DNA from: Podarcis erhardii
Taxonomy: Eukaryota
Length of the DNA: 64,000 bases
Assembly: GCA_964252035.1 (NCBI GenBank)
Contig: OZ176202.1
Reading direction: 5' to 3' (one strand)
A model generated the notes under the pieces. That model saw only the letters and a list, made by a program, of their open reading frames with translations, was not told where the DNA came from and searched no databases. The position numbers were made by a program, and so were the translations under genes. Positions 1 through 64,000 of the stretch are shown one piece after another; within the stretch, counting starts at the first letter, position 1, and the number at the start of each line of letters is the position of its first letter.

Positions 1-64
1 TTTTAGATTGGGCTCCACCAAAATAAATCTAGGTCAAGCCTCAGCCAATCAGGATTCTCTAGGT

Positions 65-184
65 CAGGAATGAGGAAACTGTGGCCATCCAGATGTTGTT
101 GGACCACAACTCCCATCTTTGCATGATTATTGGCTGGCTCTGATGGGAGATGGAGTCCAACAGCATCTGGACTCCCTATCCCTG
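65..184. mobile_element. hAT MITE
   Basis: caggaatgaggaaactgtggcc...cagatgttg...actcccatc...catctgg...ccctg; CTAG-centred flank. Confidence 0.65.
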
Positions 185-2441
185 TTCTATGCACTGGCTC
201 ACGCCAATTAAGTCATCAGTACAAGCTGGGAGCCCTAATGACTTCTGAGTAGGTGACAGGCAGTATGGTAGGCAGAGCTCAGTATTCATGGCTCAGGGTT
301 TTGCCTGCTCTGAAGTTCAGAATCGGTCTCTCTGAATATGGGAATAACGTGCTAGCATTCCAAGCTAAGGAGCAGATGGATGGCCTTTCCTTCTAACACC
401 GCATGACAACTTTATTTGACTATATCTTAAAAAAAAAAACCAACTATGTCTTTTCTCCAATATACATGAAATATTGAGATTTTGTTGTATGTACAGTAAT
501 TAAATTTAATCCATTAAAATAAGGCAGGTAATGAATCAACTGACAGCGCTAATTACAATTAAGAACATTTTCCTCTTTGAGTGGCTATGTCCATGCAATT
601 GCCGTTATACAGAGAGTAAAAGTCAGAATTGAAACTGCACTGTTCGTTATACTATATGTTTACCTTTCAGTGAACAATTCAGGTTCTAATTCTGTAATTC
701 ATCTCCTTCTCTCCTCCCTCCCTTCTTCCCAGCCCCAAACTATGTATATCTTGGAGAGTTCATGGAGTTAGAGACTGGAAAATTTAGAAGATGTTGGTCT
801 ACAAGCCAGACATGCTGTGTGCAATTGGAATGCAACTTTCCCACAGTACTAGGTCCACTGTGGGGAAAGCAGCCTCTCTCACAGCAATAGGTAGACTAAT
901 TACTCAGTCCATTTTTTAAAAAAACTCTTTTTTAAACATTTACTACAACATTCTTCTATACAGCTGTTTAAGCAGTCTATTTACTCCTTCTTTACATCTA
1001 CTGGCTGAGATCCAAATGGACATGCATCATGATACCACACATTACAAACTGCTTTAAAATGCTGAAGTGCTACTCAAAAATCATAAAATCAGGAACTATT
1101 CAAACTATAATCAAATTCTTCCAGAACCATGCATATTCAAGTTAGGAGTGAATGATCACACTGTTGTTTGCTCCAAAAGGTGTCCAAACTTTTCAAGAGT
1201 TTCAACTGAATACTATAAAAAAAGTATCAAGCCGCTTTTAGTGTTAAGTTCAAAATTTTAAGAAGCTTCTTTACCACCCTCCACTGTACTTCATTTACAA
1301 ATCCCTGAACCCTAAGACTCCCCAAAATTTGGGGGTCTTGTCCCTAGCAGAACATTTCGTGATGAGACCTGGAATGGGAACTCTAAGAGAAATAATTTCC
1401 AGAGGCAAAGCAATGATCTATATGCCATTTCCATAAAGGATAAGGCCTTCCCTCTCCCTGACAGAAACGACACATGAAAAGTTAGTTTCCTGTAAGGCAT
1501 TCTGGGATTTGTAGTCCCAATTTTCAGCAGGAAAATATGCTCTGTCAAGGGCTGGTAGCATTTTTTCACATTCTCTCCCTTTCCCAAATTGAAGTTTCTG
1601 TTCTATGGGACAACAACTCTTACCTTCACTGCGGGATCACTAGCCATAGTCCTGAGCTCATGCCAAAAAACACTGGGTCAGTACCTGCAGTATTGCCCCG
1701 GGATTTTGAAAACGCTCCACTCCAGAACAGTAGCAGCTAACCACTTGTGCTGGCTCATGACATCACCTTACCCCATGGCCTCTCGGCTGATCAAGGAAGC
1801 AATGGACTAAGAGAGGAGAATGGGAAGGAGCAGAGACTATTGCTCCCCACAACAATATTAAAACTGGATCCAGTGTGTGCTCAAAATGGATGAAATATGG
1901 AAGGCTATTTCACCATATAGTCCCCAGCAGCAGAGTGAAATTCTCCAAGTGTTCAAACGTATGTTAAGAAATTTTCTTCTGAGAAATTTTCTATCAGCCC
2001 TAAATTTTCCCAATAGCTCTGCACAGTAGACCAGTAGAATATTACAGCAGGAAGGCTGAGGCTGAGTTAATGGTTTGCCTAATGTCACCTAGGAAGTTCA
2101 TGGCTGTGGTTAAATTTGAACTGAGGACTCCCAACTCATGCTCTCACCACTATGCTACACCAACTCTCATTACTGCTTTCTTTTCACATACCTGGGAGTA
2201 AGCTCTGCTGAGCTCAGCCATGCTTACCTCTGAGTGGACAGGTATAGTATTACGGTGTGAAATGTTATTACACACTGCACCCATAATTACTTATCCCATT
2301 ACTTATGAACAAAAAAGTTTTGTTTTTTTTTTTTAAAAAAAGCTTTAAAAAGGTTCCAGTAGGAGTCAGTGAGCCCCCAAAAGTTTCTATTTTACTTGTC
2401 TTTGTTGTCATAAATCATTAATTTCCTCATGGCTTTCTCAC

Positions 2442-2526
2442 CTGTTGTTTGTTTGAGAAGCTCCAAACCATTTTGTATAGCCTGATCAACATTTTGCTTT
2501 CTGAGCAGAATCTCTTCTTGGAGAGC
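2442..2526 (-). CDS. DST: DST exon, spectrin repeat ([28 protein letters not shown]), 85 nt, phase 0 to 1
   Basis: ttctag|GCT acceptor, ACAG|gtgaga donor; in frame with the upstream exon. Confidence 0.9.
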
Positions 2527-2771
2527 CTAGAAAATTTCAGAATGCTTTTATCATCAGAGAAGTCATCATTTAAAATCTATAAAGCTGAAAGTCTATAAGC
2601 AGCCACTTATTCTCTCAGAGTGAGAATTGGAGCAGGGTGCGGGGAGGATAAAGGCTTAAAAATAAATGAATAGGATACAGAATTAAACGACTATAACAAT
2701 ACAAAAAAATGAGAATATGAAATAGTGCTTAAAATGGTAAAATAAAATCAACAGAAAATAAATGGAAATAC

Positions 2772-3098
2772 CAGCATTTCAGTTTGTTGTTTCACAAGCA
2801 AGTCAGTATTGTAGTCTTGGACTGCCAGTTTGCTCAGTTTCTCATGTACTTCATTCAGCCAATTCATCAATTCAACTTCATCCTCTCCAAAAATCTGAGC
2901 ATTGCAATAGGCTTGCTGTAGAAGCTGAGCTCTACTGCCACTTTTCTCTCGAATCTCAATGTATTGGGCTTCTGAAGAATCTAGTTTCTCCTGCACCATT
3001 TCCTTATCTTCCTTGGAGCTCAATGCCTTTAAAGCCTGACCAATATTAATAGCTTGCTCCAAATTTTTGTTGCGAGTGGCGATGTCTTCCTCAAAGGC
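2772..3098 (-). CDS. DST: DST exon, 327 nt = 109 aa (AFEEDIA...KQQTEML), phase 0 to 0
   Basis: catttag|GCC acceptor, CTG|gtattt donor; overlaps ORF 2748..3062. Confidence 0.92.
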
Positions 3099-3327
3099 CT
3101 AAATGAAGTTTTCAAAGTAGTAAGAAAAAGAAAAGAAAAACAAGCAAACAAAAGAAACCATAAAACCAAATATGAAGACAACTCAAGAACAACCAAAAGA
3201 ATATAACTTTGATGGTAAAAGAAGAATATAAACAAAGTAATAAAAAAATGTGTTGGGGGGAATACTCCACTTTTGGTTTACAAATCATAAAATAATTGCC
3301 GCAATGAAAGGCACATTAAGATCTTAC

Positions 3328-3487
3328 TTTATGTTGAGAAATCTGCTGTTGTAGTTTGGAAGCCTGTGTTCCAATGGGTTCTGAATTTGAAAGCTTCTTT
3401 TCAGTGATGGTTAGCCACTCAACCAGTGGTTCTAAAGTTTCATGGAATTGCTGTGCTACAGCTGAGATACCTTCCAACTGACGATTC
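3328..3487 (-). CDS. DST: DST exon, 160 nt ([14 protein letters not shown]...ISQHK), phase 2 to 0
   Basis: ttgtag|G acceptor, AAA|gtaaga donor; ORF 3316..3513. Confidence 0.93.
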
Positions 3488-3895
3488 CTACAATATGTGA
3501 AAACAAAGCACATTTTGTGGCATGAGGGATGTATGAAATACTAAAAAGTTAAAACCAGCGCTTGGAAAGAACTACTTCGGTTTAATTATGTTCAATGAAT
3601 TACTTTGAAAATCTCTGAACTACACCTAAAAGTAGTTCCCATAAATGGAAGATTATGGGAGACATCCACTTTACTACAAGAACGGGTGATTATGTGATAC
3701 TGATTTCCCGATATTATTTCACTGAAATTTCTAAAAATAAAACTTGTAATATACTCAGAGCCATTTTCTCATTTAGCTTCAAATGCGAATCTGAAACTGG
3801 ATGAAAATGTTGCTATAGCTCCACATTAGTTTCTAATGCTGTATCAAGGAGTACACCCTACTGTACCCCTAAGTGAATGCAAACATTTCAGGTAC

Positions 3896-4062
3896 CTTGT
3901 TTCTGCTTTATCAAGCAGTGCATCCCATCTGCTATCCAGGAGGCTCAGCTGTTTCAAGATCTTCTCTTTATCAGCGGGCTCTGCTGACTCTGCAATTTTC
4001 TCCCCTTCACGCTTGATTAGTTCAACAGTGGGTCTGCGGTCATCCAGCAATCTCTGGAGAAG
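3896..4062 (-). CDS. DST: DST exon, 167 nt ([10 protein letters not shown]...KAETR), phase 0 to 2
   Basis: ctccag|CTT acceptor, AAG|gtacct donor; ORF 3844..4050. Confidence 0.93.
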
Positions 4063-6509
4063 CTGGAGACAAAATAATCAAAAATCAAATTGCCAGGAAA
4101 TGACTGTTCACTACAAGGCTGTAAAAAGATTAGGAGGCAGATTCTTCAAGGTCTTGTTTACTGGCAAAAAGAGGCAGGCTTAAGGGAACAATTTTCTGAG
4201 ATGGCAGGAAATTGTGAGGGTGCCAGCAGTATTACAATGCAAGTGCCATAAATTGCATAAATAAGTAATTTCATTATGAGAGCGAGCAAACTGTGCCAAT
4301 CTTAGCATCAGTTGTAAAGGTCTAGCATCCTTCCAAATGTTTTCATTCAGATTTCTTTTCAATGCTATCCTGGAAGCTCTGGAAGGGCTACAGATATATA
4401 TGACTTATATGAGGTATGATGTTGACATGTGAAGGGAGAGGGGGGAATCAAGTGGGACATTTTATAACACATGACAGTGCTGGGAACTTTTGGGGAAGCT
4501 TTTCCATTTTGGAAAAAGAAAAGATGGGAAATTTTGCACTTCACCTAAGAACCCTCCCCATCTTTTCAATACGCTGGTGATGTTTGCAACTATCCACTGC
4601 AATCCAGAGAAATATCTGTTTGTTTATATAGTGCTCACCTTTCGAAACACTTGTGGCCGCATTCAATAAGATGAACACAATTCAGGGCTTAATGATGCGC
4701 CTAAGACCAAATTATTTTAATAGGGAATCAAACATGTTATAACATTCTCTGGATTCTGTCCCAAATTTTCAGTACAAACATATGATCATTTTGGAGATTA
4801 TTATGTTGCGCGCAGCTGCAACTTTGGATACTCACTTTGGCCAGACAACCTGAGGACTTTATTCACTAAGCTTCATGCAGTGCTCTTCCCTGAGGGTTGC
4901 CTTCTATGTTTCAGCCAAAAATCCCCCCTTCTCTCTCCTACTGCCTTTTGTTAAGACTGCTCAGAGAGCACAACTTCTCTCTGATGCTGTGCATGCTGTG
5001 ACCTGCTCTTCCCTTGCTCATACATTTATTTTGAACAGGAAAGTAATTATGGATCTGGTTTACAGAGTTTGTTGTGCTGTATTTACTCCACAACTGCCAA
5101 TTCAATATTTAATATGAACCTTCTCCCCCCCCCCTTTTTTTAAGTGAGGGTCTAACAATCCATCAGCAACTGTGTTACAAACAATTGTTGAACAATCTGA
5201 AGCAGGGGTGTTTGACATTATTAACTGAAGATACAGGCACACCAAGATGTTACCCTAAATCAAAACAGATTCTACAAAACTCTAGAGACGGAAGTCAGGA
5301 AGTAAGGGGTGGAGCAGAAGCTGACATCAGGTACAGATTTCATCCCTTGCTAACCCATATGTATAGGCAACTCGTATAAATCCACACTGAATGGCATATA
5401 TGGGAAAAAGAGATTAGCTGAGAAGGGGTGGGGTGGAGGGTTGTCAAAATGATGAAGGAGGATTGAAGCCCTGACAAAATTTTGAACTTTATTTCAACTT
5501 AAGGGAGTAGCTCTACAATGTTCTTCCCCCTGCCCCTTTTCACAATATCAGTGATGTCTTTTCAAACATCAGATTGCTTTTGATCCTTGAAATAATTGTT
5601 TTTGATGTGCATCCAGTGAAATGTACACGTGCATGAAATGATGCCAAGAACCAGCACAGATATTCCAGAGTTTTCCTTGCAATATATACAGAAAACTGGT
5701 CCAATGAAATGATTGTTTGTGCTATACATGGCATCTGTCCCTCCCAGTCTGCACCAGCTCCCCACATTTCCCAAAGAAGTGAAGAAAACCACATTTCCCC
5801 GGACAAAGGATGCAATCAATGCCTGGATGGGAGGCTGCCTGGGAACACCATTGAGTTCCATGGTGAAAGAAGAGCTGGATATAAATTTACATACCAACTA
5901 TTTGTTATATTTCTTGGTCACTTTTCTCATTGAATGAACCAAAGCAATTTAGGGCTCATCCCACACTTCTGCTTGCCTAGCCACTTTCCCCCAGGAAAAC
6001 CCGCTGTCTACCACTGAATCCGAGCCATACAAGTAAAAGGCAGGACTAACAGATCCTGTCCCACTAATATGCTACAGTCTGGATGCCTCTGTTAAAATGA
6101 GTGGAGAATTCCAAAATGAAAGTATCAAAGGGCAAATCTTTAAAGAGAATTTCACAGATTGGGTTGAGAAAATTTGCCCTTCCCCTGAAAAAAGCCAAAC
6201 ACATCCCCCACAGAAGCATCCATGACAACCATCCTAAGTGATGGGATGACAGAGACTATGGAAAGGTATTTTTTTTCAGGTTCTTTTGCAATTGCACCTC
6301 TTATAGCGCACGTCTAATACACACTCAGCCACACTGTTATCCAGGCCGTCACATGTTATTACTGTTATTAATTGCCCACTATTCATCCTAAGGCCCCGGG
6401 TGGGTTACAACATTAACACACAGCTTTAAAAACAGTTTAAAATACCCCACTGAGCAGGTGACAGAGAAAATATAATTAATCTAAAGATAGATAAATAACT
6501 TCCACTCAC

Positions 6510-6680
6510 TTTCTGCTCCTGTATTTGGGCCTTCACAACTTTGAACTCAGCAGATGGAGGCTTCTGATTAGCCACAAGGTCTTCTGTGTCAATAAGCCAG
6601 CTAAGGATAGATTCGACAGCATCTTGAAACCTCCCACAGTGGAGCAGTGCCTCTTGCAACTGGGCTGCTCTTTGAGCAAC
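6510..6680 (-). CDS. DST: DST exon, 171 nt ([16 protein letters not shown]...IQEQK), phase 0 to 0
   Basis: tgttag|GTT acceptor, AAA|gtgagt donor; ORF 6426..6659. Confidence 0.95.
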
Positions 6681-6682
6681 CT

Positions 6683-6765
6683 AACAAACAAAACAAAACA
6701 AAACAAAACAAAACAAAACAAAACAAAACAAAACAAAACAAAACAAAACAAAACAAAACAAAACA
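6683..6765. repeat. (AAAAC)n microsatellite, ~16 units, abutting a DST splice acceptor
   Basis: Directly visible. Confidence 0.97.
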
Positions 6766-7055
6766 TTGTAAATATTATCCTTTTCCCACAATACCTCTTT
6801 CCATCTTCCCAGTCAATCAAACAACCCCTAGGGAAAATAAGAACAATTTAAGGCTAGCAACTCCTAAACTATGAAGCTCTTCACTGACTTGAGTGACATT
6901 CTGTGCACTTCGGCAAATAATTAAAATTGTCTTAATACAGGTATGAACAATACAATGTTTTGTAGCAGTAGGTCATAGGTGAACAAAGTGTGAGGTAGAC
7001 CTGCCTAGGGATAATCCCCAGGGAAGCCTAAGTACTTCATGTGCCTCTTGAATGC

Positions 7056-7295
7056 NNNNNNNNNNNNNNNNNNNNNNNNNNNNNNNNNNNNNNNNNNNNN
7101 NNNNNNNNNNNNNNNNNNNNNNNNNNNNNNNNNNNNNNNNNNNNNNNNNNNNNNNNNNNNNNNNNNNNNNNNNNNNNNNNNNNNNNNNNNNNNNNNNNNN
7201 NNNNNNNNNNNNNNNNNNNNNNNNNNNNNNNNNNNNNNNNNNNNNNNNNNNNNNNNNNNNNNNNNNNNNNNNNNNNNNNNNNNNNNNNNNNNNNN
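7056..7295. other. Assembly gap, 240 N
   Basis: Run of N. Confidence 1.
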
Positions 7296-7400
7296 GCCCA
7301 TCTGGCTGGGTTTCCCCAGCCACTCTGGGCAGCTTCCAACGAAAGATTAAAAATACATTGAAACATCAGTTATTAAAAACTTCCCTAAACAGGGCTGAAG
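7296..7400 (-). mobile_element. L2 LINE 3' end fragment adjacent to the assembly gap
   Basis: gcccatctggctgggtttccccagccactctgggc...aaaaacttccctaaacagggctg resembles lacertid L2 3' ends. Confidence 0.6.
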
Positions 7401-7747
7401 ACAGTTGAGTAGGCATTTTGTTTCAATCAGCATGACACAGAAAGCACCATGAATTATGTTTTGCAATCCTCTATTTCCTTTAGGCTTTTGACTTTCTACA
7501 GGTTTCTTTCCATGGACATTAAAATGACAGGGTACCCATGTGACAAAGGGTAGTCTGCTTCTGTAGGAGCTCTACATAAGCACCAGAGCACACATGGAGT
7601 TCTGGACTGGGGATTTTGTGCATTTTATTATGCAGTCTACTACAATAATGTATAGTACTACTTTGTAGTGAAAATCAGAAATAAGAGCAAAACAAAAACA
7701 ACAGCAAACTAAAAAGGTAAACAACAGTGCAAATACAACTAACATAC

Positions 7748-7909
7748 CTTTTTGTTGAGAGTTTTCCATCTTGTGTTAACATCCTCAAGATCACGCTCAA
7801 GGTTATCAGTACTAGCATTTTTAGCAGCACTCTGAATAAGGCCTTGACCCAACCAATTTACCTCCTGTTGCTTAACCTGCAGTGGTTCAATCTTTTCCTT
7901 CTCGAATAC
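7748..7909 (-). CDS. DST: DST exon, 162 nt ([11 protein letters not shown]...KTLNKK), phase 0 to 0
   Basis: ctgaag|GTA acceptor, AAG|gtatgt donor; ORF 7739..8029. Confidence 0.93.
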
Positions 7910-8426
7910 CTTCAGATCAAAAGGAAAAGAAAGAAAGAAAGGCAAAGGCACATTTAGATTATTAAGTCTGGAACATGCTGAGCATAAGTAACGACCAGAG
8001 CAGATATCAGTAGTAAAATCACACAGCATGTCATGAACATAGTGTTGAAAGACAGTATTTAGCTACAGAGTGTACATGTAAAATTGCTCTTAATGTTGTA
8101 AACACAAAACAACTCAGAGTAAATTATATACACATTAACCCAAACAGGAGTTAAGAAACTGCTATTACATAAAAAAAAACCAAGCACTGTATTTAAAAGG
8201 AAGAGACAAACATAGTGCCCCATACTGAATCTTCCTAATATAGATGCTCAAACAATATTTAAAGCAAAAGGTACACGTTGTGGACACCTATGTCAAACTA
8301 AAGAGGATGACATATTGTGGGTAGTAATTGTTCAGATATCTGTTCACAATAGCCCATTCTTCTTGGGGCTATGCAACTCTGTGCAAACAGTTATCCTTTG
8401 CGTATGGCCAGCAGACACAAGTAGCC

Positions 8427-9120
8427 CATAAAAACATAAGAGCCCTGATGGATCATGCCAAATGCCCATCTAGACCAACATCTTTTTCTCACAGTGGCCA
8501 ACCAGATGCCTGTAGGAAGCTTGAAAGCAGGACTTGAGAGCAAAAAGGACTTGTGACTCTGGCGTACAGAAGCATACTTCTTCCAACAGAGAGCATAGAC
8601 ATCATAGCTAGCAGCCACTGACAGCTCTATCTTCGGTGAATTTGTCTATTTCTTTTTTTAAGACAATCACAGTAATGGTCACCACTACTTCTTTGCCACT
8701 ATTCACTGCATGAAGAAGTTCTTTCTTCAGTACTGTCCTGAATCTTCCAACATTTAGCTTCATACAATGGTCCTGGGTACTAGTATGATTCAGCCAATTT
8801 GGATAGATCACTTTGGATTTCCTTGCAATCTTTTTGTTCTAACCACCCTGAACAACTTGGTACCATCAGCAACCTCAGCTACGATGCTGATCACTTTTAT
8901 AATTTATAATCAAGTTTAAAAGTCCATGTCCCAATGCTGATCCCTTAATTGGGAGAACTGCCCATTTATTCCTACTGTCTGCTTCCTGTTCCTTAATTAA
9001 TTGCAGAACAGTAGGAGGACCTCTCCTTTTATTCCACAATTAAGCTTACTAAGGAGTCTGTTGTGAAGTACTTTGTCAAACCCTTTCTGAAAGACCAAAT
9101 ACACAGTGCCCAGAGTCTAT
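8427..9120 (-). mobile_element. CR1 LINE 3' fragment (RT C-terminus plus 3' UTR)
   Basis: Reverse strand has gctgatggtaccaagttgttcagggtg (degenerate ADDTKLFRV); left end resembles squamate CR1 3' termini. Confidence 0.75.
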
Positions 9121-9162
9121 ATAGTAGAGTTTGAAAGTATGAGTAGTAACGGTGGACAAGGG

Positions 9163-9290
9163 TTACAGATAGGTAGCCGTGTTGGTCTGCCATAGTCAAA
9201 ACAAAACAAATTCCTTCCAGTAGCACCTTAAAGACCAACTAAGTCAGTTCTTGGTATGAGCTTTTGTGTGCATGCACACTTCTTCAGATA
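9163..9290. mobile_element. Penelope-like element terminal fragment
   Basis: gtagccgtgttggtctg...gtagcaccttaaagaccaac...atgagctt...cacttcttcagatac resembles reptile Penelope pLTR ends as I recall them. Confidence 0.55.
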
Positions 9291-10103
9291 CAAGGGAAAT
9301 GCTTAAAGTTTGTTGAGGACAAGGGAAAGTTTGTTGGTGGACAAGGGAAATGCTTAAAGTTTGTTGAGGAAATTAATCATCTGAATATGCTCAGCATATG
9401 TTTCTGTGGTGCATAATGATTTGCATAGCCATTTAAGGATGATGCAGTGCTCTTAGTTCTAATAGGAGGAGCTGGTGTTGGGCAACGTGGCTCCTACAGA
9501 CCAAGTGAGCAGTGAGATGCTGGGCACATGCAGGAAGGGACCTGCCCCAGTCCTAACTGCACAATGGAGAAATGCAAGCGCTATCCAACGATTTGGGGGC
9601 CACTATAGTATGGTGAGCCTGGACCTCAGGAATGGCCTGGGGGAATGAGCTGATCATGTGACTAAGGAACTACACCAGCATTCACCTTCTAGATAAGACT
9701 AGTAATGGTTATATTGTTTTAGAAGATACTGAAAAACAGTGGGGACCATGTCCCTTTATTTCCCAGGTGGTCTTCATTGGCAAGAAATTCAAGCATGCTT
9801 CACACAATGATATCATAATGCAGGTTAACTCAACCCACCAACCTAAGTGATGTTCATTTGAGGACTTGCAAAGGCTAGTGACAGAAAATATTCCACAGGC
9901 ATCAAATGCTGTTGGTGGGTTATGAACCCAGGCTATACAAACTGTGGTCTTAAAGCTTCTTACCTTTGAAATACTCCCTCCCCTCCCCCCAAATCTTCTT
10001 TTTCTTCTTCTTCTACTACTACTAAGACACTGTCCCTTGGCAGCAATTTCACTATAGTCAGCAAAATATTGTGAAGCCATTGTACTGCAATACTGTACTG
10101 AGC

Positions 10104-10109
10104 TTTATT
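10104..10109 (-). terminator. Candidate polyadenylation signal AATAAA about 2 kb downstream of the nested ORF stop
   Basis: Minus-strand AATAAAGCTCAGTACAGTATTGCAGTACA; motif only, no transcript evidence. Confidence 0.2.
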
Positions 10110-10769
10110 ATTATAGCTTTACTAGCAAATATAGTCCACATCCTGAATATATATTTCAGCTGCCACTAGTAATATCATTCCCTGAATACAAGCAATGTTA
10201 TGGGGATACTACAAGTGTACCTCAGTATGGCTAAAGTTATTTCTCAGAACCTATGAAGCTAGACACTCAAGTAGCCCAGGACACCCAAATTCCTAGAACA
10301 GTCTGAAAATAAAGCGTGTTTATAGTTGATGTACCTCAATATCAGCTTTAAGTAATTTTTATGCTCACATAATTGAAAACAAAAATGATAAGAAGCCTCC
10401 CCAAGTTGGGATACATAAATTGTACACCAAAATGGTCAAGCACAACACTAATAGGAAAGCAGAAACTTGCTATGTACATAGTGTAAGAAACCCAGATTTT
10501 CTAGGATAGTCTGCAAACAGCACATTTTCACACCTAAGTTTACGTCATAACAGCGGCCAGCACTTCAACAGACAGCAAGCACATTTGACACACAGGACAG
10601 TGTGTGACCCATCTCTCCTCAAGGCCTTGAATCCACACAAATAACCGGGAGAAGGGGGTTTCGCAGAGGCAGCAAGGAACTTAAGTCCGAACATGGACAG
10701 CTCACACACATTTGACACTACATGCAATAATCCTCAGACACAGTGGTGTGTTACATAGTAGCAACCAGG

Positions 10770-10770
<1 letters not shown>

Positions 10771-10810
<40 letters not shown>

Positions 10811-10814
10811 ACAC
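10771..10814. repeat. (AC)n microsatellite
   Basis: Directly visible. Confidence 0.95.
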
Positions 10815-12075
10815 AATGCTGTTTTTGATGCACTCAATAGCACTACCTATTTGCAGGACATTGTGGGATTTGTTAAAGCAGAGTTCTGAGGAACCAAGTA
10901 GTTGAAAACAGCAAACAGGTCTTACCTTTCCCACAAAATAATATATAATATGGGCAAGTTCTCTTTACTTTAGAGAAATAAACAAGGGCTGGGATGCAAA
11001 AGCTAATTTACACATACCCAAGTGTTAGCTCAGTAGTATCTTTGGCAATCAAACAGGCAGGCACATGTACACACCCCAGGTTCCATAAACTACTTTTGAA
11101 ATTCCCCTCTCTTTCAAAAGAAGCTTCCTGTGTTTGAGGTTGCTGTGTGAGAAACACAAGTCCTGCTCCAGTTTAGGCCCATGGAACTAGTAATTCAGTA
11201 CTTCAATCCAACTCTCTTCTATTTCAGATGTTCATATACAGTATTTTTAAGATAATTCCATAGCAATCCAAACTGAGTTGTTCCCCTTGATTTGTTGTTT
11301 AGATACACATACCTACTCACAAAAGTAGGACTTGAGGCTAGAGTTTGCCAGAACAGCTTAGCAACAAGTCCTAAAATAACTCAAGACACAACCAGATCAG
11401 AGTGACCAAAAACAAAAAGAACAAAATTAAATTAAAGACTTCACAAGCTCCCCATGCTTATTACAAAGCTGTTTTCTACTTCCTTACTTCATTCACCGCT
11501 CAGTAAATGTTACAAGATCCCTTGTAAAAAAAATCCCCTACAACTTTAGGACTACTTTTTGGCATGAAGATGCAAGGAAATAATTTCAGTACGTGCAACA
11601 AGCCTTTAATCTGTGTACTTTGGAAACCGCAGCAATCTGAGCATCGTTGTGTATACCTTTATGATGAACGGTGCAATCCTATACGTGTCAACTCAGAAGA
11701 AGCATGCCCATCGGGTTTCATGGGCCTTACTCCCATGAAAGTGTGTACAGTATATGGCTGCAGCTGAAATCTGGTTAAATCTGAATAGGGAAGGCCTATC
11801 TGCCCTTGAATGGCATTGGCTGCTTGAAACATAATTTGAGGGGAGGGGAGGAGGGGGTGCTGAACATCAATGCCTAGTGGAAGCATTCCAAATAAAGGGT
11901 AACAGGCACCATCTGGACAATAAATAGCCATGCAACCAAACAGCTGGAAGCAATCAACCCTGTCACAAACTGCCCTTAATCAATTTACTGAAGTGACCAT
12001 CTCGCCAATTTCTGCCTTCTAATAACTTGTTGGGCAAATGATTCTAAAGGAATTCTTTGGGTAGATTAGCAAAAT

Positions 12076-13470
12076 CTAAACATAAGCATTCATGATGCAA
12101 TTACAGAAGAAAAATTTAAAAAAAATATTTAAAAAATAACCCACCCTGCAGCATGAAAAGAATGCATTTAAGTTTGGAATTACCTTATAAGACAACATGC
12201 CATTGCACACTGTATCCAAGGTTTGTTCTATTTGCATGCCTGTAGTCCAAAAGCTGAATTCAGCGCTGATTGGATTTGCTTTTTGACAGCATGTGGTATT
12301 ATTAGCCTCTAAAGCCTGACAGGACAATTCTATTGCACTTGTATGGGCCATATTACTTTCCTCAGTTTCATGCAAAATCACATATTTTACTAAGTCCGTT
12401 TCACTAGCATGTAAAGCTGCATCATCATCATAAATATCTATATCCTGAGTTGCAATATCCAGGAGGTCCTTTTCAATCATCCTGTCTTGGGTGTCTAATG
12501 GCTCATTAACTTTAGCGCTGTTCCTCACTTCCTCTTTGTCTAAAGTGAAATCATGTTCCCTCTCACCATCCAGGAGCCATTGGGGATGTGCTAAGAGGTC
12601 TTCTTTCAAATATGTCAGTGGACTGCAACGTCCATCTCCTTCCCCTTGGTTGCCCTCATAGTTCCAGAAAGGGTCTTGCTCTATATGTGAAGCATTCTGC
12701 AATTTTACTTGACAGTGTCCACTGGTAGGGGCACTTCTGGAGGTAAGCAATGAAATTTGATGTTCACTACTAGAAATGATAGGAGAAAATGATCCAAATT
12801 TACCTACAAACTGATTATCGTCTATGGAAGATATGCTCCTAAATTGAGTTTGTTCCCCTTCTAGCACATCTTGTTTTTCTTCTCTTTCTGCTGGAGGACT
12901 GCACAGACCAGAGTCGTCTTCTTCGGAAGTTAGAGAACTAGTCCCACATTTGACCTGGCCTGTTGCTGCTAAGTCGGACACATCAACAGTCCCAGCAAGT
13001 GAACACTCACTTTTATTTGCATAGTCTGCAAAGTTTGGTGGAACAAGCATCCTCCAGGATCTCCTATGTTCTTTCTTTTCTGTGTGATACTTTGCTTTGG
13101 GCAAGCCAGCTGTTCGAATGATGTCACTGTTCAGCTTAAGGGCATCAAAGATCATTTTTTCATCTAGCTTATTGGCTTCCCGTCCTCTGAGTTCAAAGAC
13201 ACTAGAAGAGGAGAGGGCACCATTGGAGCACAATGTACTAAGGTCCAGTGTTCTATGACTATACGGCAAAGTCCGATCTGAGAAATGCCTGGAGGAGAGG
13301 CTGCCTTTAGAACCTGAGTCAATCTGTTCATTCAGCCGCACTGTGTCATAGATTGACCTCTGGGGAACATAACAGTCCTCAATATTTATATCCTCTTCTT
13401 CTTCATCACCTTTTCCTACACAAGGAGGATTCTGGCGTAAACAGTCTGGCCTGCTCAGCGGCTTCCCCAT
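12076..13470 (-). CDS. KIAA0754-like ORF nested in the DST intron (464 aa if unspliced; 429 codons if spliced at the donor after 12184); probable alternative first coding exon
   Basis: ATG at 13470 in strong Kozak context (gaaATGG) with an in-frame TAA at 13513-13515 upstream. The first ~150 aa carry the motifs MGKPLSRPDCLR, EDCYVPQRSIYDT, KLDEKMIFDALKL and RRSW, which I recall from the N-terminus of KIAA0754 nested in MACF1. Confidence 0.82.
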   Translation of the reverse strand: MGKPLSRPDCLRQNPPCVGKGDEEEEDINIEDCYVPQRSIYDTVRLNEQIDSGSKGSLSSRHFSDRTLPYSHRTLDLSTLCSNGALSSSSVFELRGREANKLDEKMIFDALKLNSDIIRTAGLPKAKYHTEKKEHRRSWRMLVPPNFADYANKSECSLAGTVDVSDLAATGQVKCGTSSLTSEEDDSGLCSPPAEREEKQDVLEGEQTQFRSISSIDDNQFVGKFGSFSPIISSSEHQISLLTSRSAPTSGHCQVKLQNASHIEQDPFWNYEGNQGEGDGRCSPLTYLKEDLLAHPQWLLDGEREHDFTLDKEEVRNSAKVNEPLDTQDRMIEKDLLDIATQDIDIYDDDAALHASETDLVKYVILHETEESNMAHTSAIELSCQALEANNTTCCQKANPISAEFSFWTTGMQIEQTLDTVCNGMLSYKVIPNLNAFFSCCRVGYFLNIFFKFFFCNCIMNAYV

Positions 13471-13989
13471 TTCTGCAGGAATTAACAGGTCTAGCACTGC
13501 TGCTAGGCTATCTTATTGGAGACACGCAACACACATAAAGTAAAAATTAAAATAAAGTAATAGAAAAGCAGTTTTTAAAAAGTACAGTAAACTTGCCCTC
13601 AGCAGAAAGATGCTTACATACTAAAACACAGGAAATAATTTATGAGGCGGTTAAGGTCGTAATCAGTGCATCTGTGTAAGTTTACCTGGCTGTGATTTAA
13701 AACATTTCTCCCCCTGCCCCTAAAATATAAAGTGCTTGAGCTTAAGGGGGTGGGGAGAGGGGAAACAAAAAACCCCCACACCTTTTAATATTTTAAAATA
13801 CTAACTCAATGCACAAAGACATCAACAAAATGTACAAACCCCCAAACCTCAGGAAAATCTTTAAGTGGCTCAAAAGACTCAGAACTTCCCACATAGCATT
13901 CCATTTCAATTTTTAGGTCAAAATGTGTGTCTTAAATCTCCAGATTAAGTCTTCAAAATGAATCAGCATTATAGCAGGCAGCACGCTAT

Positions 13990-14900
13990 ATTCAGGAGGT
14001 GACAGATTAACTGTAATCCATTTAAATGGCTTGCAGAATTCCATCTCCTTTATAAATAAGCCATGTTGTGGACGCTTTTGAAGAAAAACAAACCAGAAGA
14101 GCTGTGGACTGTGGAGACCAAGGCACAGAGAAAGGCTTCAGGAAAAACAAAGGTATATCCAGAGTTGTAATAATAATAATAATAATAATAAAAGAAGAAG
14201 CTTTCTCCCCCTTTTTTGGCAGCAGCTATAAATAACCTCGATTCAAAAGGCAGTTTATTCCTTGCTTCCTTAAAGCTTCTCTGTGGCGCGTTCAGAAGTT
14301 CCATGGGAAACACAACAGTTTTCTGAGGAGCCAGACCAATGAAATAATAATACAAAAAAGCAACGGAACAGAATTAGTAGAAAAAGAAACTTTCCCCCCA
14401 GTTTCACTCGCAGAACACATTCCTTGAAAGTTGTTGTCCTGTTTTAAGGCAACACAGCAGGAAACTAGAGCGTTTCTTCCTCCACTCCGGCACAAAGGCA
14501 CAACAGATTCACATTCTGTTTAAATTCAGCAGGACTTTTTTTCTTTTTTTTTCTTTTTTTGCATAAACGGTGGCTAAAAGAGCGTGGTCACTGTTTTCAT
14601 CTCCGTCTTGAAGCGCAGCTGTAGCGAAGAAGGCATTAAAAAGAGCTCACAACAATAAACGCTCACATGTCCTGCCCAGCGCAGCTGATAAGCTTTCCGG
14701 CTCTCCCTGGTTTCTTATGGTCTGACAGGCATCCCTCCCAATAGTGAGCTTAAAAGAAACGCCCTTTGCTATTCTTTAGGCAACATCTGCTCCTATCGCA
14801 TTCGTTCCCTGAGTATTATTCCAACCGAGCATTAGGAGGTGCCTGACCTCTTAGCTCTTCCCCCTTACGCTTCCTGCCCCACATGACTTTACTTAGCCAT
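13990..14900 (-). promoter_or_regulatory. Candidate internal promoter / 5' region for the nested KIAA0754-like exon
   Basis: About 20 CpGs counted by eye in 14280-14880, well above the flanks; two GCGCAGCTG E-box motifs (14613, 14679); TATA/MEF2-like TTATTTATAAAGG on the minus strand at 14047-14059. Confidence 0.35.
14166..14191. repeat. (TAA)n microsatellite
   Basis: Directly visible. Confidence 0.9.
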
Positions 14901-17900
14901 CTTTCACTTTTACTGTTTGTCTTGTCTCTGAACGAGGCTGAGCCTTTTCAGGGGGAGGTGCACAAAGGAGCAAGTTCCTGTCTGCAGCACTCCTGCATAT
15001 CGGAGTCTGTGCTCTGTAATTCTGGAGGAAAAGAGGGTGGGTGGGTGGTGGCTCACAAGCAGAATGGAAAAACCGGTGCTAATTAGTTCAAAATGTCAAA
15101 AATTTAGTACATATTGCTTAACCGGGTAACCTGACACCATACAAATAGGGACCAGACTACCCAGGACCCTTCTAAAACACTGACAAACTGCACTTTTTCT
15201 GCTTCATAACAAAAATAATAATCCAGTACTTACAAATCATGCAGATTAACAGGAATCTGAATATAGTGGATGGTCACTTTTAATGGTATGTAGCATTTTA
15301 AACTAAACTAACCAGCTGTATAATAAGAATTCAATCAAATTGAATTACTTTCCACCATCACCATAAATCAATTTTAATTAACAGCCAGATCTTACTTCTT
15401 AGCAAGCCCCATGAAAAATCTCCATAGGATTGCATCCTTCACTCTATATTTGTAACACATGTACATTATATTCTATAATTAGGGATTTAGCCAGCAAATT
15501 GGTCTCTCTGAATGACTACAGAATGCATTCTTCATTCACAATCCAGTTAATCCAATGAAAAGGGATTTGCTTGATATTTTTTTACACTTCCTAGCTCTCA
15601 GACAACTGCAAATCCTAACATGCAAAGAAGTGCTGCAACTTTTCAGAAATTTCACCCAGTACTCCTAAAAACCGCACTCTATTGAGGTAATAGCATGAGT
15701 GGTTTTACTTATTTGTTTCTGGATCTCTTTAGATGGAAGGCATATTATATTTTTAATAAAATAAATAGCTAAAGCACTGAAGAGAGTAAAAATAATACAG
15801 AGCAAGGAGAGCAGCTCATTTCTTAAAGCTGGTGTATTGTTAATTTATTTGCCATATGTATACCAGCATATCTACATATAAAAATGCCCACGTTGTTAAC
15901 AACCATCATGTCCCACTAAAAAGACAATGTTTCATACCACAAGATGCAGTCACAACAAACCATATACAAAAACTACAGCAGAAAAGGATCCACTCCCTTG
16001 GGAAGGCAGCACTATAAGAAGGGATAGTTGAAGATAGGAATGAAGTTTCTGACAGTCCACTGTCATACATATTCACTACTCCAAACTAAATCTTATTGTG
16101 TGCCACGAAGGATATTCCCAAATAAAGTGCAGCAAGTGTTTTCAAAGCAGTGGCCCTGGATGGGGGGCAGGAGACACTATCTGGGCTCTGCTTCAAGCAG
16201 CAAAATGGGTCAGTACTGGAATGACAATGAACCTTAAGACCCTCCTTTGAAGGAAGTCTGTCACTCCCAACCCAGAATGTATTTATAGTCAGCTGAGCAT
16301 GGATTTGTTGAACAGGCACTGTACATGTCCAAGGCAGCACCTGAACACGCAGCTACTCCTTCCATTTAAAAGAATGGGGAAGACCATCTGTAAAGGAGCT
16401 CCATGTGAGCATTAGAATATACAGAGGGCTCTGGACAAAGGATAAGGTCTGTATGCAGGTAGCCACCCCAAATGTATGTTGAGTTTTTTCTTTAATGTAG
16501 TGATAATAAATTATTATTCTTTTTTAATTTTATATTTAAGCTGCAAAACAGATGCAAATATTGAAGTTGATGCAGCAACAAAATATAATTTTACTTTTGA
16601 AGGCGCCTGTGAAGAAACCACATACTTCAGGGAAGACTTAACACATTGCACTGATTCAATCAACAAGGTAAGAGGCCACCATCTACGACACCAACCTAAA
16701 CCAATTTAAATATTAGTTCAAGCTCATCAACTGGAATATTCATCCAGGCCCAGAGCTCCTATGAAGCGCAATTAGAAGGAACCTCTTGACATATATCTGA
16801 ACACTGGAAATATACTGAAACGACCCTTTCCGCATCTAGTAATGGTCTAAATGGGGGAGGGGATTTAATGAGCCATTCAGTGATAGAAACTGACATAAAT
16901 TCCATGTGCTTTAATAAATAAAAGAATAAATAAAGAGTGTAGCAGGTTTATGGCTGAAATATTTTGCAGACATTTCAAGGATTGTAATTACGTGGCAGAG
17001 ATTGAATGCTGCGTCCCCACAACCCCACCCTAGCATGAAGTAGCTCATTAAAATGTTCAGCAAAATACAAACTAAACAAGGGCTTTTGTTTTTCAGGATC
17101 ATCTTAGCTGGTTGGCTCTTTGTGAGGAAACGGGCATGGTGTAACCCAAGTAAAGCAAGTTCATCTGCTGAATTTTTCTTTTGCCCACGTTCATTCAATG
17201 CGTACTTTCTTTAAAGCACAAAGGTCTACAATAAAACTGAATGAAAGTGAGAGAATGAAAGAGAAACACCATGAAATACAATATGCCAGCTACTGTAAGT
17301 AACTGAAAATGTAGCTTTGATTGGAAACACTGGAAGATTTGTTCTTGGGTAGGATTTCTGAATACAAAACAAAATCCTCTTTTCTTTATGTAAATACCGA
17401 TAGATAAGATATAAGAACTACAAGCAGACAATCTTCTTCTCAGCTACCCAAAAGCAATACTCGTTAAAAGTGGACTGACTACTGTTAATTGTAAAAATAT
17501 ATGCTTATGGACCACCGTTCTTGGTAATGATTTCAAAGCAGAGTCACTAGTCGCAATTCCAATTTGCTATTCCCTTCCTCCAATGAGCTTGGGACTACCA
17601 CTTGACCTTTATTACTTTACTATTACTTAGTGGTCTGCTTTGCACGTCATGTTGTATATTCGTTTGTTTATTTCACAACATTTATATACCACTGATCATA
17701 ATAAAACCTCAGAGCGGTTTACAAAAAGAATAAACCAGTAACAATAACAGTAAAAAAAAAATCACTAAAAACAAGTATTTATAACATTCAAAACAAGTAA
17801 AAACATCAATAAGCTAAAACTGGGTCCAGGCACTGTTCCAAGGCATGCACAACTGCTCCTAATTCAGATGTTATGGCTGAGTGACACCAGCATACTTATG

Positions 17901-18799
17901 GTACCTGGCCGCAAAACTTCTAATGGCAACTCCCAGTCAGGAAATTGTTGCTACCAATCTAAACTATACCAGGAAATGATCGGACCATGACAAAGCAGTG
18001 CACTTCCACACCCAACCTCAGTCCATCCCTCAGGTCATTTGGGGCAAAGACTACCATCAAGGGTGTCTCCGTTGGACCAATGACCATTTGAGAGAGCTGC
18101 ATGGTTGTAATGAAGGCCTTAAGTCTTGAGTTCAGCCAATACAGTGGCAGCCTCTAATGGATATTGAAGTAGTCCAGAGACTACCTTGACTAGCTTGATC
18201 AAGCATGCTGCTGGGCAACAGGGTAGTTGATAGACCAGCAGCATCCCCAGTCTGCTTCTTTGGCCAAGCACCAGGTACAGACCCTCTGATAGCGTGTCCC
18301 AGGAGATGGTGCATTTATGGACAACAGCAATACACATACCCTCAACCCCTCACTGGAGACTACTGCTAAAACAAGGAATGGAGACCAAAAAGCTAGGTCT
18401 CTGCCTCAAATGGTGGTCGTCCACAGGAAACACCTTGGTTACAGATCATGATTATGCTGGAGAGAGACATGCCACAAGCCCAAATTAAGATGACAGGCTA
18501 AGTCAAACCATGGTTTAGCTCAGTCTGGTGCAGCAGCAAAAAAAATGTGGAGCAGCAAGATGACCATTATCTCCTCTCCGGGAGCTGCACACTTGCACTA
18601 AGACGTGGTTTGTCTTAGTGTGGCGTGAAAACCAGGTCACTGTCTGAAAGAAGCCCGCACTTTTGTGGTTGACTGTTGGCTTATTAATGGATAAAGTGGA
18701 TAATGTGAACCACTTTTCATATTCTTATTTGTAAATGAAGCATGGTTTAAAACTCATTTAAATATATAAAAATAGATAATACAGATTATTAGGAATGAT

Positions 18800-18826
18800 A
18801 TAATTAATTAATTAATTAATTAATTA
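18800..18826. repeat. (TAAT)n microsatellite
   Basis: Directly visible. Confidence 0.9.
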
Positions 18827-19049
18827 AACAAACGCCCTATACCCACAGGTCTCAGGGATAAAATCACAATATAAAAACACAAAATACATAATCAAAATAA
18901 ACACAAGAACAACCCAATAACCCCCCCAAAAAAATAATCAGAGAGGGAAAACAAAATTTAAAACACACAGTATTTGTAATAAAACATATAAAAATACCCA
19001 TCAGGTATCGTTAAGGAGTAGATTAAAAGATCAATTTAGCTATCTTTCA

Positions 19050-19370
19050 AATCAAAACATTTTAGCCCTTGGTCCCCCCCCCCATTGTAACCATTCATAG
19101 AATGGTTCATAGAAATAATAATACAAAGCTCTGTTTTTCTTCTTTTTGCAAACATAGGTGCATATCTTCAAGAAATAGAGAGGTCCTTCTGAAAGGAGCT
19201 TCAGAAGTGTGCTAGTAAACCCATTCAAGTTGCCCTCACATAACCTGAATCGGATGCTAAAGACAAAGAAAGAGACTAATCTATGTAGTCCAACAACAGG
19301 GATTTGTGAAGCTCTGTGTGCAACTGTTGCCAAAATGCATTGTTGCATGGGATGAACACATTCTGCCAAG
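19050..19370 (-). mobile_element. Possible degraded L1-type LINE 3' end
   Basis: Translation ends YEPFYEWL, similar to the W.PF..YL C-terminus of non-mammalian L1 ORF2; weak. Confidence 0.4.
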
Positions 19371-19574
19371 CAAATTGGATCCAGACTGAGTCGTGCTTAC
19401 GAGTAGATCCATTGAAATCAACAGGGCTTTAGAACTGATTTAAGTCCCGTTCATTTCCAGTGGGTCTACTCTAAGCATGACTAAGTGAATACAACCCAAA
19501 GATGTTCTAGATAAAATGTACATGGAATGAACATGCTGAGTGTTTTCATAAATAAACAAATAAATCAGAGTGTC

Positions 19575-19770
19575 ATGCTAGGCCATGGGAGAACAAGCTT
19601 CAAATCCCCACTTGGTCATGAAGCTCACTGGGTGACCTTGGGCTAGTCACCAGTTCTCAGGCTAGCCTACAGGGCTGTTGTGAGGGTAATGGAGGGGGGG
19701 GAGCTTTATGCTGCCTTGATCTCTTTGGAGGCAAGGTGGGATATACAATGTAATAAATAATAAATAAATA
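19575..19770 (+). mobile_element. Old MIR/CORE-like SINE (related copies at ~2045-2170 (-), 47590-47810 (+), 57680-57860 (+))
   Basis: ttcaaatccccacttggtcatgaagctcactgggtgaccttgggctagtcac core and an (AATA)n tail. Confidence 0.6.
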
Positions 19771-19787
19771 TACAGTACCCCAATACA

Positions 19788-20148
19788 GGGGATGCGGGTG
19801 GCACTGTGGGTTAAACCACAGAGCCTAGGACTTGCCGATCAGAAGGTCGGCGGTTCGAATCCCCGTGACGGGGTGAGCTCCCATTGCTTGGTCCCTGCTC
19901 CTGCCAACTTAGTAGTTCGAAAGCACGTCAAAAATGCAAGTAGATAAATAGGTACCACTCCGGTGGGAAGGTAAACGGTGTTTCTGTGCACTGCTCTGGT
20001 TCGTCAGAAACAGCTTAGTCATGCTGGCCACATGTCCCGGAAGCTGTACGCTGGCTCCCTCGGCCAATAAAGCGAGATGAGCGCCGCAACCCCAGAGTTG
20101 GCCACAACTGGACCTAATGGTCAGGGGTCCCTTTACCTTTACCTTTAT
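19788..20148 (+). mobile_element. Sauria SINE, full length
   Basis: tRNA-like head with B box GGTTCGAATCC, (ACCTTT)n tail, 9-bp target-site duplication CCCAATACA at 19779-19787 and 20149-20157. Confidence 0.92.
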
Positions 20149-21499
20149 CCCAATACACACACACGTATTGAAACACCAGTTCTCCAAGTCAGAAGTTCCC
20201 AAAACACAATCAGACACAGAAAGAGCTTGTTGCAGTCTAAACCCAAAAAGTGCAGCGTTTACTTGCAACATTAAGAAAAAATTTTGAAAACTGTCAGAGA
20301 GAAAGAAGGCTTATCTTAACACAAAGTGGATTTATTTTAATTAAATTCATAGTTTTATTTTTAAAAGAACATGTAAAAACACAAGCTCTAAGACCCTTAA
20401 CACCATCTGAAAAATTATTAAGCACAATGGGTAGAGGGGAGAAAGGATTAGTTTCTAAACTGTACTCTACGTTGCTCAATGTAACTTATGGATCTATGTC
20501 ACCCCTTAACAAGATATGGGAACTGGATATTGGCACACAAATTATTCCCAAGGACTGGAATAAAACCTGGGCATCATGACCCTAAAAATCTGTTTCTGTT
20601 TTCCTTAGGGAAAACTTTAAAATGTTATACAGATGGTGTTGCAAGCCTTTGCAAATGTCAAAAATATTTTATTCTATATCACCTGACTGTTAGAGGGTTT
20701 GCAATAAACTTGGCACATATTATCATTTATAACGGGAATGTCAGTTGGTGCAAAATTTAATTTAATTTTGAGAGAAATGATAAATATCACTAAAGAAAAT
20801 ATTGTTTGTTGTCCAAAATTAATGTTACTGAATATTTTTGATGATACCAATGTAAATATATATTGTCAAAAGAACTAGTCTTATATATGATCTTGACAGC
20901 ATGAATAGTAACTGCAACTCAAGAGAAAACAGCCCAAATCTTACACTTTTGATATGATTTGGCATTGCTTTATGACATATACCGCGGCACCATAATTTTC
21001 AAGACAACCTTTGTCACGTGCCTGGCAAATCTGCAACTATAGATGATCTGGTAAAGTTGAAAGTCTTTACTTTGTTATTTTAACTCATTCTACATTCCTA
21101 TTTTATAGTTTTGTTTTTCATATTTTATTTTTTGTCTCTTGTTCTAACTTCCATATACATTATAAAATGAAGTAATAATTACAAACTTTACCCAAAGAGG
21201 TAACATAATTGTTCCAATTCTTACTGCAAATTACAAAAAGAAAGCCTGAACAGGCCAGTAGATTGCATAGACTACAGCTCCTCAGGGATATCATTGATCC
21301 CCTTTCAAGGATGTGGTGGAGAAAGACAGGGGAAATTCTCAAACGTCTGCTCATCCCATATTTATCTGGGGGATACCTTGCATTGTTATATGGCAAGGAA
21401 AGCCATAAAAGAAAAGAAAGGCAGTAAAACAATATAGAAAAACAAATGGTAGTAGCACAACCACTATCATCACAGTAGCAGAGAGATCTGCTAAGAGCC

Positions 21500-21700
21500 A
21501 TCACAGGGTTTGCAAAAGAGCTCTTAAAGAGCTTGTGAAATGTACGCAATGGTGGGTCCAGACATGCTTTCCTGGGGAGGGCAGTCCAGAGCACTGGTGC
21601 CGTAACTGATATTGCCCTGTTCATTGTTCTCACCCACTGCATATCTGCTGTTGGGGAAATGCAAAGCAAGACCTCTGACGTTGCTTGGTCACACTGAAGG
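21500..21700 (-). mobile_element. Old L2 LINE ORF2 3' remnant
   Basis: Translation RAISVTAPVLWTALPRKACLDPPLRTFHKLFKSSF matches the L2 C-terminal pattern RAFS.AAP.LWN.LP......S...F...LKT. Confidence 0.7.
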
Positions 21701-22957
21701 AAATACATAGGAAAAAGCAATCCTTTAAGTACTTTTTATGACTTTCAAGTTTAAAAAACCCATCTTGGAAGCAAGTGTACCTTAAAAAGTGGTTTCTTCC
21801 ACTGCCCACTGTTATATCTCTTCAGGTCCTATTGTCTGATAACCTGAAAGAGGGCTTTTTCATCAGGGGAGCCCTATCTTTGGCTCAGAAGGGCTCCTTC
21901 TGTTATTTTTTGTATGCCAGGTAAATGATGTCTCATTTGCTCAGGCCTTTATATGCCTTTATTCTACTGATTCTGGTGTTGAGCAGGCAAGAGGACCTAG
22001 TGTTGTGCTTCCCTTCTGTGCCATCTTAGGAAATGAAAGTTCATTATGGCATAGAAGTTAACACCTAGTGCCCAAAGCAGGGTTGTTTTTTTGCTTTCAG
22101 CCACTGAGTTTATCTTAGGCACACTGGATATTAAAATAAATTCTGCCAGACAGCTTTCTTGGATGAGGGCCGGGGTTACAAGACAGAAACCAGAACTATG
22201 CTTCAGCAGAACAAATGCACAGCCAGTGGCCTGTTGCCCTTGCCTTAGCTCACCTCCACACTTCTTTGTTTTGCCCTGACTGATTGATCAGTACTTTTCT
22301 TGATCCTGGGAACCATGTTTGGATGAAACCTCTTGACTGCATAATGCCTGGCATGATCCCAGGTCATGACTCTTGGGACAACCCCCAGGAATGAAAGCTA
22401 ATCTCAGCCTTTTTGGACCTCGCCCAGGACTCTGCTTGACCTCACCTTCACTCTGTCACAGGAGGGCTGGCTCTTCATATGGTGCACATAGTAAATGAAA
22501 TAAATATCTGCTGCTAATACATATATAAGCACCAGCTGTCAGAGAAGACAGTTGAATTGCAGCTTCTTCAGTTCCTCTCCCCATTGTCTTTTATTTGGAA
22601 TTGTTTGATATAAACACACTACTCAGAGCAGGATCTATTTCTTCCTGCATGCCTGTGCAATGCCTCTGGGGCGTGGGATGCTGGAGGCTGTGTTCATTGT
22701 GCTTTGTCTTGCTCTCTGGGAAAGATTATGGCTATATTCTGAAAGGGTGTGGAGGTGGGGAAAGTTCAGGGCTGCTTCTGCCCTCATTCTATCCCATCAT
22801 TCAGCAATCTGTTCATTGAGAAGGCTCTCTTGCCACAGAAGCGCTGAGCTTCCTCAGCCGGGCAGTATAGTAACAATGGGAAGCAAAGGAAATATAAAGA
22901 TTCTTAAAGAATCCCAACTTTTTTAGTAAATTGAACTGTGTTAGTTAAGCTCTAGGG

Positions 22958-23093
22958 CAGTGTTTCCCAAACTTGGGTCTCTAGCTGTTGTTGGACTATA
23001 GTTCCCATCATCTCTAGCTAGCAGGATTGGTGGTCAGGGATGATAGGAATTGTAGTTTAACAATAGCTGGAGATCCAAGTTTGGGAAGCCTTG
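22958..23093. mobile_element. hAT (Charlie-like) MITE
   Basis: TIRs cagtgtttcccaaact / agtttgggaagccttg; 8-bp TSD ctctaggg / ctctagaa. Confidence 0.8.
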
Positions 23094-23914
23094 CTCTAGA
23101 ATAACAAAAGCTGCAGTTGACAACCCTTCTGCGTGCTTGAATGGAACCATGATTTAGTCTATTTGCACCCAGCCAGTTTTAAAATTACCATTAATAATGT
23201 CAGCTGTGGGAGAGGAGAGGAGAGGAGAACACAAGAAGCTCAGCTTTGCTGGAGATCTTCAAAGCAAAATGCAGGACATTCTGTTTTAAAACAACTTAAG
23301 AATGCTTCTCTAATAACTTTTGACCAAAGAGAAGACCATCTTCTCAGTTTCTAAATTGCTTCATGAGAACACTGAGCTGAGAACACTTCATACAACTTCA
23401 GACCACAACCCTCAAATTACTTGTAAATTCCAAGGACCCCCAAACCAAAGGAGCATGTGATATCACTTCCTGTTGGACAACTTAAGTCTTATTCATTACA
23501 AGGCAAATAAAAATGTTATGATGTAACTATTTTGCAGCAATTATGTTTATCCGTTGAAATTAGAGGAAGCATTTGAATTCATAAACAAACAAACAAACAA
23601 AACTTGCTTATTAATAAAGCTTTAGATCTCAAGACGGGAATGCATTGGGTGGGATGTATGTTATGTTAGATCTCACTCGTCTTAAAATAGGCAAAAAGCA
23701 CCCTCTGTTGGGAAACATGAAAAATGACTTTGAACGCAATTCTTAAGAAACTGACTGGCTTACAACACATGATCTATAAGCTGAAAAAGGAAGGCCAACC
23801 CAATCACTTTTCCTTGGGGGTCTAGACTACTAAGGAGCTCGCGTCACAATATTCTTACAGTTAGTTTTCATTTTACAATACAGAATTCTAAAAACTCAGA
23901 AAGGTCCTTCTTAC

Positions 23915-25389
23915 CTTAAATACGTTCAGCTGCTGATTTATCGTCTCAATTTCCATTCCAACAGACCCCTGGGACTCTTCATGCTCTTCAACTTCCCCAA
24001 GCAGTTTAGAAAACCCCTTTAGTTTACTGTAGAACTCTTCAACGCGGCTAATAGTCCCTTCAATCTGTTCATCTCTGGCTTTTGCTCTATCTAGCAACTT
24101 GTTGCACTGCTTATTTAAAGCCTCCAAGTCCCTTTTTATACCTGCAAGATCTGGAGAAGCTTCAGCTTCATTTGCTAGCATCATTTTGCAGGTATTATTT
24201 GCATTTTCATTACTGGTTATGAGTTCCTCCAACTTTTTCAGGAAAGTTTTTATATCCTTTCGCTGTGACTGCAGTGTGACAAGATCCCTACCCACAGAAT
24301 CCATGCTGTCCAATTCATCGTCGAACTCTGCAAACTGAGAAAACATCTCTCGGATGCTGTTTTGGAAATGGCCAATTCCCTGGAGTTTAGTCTCCAGGAA
24401 TGAACATTTATCTTCAACCTGCTGACTGATGGTGCTGAATTCTTCTTCTAATGTTTCTGCCTGCAACAAGAGGTCAGAGACACCTGATGAATCTGAAGCA
24501 TCTGCCACCAGTTCTTGGGCAAGCTTTTTTGTAAGGTCCACTTGAGCCTTCACAGCCTGGAGTGTTTTCTGCTGAGCCTGCATAATCGTCAAGTGTTTGT
24601 TACTGTAAGTCTGGGGTTTGAGAGAATCGTGTGTTTCCAGCTGTTCTCTGACATTCTTCAGCTGCTCTTCAACATCCTTTGATGACTCTTGAAACTCTTT
24701 CAGTCTCTGAGACATCTTTTCCAGACCATCTCTCTTAGCATGCAGTTGTTCTGTGACTATATCCATGTTCTGGATCAGCAGTGTCTTCTCCTCTTCAATA
24801 ATGTCTTTGTCTGTCTGACAGGCACTGAGTAATGTTTCAGCTGCATTACATAATAGCTCCACCAACCCTTGGTGTTTGTCTAGGTCCTTCTGCCAGCTCT
24901 TCACCTGAGTGATGGAATTCTCTAGTCGAGCAGGATCTATGCTCATTTCTATTTGAGAGATATTGCTTTGGCATTTCGCTATCCAGGGTTGTAGGTTTTC
25001 TACATGCTCTCTGTATCTAAGGGCTTTTTCCAAACAATCATTTAATTTATCTTGCCTTTCTTTAACTTGCTTGTTCATTTCATCCCAGTTACCTCTGAGC
25101 AAGTTCAGCTGGGCCTGCAGCTCAGCCTTTTCCGCTCCCTGAGTCTTCTGGAGTAAACTTTCGCCTTCTGCGATGATTTTTTCATAAGAACCAGTCTGGT
25201 CAGACAAGGCAGCCTTGAACTCTTTCTGATCATCAATTAATGTCCACAGAGACTCCAGCTTGGTAGAGATGGGACAAGGCTGATTCTGTTCTTCCTTCTT
25301 TTTGTCCAACCAGGCCTGAAAGTCCTTAGACATTTGCTGGAACTGATGAGAACTAACGTAAGTTGACTGAAGTTGCTCAATGTGATTGC
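23915..25389 (-). CDS. DST: DST large exon, 1475 nt, several spectrin repeats (GNHIEQLQ...QQLNVFK), phase 1 to 0
   Basis: ctgcag|GC acceptor, AAG|gtaaga donor; 533-aa ORF 23888..25489. Confidence 0.96.
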
Positions 25390-25902
25390 CTGCAGAAGAC
25401 AAACAAACAAACAAACAAACAAAAGTTCTTAAAATCCGTGTCTTTGAGTGGCTTCTAACTAGGATTTTGGTTGATTTTAATTTAATCAAAGAAACATTAT
25501 GTTATAGGAAAATGCACCCTATTGCAATTTGAGATGTTTTATTAAACATTATTCTTCATTGGAGCTTGTTAGCTGATGAGTTTATTGAAGACCACCAGAT
25601 TGGAAAATAATAGTATTGCAGCCTAAAATAATAACCCCTTGGATAATAATAATAATCCCTTGACAACAAGGGATTCTTGAGGGTGGGGAACTAATCAGGT
25701 AACCAGGATAGTATGATCACTAGTGCCACTTTAAACATCACAAACATAAACAACATGCACTATGAACAGTAAAGCTTGCAGTAATCCCTCAACAGTCATT
25801 GAGATAAAATGCTTCCAAAGATCACTGCCAGTCCTGTTACAAGATTACAGAACTCCTGTTGGGACTCCCTTGTTGAGTCTGAAACACACCCTCCCCAAAG
25901 GA

Positions 25903-26148
25903 AGGGCTCATCCATACTTGTCCTGTGCCTAGAAAGCACAGGTCCAAGCAGTTTTCTGCTTGCCTAGCTAATTCAGTTTCCTTGCCTGGAAAGCACGGGT
26001 CCAAGCGGCTTTGCCCTGTCACTTTCCCCTGGAAAACCCGCCCTTTAGTGCTAAACGGAACAAATAGCAATCAGGTTTTGCCGTGTGCTCTGATTCAGCA
26101 CTAAACCGCCAATTTCTCCAGGGGCATATAGAAGTGTGGATGAACCCT
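25903..26148. mobile_element. PIF/Harbinger-type MITE (truncated relative at ~5950-6030)
   Basis: 17-bp TIRs agggctcatccatactt / aagtgtggatgaaccct; internal ~58-bp-spaced duplication of tgcctrgaaagcacrggtccaagc. Confidence 0.6.
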
Positions 26149-26429
26149 AAGCCTATCTGAAACTGTGGCATGGTCAAGACAAATACATAAAGGTTGGAGA
26201 AATATATGTATTTTCCCTACATAAATTTCACATAGAAGCATTAATTTACAATGTGTAAATACATATACAATATGTAAATACATATGGTAAATACATATAC
26301 AATCTACTGTCAATCACATGTCATTTGATACCTTAAAAAATTCAAATAACTGGCATAGTCTAGAAATATGCAGCTATTCTCACCCACCCATTCATAGAAT
26401 CTAGGCCCTCAATATCATCTCATCTCATT

Positions 26430-26559
26430 TGATGTGGTTTATTTATTGTTTATGACTTTTCTAATTATGTAAATCTTGTCATGCTGTAAGCCGCCTTGAG
26501 CATTGTTTTTTTAACTGTGGAAAGGTGACATACAAATAAAAAATGATGATGATGATGAT
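26430..26559 (+). mobile_element. L2-type 3' tail with a (GAT)n end, 8 bp from a DST donor
   Basis: tgtaagccgccttgag...gaaaggtgacatacaaat followed by (gat)5. Confidence 0.6.
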
Positions 26560-26566
26560 AACAAAC

Positions 26567-27062
26567 CTGCTTTTTGTTCCATATCATGAAAGGGTTTTAA
26601 GATACCATCCAATTGCCTAGCTAGTTCAGCTTTCAAGTAATCTTCTGCCACCAGTGCGGACAATTCCTTGCACAGAGCTTGAGCAGCCTTTCTCTTTGGC
26701 ATTTCCTGTTCAATTTCTTCTTTCACTTCTCTGGCCACTTCCAGTTGCCGCTTCACAGAATCAGGGTCTGTACTTATAGCCAGGCTGCTGTTGAGTTTAT
26801 CATCCAAGACACTAAGCTTCTCAGAAAGGCTTTTCAGGCAGCTTTGATATTCTGTGCTTTTAACAATGGCTTGGTCGATTCGGTTGCATCGGTCACTCAG
26901 CTGTCCTGTTAAGCCATCCCATTTCTGCGCCACAGCGGCCAGTTGCTGCTTCACCATTTCGTGAGAAGGTGGGTGTTCACCTGGTCTCTTCATTATCCCT
27001 TGTCCAGCTGTGTTCAGCTGCTCATATTGGGGTTTTCGAGTGTCAAACTCATTGAGCAGAAT
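26567..27062 (-). CDS. DST: DST exon, 496 nt ([16 protein letters not shown]...MEQKA), phase 0 to 1
   Basis: catcag|ATT acceptor, GCAG|gtttgt donor; ORF 26511..26993. Confidence 0.94.
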
Positions 27063-28419
27063 CTGATGTGAGAAAGTAATTTCAGGAAAGTGTAAGGAAA
27101 CACAGATATCACAAACTGTTACTAGCCATTTACCTAGTGTAGCATCCTAGGCTGATGAGTACATGAAATACCGGTAGCTCTTTGTCGTAAAAATAAATTC
27201 ATTCTGCCAGTATAGCTTTAAGGTAGGTTAATATATTCATATTTATCCCTTACGGCTGGTTCAGACAACCTGCTGATCCAGTACTGCAACCCATGATGTG
27301 GAAGAGCAGGTGCACCCTGCGTGAACTCCACCATGCATATACTATCACTAAGGATAAAGAGGCACCTTGGAAAACACCTGATCTGCATGCCCCAGTCTCC
27401 TGCTTTGAGACACATGTTAAATGAATCAACCTGAGCATTGACACGTGTGGATGAAGCAGTCACCGTGGTTTTAATCTCATCGGACATCACCTCAAACAAT
27501 ACTTCTCAATTAAAGTGCACATGTTCGTTTCACTGCAATTTATGGAACCATGAATGTTGAGGGCCAAACAAGCCCATACAGATCACTGCTCCAAGGGTTT
27601 ACTATGTCTAGTTGTTAGCTTTCCTGCTTGACTTCTAAAAGAAGAAGAAAACTTCTTAGAAGACAGTTCTAAGAGCAGAAGACCATCAAATGAATGCTTC
27701 CGGTCCCATGTCTGTCAAAATAATGGGAAGTGGGTAGGGGTGGGTACTGGGTGGGGAGGAGTGGTGGGTAGGGGTGCTCAACCTCTCCCACATGTCCTCA
27801 TTCTCCTCTGCAAAAGGCAAACAAATCCAGGTTGTTGTTTCCCCCAGTCAAAGCTAACTCCTGATTTTGGAAGCCGGTGTGTGCTGAAGGGGGAAATTAT
27901 ACACTTATGTGGGAATATTTGGAAGGAAGAATCAGTGAGTGGGCAAAGATTAAGCACCTCCTACTACACTTCCAAGTGTCATCACATACCATGCAACAGC
28001 ATTAGGAGGGAAAGATGACAGTGAGACTCCATATTTCCTTTCCAATACCTATACTGGTCGTGAGTGTGGAATATTTTGTAATTCACGTGTGATTGATACT
28101 TGCTTATATATGCACAGAGTCATAGAAGAAAGGCGCTGCCATTCATTTTCCCCTGCTGAAAACTTTAACCTCTAGCTGCACTTCTCTCACCACACAGAAG
28201 CCCTTTTTTGTCATTATTAACATTATTAGTTCCATTTTTATTTATTTTTTAGAAAACTGATTGTTGTTTGGTGCTTTCATATTTGTTTTCAGAACTACAC
28301 TCCACCAAAAAAAGGATAAACCAAATTGGTGATGGGTCTACAATAGCAGTGTTTTCAATCCAGGAAGCACAAGCAAACAAATAATATGCAAATAATATGC
28401 AATGGGACCAAATGTTCAC

Positions 28420-28619
28420 CTGAACTTGCTGCTTCTGCGTGTTCAACATATTTGGGTCAATTGACAGTGGTCCAAGCACGCTGACCATTAATTCTTTTTC
28501 TACCAGCCACTGTTTTAACTGAGCCTCGGTTGCCTGGAACTGGGTCAGGTAATTTGATGACTCTTCCAGTTTTTTCTGTCTGTCAGCTGTTACCTGGCTG
28601 AGTTCCCTCCATTTGGAAT
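28420..28619 (-). CDS. DST: DST exon, 200 nt (DSKWRELSQ...QKQQVQ), phase 1 to 0
   Basis: tcacag|AT acceptor, CAG|gtgaac donor. Confidence 0.94.
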
Positions 28620-29366
28620 CTGTGAAAAAATGAATGGAATATTTTGTAAAATTGCATGATAATCGTAGTAATTTAACTTGAAATAGTCAAACAAATAAAC
28701 AATGGCAGTGGTTTGCTGTGGACATGCAGATGGTTCCTGCTGTACTTCTCTACTAGAACAAGGGGGAGGAACAAACCATGATCCCTGGGCTTAACTTTAC
28801 ACCCAACCTGGGGATCTTGGTTTGGTTTGCTCACACAGGCCACAATCAAGAAACCGAGAACAAGCTTTGGCAAACGAAAAGCAGGGCTTGTTTTCAAATG
28901 CCAAGCTGGGGATTCTGATTTTGCAAGTGGGAGGAACAAACCACAAGCCCTGGCTTAGTATTATATAACGGTGCGTTTGTTTCAGTCCAAACAAACCACA
29001 ATGAAAAGCCAAGGTTTATGCTTGACTTCCGAATTGTGGTTTGTTTGAGTTAAGCAAACCAAGATCCCTGGGTTGGACGCAACGTTAAGCCATGGATGAT
29101 AGATTATAGTTCCCATGAGCTGTTTTATTCTGACATGTGGCTGTGGCCAGTGCCTTTTAAAATATAAGATCTGATAGGATAGACCAAACCTCATAAGCCA
29201 GTAGTCATGTATGAACAAAAGCATGTCCAGAAGAGGTTTCTAGTATGTCATGTGGATGAGGTGCAATGCTTCTCTCCAAAGCTCACAGACATTCAATCTG
29301 TGGTTTGTTTTGCCAAATGTTAGATTGTTGTCCTTCTCCTACACTGCAGAATAAAACTTGCCATAC

Positions 29367-29496
29367 CTATTTTATCCAACATCTGTTTCCATTTCGGTGC
29401 CTCAGGAGAGTCTGGGTTCTTCTCCAATAGCTCTGTCACTCTATCCTTCAGTTCTTGCACTTTATTCTCATTCTGTTTCAATTCTGTTTCAAATAG
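29367..29496 (-). CDS. DST: DST exon, 130 nt ([17 protein letters not shown]...MLDKI), phase 0 to 1
   Basis: tcatag|CTA acceptor, ATAG|gtatgg donor; found by manual translation (too short for the ORF track). Confidence 0.92.
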
Positions 29497-29823
29497 CTAT
29501 GAAGAATGAACATTGTAGTCTTGAGAATACATAAAAACCAAAGTGTTTGGCAGAAGCGGTGATTCATTGAGATGATCTCTTAATCTGTTTAGGCAGCTCT
29601 GATACATTTTATCACAGGTATGCAATCTAACTTCTGATCCTATGCCTGATAAGACATTTTTAATGGTGTTTCCATAAGGAATCAGTGCAAAGTGCTAATA
29701 TATTGCTGTACTGTTACATATATTATTAAACAGACCCTGTCCATTAATATGAACAGGAAGCTCACTTTAAAAATTAATTATGCTTAATTGATAGTTTTGA
29801 ACAGAGGGGGAGACAGAAACTAC

Positions 29824-30059
29824 CTTGTGTTGATCGACGTGCTCTTTAACAGCCTCATTGTCAATAAGAGTTGCTTCCCATTTGGCTGCAGCAGTGTCCA
29901 TATTCTGTAACCATTCCATCATTGAATTTGATTCTCTTTGAATGTTTTGCATATTTGAAAGAGTGGATTCCAGTTCCGATCTTTTTTCCTTCAGTACAGC
30001 TCCCAAATCATCATAACTATGGCTTACAGTTGACATGTTGTGTTGGACAGTGGTCACTT
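29824..30059 (-). CDS. DST: DST exon, 236 nt (EVTTVQHNM...VDQHK), phase 1 to 0
   Basis: ttgcag|AA acceptor, AAG|gtagtt donor; ORF 29767..30078. Confidence 0.92.
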
Positions 30060-31330
30060 CTGCAAGAGAGGTGGACATACATTGTTATTTTTATTATTAT
30101 TTTACCAGTCGTGACAGCAAGAAAGGATGCAAATACTATACATTAAAAGTTTTTAATCCTTCCATGAAATAATAAGCAGAATAATTGGTTACAGTCATTT
30201 CTTTCTTACAAAGCTGATACCCCAATATGAGTAGATTAAGAATGAACCAGTTACCAGGCTGATGAAAGTGGATTTTTTAATTCTTTTGTACAGAAATACT
30301 GTATTGTATAAGGACTTCTGAAAGAAAATTCTGCATGAAGACAAGCATTATTTTGGTTTCTAATTTAAGGGTTTTGGAACACAGCTAGTTATCACCATCC
30401 TAATTTCAACATCTGATTTCTTAGGAAAACCAAGGTGTTCCAGAGCCTGTTAGAGTACGATGTGTGCATGCTAATTTTTGATTAAAACAAACCTTAAAAA
30501 CCATGCCTGTTAATTTTAAATATATACTGCTGTTGTTTTCTGTTAACACATGCAAAAGATTCAAGAATGAGGCTCAGGATGATAACAGCTAGGCAGGCCA
30601 AACACAATAATATAAGAGGTTAGTCTGTTTGGGGCCTTTCTGAATTCCACCCCTGTTTGGATGGTTGCAATGTTCTAACTCAAGGCCAAAGTAGAGGCAA
30701 AATGGGAGATACATGGAGTATCTTTTATTTTCCCCTTAAGGACAGCTGTGGAACTCCAAATTGGACTGGAATAGTTAGTAGGAAAGGGGGAATCTGTCCT
30801 TTTTCAATGAACATCACACACACACACCCCGCTGCTTCCCTCCTCCCTTTTAGCTGAAGTAAAGTTCAAATGAATGGTGTGAGAGACTCCACATATCTCC
30901 AATGTCACATCTACTTTGGCTCTCCAGTATAAGCAGCTTCTTATATTCATATGTTATCTTGGGTCACTTGATAGTCAAGTCACTTCTTAAAAACAGTGAA
31001 CTCCACCTAGTAGAGATAACAACCTTGCTACTGTTGCTACTCATGATTACTTCTTAATGGATTAAAAAGCCAAGAAATAACTGCTTATCTTGTCTTGGCT
31101 CTCAATTAACCACAATCACTAGTTCACCCACTGAAACCAGACAGAAGTTGAATTAAGCGGATGCATGCATATACATAGACATATACATATATATGTCAAA
31201 GTGTAGAAGACTCCAGCTAAATAGGGGGTCTTGACTGTTATTTAGAAAATTCTATTAAAATGGGACAAATTATAAACATCTTATGCTTGCTCACAAGATT
31301 TATGTATTTAGGTGAGCCATTATTAGTCAC

Positions 31331-31399
31331 CTTTGTTTGTTAGGAATCCCTGGGTATCTGTAGCTGCTCCTTCACCATTTAATACTGTTCCGCTTACAG
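31331..31399 (-). CDS. DST: DST small symmetric exon, 69 nt (AVSGTVLNGEGAATDTQGFLTNK), phase 1 to 1
   Basis: tttcag|CT acceptor, AAAG|gtgact donor; the VLNGEG motif matches my recollection of the dystonin linker. Confidence 0.85.
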
Positions 31400-34169
31400 C
31401 TGAAAGAGAGAGATTAGAGATTTAGAGCAGGATTCAACTAAGGAATTCAGTCAGCAGAAGCCCCGAGCAAGGACTTCCACTTGTATTATGGAGTCTCCCC
31501 CACACATGTTCCCCAACTGGCTCAGGGCAGGTCAAGAGAATCCCTGGAACAGTAAGCAGGGGAGAGGAGGGATCATTCCATCTGGCAAGCTTGTCCTGAT
31601 GGAGCAATCACCATAATGCAATGTTGGGTTCTTCCCTCATTGTTCAGACACTATGGAAGTATTTGATCCCATTTCAAACCAATTTAAGGGCCAAACTAGA
31701 TGTAGCATAGGCAGGTGAACAGCTCTCCCACTGCATTTAGAAGAACAGCCTCGGAGATATGTGTGTCTCACTGGAATCATGGTGCTAGGAAGTAATGGTT
31801 TAACCCTTTCCCCAGTGCCATTTTCCCCATGAAAATCACCCCCATTGAAGATGCTATTTGCTCCATGGGGGGTAATGTTCAGATACCATCACTCATAGTT
31901 AATGCTAACCAAATGTTTAGGTCCAGACAATACAATAAATTGTGGAGAAAGGGGAGCATGTGAGAACAAGGCTCACCTAGGCTCATTTATGTTATGGTAA
32001 ATTATGGTTTAGTGTGACATGTGAATGCAGTCATAGCATGACTTGCCTAAAGCACCCAGTGAGTTAATGGATAAGCAGTGTGTTGAAGCCAATTCTTTTT
32101 TTTATTCTTATTTATAAAAATATTTGTATACTGCATACTGAGAGAGAGATTTTCAACAATAATGTAAAACCAAGGTCTAAGACTATTATGTGTGTCACAC
32201 TGGTCTTAGTGGTTTAAGAGTAGACTAGTTATAAGTGGGATCTTCATAACAACAAAATTTTAAGGATATTTTTACAAAATCAGTCCCAAATCAGCTCAAC
32301 CCAAGTGCTGTCATAACTGTAAACATAAAGATACATGCTAATATCATCATGACATTATAACTTTGGCAGAAATACTTGTGTACAAAGCCTTCTGTGAGAA
32401 GCTGTCCTAAGCATAAAATAACACTGCTGCAGACTAATTGTGAAAGCCACATGTATCCATTATTTGCAGCTTGGAATTTGGAGCCCAATCACTCTCTGAT
32501 TGCAGATTGCCTGTTCTAAACATTTTAAAGCAAAATATAATACATATTTGTACCCAGCATAACTGAATTGGTATATACAGAACTTGTTCTGAGCTGTTAT
32601 CAGTACCCATGTCTAAAATCTTGAATGAAACATGCCTTAAGTCATCAGCTCACAATATTCCATGTAATTGCAGTTCTGTGATTCCATGCATTGTGGAACA
32701 AAGACCCCAAAACATTTGTGGTACACTGATTTAGAACAGACAAAATGCGGAATGAGAGGGTTTCCAAAGTTAAATTTTGGTGTAAAACTTTGTTTTGTGT
32801 TTACAGATTTTCCACACTGTGAAATTAACTTCAAAAACCCTGCCCCCCTTTTAGCTGTTCCACAGGCAATTTCATGAGTACCCATTATTTATGAAGGGAA
32901 TAAGAGCGCTAAGTAGAATCTACTGTATGTCTATGTAAGTAGAGAGCCTGAAGATGATTATTTAATGGAGTAGAATTAATGGTTGCCTTGGAGAAGGCCA
33001 AGCATTCACCCCTCACCACCAGCTGGAAAGTGAGTGCTAGCCTAATGGCAGCTGGGAAATGGTGAGAGCAAGTAAGTCAGCCAAGTAAGTGAGATGTTCA
33101 CATACTAAGATACTGAGACTTTTCTATATTTCCCATGAGGGAAACATTTATCATTGGCACAAAACTCAGGGTACTTGAACTCACTCATAATGAACCCAAT
33201 AAAGAAATGATTAACACATTTAGTAAACAAATTCTGAACAGATATTTTACCCTTTTAAAATAACATTATTTCAAGTACACAAAGTTCTGTTGGTACGAAT
33301 ACTAAAAATTACTGTCTGCGGCTTAACAACTTGAGACCAGTATACTTAAAGAATTGCCCTACACCAAATGTGCCTATTTGCTTACTTCACATTTACAAGT
33401 GCCACACAATGTTCATTCCACATTTGAGAGAAGTCATTCCTTTAGCATAGCAGCACTTGTCTTCTGAAACTCTCTGTCTGTTGGCATTAAGCAGGTTCCT
33501 TCACAATACTGTTTTATGTACCTACTGAAAACTTTTCTGTTGTAGGAAGCCTCTCCAGACACATGATTTGCTTTTTTATTTTATTTTTTTTGAACAAGCA
33601 GCATATAAATTTTCTAAATTAGAGCAGTACTTGCCCTGAATTTAGTTGCCCTTTACTGCTGGATTCATTAGTCCATACTAAAAAATGGAAATTGTTCTGA
33701 TTTAGGAGGATAAGCTACACTTCTTTTTGAAAAAGAGGATCTGATCTCCAAAGTGCACACAAACCGAGGTTTTCAGTCTATGCTGTTCCGATAACCCATA
33801 CAGCTAGCAGGAAGTGGCACAACCTGCATGGGTCATATGGTACTCATGCTACCTGCATTTTCACAGGACACTACCTGAACTCTGAACTGTGCATTGAGAG
33901 CTGAGTCAGGAGCATGGAAAGCTAGCATCTGGGAACACTCTAAGAAGGGACTGGAGGCAGAATTTTAATCATAAGATGAAGAGGTTTGGAAATTCTCAGC
34001 CAGAGGAGCAAGTACAGTGGTTGCAGACCTCAGAACACACTGAGGTGGTAGTAGAAGGTACAGCATACAAAACAATTCATGCTCCTCCCCAAAGAAGAGG
34101 GAATTGTGTGGTGGTATCAGGTGACTCTCTACAGAGGACAGAGGCAGCAGTGTGCCAAAAAATGACTCA

Positions 34170-35632
34170 TGGTTTCAGTTTTCTCTATACAAATGCACAG
34201 AGTACGGGAAACAAGCAAGAAAAACTTGAGCTCAGAATACAGGATGGCAAATATTATCTAATAGGCATTACTGGAACCTGGTGGAATGAGACTGGAATGA
34301 AGGAATTGAGGGGTATGACTCATTCAAAAGGAATAGATCAAACAAGAAGGGGGAGAAATAGCATTACATGTAAAAGAAGTGTACACTTGTGAAGAGATCC
34401 ATGAGACTATATGGGTAAAAATGGTAGGAGAAGGAACAGCAGTGACTTTGGACTGAAGACTTGGATGAAGCCTTCCTAGAGCTGATTGTCAAACATTCAA
34501 AAAGGAAAGATATAGTAGTCATGGGAGACTTCAACTACCCCAATATCTGTTGGAACTCAAACTCTGCCAAGAATTTAGGTAAAGGTAAAGGGACCCCTGA
34601 CCATTAGGTCCAGTCGTGACCGACTCTGGGGTTGCGACGCCCATCTCACTTTACTGGCCGAGGGAGCCGGCGTACAGCTTCCGGGTCATGTGGCCAGCAT
34701 GACTAAGCCGCTTCTGGCGAACCAAAGTAGCGCACGGAAACGCCGTTTACCTTCCCACCAGAGCGGTACCTATTTATCTACTTGCACTTTGACGTTCTTT
34801 CGAACTGCTAGGTTGGCAGGAGCAGGGACCGAGCAACGGGAGCTCACCCCGTCGCGGGGATTCGAACTGCCGATCTTCTGATCGGCAAGTGCTAGGCTCT
34901 GTGGTTTAACCCACAGCACCACCCGCGTCCCTTAGCCAAGAATTTAAGGTCCAACAAATCCCACAATTGGCTCTCTGACCATTTCATTTCCCAAAAGGTA
35001 GAAGAAGCAACAAGAGGGTCATCTATATTGGACCTGGTCCTCACCAACAGGGAGGAGCTGATCAAAAAGGTGGAAATACTCAGAAACCTAAGAGGAAGTG
35101 ATCATGCCCTCCTGGTTTCATGATACAGAGGAGAAGGGAAAGCTGAGTGTAGTCAAGAGATGCACTCTGGACTTTAAGAAGCTCAATTTCAAAAAGTTTA
35201 AGGAGCTACTGGGAGAAATCCCATGGTCAGAAATATTCAAAAGATAAGTGAGCCCCAGATAGATGGGAGTTTATTATAGGTGAAATATTAAAGGCCCAAA
35301 TGCCAATAATTCCAACAAGAAAGAAAAGCAGGAGGTAGCTAAAGAAACTGGTGTGGCTGCATAAGGAGCTGACAGATTAGCTGAGATGTACGAAGGGAAT
35401 GTATTATAAATGGAAGAAAGGAGAAATCACAAAGGAAGGGTAGATACAAGTATCCAACAGTTGCAAGGAGGTCAGGCAGGCCAAAGCTCAGAATGAAGTC
35501 AGGTTTGCAAGAGAGGTTAAAAATAACTTTAAAAGCTTATTCAGCTATGTTCGAAGCAAGAAGCAAGAACAATCAAGTAATAGGGCCCTTGTGTGAAGAA
35601 AACAGAAAAATGCTATTGAGTGACAGAGAGAA
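34170..35632 (+). mobile_element. Degraded CR1 LINE ORF2 fragment (APE endonuclease region and downstream linker)
   Basis: Translated motifs LYTNAQSTGNKQE, IVVMGDFNYPNICW, ILDLVLTN, GSDH, ELLGEIPW; stops and frameshifts present. Confidence 0.9.
34578..34934 (-). mobile_element. Sauria SINE, full length, inserted into a CR1 LINE
   Basis: Reverse complement of the 19788 copy (~90% identical by manual comparison); 12-bp TSD GCCAAGAATTTA at 34566-34577 and 34935-34946. Confidence 0.93.
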
Positions 35633-35651
35633 GTATTTTTCTAAACTGAAA

Positions 35652-35704
35652 TAGCTCAGTCGGTACAGCATGAAACTCTGAATCTCAGGGTCATGGGTTC
35701 AAGC
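35652..35704 (+). pseudogene. tRNA-Lys(CTT)-derived fragment (tRNA pseudogene or SINE head)
   Basis: tagctcagtcggtacagcatgaaactctgaatctcagggtcatgggttcaagc aligns to tRNA-Lys D, anticodon and T arms; anticodon loop mutated, no acceptor stem. Confidence 0.7.
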
Positions 35705-35939
35705 TGTGTACCAATGGCTCAGGCTTTTCTTATACCACCTGTGACCTAATGTACTGCCAAATATTGAAATGATAATGATAACCTTAAAATTCATGTCTAT
35801 CAAGCAATCTGGCATGTTTCCCCAACTATTGATCTAGGGAGCTAATAAAGACGTGTGTGTGTGTGTGTGTGTTCTGTATTAGCTATTTAGTTTCATTCAC
35901 ATGTACTTTTAAATATGTAGAAATGTCCATTGAACATAC

Positions 35940-36063
35940 CTGATTTTACTCCCCTTGACCTTGCAGGGGAAGTCACAGCACTAATTAGGTTGCATAATGC
36001 TGTTCCTCTGCTAATCATTTTCTGAATGTCAGGTGCCTTCGAACTCCATTCCTCCTCCAAATG
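35940..36063 (-). CDS. DST: DST exon, 124 nt (HLEEEWSSKAPDIQK...RGVKS), phase 0 to 1
   Basis: tcttag|CAT acceptor, TCAG|gtatgt donor; manual translation gives LCNLISAVTSPA. Confidence 0.9.
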
Positions 36064-36870
36064 CTAAGAAATGAACAAGATGTTATTTTCAACTACTGAC
36101 TATATTTGTAAGCGTAACAAAAAACATTCCACTCTAGATGGGCTGGACATGGCCAGAAATTATCTCATCATGCCACACATCCCACTTGCTCTATCATCAA
36201 ACTGTGCCCTGCCATTTCTCATTTATGACCCAAAAACTGGAGTGAACATTTTTTAAAAAGTGAGATAGCAGAACTCTCAAACGAAATAGGGCTGGGAAGA
36301 TGTACTGGTACTAAAATACTGTAAGTACTTTACTCATATTTAAACCATGCCCAGTTTCTTCTTATAAAATTTGAATCATATACAGCAATAGTTTGTGTTG
36401 AAACCTAAAAAACCTAGCTAAAAAATGGAACCAAAGGTATCTGTCTCAGTCTAGCAATTAGTTGAAAGCCAAGTTCTCCGCACTTGCAAGAATTTCCCTA
36501 TTCACTAATGCGTGCGGCTGCGCACATACATCCTTTTGCACACACAGAGGTGTCTTTTGCTTTGAAGTGAGTTGGTAAGTTCTTGCAAGTGCATCGTTTG
36601 TCCCTTGGAGCTGTGTCATTATGGTCAGTGGTCAACTAAGTTTTACTAGATGTACACCCATTGAAATAACGGACCTAACTTAGTCATTAATTTCCATGGA
36701 TCTACACTGAGTAAAACCCAGTTGAATACCAATGAAAGATATAATTCAAAAGATCTACAGCGTTCCTACTTAATTCTTTGAGACCAAAAGAACACAATCA
36801 GTTGACAGATCAACTGACATACAAATCCAATTAATGAAATTATTGTCAGAAATGATAAGAAGTCTCTCAC

Positions 36871-37027
36871 CTTGGTGTTCTGCAAATGTTTGTTTAAATT
36901 CTCCACGTTCAAAGAGGGCTGGATAGCTGGAATTCTTTCCGTCATCTCATCTACCCATTTCTTCAAAGATTCTACATGAAGATTGAACTCATCCATCTGC
37001 TTTTGGCAAGAGGACACATCCTCTTCT
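36871..37027 (-). CDS. DST: DST exon, 157 nt (EEDVSSCQKQ...LQNTK), phase 2 to 0
   Basis: gtgcag|A acceptor, AAG|gtgaga donor; ORF 36766..37035. Confidence 0.91.
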
Positions 37028-38177
37028 CTGCACAATTGAAAACAAGGAAGGGATATGGGAGAGGCAGACTCCTTGTTCTCGGGATAATGTAGGCAAATCC
37101 TTCTTCTAGATAAAACTATAATATGGGCTGTATTAACAACCAGTATGTATAGCTGGGACTGAAAGCACTCCTTTCAGACTTCAGCCCCTCATACCACATC
37201 TCACATTTCAAATGCTGCTCCAAAGTGAGAGTCTTGATGGACTAATAGGGGCTTGTCACAATGTACATGCAAACCATCACACCTGGCCCTTTAGATCTCA
37301 GCCCAACTAGTGGCATTTCCTTATATATTATTACTGTATTTTTACTGTTGTCTGGTTGGTGCAAACACACAAGTTCCTGGAGATGAAATCCTAGCCACTT
37401 CACTCCTCCCTGTGCCATGCTGAGCTAAGCCACATATTTGCTTATCATATCATCTAGAATTGGACTCATGATTTAGTTTTCTCCAGACAAACTATGAGCT
37501 GTAACAATAAGCTCAGGTCTGGAAAACATGTCGCACCAAACTATGGCTCAGCTCAGCATGGTGCAAGCAGCAAAAGAACTAGAAATGAGTATGGTGGTTG
37601 GGTTCTCTTCTCTAGGAGTCCACACACTTGTGCATCTATGCAAAGCTATGGTTTGGCTTAGCGTGATGAGTGTTTCTTAATTCTGCAATATTGTTACAAG
37701 CAAGTAACTTCTCCTTCACTTTATGAAACTGCAAAACACACCACAACCATCTTATAGGTCTGTGCATCACATTATTTGGAACTCTCACTTTTATAGTTGC
37801 ATTTAATATGTGTAATTGGTAACCCTTTAGTTGGTTGGTTGGTTGATTGACTGATGAATTGGCAAGATTACAAGTTCAAGGCATGCATTTCTTTGCTGAG
37901 CCTATTTTGATTCTGCTGTACACTATGGGGGGAATATTAAAGATTAACTTCTAGTATTAAGTGGGATATTTTATTTATCAAATTCTAAGTTACCTCAAAA
38001 AGGCACCTATAATGAAGTGTTTGAAATATGCACATGGAAACTATTGTAATTAAGTAAAAATAAATCAGTCACAAGACAGATAATCAGCAGAAATTATTTA
38101 CTCATTGACAACCCTGATTATTTTCATCACCTCCACCACCAGCACACACTATTCTAAAATTTGATGATTATACTCAC

Positions 38178-38344
38178 TTTTCTCGTATAGTCTCTTCCAT
38201 TTCCTTGAATTTCTTTGACAAGGCATTTACTTTTTCTAACACTAATGACCTGTCTCCAGGAAGAGCATGAGGAGAGAGTTCTTCAATGAGGTGTTGCAAA
38301 TTTTCAAGATCTTTTTTCTGCTCCATCAGTTCAGTGTTGGTTTC
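38178..38344 (-). CDS. DST: DST exon, 167 nt (ETNTELMEQKK...ETIREK), phase 0 to 2
   Basis: ttaaag|GAA acceptor, GAAAA|gtgagt donor; ORF 38174..38386. Confidence 0.91.
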
Positions 38345-38520
38345 CTTTAAAATGGACAAGAAAGTAATTGCTTCACACCTGAACACACTGCACGGTGTTC
38401 AAAATTTATCCCTTGGACTCAGCAGGTTCTCTTATAATTGTGGGTGGCATAGTTACGCCAGCCATTGTATTGCTCAGTAAGGGGCTATGTAGGGCTCACA
38501 TCAGTAAAAATCTACAGTAC

Positions 38521-38838
38521 CTGCACATATAAGGACATCTCAGTAACGTCTTTTCCTGGGATGTCAGCCTCGCCGAGGGCCTGAGTTTTCTTGTCCAAGA
38601 ATGACTGGAGTTTATCAGTGAGGCACTCAAACAGCTCCACTTTAGTCTTCAATCCCTCCAACTTTTCAAGTTTTTTCCTGTGTTTATTATTTGCTTCACA
38701 AAACCGCTGAGAAAGTTCGTTCATTTTAGCTTGTAAAGAGGATGCAGTGGAAGGGTCTGTTGTTTCCATGAATTTGTTCAACTTTTCTTTCATGGCATTT
38801 AGGCTACTTTGCCGACCCACAATGTCTTGTTCTAGAGC
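38521..38838 (-). CDS. DST: DST exon, 318 nt ([12 protein letters not shown]...SLYVQ), phase 0 to 0
   Basis: tcccag|GCT acceptor, CAG|gtactg donor; ORF 38512..38820. Confidence 0.94.
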
Positions 38839-39785
38839 CTGGGATAAATAGATAAGTCTGAGAAGACAGCCATACTCATGGGTGCATCTCTATGTGAATG
38901 AAGTGATTGCAAGCTGATGTAAATAACTGCACTTCCTGTAGTCAGTTTCTAAAGCAATGGAATCCACAAACAAGAAGTGGCAATGAGGAAGAACCCCGAA
39001 GATAAAGATGCGGAAGAAACTTGAACTGCATTTAAAGGTGAGCATGAAAGAATATGTGAAGCAAAAGCACAGCTATCCTTTGCAAGTCTCCAAATTTACC
39101 AATACAGTTCTCAAACTAAAAAAAACTATACAAAACTGCGTATATTAGCATGAAATATTTATAAAAATTTAATGAATGTAGCACACAAAACTGCATAACA
39201 GGCAAAAATTGCCTACAAAAACGTGTATACTGGGCAAAATTGGACACATATATGTGTACATTTAGGAGAAAGGCACACAAAAATGCTAATGAACTGTTGT
39301 GATGACTTTGTTAAAAAAAATCGAACTGACGCAGAAATGTAACAAACGGAACTTATTGGAAAAATATGAAATTAAAAGAGACAGATTTGTTTATTGCTAT
39401 TCTTAGAAAAGGTAGTCATTACTCAATAGCTGCAGAAGTGATGACCAATGGTTTTGTGCAGCCCCCTGTGCTGACCCTGGTAGTATTTTTGGATTTGTGG
39501 CAGTCTGCACAGAGACTGGGACAGCTGACATGCACTTTTGGGTTGTCTGGCATACGAACATACAATATTAGTATGCATCTCACCCACAAATGCACTATGC
39601 GCACTAGAGAAAGTCACCGTCTAGATGCACTCTAATGAAATGCTGTTTTAAGACTGAATTTTCTTCAGATACCTGAATGTATTAATGAAAACCTATTTTC
39701 AGTATCTTGATTTCCCCTGCCCCCACTTTGAGCTTTAAGTTCCTGGCATTAGGAGGAAAATTTGCTCTGCTAAAAACTAACTCAC

Positions 39786-39994
39786 CATACTTTTACTAAT
39801 GACATCCTGAATTACAGAAGAATTCAAAGGCACTTGACCTTGCTCCTCAAGACTCTTCTCAACACCATTCATCCAATCAAGCATTTCATCCAATCCATCC
39901 TGGACGCTTAATGAACGTGTCAGAGTGATCTGAAGTTTCTCATTCCGGTCATTCACTGCTTTGGATAAGTGATTATACTTATCCACAATAGTAT
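39786..39994 (-). CDS. DST: DST exon, 209 nt ([10 protein letters not shown]...VISKSM), phase 1 to 0
   Basis: tttcag|AT acceptor, ATG|gtgagt donor; ORF 39777..40037. Confidence 0.94.
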
Positions 39995-40095
39995 CTGAAA
40001 GAAACAAGTAGATAAAGGATAGTTTATAAGTTAACAACCATTTTAGAATACAAGCAACTGCCTTTGGCAGAGTTATGCCAATAGTCCAGCTAAAT

Positions 40096-40224
40096 CAGGG
40101 ATGGGGAACCCATAGCCACCCAGATGTGGTTGGAAAAAAATTCCCATCACCCTGGTACCATTGGCCACGGGGGCTGAAATTGGAATCAAACAACATCTGG
40201 AGGGCCACAGGTTCACTACCCCAG
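40096..40224. mobile_element. hAT MITE
   Basis: cagggatggggaacc...ccagatgtggttgg...caacatctggagggccacaggtt. Confidence 0.7.
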
Positions 40225-42915
40225 GGCTAACACAACATAATTTACTGCAATTGGGAACAGCATTACGGGGTCTCAGGCACAAGTCTTTGCCAACGCTGCT
40301 CCCTAACACCCTATGACTGGAGTCGATGGAACTGAACCTCAAATTTTGTAATACATCAAAGATAGCTCCTGTACCTTAAACAAGTTATTGGGGAAGAAGA
40401 GAAGCTAATCTGTAAAGTGTAGCTTGCCTTGGCACACTGCAGCAGGAGTTTGAAAAGCTGCACCTGACAATATTCTCTTATCTACGCAAGTGTCAATTTT
40501 ACAAGAGCCTTAACGCTGAAAGGTTAGCCAAAAATACCAGCAAAGCAATACTTTGCATGTAAAACACACATTCAAAGTATTGCTGGGTCGCTATTTTCGG
40601 CCAAGCTTCTTTCAACCATGCACAAGATAGAAAGTTGAAAACATAATCCCTTTGAAAACAGGCAGGAGAAATTCCCCCTAAGTTTTGGAGCAGGACAGGC
40701 AACTAGACAAAGTGGTGGGGGTGTCTCCCCCCCCTCCCAGTTTCAACTTTTTAAAAATAATCCCTGTAGCTGCCTGTATCCCACATGTTCTGGAACACTC
40801 CTGGGAAATAACACACTCTCTCTCCTCTTAAGGAACAGTCCCCACCCCCAAAAAGGTTCTTCTAACTCACTTTCCCAATCCACACCTCAAGATTTGCCTA
40901 AGGAGTATTCTTCAGAATTTAGTATTTGCAAACAGCTAGCCAATATGACCAATAACTAGCTGTGACAAGGAGCACAGCACACAATATAGGAAAGAGGCCA
41001 GTTAACACAAGCCGCACACAGTAGCGAACAATGCTTGGCTCTCTGAGCAGCCCCAGAAGGATGCAGAATTTTCTATTTGAGGTTCTCTCAAGTGAAACTG
41101 TACCTTAGAAACTGAACCTTAAAAGTTCACAGCATAGGGGACCCATAGATAAAAGTTATTTTTTTCTGAGAGCGTACTATGGATTCTTCATCAGTATGCT
41201 GACTGGAGTCAGACATATTCGACTCTGAGAACAACAAAGGGTTGGGAACACGTAGTTCCCTTTTACAAGGGAGTTGGGAACATGTGATTCCTTCTATGCC
41301 TGAAGTGCATGCCCACAGAAGACGGGCTTGTGGATAAAACAGTTGGATAGAACAGTTAAATCGATTCAGGTGGCTTGACACAGGTTTTAAAAAGGCAGAT
41401 TACAAAATATCTAAAAGAGAGAGGTTATATAAAAAGCAAATGTCTCAAAAGACTGCTGAGGCCCAAAGTCAAAGGGCAATATTCTACAAAAGAAGGATTT
41501 CATCTGTTTTTCCTGCTGATTGGTTTTAGCAACTGATTATCACTGTCTCATAAAGGGGACAATTCTATCAGTTGCTCAGAACTACCCTACATCTCCAAGC
41601 CAGGTAAATACAACCTGGCTTTTATTCTTTACAGCAGAAATGGGGAACCCTTTTCAGCCTGTGGGCAGCATTATTTTCTGGGCAAGTTTCCAGGGACAAC
41701 ATGCCAGTGGTGCGCTGTAACAGAGGCAAAAGCAGGCAGAGTAATGAATGTAAATTTTGTCTTTGTACAATAGGCTAGTCTCTACACACACTCCCATACG
41801 CTTTTCTATCCTCAAGGAGGGTGCAAAGCGAGGAAGGGGTGTAGCTGGTGAGGGAATCTGAAATGGGGGGGGGTTCCCCAGAAATTATGTAGTGTCGTGT
41901 TTCCCGCTTTTTTTTTTACACATTCTTTATTCATCAAATATCTAGCTAGAAAAGCAGCTAGAAAAATATCAGACGGAGCACTGAAAAACAAACCACCAAA
42001 AATTTAGCAGGTTAAGCAGTGCCAGGCATGAGTATGAAAAGAGGTATTGCAATATTTTAATACATTAACTTGTAACAGCAGGATGTTAAACAGATGGACT
42101 TCGCATACTTGACGGTTGGAACCAGGGAATTAAAGGCTTAAGTCTGCATAGCCAGCTTTCTCTTGCAGGCCTTTATACATATTCCAGTAATCTCATATGG
42201 CTGCTAGGGCAGAACAGTTATAATTTTAAAAGAAACCTCAATCAGCTCAGATATCCTCTTCTCCAGACTCTTAGGATGTGTGTCTTTTTAACTCACTGAA
42301 ACCACAAGATCACCCCTGAATCCAAAGTTTAGTTTAACCCGTCATTACCTCTGCACTTCTTGGTAACAGTTTCACTGTTTCAGCATATTTGATTATTATT
42401 ACAAGTAGAAATATCACTGAACTGTGTGTCATTTCCCCTAATTCTTTTCCGGCTTGAAACAGGAAAACAAATTCTGAACATGCACAGTTAATGCCTATGC
42501 TGGCCTTTGAATAATAGATAGTTGATGACCTCTGATCTTAACTTTTTAATGTGTGTGTGTGTTTGTGTGTGTATAGTAAACTAATTTGATTTTTTTAAAA
42601 ATGGTATAGTGGTAAATAAATACTTGTATAAAGAAATATAGATGTGATGAACTGGAAAGCGATATTACTCTTAACTATAAATGTTTACATATGATTAGTG
42701 CTACGGTAGTTACATTGAAACTTATTTCCACAATGACTTTGGGGCTTCCATGTGCACAAGGTGACTTTTTGCCTTGGAGCAACAGGACACACTACCACCG
42801 ACACCAACACTATGACTTGTCACTAATGGATTTGGAAAGTTCTGCAAGTTTCAAAAGCCATTTGTCATGTGGTCTAAGTTCTGATAAACCCAAGTGCTTC
42901 ATAAATGTCCTAGAA

Positions 42916-43043
42916 CGGACATGGGGAACCCGTGGTCCTCCAAATGTTGCTGGACCACAATGCCCATCATCCCTGACCACTGGGTGGGACTGATGGGAGC
43001 TGGAATTCGATGGCACCTGGAGGGCCCAGGTACCCCAATGCTG
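42916..43043. mobile_element. hAT MITE
   Basis: atggggaacc...cccatcatccctgaccactgg core; TSD-like tcctagaa / ccctagga. Confidence 0.72.
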
Positions 43044-43502
43044 CCCTAGGATCACCTGAAGCTATTGAAGCTAAGCAGGTGGAAACCTGATCAGTGCCTC
43101 ACGGGAAGGCTACTGGGAGTCTCACGTAAGCAACTTCAACACATCTCCCCTCCACCTTTTTGCCCTTGAAAATGGCTCACTCATCCCATTTGTAACATGC
43201 GACTGGAGCAGACCTGCATTTAGACATGGGCCTGTCACTGTCATGTACGGTTTGGCGCTACATTATAGGGACATGACCCAGCCAAACCTGAGCACTACTA
43301 AGTCCTGCTGATTTTCATGGGCTGAGAGCTAAACAACTGCTCCACCTGATTCAGTGAATTATGCCCTTCGCCTTAAAAAATAATAATGGTAAAAATAGCT
43401 GAGTTGTAGGAGGCCAGGAGGCAACCACCACTTAGTATCTTCTCCAGTCTACAAATATGAGCAATGGAAGAAGGAAATGGAGAACACAGTTACTCATCTT
43501 AC

Positions 43503-43626
43503 CCAGGGTATTCTGGATTTCATCTTTGTCTGGCAGTAACTCTCCTCTGGTGTCAAAAAGCACTTCGGCAGCTTTTTTCAGTTTCTCTACAGCAACCTGG
43601 TGACCGGACACCTGCCCCTGAAGCAC
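43503..43626 (-). CDS. DST: DST exon, 124 nt ([18 protein letters not shown]...IQNTL), phase 0 to 1
   Basis: ttacag|GTG acceptor, CTGG|gtaaga donor; ORF 43432..43650. Confidence 0.93.
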
Positions 43627-44388
43627 CTGTAAAAATGTACAATTTTTCAATTCTACTGCTTGCTAACGTGTGTTTATGTACACACAGGCACACAATAACA
43701 GTAAGATCGGTTTGGTAGACACCATTAAACATCATACAGATGACAATACATATCTTGCTCTGCTGGGGAACTTCTGAGCAGAATCCAGTTGGCTACTCGG
43801 GATGATAGAAAGGTACACTAAATGAAACCATGAGCTGATCCAAAATAGGCACTTCTTATCTTGACACGAGCAAACGCAAATTGCAGCCCAAGATATTTTG
43901 CTTATTGCCCTTTTTTTGCATAGCTCCTGCTTACTACAATGGGACTAACGCAATGACTATTCTTTTCATGCTATACATTAAAATTGCAACTTGGCTACCA
44001 CTCTGATAAGCATTTCATTAAAAAAAAAATCAGGCTCTCCTAACCAACTGCCATAAACAGAGCTTCCCTGTCACATAAAAGCAGTTACCCATCCATGGGA
44101 AGAGAGTTTTGTCATTAAAAACACAATCTGTGATGTCAGTCGGCCTTTGGGGTGGTAAAGTGGGCAGGCTGCAGATGGAGAGCCCTCTCTGTTCTGCCTA
44201 TAGCGCTACTTCTGCTTTATGTCACAAGAGATAACATTTGTCGGGAACCAGGAGGATTTGGAGGAAAGACCTCCTGATAAAGAGAATGTTTCATCTACCT
44301 TAATCCAGTTTTCTTTTTTAAAAAAACAAAAAAAACTTCTTATGAAGAAGTGTCCATGTTGTTGTTGTTTCCTCTCTCCACACAAATA

Positions 44389-44615
44389 CAGTGGTACCTC
44401 TGGTTAAGAACTCAATTGGTTCTGGAGGTCCGTTCTTAACTTGAAACCATTCTTAACCTAAGGTACAACTTTAGCTAATGGGGCCTACCACTGATGCCGT
44501 TGCCGTGGCTGCATGATTTCTGTTCTCATCATGAGGTAAAGTTCTTAACCTGAGGTACTACTTCTGGGTTAGTGGAGTCTATAACCCAAAGTGTTTGTAA
44601 CCCGAGGTACCACTG
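44389..44615. mobile_element. Tc1/mariner MITE, older copy of the same family as 51943
   Basis: Same TIRs with one indel; TA on the left, CA (mutated TA) on the right. Confidence 0.87.
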
Positions 44616-45877
44616 CACTTGACTTGTGATCCCCCCCCCCATTGCCAGCGTGATGTAGTGACTCTGAGTAGGAGTGCTGGGCTTGGACCGAGGAGCCCGA
44701 GGCCAAATCTTTGCTTAAACTATGCCTTTTTTCAGTCAGAACATTCTGGAACGCTGTTCCGGCACCTCTTAGCTGGGCTCTGGGAGGGTGGGGAGGAATC
44801 AGACCAGCCTCAGCAAAGCCCCGCTACACCTCTGGCTCATTAGGAGACTCTCCCCAGAGCCTGAAGGGGACGTCTGCTTCATGCTCCAGAAAGGGTTTCC
44901 TTGAGAGCCGGAGGCGCATAGAGGCTTTGCTGAGTCTCTTTCCCCTGCCAGCTAACATGTGGGAAAGCTGCACCTCAGCTGAGCAAGCCCCATTGCTCAT
45001 GAGAGCCAGAGAGGTGGGGGCAGGGACTCATTAAGCTGCTCAGCTGAGGCGAGGAAGACTCACCTCCGATAAGCATCCTCAACAAGCCTCTGGCTCATGA
45101 GGAGACACCCCCCACAAGTCCAAAGAGGTCCTCTTTGGGCTCTGGGGTGGGCCTTCTGAGGGAGGTGTATTCTGACACCTTTTTGTCTAGAAAAAAAGCA
45201 CCATGCTAAACTATGATATCCTCTAGGTTATATTGAGTCACTTGTTATCTCTCAATATAATCTACCTTGTAGGGGTGTGGTGAGGTTAAAAAGGAGAAAA
45301 AAACATATACATTGTCCTGATTCTACTTCTGGTTCTCTTAGACAGACACTGTTGGTCCCTGATGAGGCCACTTGCCCTTTCAATGTCCTTTCTGAATTTA
45401 CTGGGTTTTGTTGAGAGGGTTTTTGGGGGGTGGGTTGGGGGATTGCTTACACTTTTTTCCGTTTTATTTGTGTGGTGGTTGGATCAGATCCAAGTGTGAG
45501 TGGTGGGTCCCCCCCCCCCCCGGCACCATGTAAGATGGATGTTTTGGCCCACAATTGTTCCTTAGCTTTCCAAATATGAACCCAGGCTCAAAAAGGTTTG
45601 GGACCCCTGACATATAGCCACAATGTTCAATAAGCACTTGGGGTCCCATGAACAAGCCAAAGAGATAATGATCAAAAAAGTGTCATTGACAGGACACTTC
45701 CAGGTTTCCCTTGTAACAATCAGCATTATTATTTTCTCTATCTGACATGTTCAACTAATGTTACCCCCCCCCTCCGCCAAACACACATGCACCAAAGGGG
45801 AACATGGCCTTCCTTTATTATATAAACTGCTTTTTCTTAAAATACAACAGCTCTGGGTATTTTTTCACTTGGTTTAC

Positions 45878-46054
45878 CTTGGTTTCTTCCAGTTGTCTCT
45901 GGAGATTTTTTGGATCTACAGCAACTGCCTCAGACAACTGTTTATTCACAGCTTCTTCAGAGGCCTGAAGTCCTGTCAGAAGCCCAGATGAGGTGTCCTC
46001 ATAATTCTGGTATTTATCTACCAGATCTTTGAGGTTATTTCCAAGGATACTGCA
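45878..46054 (-). CDS. DST: DST exon, 177 nt ([16 protein letters not shown]...RQLEETK), phase 0 to 0
   Basis: ttctag|TGC acceptor, AAG|gtaaac donor; manual translation. Confidence 0.93.
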
Positions 46055-48086
46055 CTAGAAGTGCACAGAGAGAAAATGGTATTCAAGAATGGAAATATAC
46101 TTTAAAGCATTTGTATATATTACTAGCTAAAAGACTTATGTGATTTGAAAACATACTCTGCTTAGCTCGTACTGCAAGATATTTATGCAGCGATAACAAT
46201 GCCTTTTCATACTGCTCCAGTAACGGCTGAACATGGAAAGCACACACAAGCCTGCTTTGTCTGACACCCTAAACCAAACCCCTTTCCTGCCGCACTGCAT
46301 CAAGCAAAGCAAAGGTTTGGCTTAGAGTGTGTTGCGCGAATCAAGGCTTTTGTTTAAATTTCCCTCCTCACTAACTTCTGACATTCATGTGAAAGGTTTT
46401 TATTGCAACTGGCTCCATCTAGTGGTCAAATTTGAAAAGCCAGACAAGTAGGATTTGCAGACAAAATCATAACCTGGAAGTTTGTATATCCTGAGACCTC
46501 AGTTTTAGAAGTTTGAGTTAAATGAACAAAATAAGTGGAAGCTACCTGACTTGTGGCAAGAGCTGAACCTGTGGCTACGTGGTAATCTTATGGCATCACC
46601 CAGATTTCTGATTACCACACCACCACAGAATGTCACCTGAGTGGCAAAGCTTTGATTTGTGCTTTGGGCACATAGTGAAGCAATCAGACTGCTGCCTTAG
46701 GGGTGTTCAGGCATTCACCTGAACATGTGGACTGTTAAATGTGTGGACAGGGGTGCAGACACAAGCCCCACTCCCCAATGTCCTCACATACATCAGACTA
46801 CTGCAGTCCCCAGCCTTCCACGTTGCACAGAGGAAGTGTGCCAGGGGCTTCTACTTCTGCTCACTTGCACACAAAAAGACTCCTCCATGCAACTGAGGAC
46901 ACTGCTTTATCAGAGTTCAACTCTTTATAAGAGTTCTACTTGGATTCTGGTGAACATGAGTAGAAGTCACCTGCAGAATGCTTATTAGCACATCACAGGA
47001 AAGCTCAACAACTGAGGACATTGGGGATGGAGTGTGTGTGTGTGTGTGTGTCCCTGCTCCCACCCACTTTCTGCATTCATGTGTTCAGGCACTTAAAGAC
47101 ACTCTTTTTAACACACGAAAAGGGCTGTTTAAATAGCTACAGAGACCAAATTCAGTTCTAAGTTGTCTCAGAGCACACGTTTAAAAGCTTCAATGGTAAG
47201 AAAACAAATGGGATTCCCTGAAAAGATCAAATATTGTACAATACAGAAAAATATATAGGGCAATTTAGTATTTCACATAACACCACCCCCACCATATATC
47301 ATTAAATAAAGCCAGTACACTAACATTAAAGCTGCAATCCTAAGCAAACTTACTAGGGAGCAAGTTCCATTAAACACAACGGGACTTCCTTCTGAAGACG
47401 CATGCAATGAATTGCGCTGCAAGATTTGGTTCAGATATAAACATGGTTTAGGGATGATGAGGAATACTTCCAAGCGTAATTAACATGACAGCAGTTACAC
47501 TCACAAATTCATTGTGAGAACCGATTATATCCAGGTTTTGAATGTGATTTTAGGATCATATCTGGTTCCACTGTAAATTGGCTTGTCAATGCTCCCAAGT
47601 GATGCATGGGAATGTCAGGCTAGGACAGGAGAGAATCTGGCTGAAATCCCTGCTTAGCCATGAAGCTCAGTGGGTGACCCTGGGCCAGTCCCACTCACTC
47701 ACAGCCTAACCTACTTTACAGCTTGTGAGAATAAACTGGGGTGGGGTGGGGGTGGAGACTATGCTTGCCACCCTGAGCTCAGGGAGAAAGCGTAAGATAA
47801 AAATGAAGTGAGTAACAACAAAAAGTGGGAACAAGAGACTGTAGAAACTCACAAACTAAGAGTGAAAGGGAGAAACCTAAACCCTAATCCTGCTTCCTCA
47901 ATTCAGTTATACATTTTGCCTGATACAGGGAAAACATAAGATACAGAGAGATGCAGCAACAAAATACCCTTAGACAGGCTCCTCCTCTACAGAAAGCACT
48001 CTGCTTTTAATTTCATGTAACAGTTAGGAGAACTAAAAGGTTTATCCCATGGACACACATTCCACATGAATTAACACTCAATTTAC

Positions 48087-48632
48087 CTTTGAGTAGAGCG
48101 ATTTGAAGCGACCAGTTGCACTATCCAGCTTATTCTGTACCTCAATGTAAGTTGAAGAAGTATCAATACCGTCCTTGTCGTATTTGACACCTTCTCTTTT
48201 ATTACACGATTTAGCAGCATCCAATACTCTCTGTCCAGAAATGGTGATGTACCGCAAGTCCCCTTTGTGAGAAATGACATCTTCCGAAAAACTCTTCTGC
48301 CTTTTCAGTTTGATGATAATCCCATTAAAGTCTGATGCACCTGTCTCCAGGTTATCAAGCTCTTGTTCTCCCTGCTGGAGCCAGCTTTCAAACTCGCCAT
48401 AGTCTGCATCAAACTTCTCAAGCTCCTCCTGCAAAGAGCGGGTCAACTTCAGCTTCTGCTCCGACTCCGCTAAGGCAGTTTCATACTGCACCTTCAGTTC
48501 CTTCATATTCCTTTGAATCTTCTCCTTTTCCTCTGGAGAAAGATGATGTCCTTGCTTCTCAAGCAGGGCTTGGGTTGACTGTGTAGCTATTATGACAGCT
48601 TGCTGCTGGGAAATAATTTTCTCATGCTGAGC
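48087..48632 (-). CDS. DST: DST exon, 546 nt (AQHEKIISQ...FKSLYSK), phase 0 to 0
   Basis: acccag|GCT acceptor, AAG|gtaaat donor; ORF 48078..48506. Confidence 0.95.
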
Positions 48633-49417
48633 CTGGGTGGGGAAAGCGGCAGGGAATCAAAACATACATATATAATTAGCAGTGCAATCTGTAATGTGTC
48701 CGATACTTAGGAAATGTACTTAACGATGGTTCAGAAACATTAAACAAATCAAAATGCTGTGTGCTGCAGATGTACCAACCAACTACATTCCTACTTCCCA
48801 ATCGCAAGAACAAATCACCAGCATTAAAATATCCCAATACACACACAAAGGCTTCTTCAATGGCTTCATGTTAGGGGTAGTTCCATTTATGCATGGACGT
48901 GCCTGCATGGAGCTATCCAGAACACTGAGGCTTTTGAGAGAGACCTTGTGCTTAAAGGGAGCTGTGTGCGGCCACTGGCATTCCAGTGGATGTAAGATGT
49001 GCTAAGGCTGGGCTGTTTGGGTGTGCTTGTCAATACTTCCTACTTTGGCCTGCCTTTATTTTCCACAGCTTTGAGCATTTTCAACACAGAAGCTAGAGAT
49101 GAAAATGTTCTATTGGTTCATTAGATAAGAGTTAGGAAATAAATATGCTCTGAGGCTTGTAGTGCAGTGAGAGGTGGTGAAATCACCTCCCACAAAATCG
49201 TTCTAGAGATTCCTTGGTATGAAAAGCAGAGATCTGGAGGTGGACCAGATTATGTCTCCTGGCTGCACTTGGCTTTTGCTTTGTACCTTTTCAAGGCCAC
49301 CACAACAGCTGGCAATGCTGGCTCCACAGCACATGAGGTGGGTTTATATCAACCCTCATTTCTTTTCCAGGATAAGTGTGAATTGATAAAGCAATTAGTA
49401 TTATACACCTGTAGTAC

Positions 49418-49702
49418 CTTGGCTTTCTGATATTGCATGTTGAGATTATCTTCTGAGGGCTTCAGTTGTCCATCCACGTGTGTTTCATTCTGTTGTTGGA
49501 TTTCCATCAAGTTGCCATTGACTTCATCGTCTTCTCCAGCCAACTCTTCCACCTCTCCTTCTTGGAAATGGTTGCCATTCTGTTTAATTGCTGGCTTGTC
49601 TTTCTTGCCCCCATGTTCAGCATCCTTGTCGACCTTTGACAACCAGTCCAGAAGGTTCTCTATTGTGGTTTTACTCTCCTCTAGCTGTTCTCTAGCTGCA
49701 AC
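49418..49702 (-). CDS. DST: DST exon, 285 nt (VAAREQLEESK...QYQKAK), phase 0 to 0
   Basis: gtgcag|GTT acceptor, AAG|gtacta donor; ORF 49349..49708. Confidence 0.94.
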
Positions 49703-50315
49703 CTGCACAATTAAAGTTCAAGCTCAAATCTTATGCAGTCATGAAAAGTTCAAATGCAGATATTCGTGATACTGCAAACAAGAGTATACTAACACATTTT
49801 TGGGGGGGAGGGAATTAATGGGACTTTTTCTCCTACTGGTCGTGTGCAAACATCTGCAGAATGATGCAGTGTGCCTGCACTTCTGTATGCTTAGGAAAAA
49901 TGAGGAAAAACTAAAATGAATTATTATTCCGTGGTATGGCTATTGTTTAAAGGATCCTCCATTGGGAGGAAAGACTTATGGAACCAGATGTTTACAGGCC
50001 ACATTCACATTAGTGAAAGTCTGCACAAGGATTTTAGCTAGTGCAATGGGACTTTCCTTCTCTGCACTCTGCCCCCCAAAAAGGAAAAAAATGGCTAGGG
50101 GCAGTTGGGAGAACCCTCAGAACAGAATACGGGGGGGGGGGGGGACATCTGGCAAGCAGAACTGTTTTTGCTGAAGCAACTATCTACTGAGTGCTACACT
50201 GAATTGCTCTATATGTTCCTTTCTTTGGGGAAGCAAATACTGACAATTCCAGATGCATTTGGTGAATGTCTGAAAATAGATAAATGCATTTCCCTACATT
50301 TAATACACACAGTGA

Positions 50316-50361
<46 letters not shown>
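50316..50361. repeat. (AAT)n microsatellite, ~15 units
   Basis: Directly visible. Confidence 0.95.
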
Positions 50362-50363
<2 letters not shown>

Positions 50364-50498
50364 GACAATCAATTCCTTGAGTTTTCAGACATTCACAAAC
50401 ATTGTCAGACATTGTCTGGGATGGTCAGCATTCACATGCAAGGAAAAATTATAGCAATGAGCCATTTTAAAATAAATATTAAATGGCTGCCAAAGAAC

Positions 50499-50732
50499 CT
50501 TTTCTGTTTCTTGCTTAATAGCTGTTGTCACAGCTTTATCCAGCTGTTTCCTGGACTCCTCTGCCTTCTGGCTAAGCAGCAAACACTTGGTCTTGGCTTC
50601 ATTAAGCTTCTTTTCAAGAGCAGTCTTGTCTTCTTGTCGCAGCTTTTCTCCATTTTCTTTCAAAAACATCTCCGTATTTTTCACAATTTCTGCCAGTGCC
50701 TGTGTATTTGCTTGCATATCTTTCTGTAGCTC
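50499..50732 (-). CDS. DST: DST exon, 234 nt (ELQKDMQ...KQETEK), phase 0 to 0
   Basis: ccccag|GAG acceptor, AAG|gttctt donor; ORF 50385..50843. Confidence 0.94.
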
Positions 50733-51942
50733 CTGGGGGGTGGAATCAACAATAAAAAAATCAGAAGGAAGAGTTATCCATTTATTTTTCACTTTGAAAG
50801 CCCCTTTTCTAAGGTACACGCTGGATTTGCCTTCACGTTTCATGAAAATGGCAACAAGAGAGTAACAATTGCTAAATTTCTACAAGCCTGAGATTGAGAC
50901 CTCTGCTCCATACTGGAAAAGAGTGGAACTTCCTGAAACACAACTTCTTCCCTGATAATTAGAAGCTAACTGACACACTACTCAGGGGCCAACCCTACCA
51001 TGAGGCAATGTGAGGCAGTCGCCTCAAGCAGCAGATGCAGAGGGTAGATCTTTCATATTACACAATATCATTCCATTTGAGCCACTCGGGCATCCCCCTC
51101 TGTGGGAGGACAAGGTAGCATGTGCCACAGGGCCTGCCCTGTATCCCCAAGCTAGCCTGCTGACCGAAGGTATGGTGGAGATGTTAGGAAAACATTCTTA
51201 AAGAAACAGATAAAAGTTCCTGGAAGCTTTAAAGAGGGTTCCAGAATTTACTTTAGTGTGTAGAAGTGGCACTCTAGGCTTGACTGGTGTCAGCTAGAGG
51301 TGCAAGTAAAGGGAGGAAGTTGCAGGCTGCAATTTCAGCACGACAAAAGCGCACGCACACACACACACACACGCTGTCAGCACGCAAGCTGCCAACAAGG
51401 TTGGAAGTAAGACAATGTGTGCTGCTGATACTGTGAGTTTTGCTGTGTCGGGATTGTTAATTACTGGACTGAGATTATACCATGCTGGAGAGATAAAGAA
51501 AGAAATAGCTTGTATATAATAGTAACAGAAATGCTTGTGCAACCAGCCAAGCAATAAAAAGCTCTTGACTGTGAATCTGAGTATGACTCTTGTTCTTGTC
51601 CTCTGCCTCCGGGGAAAACTCTGCTACAAACAGTAAGAAGTGGTTTTACCGAGGTGCCGCTACACTAGCAGAAAAGCGCAGTGCAAGTGTGTGAGCGGTA
51701 ACCTCTAATAGGAGAATGCCATCTCACTGGCACAGTTGAAGTATGATTCAACTGCTAATCTGGTTGGCATCTGTACGTGGAATGGTGTGTGTGTGTTTAT
51801 GTTTGCTATCTTGTCCTTTGCCTCCAGCAGCCAAGCATACTAGATGGCCCTGCCACCACAGCACAAGCTAGCAAGTTTAACCTTTTGGAATTATTCAGAA
51901 ATAATTTTGTTTACTAACGTCTTGCACTGCAAAAAGCTAATA

Positions 51943-52168
51943 CAGTGGTACCTCGGGTTAAGTATTTAATTCGTTCTGGAGGTCCATTCTTAACCTGAAA
52001 CTGTTCTTAACCTGAAGCACCACTTTAGCTAATGGGGCCTCCTGCTGCCGCCGCGCCGCCGGAGCACGATTTCTGTTCTTATCCTGAAGCAAAGTTCTTA
52101 ACCTGAGGTACTATTTCTGGGTTAGCAGAGTCTGTAACCTGAAGCGTATGTAACCCGAGGTACCACTG
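51943..52168. mobile_element. Tc1/mariner (Tigger/pogo-like) MITE
   Basis: Perfect 18-bp TIRs CAGTGGTACCTCGGGTTA / TAACCCGAGGTACCACTG with TA duplications on both sides. Confidence 0.9.
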
Positions 52169-53607
52169 TATACACAATTCTCTGCATGTTTTAGAAATCT
52201 AATGGACCGGTCAAACTGACACATGCATCACATCTAACTGCATGGCTCACGTCATCACAAGATGCCCTGGGAAGTCAAGGTAAACACACTCTGGCCTTTG
52301 CCACTGACCAGGGAACAAAGGGCTTCTGGAAGGCTTCATCTCCTGCCTCCGCCCGCCACAGGAGGGACACCACCACAAGGGAAGTCCACCCTGACATTAT
52401 GCAAAAGCCTGAAATGGGGCAGCTGTGGGGCATTTGCTTCTCCCTCTCCCTGCAAGAAAGAACACTTGGCTCCAACTGCTAATTATCCAGGAACTTCAGG
52501 TCAGAAAGGAAGCAAACTCTGACTCCATCCAAGGGACATGAAGCTGATGGGTTGTGTAAGGAATTGTTATTTCAATCACTTGCAAGCTTGCCGTGATGGT
52601 TGTTTAACTGAGAGGGCAAAATAAATAAATAAATAACAATAAAATAACTAAATAACTAAATGAATCAACTGACTTAGCTCCTTGTATCACTTAAGCAGTG
52701 AACATTCGCCTGAACCGTTTACTGGCATAAACAAAAAACTGCATGAATTGGAGCATTTGGAAGCCAAACGCAAAGAGGTACTTCTTTACAGAGGCTGAGA
52801 ATATTGACTGGAACTGCTTGTTTATGTTTTTTAAGTATTCTTTTTTTAATACCCCAAAACTGTTTCACATCCTTCCGCTCCAAAAAGGATTCACTTAAAG
52901 AAGTTAATAAAATATATAGAAACAGACACAAAGGTTTTTTTTAAAAAAAAAATCCATGAAGAATACCTGTTTTAAAGCCGCTGGCTGTATTTTGATAAAT
53001 TTGGTGTCAATTTGTTTTTAAAGTTTGATTTCGTCAGTATGTTTTAATTAATGTTTTTTTGTGAGCCACTTAGGAGATTTTTGCTGATAAGGTGGTATAG
53101 AAATCTTGTTAAATAAATAAAAACGAATAAATAAAATTGTAGGGTTTTTGCAGGAACATTTTTTTGTTTGTTTTGGTGATTTTAACTCATTTATAATGCT
53201 TTGGAATTGAGGAAATGAAGGGCGATATCTAACAATTTTGCATAAGCATACTAACAAACCTCTAAACTAGGGATGATTTTAGCTCTCCTCTTCTGCTGTT
53301 CAGCGGATTCATTTTGCCCCACATTCCTGAGAGCCATTCCAAGATGTTTGTGCAGGCTACATAAGGGGCACTGCTGGAAGGGTACACAAGGGATATTGCT
53401 AGCACCTCATTGATGACCTACCAACTTTCACACTATAAACTCAACTGGACTTTGGGTGAGGTGCAAACAGCTGGTCCAAAATATATTTACAGGGCTTGCA
53501 AAATGCTCCCAAGCGCAATTTACTCAGAAATATTTACAAGTAACTCCAATGTGATTTGTAAGGATTGCAGTCTGGCTCTGCTGCTGCCAATTAGTCAAGC
53601 ATTGTAC

Positions 53608-53760
53608 CTCTTGTTTGGTCTGGTATTGCTGCAACTCTGCCTTGGTATCTTCAATAGCAAGTGCTTCTTTGTGGCCGATCAGCTGGTTTTCCGTCTGTGT
53701 GAGAAGGTCGCATATATCCTGTAATTTTTCTGTGAAATCCTGGTGCTGGTCTGCCAAGTC
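53608..53760 (-). CDS. DST: DST exon, 153 nt (DLADQHQDFTEKLQ...QTKQE), phase 0 to 0
   Basis: aattag|GAC acceptor, GAG|gtacaa donor; ORF 53524..53757. Confidence 0.92.
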
Positions 53761-54341
53761 CTAATTTAGAATAAGAAGAAACCTGAATAGAAATGCTCAG
53801 AGGCTCTCATAGAGGTTAATGTTCAAACAACCAAATTTCAAAGCTTTCACCAGACACTATTTCTGAGAGTATGCTGTAAACATGATAGCAGGTGCACACA
53901 GTTTAAAGAAGCTGAATATAGAAGGTATGAGATAAACCTCACAAATGCTGTAAGTAAAGAGACCAGGTTTTGGATGGAACCGCCCAGCAGAAGTCTGGCC
54001 ATGCATTATGCGTGTGAAAATCCAAATCTCTGAATGGCTTTAAACCTGTAACAGACAGGTATTAATTCTGAAAAGGGGATGGCAAAACAAAGGTTAGTCG
54101 AAAACTATGTGTTAGATCAGTTGGTACATGTAATATTACCCGCATATAAAATGCTATTGTGTTTTAAGCAATACAGAAGCAGACATGCAATGGCACTCAC
54201 TGTTCTTAACGGCACTTTCACCCCTATTAAGTATATTTTTAAAATCCTGCATTTCCTGGCCTGAAGACTCTCCCTTCTCCCTCAACTGATTAAAAAAGAA
54301 ATTGTCCTTCAAAGTTAATCTTGTTCGGTGCTTGCAGACTA

Positions 54342-54502
54342 ATAGAATCACAGAGTTTGGAAGGGACCACAAGGAACATCTAGTCCTACCCCCTGCCATG
54401 CAGGAATCTCAACTAAACCTCTGTTTAAAAACCTCCAAGGAAGGAGAGTCCACAACCTCCCAAAGGAGTTTGTTCCACTGTCAAACAGCTCTTACTGTAG
54501 AA
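54342..54502 (-). mobile_element. CR1 LINE 3' end fragment
   Basis: atagaatcacagagtttggaagggacc...gttccactgtcaaacagctcttac is the typical reverse CR1 3' terminus. Confidence 0.7.
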
Positions 54503-54585
54503 CTCTGCTTCTTCTTTTTCCCTGTTAGCCCTACTGCTGACAAATTCCCAATGCTCTTGAGTACATTACCTTCTATACACTAGAG

Positions 54586-54677
54586 CAGATGTAGGGAACC
54601 TTTGGCCCTCCAGATGTTGCTGAACTCCAGCAGTTTTAGTTCATCAATATCTGGAGGCCAAAGGTTCCCCACACCTG
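54586..54677. mobile_element. hAT MITE, internally deleted
   Basis: TIR arms agggaacctttggccctccagat / atctggaggccaaaggttcccc; TSD-like cactagag / tgctagag. Confidence 0.75.
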
Positions 54678-55208
54678 TGCTAGAGTGACCAGACCTCTTA
54701 GAATGCCCTCAATGCAGAACAAGCACCTGTGGCTATTTCACCCACAAAAGGGCAGCACGCAAGTGGCAGAGTGATTCCCCCAAATCACAGAAGCATCCAT
54801 TGTTGCTTCCTGGGACAGGGAGCTGGTTAGATTCCTGAACTAGATGACAAAGCATCCTTCTTCAACAGATACCCAAAGTCTAATGTGCAGTCCCAGGTCT
54901 GCTGCCTCAGCTTTATTAGTTTATTTATGACTCAGCTTTAAAGTCAAAGTCAAATCATTACCCACTGTTGGGTAAAGCATTTTATCATTTCTATATATTG
55001 CTGTTGAAACAAAACTTGCTGTTGAAGGAAGCACACAACTGGTCCCTCAAACATTTATCATGTGGCTCTAGAATTCTGAAGGATAGGTACAGTGGATTCT
55101 TTTGCTTTCGATCTCAGCTAGAGTACAATTTCTGCACTTCAACATTTTGTCACGTCTCCACTTGGGTTCGGTGTCATGCTAAGCACACAATCACACACAG
55201 AAGCAAAC

Positions 55209-55442
55209 CTTCTGGTCAACAAGAACTTGTTCTGTCTGTAAGAGAGTTTCAAAATGGTCGACTTGGGATCTTATTGTCTCTTGCATTTCCTGGAAGCGCT
55301 TCTGTGTGGTATTCAAGAGCCTCAAGAGCTGCTTGCTCTGGTTTGGGGAAAGATCTTGAGCATGCTCAGAAATGAAGAACTGAATATCAAGTGCTGTGGA
55401 TTCCAACTGCATTTTTGTACATTCAAACTCTTTTTCCAGGTC
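55209..55442 (-). CDS. DST: DST exon, 234 nt ([10 protein letters not shown]...LVDQK), phase 0 to 0
   Basis: ttgcag|GAC acceptor, AAG|gtttgc donor; ORF 55191..55448 contains [23 protein letters not shown]. Confidence 0.92.
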
Positions 55443-56274
55443 CTGCAAATTAAGTAATAAAAATAGTTAGCATAAAAAACCCTGCAACAGCTTTTCCCAA
55501 CCTGGTGCTCTCAAGATGTTTTGGCATGCAGCTTCCATAAGTCTCAGTCACCATGGTTATTGGGCCAATAAGAATTGTTACAAATCATCTATCACCAGAC
55601 TGAGGAAGCCTGCCCTATCATTTAATAAAAGGTTAAGCTCACTCACTGATTTTTTTAAATCATTCAAATATCTGATCTGGAATTCACTCTGTATCAGTTC
55701 ATAATCCAGAATCTATTAAAGAATATTACTAGATGTTTAGGTTTGTTGAGCATTCCTCAAATTCATTGACTCGCAACATCAGATCTACATAATGTTAAGT
55801 GTAATGTTGGGGAGGAGAGGGGGGAAACCCCATTGTGTCAGCAGAAGTTGTTGTTCAAGTCTTCTGCTGACACCACCCTTTATTTTTGAATCATTGCACT
55901 GAAGGGAATTACACTGAGGCTGTGTTTGCTACAGTCTTGGTGGACATATATGCAAAATATGTGACTGATAATGAGTTAAATCATAAACTTACTGACAGCA
56001 TTTTCTGATGCTGAGCCTAGCACCAACCTCAAGGAAGAATTACTTTCTACTATTGAGATTTAGAACTTCTGTAACCATTCTGTTAAAACTATAGGAGTGT
56101 TACTTGCCCAAAACCTGACTACCTATCTGAACTAACAATAATCACCCAAACCACCACTACTTTTGAACATGTAGGTTATCAGTAACTAGTATGAATCAGA
56201 GTGGAGATCACCTACAAAACATCATATCTAGAAGTTAACAGTCACTGACAGATTAGGCACCAAGTGATACATGC

Positions 56275-56421
56275 CTTGAGTAACTGAAACCTTTGCTTCA
56301 CATCTTCTATATCACATGTATCCACTTTGAAATTATTCATTATTTCACTCTTCTCCTCAATCCAACCTGTAAACTCCTGAAGCTTGACTAGATGTTTCTG
56401 ATGAAGCACTGAAAGTTTAGC
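56275..56421 (-). CDS. DST: DST exon, 147 nt (AKLSVLHQKH...FQLLK), phase 0 to 0, with a non-canonical GC donor
   Basis: ttctag|GCT acceptor; only AAG|gcatgt keeps frame with the next exon. Confidence 0.82.
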
Positions 56422-57366
56422 CTAGAAAAGTAGTTCAAATAAGATATTTATCCGACAACATCTAAACCAAACTAAAATGAAAACCAAACCAAAAGATTTC
56501 AGTTAGATGACAGTGAAACAAAGCTACTGACATAATTGGAAAAATAAGAAGATACTTTTTCCACTATATACATGTGGCATATTTTAGATCTACAAGAACA
56601 CTTTGCTGACGATACCATTTGCATACGCAAAGTCTATTTAATTCTGACACTTCAACAATGGGCAAAAGGGTTTGTATCACTTATCAAACAAAAATTCTTT
56701 AGGAGAGAGCAAATTCTTTCCAATCCCAGTTACCATTTCACAATAATGGAACTCCTTTTCTTTCAAAACTCACTAAATAATGAGACTAAGAACAAATTCA
56801 TGTACACATGCTTATCAATTTAGGTTGGTATTTTTGTAACGTGCTCTGAGATCATTTAGTGCAGGGTGGGTTATAAGTCTACTACTACTACCACCACCAC
56901 CACAATCAATGGATGATACACAACTGAACATGAAAACATTAAAATGAATTGTTTTAGAAAGCTCTTGTCTGCGGTGCTGATCTATGATCACTGAATCACA
57001 CATGCACATCATCATTTGATGTTCAAGCAATCAAAGGATGCACAAGTTTTTGTATTCACTGTGATTCAGAAGGAATGCAACTGCAATCCTACACACACTT
57101 TCCTACAAATAAGCCCCAATGAACACAGAAGGCACGCACAGAATTGTGCTGCAAGTGATCATTCATTGTGAACAAACTTTTAGAGCATGGGTTTCAGCTA
57201 GCTAGTATCAGGCTATAAATTTGTCACCACGTATGCAAAACCATTTTACAATACTTTTTTGCATTTTACACTTGGTTTTGTTTAAAATGGTTGAACTAAA
57301 TCTAAGTTTGGAGTTGGATAGGTTAAAAATCTATAGAAGTAAAATAGATGTGGGCTATGAACCTAC

Positions 57367-57582
57367 CATTTCAGAGTCTACTGCCAAGACTATTTGCTTT
57401 GCTCGATTTGAAGACATTTCGCAGACCCCAAAGAAATCCTTCTCCAAACATTCATAGCTTTCTTTTAGATCCACAAGCTGTGCTCTGGGAACATCCTTGT
57501 GCTGAAATTTTAGAAACTCTTCTGCTAACTTCATATCTTTTCGCAGAGTAACAGCAAAGCCAGCAAGCCCTGCTTCAAATGA
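57367..57582 (-). CDS. DST: DST exon, 216 nt (SFEAGLAGFAVTLRKDMKLAEEF...VDSEM), phase 0 to 0
   Basis: ttgtag|TCA acceptor, ATG|gtaggt donor; manual translation is open throughout. Confidence 0.9.
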
Positions 57583-58507
57583 CTACAAAAAAATAAATAC
57601 AGATGAGGTGCATTAAGGTCTTGCCTAAAATTAGTAGCACTGCGTGCAAGACAGAAAAAGAAACTTTGCATTTTAGGGAGAAGTACCATTATTCCTAGAG
57701 ATGGCTGGGAGACCTGAAATCCCCAGCCAGTCATGATATTCATGGGCACTCAACAAGTCACTAGCCACCTCACAGGGCTGATGCAAGAATAAAATGGGGT
57801 CACCCCACGTAGAATTGCCCTGAGAACCTTGGGAAATGGCCACACAAATGAGATAAATTAACCCAAGATACACATCTCTTTATTTTGCTATCTCTCATTC
57901 CCCACTCACCTGTCACACTGCTCATATAATTTTCCATACTACGGCAATAGCTCTTCCTCCCACCACTGCTGCACCACCCCTTTCCTTCATCTCAGCATCC
58001 ATCTATCCATGGATACCTTAACTTTAGACATTGTGGCCAGGCTCATCATGCTCTCTTCTCTCTTCCTCCTACAAATTAGCAGGAATGGACTACAAAATGC
58101 ACGCACCATAGAGAGGGAATCACCTATGGAGAGAGTGTAATGTGTAGCCCAAGCCCGTAAATGGGATCAGTGGGGAAAGGACTCAAGAGTGTGCTGTTCC
58201 ATTGATTTGTATTAGATGACAAATGGGTGCACATTTCTGTGCCTTTGGGTGAGAGAAATGTAGGGTGATGATCACTGGCTAGCGTTAAGTATATTTTTAA
58301 TGATTTGTCAAATAGATTTAGCATATTTATGAAAGATAATACATATTTAATTATACTCTTATTCTGATGACTTGTGTTTTGAGGGTCTTATGAGCTACCT
58401 TGAATATATTATTTTGCATGGAAGATCAGCATATAAAGAGACTTAGTAATAATGACATTTGACCTCACTATTTAACCTCGCCTTCTATGTACAGATAAGA
58501 AGCTTAC

Positions 58508-58642
58508 CTCTAACTGCTCAAGTTGTATTTTTAGGTCTTCGAGGTCATTACTGATGGGCTGCAGATCATCCAAGAGAAATTTCATATCTTGAACCACTGT
58601 CAAATGTCTCCTCATATTCTCCAAGTACCAAGAGCATTGCTT
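58508..58642 (-). CDS. DST: DST exon, 135 nt (KQCSWYLENM...LEQLE), phase 0 to 0
   Basis: tttcag|AAG acceptor, GAG|gtaagc donor; manual translation. Confidence 0.87.
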
Positions 58643-58944
58643 CTGAAAATATTATTGTCATTTTAGTGTAACTAGAACTTATCAACACAGTAGCAGAAAA
58701 ACACTTTTAAAAACAAAAAGGAGGGTGTGTGTTTTTAAAAACAAATGCCTGGAGATGCAATTTAAATGTTCATCTGTGATTCTACTATGATGTTAACCAG
58801 GGGACATTCAATTCCTTGTGATAGGCGATATAGGTGCCATGTTTTGATTATGCTAACAAGCGCAAGCACCAAAATGAACCAAAGATGTTTTTCATTTGTT
58901 TTACGTGTCTTTGCTTAAGACAAAAATTGTAAGTTGCTACTCAC

Positions 58945-61900
58945 CATGCTCTTTGAATCAGGTCTTGGTCCAGATTCCTCTGTTTCCAAGGTTTCAGAGA
59001 AGCATTTTGGTTGCTGGTATGGCTTCTCAGGCGGAGGGTATCCTTTCAAACCAAGAGCCTTACTGCATGCTTCAGTACTCTCTCCAGCAGTTTCTGCTTC
59101 TAATCCCGATGAACTTGTAGTTTCTCTTGAGATGGGAAAGGCATGGTCATGCTGAGAAGCGTTTTTCTCCTGCTCTCTTTCTGTCTGGGCTTTCATGTCC
59201 ATTGTCTCACGGGTGCTCTCATTTCTTTGACTGCAGTGGTCTTGTTTCAGTATATCAAGGAGGAGATCAGGACTTCTATTATCAAGCCAAATAGGTGGGG
59301 TAGAAGTAGGTTCGTTTGCATGTATGCACAACGAAGCAGCCATTGAGGCACTTCTAGTATCCTCACTTGTATGCTGGACATCAGATTTGGTAGGGTCCTC
59401 GTTTTCCCAGTGTGTGCTATCAACCATTTTAAGTAAATTTTGCATTAAAGCTTTTGTGCCAATATAACTTAAAGGTTCCTCTTCCTGCTTGCAGTAAACA
59501 TCTTTTATTTTTCCTTTAAGTATTTTTGTTAAGCTTTCAGGTAATGTAGGAGGCACTTCAGAAAAAACAACTTCCTGATCATTGACTGGGGCAGAATTAG
59601 AAAGCATCACATCTTTTAGTGATTGTCGCATTTTTGTCTGGATGCCATTTTGAGAGAAAGTAGGCTCATGGTCTAGAATGTCATCTTCTGCAGGCTTCCC
59701 CACACTACTGTTTTGAGTGACCACTGCTTCATGTGCTTTCTGCTCAGAGCTATTCTGGCTATCATCTCTGGTGCCTAAAGTACTAGAAGAAGATCCAATT
59801 ACCCATGGATCTTCTCCAGAAGCTGTTTCATCAGCCTTGCTCCCTACTTTTCCAATAGCTTCAACATGCTCCATATTGTTGAAGTCACATCTGTAGCTTT
59901 CATCATGATACACCTTGGAATGAGCACTAGCCTCTTTGCTAACTTTATCTCTTGTAGGCTCTGATACAACTGATGCAGGAAAAAGCTGTTGTTTGGGGTG
60001 CAATTCTTTTAGGTGCTGTTTTCCTTCGCAGTTTCCACTTCCTGATACCACAAGCTCCTCTCTATTCTCTTCACTGTCTCTTTCACCTTCCTTTAGGCAA
60101 GATGAACCATTCTCTCTCATCGCCAAGATATCCTTGGCCATTATATCTTTCGCACTTTGCTTTAAATATGTAGAGAGGTCAAACCCCTCTACATAGTCCA
60201 CTGATTCATCTTTAGCAATGTCATTGGAGTCTGTAACCAATGTGGGCTTATTTGAAGTTTGATCAATACTTATTTTTCCATCATATGAGGCAGTAATTTC
60301 ATAACCATTTTTAATAACTGATGAATGAGGCTCCCTAAGGCTTCCACTTGATTCCTGGATATGATCTTCCTTCAGAATGCACACTCCATTTTTATTTTGT
60401 TTCAGCACACCAATTTCTACTTGACTATGTGGCATACTGGTAGATGCTTGTTTTCCATTATCTACTTCTTGTCTTTTCTCACAATTCAAACATGGCATTG
60501 ATATATCATCAAGAATTTTAGCTTCCCTGTGTTCAGCATGTAAGTTTCTTTGAGAAGGTATATCAGACTTGGCACTAATATTTTCTGTTCCAATTGCGTC
60601 TTCTGATGTTGCACCATTGCTTAAGCTTAATTGGGAGGTTTGACTGTTCTGTAATGCAAGATTGTCTTGCATGAAAGGGTCAGAAGCCTGTTCTGTTTCT
60701 TGCTGGCTTCCCTCTTTACTTTTACATGGTAGGTCCTGAATGTTTTCTTTAACAACATCAGCTAAATTTTGATATTCATCAGCACTGTAGCTTTCAGGGC
60801 ACCGTAAACCATTGTTTCCTGTTGCCTCTGAAAGTGCAGACACCTGGACCCCAATGTTTTTATCATGGCACTGAGAGTAATGCATTTCCAATACCTCTTC
60901 ATCTTCATAATCTGTCTCATCATAAGTATCATAATCAAAATCCACATAATCATAACCTTCAAAATCATCCCCACTGTCACTGTCACCATTATCGCTACTG
61001 CCATTATCATCACTATTGCTACTGCCATCATCATCACTGTCATCCATACATATGCTTTCATGTTCACTCTCAGAGTCATCGTCTTTCATTTTAATGCCCT
61101 TGTGCTCACCTCTTTGCATTTTAGCTTCATCCAACTTTTCCAGGGAGCTGTCAATCTCTTCACTTTCTTCCCTTTCTTTTTTCTGACCATTATCTTCTAT
61201 ATCTCTACTGCTTTCTGCCTTGTCTTCTAGAATTGTGCCTAGTAGCCTTGCATTGAATGCTGCCATATTTATAATTTCAAGTGTATCAGAGTCACTTGTT
61301 TCACTAAAGCACAGAATGCATTCTTCTTCCTTACTTAGGTTGCCCGTGGAAGATTTTGCTTTTTCTTGCAGCTTATCTGCTACTCCATTGATAGCTACTG
61401 CACTGTGGACGAGTTCTGGAGTAGCATCTTCTTTAGCAACAGAGGAGTCACCCTTGTTTATTCTGTCTGAGCTATAAACTGTACCATTGTTATGATCAAT
61501 TTGTGGAGCATCACAGGCTTCACTGCAATCTTTATGTTGAGTTGGATCACAAGGATCTTCTGACTGAGTACCATGTTGTCTTTTAGGCAACAGCTCAGAT
61601 TGCTTGCTGTTATTGCCTTCCAGAACTAGCGAGCCACATTCAAATGTTGACTTGCTGTCATTCACAGGTGGTTCATCATGCTTCATACTAGTACTGACTT
61701 CCAGAGGTGATGTGGACTCACTATCAGTATTGATTTTAATGGATGATCCATCAAGAGTGTCAGTAGTGACTCCTACTGGGAGCCCAGCATTTGTATCAAT
61801 GGAATCCTTGAGTGGACATCCAGCATGAGTAATAGCACCGTTTCTCTGAATTGGTCCAATATATTTATCTTCAGTATGATATTCCAACAGTGCAATGCCA

Positions 61901-64000
61901 TCAGAACTGGTATGGTCATCAAGCAAAGATACACTACATATATTAGCCTTATCTATGGGTTGTTCTCCATCACTGATATTCATCTGATTTTCTACAGGTT
62001 GCCCACTTTCAGTCTGTTCTTCCTGTAATAATCCATGGATCAAATTTACGGTGTCTTCCAGAAGTGAATCACCATTAGAAGTATTTTCTAGGACTGACAT
62101 GCTATAGTTATTGGTGCAATCTTCCAGTAACTGACTGTCATGTGTATGCACTCTAGTTTCCAATGGTAATTGATCTTGCATGCTGGTGTAATTTTCCAAT
62201 AGACAGCCAGCAAATGTATTAGCATGGTCTTCCAATTGTGAATTGCCATAGCTATTTGTAACGTCTTCTCGTGGTGGCCTATCATTCATATGAAGACATG
62301 CACCATGCATTATGGAGTGGTCTTCTAATGGCAACTTGCCATTCCTATCATCATTGTTATGCAATACTGGGGTGACATTCGTTTCCGCTTGCAATACCCC
62401 ACTCTCATTACAAGTCTCTAATTCTTTCTTAGTGCGTTCATTTAAACATTTTTGGTCAGGTTCTATACTAGTGTATAAACTATCCTGAAAGTCATCTTTT
62501 ACCTCATCTTTCACCTCATCGTTCTTCATTAGCATAATGCCTTCTTCAATCTGCAAAACCTGAGGCATGCTTTTTTGCGGGCTGTTGTCCATGAGATGTG
62601 AAACGTTAGTGTTCGCTTGAGCTTTCTCATCTTTTTTAACAGCTGAAGAATAATTTGCATCCAAAACACTATTGAAGATGCCTGGGGAGTCATTTTCACT
62701 CCCCTTAATGTTCTCCCCCTCTACTATGCAAATATTATCTTCATTTACTATTGGAGGAAGGTGTCCTTCTGAACAGTTTGAAAGACATGCTTTCATTTCA
62801 CCATTTTCACCATTTGCTTGGTCAGTTAAATTTTCAAACACTTCCACTGGCACTTGTTCTGGAAGTTTCAGTAAACTTCCAAGTGCATTTTCTTTTTCAA
62901 GATTTTGACCTTGATTGATTTCCTTTCCAGATCTATTCGTGACACGTTCTGACTGCTCTGAAGCACCACCCACAATATGAAAACCATTTCTCCCTGAGAC
63001 TACGTCATTCTGGTGATCTTTACAAAATGCCTCCCTCTTATTGCTGCTGGACATATTTTGAATACTTGTATCTTGTTCTGAAACATTGCTAGTGATATCA
63101 CTAAACATTGCCCCTTTGGGCTGTTGCTCAATATGTTGTGCTTTTGTGTTTAAACACAATTGCCCTTCAGTCTCATTTGTATTATTTTCAGAACGACTGC
63201 CATCCATTAACAGGTTGACTGTTTCATTTAAGTCACCACAATGCAACAAAAGCCTCTGACCGGTGTTCGCATCCATACAACTATTTATCATTAGGTAAGA
63301 CATGAATAGCTTTTGAGTTTGTTCTGAGTGGCAAGGTATGGGCTCACTGGTGCCAGAAGTGTTTACATCCTTTCCATCAGCATGTTGGTTGGATGCCTGG
63401 AGTTCACAAGACGAGAGCCATCTTGCAGCTTTTTTCAAAGGCAATGGTATATCTTCCACATTAGGCATTTCATCAGGTAGGGTAACACTATTCAAAATTG
63501 ATGAAGTGTTGCTTTCTATGACTCCCTGCTGGGCTGCATCATCCAGGCTGATCACTTCACAAGTTTCTGGAATATAGAGTGCTGCTATTTTTTGCCGCCC
63601 CTTTAGAATTTTGCAGGCCTGCTCATTAGTGATCATGCCTTGATGCAAAGATGTAGATACAGGAAATATTTCCCCACTATGTGGCCAGATGAGTCCAATG
63701 AAGCCTCGTTGTGCCTGTAGTACCAGCAAGGCACTACTAGAAGAGATCAGGTTGCACTGCACAGCTTCATCTACAGACAAACGTTTTGATGAATTTTGAC
63801 ACAAGATCCCACCTGTCTGAAGCTGATGAGTCAAAATAGCACAAGCAGCATCCTGGTCAATAACCCCTTCTCTCATTGCTTCTTCAACAGTCATTCTGTG
63901 TCCTGTATCAGGATGAATTATGCCACCAGAAAGCAGCTGGGCACCTAAGAGCCTGAACATGGTCTCCCTCTCTATGAGTCCTTCATGAGCTGCTCTCAAA
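58945..64000 (-). CDS. DST: DST giant exon (BPAG1b-type): plectin/plakin repeats (about 63475-64000) then ~1500 aa of low-complexity linker; 5' end outside the window
   Basis: Uninterrupted 1694-aa ORF; plectin-repeat motifs ([29 protein letters not shown]...RLSVDEAV); ATG|gtgagt donor in phase 0. Confidence 0.95.

What the first reader, a model, noticed from the sequence alone, without database searches (positions are those of the whole stretch)
7748..12184. In-frame donor links the nested ORF to the C-terminal half of dystonin: a predicted short isoform without actin-binding or plakin domains
Seen: after 429 codons the ORF has a good donor TATAAG|GTAATT (exon end 12184) in phase 0, and the next DST exon (7909) starts in phase 0. 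A second in-frame donor AGG|GTGGGT ends at 12145. The codons beyond these donors are T-rich and intron-like (FLNIFFKFFFCNC). The ORF cannot be an in-frame internal cassette from exon 23915, because the nearby acceptors give early stops. Inference: it is an alternative first exon producing novel N-terminus + distal spectrin repeats + (by known DST architecture) EF-hand/GAR microtubule-binding tail.
Basis: partly seen in the sequence, partly recalled or inferred. Interest (0 to 1): 0.78.

Follow-up and report, generated by a model that had tools for sequence, protein, structure and literature searches.

The report
Known short dystonin isoform's first exon
The open reading frame nested in this lizard's dystonin gene is the conserved alternative first exon of a short dystonin isoform that keeps the microtubule-binding half and drops the actin-binding half. 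This isoform is already in many vertebrate gene catalogues but has not been studied functionally.

Summary
On the minus strand, ATG 13470 opens 429 codons that end at AAG|GTAATT (last exon base 12184, phase 0). The next dystonin (DST) exon, 7909-7748, starts and ends in phase 0.

- Annotated "dystonin" proteins of 2,100-2,700 aa in mammals, birds, turtles, snakes, a lizard and fish start with this ORF. They join it at the same residue to the ortholog of exon 7909.
- They carry spectrin repeats, EF-hands and a GAS2/GAR domain, and no CH or plakin domains.
- Polyadenylated mRNA contigs of about 10 kb from a non-human mammal show the splice directly. They match the unspliced sequence exactly up to codon 431 and then continue into DST exons. 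Their 1.0-1.1 kb 5'UTR starts in a CpG island.
- Elgaria and Pogona keep TAAG|GTAATTC. They lose both the second donor (12145) and the acceptor-like CAG before the ATG.
- Indels inside the ORF are all multiples of three.

The paralogous exon in MACF1 is KIAA0754 ("MACF1 isoforms 6/7"). A 2017 spectraplakin review already noted an additional exon conserved between dystonin and MACF1 as a possible alternative start. I take that to be this one.

Verdict: real, correctly read, already known at annotation level.

The parts
14200..15000 (-). Putative intronic promoter and start of the 5'UTR (inferred): a local CpG enrichment 0.75-1.5 kb upstream of the ATG
   Evidence: CpG o/e is 0.54-0.68 here against 0.22 for the whole window. 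In the mammal, the mRNA 5' ends fall in a CpG island 1.0-1.1 kb upstream of the ATG. The overlapping stretch 14700-15200 is the best-conserved flank among lizards, at 86% and 81%. No TSS data exist for this species.
14228..14286 (-). 59-nt non-coding element shared with the 5'UTR of the mammalian short-isoform mRNA
   Evidence: blastn: L002 387-444 against window 14286-14228, 78% identity, E 4e-7, at a roughly colinear distance from the ATG.
12185..13470 (-). Coding part of the alternative first exon: 429 codons starting MGKPLSRPDC. The product is predicted to be mostly disordered.
   Evidence: 194 homologs, shark to mammals. Codons 1-215 are 91% identical to Elgaria and Pogona with no indels; codons 216-429 have only 9- and 6-nt indels. 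No Pfam family. AlphaFold2 mean pLDDT is 46.5, with one short helix at residues 104-113.
12178..12187 (-). 5' splice site AAG|GTAATT (last exon base 12184), phase 0
   Evidence: TAAG|GTAATTC is identical in three lizards. In all 67 read-through ORFs, Val (GTN) follows the junction residue, then mostly Ile, Thr or Met. Spliced and unspliced contigs of one mammal diverge exactly at the orthologous base.
12140..12148 (-). Second in-frame donor-like site CAGG|GTGGGT (exon end 12145): probably not used
   Evidence: Disrupted in Elgaria and deleted in Pogona. No ortholog carries the 13 extra residues.
7910..12183 (-). Intron removed in the short isoform (4,274 nt). It is the 3' part of the 16-kb canonical DST intron 23914-7910.
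   Evidence: Phases and splice sites read. P0204 maps 13470-12178 and then 7912-7742 with nothing between.
7748..7909 (-). First shared DST exon (54 codons, phase 0/0). It encodes the second half of a spectrin repeat.
   Evidence: Pfam Spectrin, profile positions 47-94 of 105. Its translation is near-identical to the segment that follows the junction in all short-isoform orthologs.
2769..6680 (-). Next shared DST exons (approximate tblastn limits: 6680-6507, 4032-3895, 3489-3325, 3098-2769). The gene runs off the window start.
   Evidence: Residues 484-759 of the lizard short isoform P0204 map colinearly at 84-98% identity.
23915..25375 (-). Upstream canonical DST spectrin exon. It ends in phase 0 at 23915 and is skipped by the short isoform.
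   Evidence: ORF 23888-25489 reads ...NVFK followed by GT. The mammalian short-isoform 5'UTRs have no similarity to any upstream DST exon.

Best explanation
Window 13470-12185 (minus strand) is the coding part of an alternative first exon of dystonin, transcribed from a promoter inside the 16-kb intron between the spectrin-repeat exons ending at 23915 and starting at 7909.

Proposed mechanism:
- Transcription starts about 0.8-1.5 kb upstream of the ATG, in the CpG-enriched stretch 14200-15000. This is inferred.
- Translation starts at ATG 13470.
- After 429 codons the exon is spliced at AAG|GTAATT (12184) in phase 0 to exon 7909-7748, and on through the remaining DST exons.
- The product is about 2,400-2,700 aa. 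It has a mostly disordered 429-residue N-terminus with invariant short motifs, at least 14 spectrin repeats, an EF-hand pair, a GAS2/GAR microtubule-binding domain and the C-tail. It has no calponin-homology actin-binding domain, no plakin domain and no plakin repeats.
- It should therefore bind microtubules but not actin or intermediate filaments. Its location would be set by the new N-terminus: Gly2/Ser6 and Cys10/Cys17 are invariant and fit a myristoyl/palmitoyl anchor. This is inferred and untested.

Shown here: the ORF, the phases, donor conservation, the orthologous junction, the domain content of orthologs, and first-exon status in a mammal.

Inferred: use of the promoter and the splice in this lizard, the lipid anchor, and the function.
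For: - ORF, donor and phases.
- Conservation from shark to mammals. Hagfish also has it, joined to spectrin repeats.
- One search lists dozens of 'Dystonin' entries of 2,100-2,700 aa from Ensembl/UniProt and NCBI that begin with this ORF. Alignment A2 shows the same junction ...SxK/Q|VFEKEEIEPLQ in lizard, snake, bird, mammals and fish. The sea-snake Ensembl model P0010 has it too.
- Pfam on P0224, P0221 and P0204 finds 11-14 spectrin stretches, EF-hands and GAS2, and no CH or plectin.
- mRNA contigs L001-L003 are 9.9-10.1 kb with an 8.07-kb ORF, and two of them end in a poly(A) tail. They are 100% identical to the unspliced contig L007 from their 5' ends to the last base of codon 431, then diverge.
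- Their 5' ends lie in a CpG island with GC 0.67-0.77 and o/e 0.7-0.98.
- The lizard donor is conserved, the CAG before the ATG is not, and ORF indels are 3n only.
- P0204 maps colinearly onto window exons 13470-12178, 7912-7742, 6680-6507 and onward.
- In Elgaria and Pogona the ORF sits inside the 7,900-aa DST gene on the same strand.
Against:
- NCBI annotates the ORF in Elgaria, Pogona, elephant and a barbet as a separate single-exon gene reading through the donor, so an unspliced product may also exist.
- The junction falls in the middle of a spectrin repeat, so the first repeat of the short isoform is incomplete.
- The lizard promoter is only a modest CpG enrichment.
- Many of the long models are automatic gene builds.
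Confidence: 0.85

Rival explanations
1. The ORF is an independent nested single-exon gene. Its transcript ignores the donor and ends in the intron, giving a stand-alone protein of about 464 aa with a species-specific tail. The long fusion models would be annotation artefacts. A weaker version, in which both products exist, is compatible with the best explanation.
For: NCBI models of 434-487 aa are named 'uncharacterized protein LOC...' in Elgaria, Pogona, Pogoniulus and elephant. A human adrenal cDNA (FLJ26213) covers the ORF alone. In one mammal, read-through contigs L005-L012 begin near the same 5' end as the spliced mRNAs. The 2017 review left open that the exon 'may be its own isoform'. 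Poly(A)-signal-like hexamers lie in the lizard intron at 11610, 10109 and further on.
Against: The residues after the donor are unconserved and differ in length everywhere, while the GT and the AG before it are invariant. Spliced polyadenylated mRNAs exist. None of the read-through contigs ends in a poly(A) tail, and they could be genomic DNA or pre-mRNA. As an exclusive explanation it is contradicted.
Confidence: 0.07
2. The ORF is an internal alternative (cassette or poison) exon of full-length dystonin. It would be entered through the CAG at 13474-13473 or another nearby acceptor.
For: A good-looking acceptor (pyrimidines followed by CAG) lies 2 nt before the ATG in this window.
Against: Entry from the phase-0 exon at 23915 is out of frame at every AG after the upstream in-frame stop. 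The CAG is absent in Elgaria and Pogona. The mammalian mRNAs have 1.0-1.1 kb of colinear 5'UTR and no upstream DST exon.
Confidence: 0.02
3. It is a chance ORF, or a decaying remnant in an intron, with no product.
For: No Pfam family. The predicted structure is mostly disordered.
Against: It is open in every vertebrate class sampled, with 31 invariant residues including Met1. ORF indels are 3n only, and the first 215 codons are 91% identical among lizards against 78-83% for the 5' flanks and 70-79% for the intron.
Confidence: 0.01

Closest known systems
Short dystonin isoform annotated in other vertebrates, for example UniProt/Ensembl 'Dystonin' of Pseudonaja textilis (P0224), Suricata (P0208) and Balaenoptera (P0215, P0216), and NCBI 'dystonin' of Rhinolophus (P0211) and Phrynosoma (P0204)
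   Same: Orthologous N-terminal exon at 50-78% identity, the same junction residue, the same following exon, and the same position inside DST.
   Different: Nothing structural differs. For this species the transcript is only predicted, and the C-terminal exons lie outside the window.
MACF1 isoforms 6/7 (formerly KIAA0754), the paralogous exon nested in MACF1
   Same: Same invariant N-terminal motifs (45% identity over the first ~160-190 residues). It is also annotated at residue 1 of proteins of 3,000-3,400 aa that have spectrin repeats, EF-hands and GAS2 but no CH. A hagfish protein has the same start, so the exon probably predates the DST/MACF1 split.
   Different: The MACF1 exon is two to three times longer (about 950-1,400 aa against about 430), and beyond the first ~160-190 residues it is unrelated.
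The 'additional exon conserved between dystonin and MACF1' noted by Voelzmann et al. 2017 (bioRxiv 10.1101/122010, Fig. 1 legend)
   Same: [quoted passage not shown] I take it to be this exon.
   Different: The review gives no sequence in its text, so the identity is my inference. It did not settle which alternative holds. The contigs favour the alternative start.
Internal-promoter isoforms of other giant spectrin-repeat genes: dystrophin Dp260/Dp140/Dp116/Dp71, short nesprins, and Drosophila Shot D-type (from general knowledge)
   Same: It works the same way. An intronic promoter with a unique first exon yields an N-terminally truncated protein that keeps the C-terminal modules and lacks the actin-binding domain.
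   Different: These first exons are unrelated. Here the unique exon is unusually long (429 codons) and strongly conserved.

Membership tests
Short (MGKPLSRPDC-type) dystonin isoform, first exon | The ORF is orthologous to the N-terminus of annotated short dystonins | tested here: met
   77% identity to Phrynosoma P0204, 70% to Pseudonaja P0224, and 50-61% to bird and mammal proteins over the whole ORF.
Short (MGKPLSRPDC-type) dystonin isoform, first exon | It lies inside DST, on the same strand, in the intron before the VFEKE... spectrin exon | tested here: met
   The window has DST spectrin exons on both sides. In Elgaria and Pogona the ORF is nested in the 7,900-aa CH/plakin/spectrin gene.
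Short (MGKPLSRPDC-type) dystonin isoform, first exon | A conserved phase-0 donor at the orthologous codon, joined in frame to the next exon | tested here: met
   AAG|GTAATT at 12184 and a phase-0 exon at 7909. The donor is identical in three lizards. GTN follows the junction in all 67 read-through ORFs. Junction seen in orthologs.
Short (MGKPLSRPDC-type) dystonin isoform, first exon | It is a first exon, with its own TSS and no upstream DST exons in the mRNA | tested here: inconclusive
   Met in a mammal: colinear 5'UTR and a CpG island. For the lizard the support is indirect: CpG enrichment, a conserved 59-nt element, and a non-conserved upstream CAG.
Short (MGKPLSRPDC-type) dystonin isoform, first exon | The spliced transcript is present in this species | not testable with these tools
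No holder of the exon is on record as RNA.
Short (MGKPLSRPDC-type) dystonin isoform, first exon | The product ends with EF-hands and a GAS2/GAR domain and lacks CH and plakin domains | tested here: inconclusive
   True for orthologs P0204, P0224 and P0221. In this window the gene runs off the start after about 330 shared residues, so the tail is not visible here.
KIAA0754 / MACF1 isoforms 6/7 exon | It lies in MACF1 and is about 950-1,400 aa long | tested here: not met
   It lies in DST and is 429 codons long. It is a paralog, not a member.
N-myristoylated / S-palmitoylated proteins | Gly2 after the initiator Met, a small residue at position 6, and nearby Cys residues | tested here: inconclusive
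   M1, G2, S6, C10 and C17 are invariant in 37 sequences that include MACF1 paralogs. Lys3 is unusual but occurs in known substrates (from memory). No predictor or assay was available.

The most novel reading that the evidence does not exclude
The short isoform is an ancient, vertebrate-wide form of both spectraplakins that lacks the actin-binding domain and already existed before the DST/MACF1 duplication. Its invariant MGKPLSRPDC...C start would be a lipid anchor that tethers the microtubule-binding half to a membrane. Mutations or gene traps in the 5' half of Dst would spare it, so it could account for part of the phenotypic differences between Dst/DST alleles. No paper in the searchable library studies it.
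Probability: 0.35. Interest if true: 0.55.

Novelty: already known. Interest (0 to 1): 0.3.

Why it matters
For genome annotation, this ORF should be attached to DST as an alternative first exon. NCBI currently calls it as a separate "uncharacterized LOC" gene in two other lizards.

For biology, the isoform is conserved from fish to mammals, and in paralogous form back to hagfish. Even so, I found it in only one figure legend of the literature I could search. It removes every actin-, plakin- and intermediate-filament-binding module and adds a conserved, possibly lipid-anchored, disordered head.

Anyone interpreting DST or MACF1 variants, or mouse alleles located upstream of this exon, should know that a microtubule-binding product can still be made. 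None of this is new for this lizard in kind: it is an ortholog of an already catalogued isoform.

Tried and rejected
- **Read laying.** Local scripts either stayed at 7910 or above, or masked those places with N.
- **Pfam on the ORF.** No family matched. PF27015, listed for the long proteins, turned out to be a desmoplakin-type spectrin repeat rather than an N-terminal domain.
- **Structure prediction of the ORF.** The model is mostly disordered, so I ran no fold search.
- **Literature.** I found no functional study of this isoform. The only mention is the remark in 10.1101/122010. One query was malformed.
- **Second donor at 12145.** Rejected because it is not conserved.
- **Cassette-exon reading.** Rejected on frame, on loss of the CAG in other lizards, and on the mRNA 5'UTRs.
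- **Invertebrate relatives.** I looked for them among the 47 phmmer hits. Every hit whose name I looked up was a vertebrate.
- **Human material.** P0054 is a human cDNA product returned. I used it only in alignment A1, one local BLAST database and script print-out, and one name look-up. I fetched no human contig. I take contigs L001-L012 to be a non-human mammal because their N-terminus differs from P0054 at several positions.
Full report
**What is in the sequence**

The window carries dystonin (DST) on the minus strand. It holds the giant plakin-repeat exon (63999-58915) and then a series of spectrin-repeat exons.

Inside the 16-kb intron between the exon ending ...NVFK|GT at 23915 and the exon 7909-7748 lies an ORF. 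Its ATG is at 13470. After 429 codons it reaches AAG|GTAATT, with the last exon base at 12184. The frame then runs on through 35 T-rich codons to a stop at 12076.

Exon 7909-7748 is 54 codons long, phase 0 at both ends, and has strong splice signals. Pfam matches it to the second half of a spectrin repeat.

I checked this. Between the upstream in-frame TAA (13515-13513) and the ATG there are six AG dinucleotides. None gives a phase-0 entry.

**Is it a real coding exon?**

Yes. The word-index search found 194 homologs of 236-750 aa, from whale shark and sturgeon through teleosts, squamates, turtles, birds and marsupials to placentals. The closest is Elgaria at 79%.

In a 37-sequence alignment that includes MACF1 paralogs, Met1, Gly2, Ser6, Cys10, Cys17 and the block D-C-Y-V-P-Q-R-S-I-Y-D-T are invariant.

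I also aligned the window at DNA level against Elgaria (L013) and Pogona (L014):

| Region | Identity to Elgaria / Pogona | Indels |
|---|---|---|
| ORF codons 1-215 | 91% / 92% | none |
| ORF codons 216-429 | 82% / 73% | 9 and 6 nt only |
| 5' flanks (13471-15200) | 78-86% | many sizes, not multiples of three |
| Intron (11000-12184) | 70-79% | many sizes, not multiples of three |

The ORF has no Pfam family. AlphaFold2 with this alignment predicts disorder apart from one short helix (mean pLDDT 46.5). The product is therefore a conserved disordered head with linear motifs.

**Is the donor real and conserved?**

- TAAG|GTAATTC is identical in the three lizards.
- In all 67 homologous ORFs that read through the junction, the residue after it is Val (GTN). 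Ile, Thr or Met mostly follows (an A at intron position +4). The last exon codon is Lys or Gln, which fits an exon ending in AG.
- Beyond that point the sequences are unrelated and of different lengths.
- The second donor at 12145 is disrupted in Elgaria and deleted in Pogona. No ortholog contains the 13 extra residues.

**Is it joined to the rest of dystonin?**

The short-protein search cannot see long relatives. I therefore queried with the first 180 residues of a 3,242-aa fish protein that starts with the same motif. This returned 72 long proteins in two groups:

- MACF1-type proteins of about 1,900-3,400 aa.
- Proteins named Dystonin, of 2,100-2,750 aa. They come from bear, meerkat, blue whale, beaver, pig, bat, titi monkey, eagle, two turtles, the brown snake, the lizard Phrynosoma, and several fishes.

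Alignment A2 shows all of them going from ...SxK/Q directly into VFEKEEIEPLQ.KQQ.VNWLGQG... That is the translation of window exon 7909-7748 seen. A sea-snake Ensembl model does the same.

Pfam on the snake, lizard and mammal proteins finds 11-14 spectrin stretches, an EF-hand pair and GAS2. It finds no CH, SH3_10 or plectin repeats.

Residues 1-759 of the Phrynosoma protein map colinearly onto the window: 13470-12178, 7912-7742, 6680-6507, 4032-3895, 3489-3325 and 3098-2769. The remainder lies beyond the window start.

**Direct transcript evidence in another species**

Three Logan contigs of 9.9-10.1 kb from three runs (L001-L003) carry an uninterrupted 8,073-nt ORF for P0221. Two of them end in a poly(A) run. 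An ORF spanning dozens of exons without introns can only be cDNA.

The same species also yields unspliced contigs (L005-L012, protein P0072). The spliced contigs are 100% identical to unspliced L007 from their first base to L007 position 2618. That position is the last base of codon 431, the orthologous junction. After it they diverge.

Their 1.0-1.1 kb 5'UTRs are therefore colinear with the unspliced sequence. They contain no similarity to upstream DST exons. They begin inside a CpG island with GC 0.67-0.77 and o/e 0.7-0.98. That is the signature of an intronic promoter and a true first exon.

I take these contigs to be from a non-human mammal, because their N-terminus differs from the human cDNA product P0054.

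**Back to the lizard**

- A 59-nt piece of that mammalian 5'UTR aligns to window 14286-14228 at a similar distance from the ATG.
- Window 14200-15000 has CpG o/e of 0.54-0.68 against 0.22 overall.
- 14700-15200 is the best-conserved flank among the lizards.
- The acceptor-like CAG just before the ATG is absent in Elgaria and Pogona.

I therefore place the promoter and TSS around 14.2-15.0 kb. This remains an inference.

**What could not be done**

No run holding the exon is on record as RNA. Use of the splice in this species is therefore inferred from orthologs.

**Comparison with what is known**

- The paralogous exon in MACF1 is the former KIAA0754, now named "MACF1 isoforms 6/7".
- A hagfish protein starts the same way and continues into spectrin repeats. 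All named relatives are vertebrates.
- Voelzmann et al. [quoted passage not shown] I take this to be the same exon.
- I found no functional study.
- Mechanistically it resembles the internal-promoter isoforms of dystrophin and the nesprins, and the ABD-less D-type of Shot. This is from general knowledge.

**Rival still open**

NCBI annotates the ORF as a separate read-through gene in Elgaria, Pogona and others. A human cDNA covers it alone. An unspliced, stand-alone product of about 460 aa may coexist with the spliced isoform. As an exclusive explanation it is contradicted by the spliced mRNAs and by the invariant donor next to an unconserved tail.

**Verdict**

The earlier scan notes s1-263151 (nested KIAA0754 paralog) and s1-263235 (possible lipid anchor) concern the same ORF in this window and agree with what I found.

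Noticed in passing
window 13411-13470 (-): The N-terminus MGKPLSRPDC...C has Gly2, Ser6, Cys10 and Cys17 invariant across DST and MACF1 versions from hagfish to mammals. This is compatible with N-myristoylation plus palmitoylation.
   Followed up: partly
window 7748-7909 (-): The short-isoform junction falls in the middle of a spectrin repeat (Pfam profile positions 47-94 of 105). The first repeat of the short isoform therefore lacks its first helix. Whether the conserved LDTVCNG segment at the end of the ORF substitutes for it is unknown.
   Followed up: no
L013 7001-8464 and L014 7001-8464: In the Elgaria and Pogona assemblies the orthologous ORF is annotated as a separate 487-aa 'uncharacterized LOC' gene nested in DST. 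It reads through the conserved donor, so it is probably an annotation that should be merged with DST.
   Followed up: partly
L005-L012 (mammalian Logan contigs): Unspliced contigs from eight runs start within about 150 nt of the 5' ends of the spliced mRNAs and run up to 2.4 kb into the intron without poly(A) tails. They could be pre-mRNA, intron-retaining transcripts, or genomic contigs broken at the GC-rich island.
   Followed up: partly
window 34300-34900: This is the strongest CpG-rich patch of the window (GC 0.51-0.53, CpG o/e 0.76-0.79). It lies next to a plus-strand ORF (33976-34392) whose ...GITGTWWNE... motif looks like a LINE endonuclease fragment. A second CpG-rich patch lies at 19600-19900.
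   Followed up: no
window ~7060-7300 and 6650-6750: An N-masked or gap stretch lies in the intron just downstream of exon 7748; I left it untouched. A (CAAAA/CAAAAC)n-type microsatellite lies next to exon 6680-6507.
   Followed up: no
window 14700-15200 (-): This non-coding stretch 1.2-1.7 kb upstream of the ATG is more conserved among three lizards (86% and 81%) than the sequence nearer the ORF. It is a candidate core promoter or enhancer of the short isoform.
   Followed up: partly

What the first reader, a model, noticed from the sequence alone, without database searches (positions are those of the whole stretch)
12076..13470. Nested KIAA0754 paralog inside the 16 kb dystonin intron
Seen: a 464-codon same-strand ORF with a strong Kozak ATG and an upstream in-frame stop, with no spectrin-repeat character. 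Recalled knowledge: its first ~150 aa share motif blocks (MGKPLSRPDCLR, EDCYVPQRSIYDT.R.NEQID.GSK, KLDE..IFDALKL.SD, RRSW...P.NF) with KIAA0754, a poorly characterised ORF nested in an intron of the paralog MACF1. Inference: this nested module predates the DST/MACF1 duplication and defines an uncharacterised N-terminal domain shared by both spectraplakin loci, usually annotated only as hypothetical or -like.
Basis: partly seen in the sequence, partly recalled or inferred. Interest (0 to 1): 0.8.

Follow-up and report, generated by a model that had tools for sequence, protein, structure and literature searches.

The report
First exon of short dystonin isoform
The intronic ORF is real and ancient, but it is not a separate nested gene: it is the alternative first coding exon of a short dystonin isoform that lacks the actin-binding and plakin parts, a form already in databases but never studied functionally.

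Summary
A 464-codon ORF lies on the minus strand (ATG at 13470, stop at 12076-12078) inside a 16,005-nt intron of a spectraplakin gene. Flanking exons and a tree identify that gene as DST.

- **Exon boundary:** only codons 1-429 (13470..12184) behave as coding. They end at an AAG|GTAA donor conserved from whale shark to lizards, in phase with the next DST exon (7909..7748).
- **Constraint:** against Elgaria the exon has two indels, both multiples of three, and dN/dS of 0.25 (0.04 for codons 1-160). Frame-breaking indels begin 35 nt past the donor.
- **Transcripts and models:** gene models of 2,400-2,700 aa named Dystonin, from lizard, snake, turtle, bird and mammals, start with this exon and continue into spectrin repeats, EF-hands and a GAS2 domain. 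Four intron-free Logan contigs of 9-10 kb do the same, and two of them end in an A run.
- **Paralogy:** homology to KIAA0754 is confirmed (E 8e-42). KIAA0754 is itself the equivalent first exon of "MACF1, isoforms 6/7", and a hagfish model shows the same junction.
- **Structure:** the conserved 160 residues have no predicted fold. They read as a likely lipid-anchor motif plus short helices.

A 2017 spectraplakin review probably refers to this exon. The scan's first stage had also noted the in-frame donor and the lipid motif in this same window. Existence is already known; function is open.

The parts
12184..13470 (-). Alternative first coding exon of the short DST isoform (429 codons, phase 0 at its 3' end)
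   Evidence: Homologs found. Colinear mapping of Dystonin short models. Against Elgaria only two indels, of 9 and 6 nt. dN/dS 0.25.
13411..13470 (-). Codons 1-20, MGKPLSRPDCLRQNPPCVGK: candidate N-myristoylation site (G2, S6, R7) with invariant Cys10 and Cys17 as candidate palmitoylation sites
   Evidence: M1 G2 K3 P4 L5 S6 P8 C10 C17 are invariant in 46 sequences from hagfish to mammals. Function is inferred from the rules for GK-starting NMT substrates.
13318..13377 (-). Codons 32-51, DCYVPQRSIYDTVRLNEQID: the most conserved block; residues 40-51 are a predicted helix
   Evidence: Invariant columns. AlphaFold2 helix 40-51 with block pLDDT about 85.
13132..13167 (-). Codons 102-113, LDEKMIFDALKL: second conserved block, within a predicted helix at residues 104-119
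13039..13065 (-). Codons 136-144, RRSWRMLVP: third conserved block
   Evidence: S138 and W139 invariant; R136, R137 and P144 at least 90% conserved.
12892..12939 (-). Codons 178-193, SSLTSEEDDSGLCSPP: block specific to the DST type, containing DSGLCS, which fits the DSGxxS beta-TrCP phosphodegron pattern
   Evidence: S179 L180 T181 S182 E184 D186 S187 G188 L189 S191 P192 are invariant in 8 DST-type sequences. The block is absent from the MACF1 type. The degron reading rests on the motif pattern only.
12182..12183 (-). GT of the conserved splice donor (AAG|GTAAT)
   Evidence: The same AAG|GTAA donor is present in Elgaria and whale shark genomic DNA. The junction ...SYK|VFEKE matches ...SDK|VFEKE in the Phrynosoma model.
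12076..12183 (-). Read-through tail of the ORF (35 codons plus stop): intron, not conserved coding sequence
   Evidence: Ten mostly frame-breaking indels against Elgaria in the 684 nt after the donor, the first at 12149. The tails are unrelated in 8 species.
13513..13515 (-). In-frame upstream stop (TAA)
7748..7909 (-). Next DST exon (54 codons, phase 0-0), acceptor for both the canonical upstream exon and the alternative first exon
23915..25489 (-). Canonical upstream DST spectrin-repeat exon region, ending at a phase-0 donor at 23915. The 5' coordinate is the ORF start, not a mapped exon boundary.
   Evidence: This exon is absent from the 5'UTRs of the transcript contigs.
14550..15000 (-). 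Candidate internal promoter or transcription start region (inferred)
   Evidence: 87-93% identical to Elgaria against about 78% for the surrounding intron. It has the highest CpG observed/expected ratio of the region, 0.64. It lies 1.1-1.5 kb upstream of the ATG, and three of the transcript contigs carry 5'UTRs of 1.0-1.1 kb.

Best explanation
The ORF is the alternative first coding exon of a short dystonin (DST) isoform, transcribed from an internal promoter inside the 16-kb intron in the spectrin-repeat rod.

**Shown**
- Translation starts at the ATG at 13470.
- The exon ends after codon 429 at the AAG|GT donor at 12184.
- It is spliced in frame to the exon at 7909..7748.
- In other species the resulting protein is about 2,400-2,700 aa. 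It has this unique N-terminus followed by the distal spectrin repeats, EF-hands and the GAS2 domain, and it lacks the actin-binding, plakin and plakin-repeat regions.
- It is the DST counterpart of the exon known as KIAA0754, which begins 'MACF1, isoforms 6/7'.
- The exon already existed before the two genes separated.

**Inferred**
- The unique region is mostly disordered.
- Its invariant start MGKPLSRPDC...C is myristoylated on Gly2 and probably palmitoylated on Cys10 and/or Cys17. This would tether the microtubule-binding half of dystonin to a membrane.
- Two short conserved helices (residues 40-51 and 104-119) and the RRSW block would act as docking motifs for unknown partners.
For: **Structure (shown)**
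- Dystonin short models from Phrynosoma, Pseudonaja and pig map colinearly onto the window: 13470..12178, then 7912..7742, 6680..6507, 4032.., 3489.. and 3098... Identity is 75-98% for the lizard model. Snake MACF1 reaches only 39-79%.
- About 70 annotated proteins of 1,900-3,400 aa begin with this module and carry Spectrin, EF-hand and GAS2 Pfam domains.
- Logan contigs L001-L004 (9.1-10.1 kb) hold uninterrupted ORFs of 2,636-2,690 aa, whereas the same exons are spread over more than 11 kb in the window. L003 and L004 end in an A run. Their 5'UTRs contain stops and no upstream DST exon.
- The donor is conserved in lizard and shark. The AG just upstream of the window's ATG is not conserved, so this is a first exon rather than a cassette exon.
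- Against Elgaria there are 2 in-frame indels within the exon, and 10 and 12 mostly frame-breaking indels in the flanks.
- dN/dS is 0.044 for codons 1-160 and 0.37 for codons 161-429, with dS 0.39.
- The tree places the window in the squamate DST clade with 100/100 support.
- In Elgaria the ORF lies inside, and on the same strand as, a gene whose 7,902-aa product has CH, plakin and spectrin domains.

**Mechanism (inferred)**
- G2, K3, S6, C10 and C17 are invariant.
- GK-starting peptides such as ARF6 (GKVLSK) and the NCS proteins are NMT substrates that depend on G2 and an S6-K7 motif (PMC7044312; bioRxiv 10.1101/2021.06.22.449375).
- Another DST N-terminus, BPAG1a3, already carries a myristoylation motif (PMC3352950).
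- AlphaFold2 gives no fold, only two helices.
Against: - No RNA data from this species were available, so use of the promoter and of the 12184-to-7909 junction here is inferred from orthologs.
- Many of the long models are automatic predictions.
- NCBI annotates stand-alone products of 430-487 aa in Elgaria and whale shark. A short product may therefore also exist.
- For the lipid anchor, Lys at position 3 is the least favourable context for NMT. Position 7 is Arg here, not the Lys of the studied S6-K7 motif.
- In the contigs behind P0002 and P0003 an in-frame AUG 13 codons upstream would bury Gly2 if it were used.
- No experiment on this N-terminus was found.
Confidence: 0.88

Rival explanations
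1. An independent nested gene. The transcript reads through the donor and ends in the intron, giving a free-standing protein of about 464 aa.
For: - RefSeq has stand-alone models: Elgaria LOC134397954 (487 aa, read-through) and whale shark LOC125483062 (430 aa).
- The shark model uses the conserved donor but joins a mini-exon about 570 nt downstream that adds three residues.
- A 2.4-kb Logan contig also reads through the donor.
Against: - The tail after the donor is unrelated between species. It accumulates frame-breaking indels between two lizards, starting 35 nt past the donor.
- There is no AATAAA downstream of the donor within the 1.7 kb scanned. Only an ATTAAA lies about 470 nt after the stop.
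- Full-length spliced transcripts exist.
- This product could coexist as a minor form but does not explain the conserved in-phase donor.
Confidence: 0.09
2. A cassette or poison exon of full-length DST, spliced in through the AG at 13472-13471 just upstream of the ATG. It would shift the frame and trigger mRNA decay.
For: The window reads ttaattcctgcag|aaATG, which looks like a splice acceptor.
Against: - That AG is absent in Elgaria, whale shark and the transcript contigs.
- The transcript 5'UTRs continue through this point and contain no upstream DST exon.
- Strong purifying selection on the protein, dN/dS 0.04, is not expected of a poison exon.
Confidence: 0.02
3. A chance ORF, or a decaying pseudogene copy of the MACF1 exon.
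For: None beyond its location in an intron.
Against: - 47 homologs were found, 43 at E<=1e-10.
- It groups with DST orthologs, not with MACF1.
- It has no stops, and only in-frame indels.
Confidence: 0.01

Closest known systems
KIAA0754, the first exon of 'MACF1, isoforms 6/7' (UniProt O94854)
   Same: - The N-terminal roughly 160 residues are homologous (45-59% identity, E down to 1e-46).
- It sits in the same intron position and joins the homologous next exon.
- It has the same architecture downstream: spectrin repeats, EF-hands and GAS2.
   Different: - It is a paralog, not an ortholog, and forms a separate clade.
- The MACF1 exon is about 1,090-1,130 codons against 367-429 in DST.
- MACF1 lacks the SLTSEEDDSGLCSP block and differs in signature residues: CLGKG and YDTMRINEQIDQG against CVGKG and YDTVRLNEQIDSG.
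Annotated short Dystonin models in other vertebrates (Phrynosoma, Pseudonaja, Pelusios, Haliaeetus, pig, bats, whales; 2,096-2,690 aa)
   Same: They are orthologous, with the same first exon, the same junction and the same following exons.
   Different: There is only species-level divergence. The snake exon is shorter, at 367 codons.
BPAG1-a3/b3 (dystonin isoform 3) N-terminus
   Same: It is another alternative-promoter N-terminus of the same gene that carries a conserved myristoylation motif (PMC3352950).
   Different: That isoform starts at the 5' end of the gene and keeps part of the actin-binding domain and the plakin domain. The sequences are unrelated.
Internal-promoter short isoforms of other giant spectrin-superfamily genes (dystrophin Dp260/Dp140/Dp116/Dp71; short nesprins)
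   Same: The logic is the same: a unique first exon inside the rod region yields a C-terminal-only protein. This rests on established knowledge and on titles retrieved (PMC3388047, PMC1790709).
   Different: The unique first exons of the dystrophin short forms are only a few codons long. Here the exon encodes 429 residues, including a block of 160 residues that is very highly conserved.
GK-starting N-myristoylated proteins (ARF6 GKVLSK; hippocalcin/NCS1 family)
   Same: Gly2-Lys3, Ser6 and a basic residue at position 7 are shared.
   Different: - This is a motif resemblance only, not homology.
- Position 7 is Arg in most of the sequences here.
- No experimental test exists for this protein.

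Membership tests
KIAA0754 / 'MACF1 isoforms 6/7' N-terminal module family | Sequence homology of the first roughly 160 residues | tested here: met
   phmmer E 8e-42 to 'KIAA0754 homolog' from Hyaena, and 1e-46 to 1e-10 to about 40 other clusters. There are 25 invariant columns across 46 sequences.
KIAA0754 / 'MACF1 isoforms 6/7' N-terminal module family | Location in the equivalent rod-region intron of a spectraplakin gene, on the same strand, joined to the homologous next exon | tested here: met
   In MACF1, DST and hagfish models the module abuts the homolog of exon 7909..7748 at that exon's first residue. The host gene in Elgaria is on the same strand.
DST ortholog (as opposed to MACF1) | Groups with proteins named Dystonin, and flanking exons are closer to DST than to MACF1 | tested here: met
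   The squamate DST clade has 100/100 support and the DST clade 96/95. Flanking exons are 88-98% identical to lizard Dystonin and 39-79% to snake MACF1.
Alternative first exon of a spliced short isoform | Conserved in-phase donor, coding constraint that ends at the donor, and transcripts joining it to downstream exons without upstream exons | tested here: met
   Donor conservation. Indel pattern. Intron-free contigs L001-L004. These transcripts come from other species; this species' own RNA was not available.
Independent nested gene | Own conserved stop codon, C-terminus and polyadenylation site within the intron | tested here: not met
   Tails after the donor are unrelated between species. 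Frame-breaking indels start 35 nt past the donor. The scan of 12184..10500 found no AATAAA and a single ATTAAA at 11610.
N-myristoylated (and palmitoylated) proteins | Met-Gly start, Ser or Thr at position 6, a basic residue at position 7, nearby Cys residues, and demonstrated NMT modification | tested here: inconclusive
   The sequence features are present and invariant and are compatible with the rules for GK-starting substrates. However, Lys3 is unfavourable, position 7 is Arg, and the modification itself cannot be tested with these tools.
Globular protein domain | Confidently predicted fold, or similarity to a solved structure or Pfam family | tested here: not met
   AlphaFold2 with 46 sequences gives mean pLDDT 53.5 and pTM 0.18, with only two short helices. 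No PDB sequence match at E<=1, no Pfam family, and Atlas scores below 0.8.
beta-TrCP phosphodegron (DSGxxS) | A conserved D-S-G-x-x-S motif in a disordered region, and binding to beta-TrCP | not testable with these tools
   DSGLCS is invariant in 8 DST-type sequences, but the pig sequence differs. This is a pattern match only.

The most novel reading that the evidence does not exclude
The invariant N-terminal module shared by the short DST and MACF1 isoforms may be a dual-lipid membrane anchor combined with two partner-docking helices. It would turn the microtubule-binding C-terminal half of both vertebrate spectraplakins into a membrane-to-microtubule tether that works without actin binding. 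The DST version would additionally be controlled by a beta-TrCP-type degron. Such a form has been kept since before the hagfish-gnathostome split. It is missing from the standard lists of four promoters and eight isoforms, and it would be spared by 5' DST and MACF1 alleles but hit by 3' ones.
Probability: 0.35. Interest if true: 0.55.

Novelty: already known. Interest (0 to 1): 0.33.

Why it matters
- **Annotation:** the ORF should be annotated as the first exon of a DST isoform. It should not be called an 'uncharacterized LOC', and it is not a new gene family.
- **Gap in the literature:** the isoform is absent from the working models of the gene. PMC7413632 lists four start sites and eight isoforms, and the PMC3352950 passages retrieved mention no rod-internal start.
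- **Conservation:** the N-terminal 160 residues are among the most conserved parts examined, with dN/dS 0.04 and an opening that is invariant from hagfish to mammals.
- **Genetics:** mutations in the 3' half of DST or MACF1 would remove this form, whereas mutations in the actin-binding or plakin regions would not. This may matter when reading allele-specific phenotypes such as HSAN-VI and dystonia musculorum alleles.
- **Open question from 2017:** a review left open whether the conserved extra exon is 'its own isoform or an alternative start site'. The evidence gathered here favours the alternative start site.

Tried and rejected
- **Pfam:** a scan of the ORF found nothing.
- **ESM Atlas:** a feature search with residues 1-160 gave only sub-threshold hits (0.78 or lower) to disordered proteins, treated as noise.
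- **AlphaFold2:** a run with a 46-sequence alignment gave no fold. No fold search was run because the model is unreliable.
- **PDB:** a profile search against PDB sequences found nothing.
- **Rfam:** a scan across the whole intron found nothing.
- **5'UTR mapping:** BLAST of the transcript 5'UTRs against the window, meant to locate the start site, found no similarity beyond about 15 nt upstream of the ATG. The promoter position therefore rests on lizard-to-lizard conservation only.
- **Literature:** searches for KIAA0754 function, for the peptide itself, and for an internal DST or MACF1 promoter returned only gene-list mentions. The Kazusa-clone myristoylation screen does not mention KIAA0754 or MACF1 in its main text.
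- **Splice acceptor at 13472-13471:** considered and rejected because it is not conserved.
- **Not attempted:**
  - Retrieval of the human sequences.
Full report
**1. The observation**

- From the ATG at 13470 it has 464 codons.
- The start context is gcagaaATGG, with a purine at -3 and G at +4.
- An in-frame TAA lies 15 codons upstream, at 13515-13513, with no ATG in between.

The surrounding gene is also on the minus strand.
- Spectrin-repeat exons lie on both sides, and a large plakin-repeat ORF sits at 58915-63999.
- The canonical upstream exon ends at 23915 (...VFK|gtaaga). The next exon starts at 7909 (ag|GTATTCGAG...). Both boundaries are phase 0, and the intron is 16,005 nt.
- Pfam finds nothing in the ORF.

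**2. It is a conserved coding sequence, but only up to a splice donor**

An exhaustive phmmer search gave 47 relatives. Almost all start with MGKPLS[RK]P.

An alignment of eight DST-type sequences shows conservation collapsing at one column. After it, most sequences read V, the translation of GTN, followed by unrelated tails of different lengths. In the window this column is AAG|GTAATT, so the exon ends at 12184 after 429 codons in phase 0.

The same AAG|GTAA donor is present in genomic DNA of the lizard Elgaria and of the whale shark.

A MAFFT alignment of 4.3 kb of the window with the Elgaria locus gave this indel pattern:
- Two indels in the 1,287-nt exon, of 9 and 6 nt.
- Ten indels in the next 684 nt (5, 1, 8, 6, 1, 1, 7, 5, 11 and 2 nt), the first only 35 nt past the donor.
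- Twelve indels in the 830 nt upstream of the ATG.

Nei-Gojobori estimates against Elgaria, with dS 0.39, similar to intron divergence:

| Codons | dN/dS |
|---|---|
| 1-429 (whole exon) | 0.25 |
| 1-160 | 0.044 |
| 161-429 | 0.37 |

**3. What it is spliced to**

A search with the first 160 residues, allowing long proteins, returned about 70 proteins of 1,900-3,400 aa. They begin with this module and carry Spectrin, EF-hand and GAS2 domains. Their source names fall into two sets:
- 'Dystonin', from Phrynosoma, Pelusios, bear, meerkat, pig, bats, whales, beaver, a titi monkey and teleosts. A bald-eagle relative carries a 'dystonin-like' model, and unnamed entries of the same architecture come from Pseudonaja and Gopherus.

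The Dystonin models map onto the window colinearly. For the Phrynosoma model the mapping is:

| Residues | Window coordinates |
|---|---|
| 1-431 | 13470..12178 |
| 429-485 | 7912..7742 |
| 484-541 | 6680..6507 |
| 551-596 | 4032..3895 |
| 596-650 | 3489..3325 |
| 650-758 | 3098..2772 |

- Identity is 75-98% for the lizard model.
- Rattlesnake MACF1 reaches only 39-79% on the same exons.
- The model junction ...LDTVCNGMLSDK|VFEKEEIEPLQ equals the junction predicted in the window...LDTVCNGMLSYK|[11 protein letters not shown].

Four Logan contigs provide transcript evidence beyond gene models.
- They come from four different sequencing runs and are 9.1-10.1 kb long.
- They contain uninterrupted ORFs of 2,636-2,690 aa. 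The first seven exons alone span 11 kb in the window, so these are spliced RNAs.
- Two end in an A run.
- Their 5'UTRs are 384 nt in L001 and 1,023-1,090 nt in L002-L004. They contain in-frame stops and nothing orthologous to the upstream DST exon; the best tblastn identity anywhere in the contigs is 24%.

The AG that precedes the window's ATG is not present in Elgaria, in the shark or in the transcripts. The exon therefore starts a transcript rather than being inserted into the full-length one.

**4. Which gene, and how old**

- In Elgaria the ORF lies inside, and on the same strand as, a gene whose 7,902-aa product has CH, plakin, plectin and spectrin domains. In the whale shark the host product is 8,469 aa.
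- A maximum-likelihood tree of the N-terminal 220 residues separates a MACF1 clade (98/97) from a DST clade (96/95). The DST clade includes whale shark, sturgeon, teleosts and tetrapods.
- The window falls in the squamate DST clade (100/100), outside Elgaria+Phrynosoma+Pseudonaja.
- A hagfish Ensembl model sits between the clades on a long branch. It has the same module (a 607-residue exon) joined to the same next exon.
- Fish, frog, snake, bird and marsupial MACF1 models all join their 1,090-1,130-residue exon to the homolog of 7909..7748.

**5. KIAA0754**

- The link is real: 'uncharacterized protein KIAA0754 homolog' from Hyaena matches at E 8e-42.
- That protein aligns with the wombat short MACF1 model only over about the first 1,050 residues, and it contains no match to the next exon. 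This is consistent with a read-through of the MACF1 exon, although the end of that exon was not mapped in Hyaena.
- Databases have already re-read KIAA0754. [quoted passage not shown]
- A spectrin-rod peptide is assigned to both Q9UPN3 and O94854|K0754_HUMAN (PMC13167194).
[quoted passage not shown] The figure is not held, so I could not confirm that it means this exon, but it very probably does.
- Other accounts of DST count four start sites and eight isoforms, none of them in the rod (PMC7413632; the PMC3352950 passages retrieved mention none).
- No paper on the function of KIAA0754 or of this peptide was found.

**6. What the unique region looks like**

Across 46 sequences the following columns are invariant:
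- M1 G2 K3 P4 L5 S6 P8 C10 C17.
- D32 Y34 P36 Q37 R38 S39 Y41 D42 T43 N47 E48 I50.
- L102 K112.
- S138 W139.

AlphaFold2 with this alignment gives no fold, with mean pLDDT 53.5 and pTM 0.18. It predicts only two helices, at residues 40-51 (block pLDDT about 85) and 104-119 (about 75). No PDB sequence, Pfam family or Atlas cluster is related. It is better described as a disordered region carrying conserved short motifs than as a domain.

DST-type sequences have one extra invariant block, SLTSEEDDSGLCSP. It contains the DSGxxS pattern of beta-TrCP degrons. This is a pattern match from general knowledge and has not been tested.

**7. Likely mechanism**

Shown: an internal-promoter isoform made of this N-terminus plus the distal rod, EF-hands and GAS2 domain.

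Inferred: membrane tethering by N-myristoylation of Gly2 and palmitoylation of Cys10 and/or Cys17.
- After removal of Met1 the N-terminus is GKPLSR. ARF6 (GKVLSK) is an NMT substrate (PMC7044312).
- GK-starting peptides are G-myristoylated in a way that depends on G2 and the S6-K7 motif (bioRxiv 10.1101/2021.06.22.449375).
- Caveats:
  - Lys3 is an unfavourable context.
  - Position 7 is Arg in most species.
  - In the contigs behind P0002 and P0003 an in-frame upstream AUG would bury Gly2 if used.
- I put the lipid-anchor reading at about 0.5-0.6. The partner-docking role of the helices is plausible but untested.

**8. Verdict**

- The paralogy and antiquity claims are supported.
- The 'nested gene' reading is replaced by 'alternative first exon of a short DST isoform'.
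I tested the first fully and the second in part.
- The feature is already annotated in many vertebrates, including lizards and snakes, so it is not new. Its function has not been studied.

Noticed in passing
window 11899-11974 (minus strand), about 210 nt downstream of the exon's donor: A deeply conserved non-coding element. It is 94% identical to Elgaria and 77.6% identical over 76 nt to whale shark (E 5e-10), at the same distance from the donor in both species. It contains TGACAG (Meis-like), CAGCTG and CAGATGG (bHLH E-boxes). Indels rule out coding, and Rfam has no hit. It is a likely enhancer, possibly serving the internal promoter.
   Followed up: partly
window 14550-15000 and 13950-14099: Blocks that are 87-93% identical to Elgaria, against about 78% for the surrounding intron. 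The first block has the highest CpG observed/expected ratio of the region (0.64). It is the candidate promoter or start region of the short isoform.
   Followed up: partly
L006 (whale shark) about 7840-7860: The RefSeq stand-alone model uses the conserved donor but joins a mini-exon about 570 nt downstream that adds only Leu-Ser-Glu and a stop. This could be a real short product or an annotation artefact.
   Followed up: no
L001 about 347-384; proteins P0002 and P0003: Some species have an AUG about 38-39 nt upstream of the main start. It is out of frame in L001 and in frame in P0002 and P0003 (MSRAAIFVLTIYK-MGKP...). The roughly 40 nt upstream of the ATG are loosely similar across amniotes.
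   Followed up: partly
window about 7040-7300: A run of N (assembly gap or masked stretch) in the intron between exons 7909..7748 and 6680..6507.
   Followed up: no
window 58915-63999 (minus strand): An ORF of 1,694 codons with plectin-type repeats at its start, followed by a long, acidic, low-complexity stretch. It is presumably the plakin-repeat exon of the DST-b type isoform. It begins at or beyond the window's end.
   Followed up: no
window about 6690-6800 and about 14170-14200: Simple repeats: an (AAACA)n-like run that produces 'KTKQN' repeat ORFs, and a (TTA)n run.
   Followed up: no
proteins P0040, P0042-P0044 and P0047: A divergent group with an altered N-terminus (MGKPLSRPGCFRQSPCC..., EDGYIPQRSIYDTMCINE). 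In the tree P0040, P0043 and P0044 fall within the teleost MACF1 clade, probably as an extra paralog. They join the Arapaima and Paramormyrops sequences on long branches.
   Followed up: no
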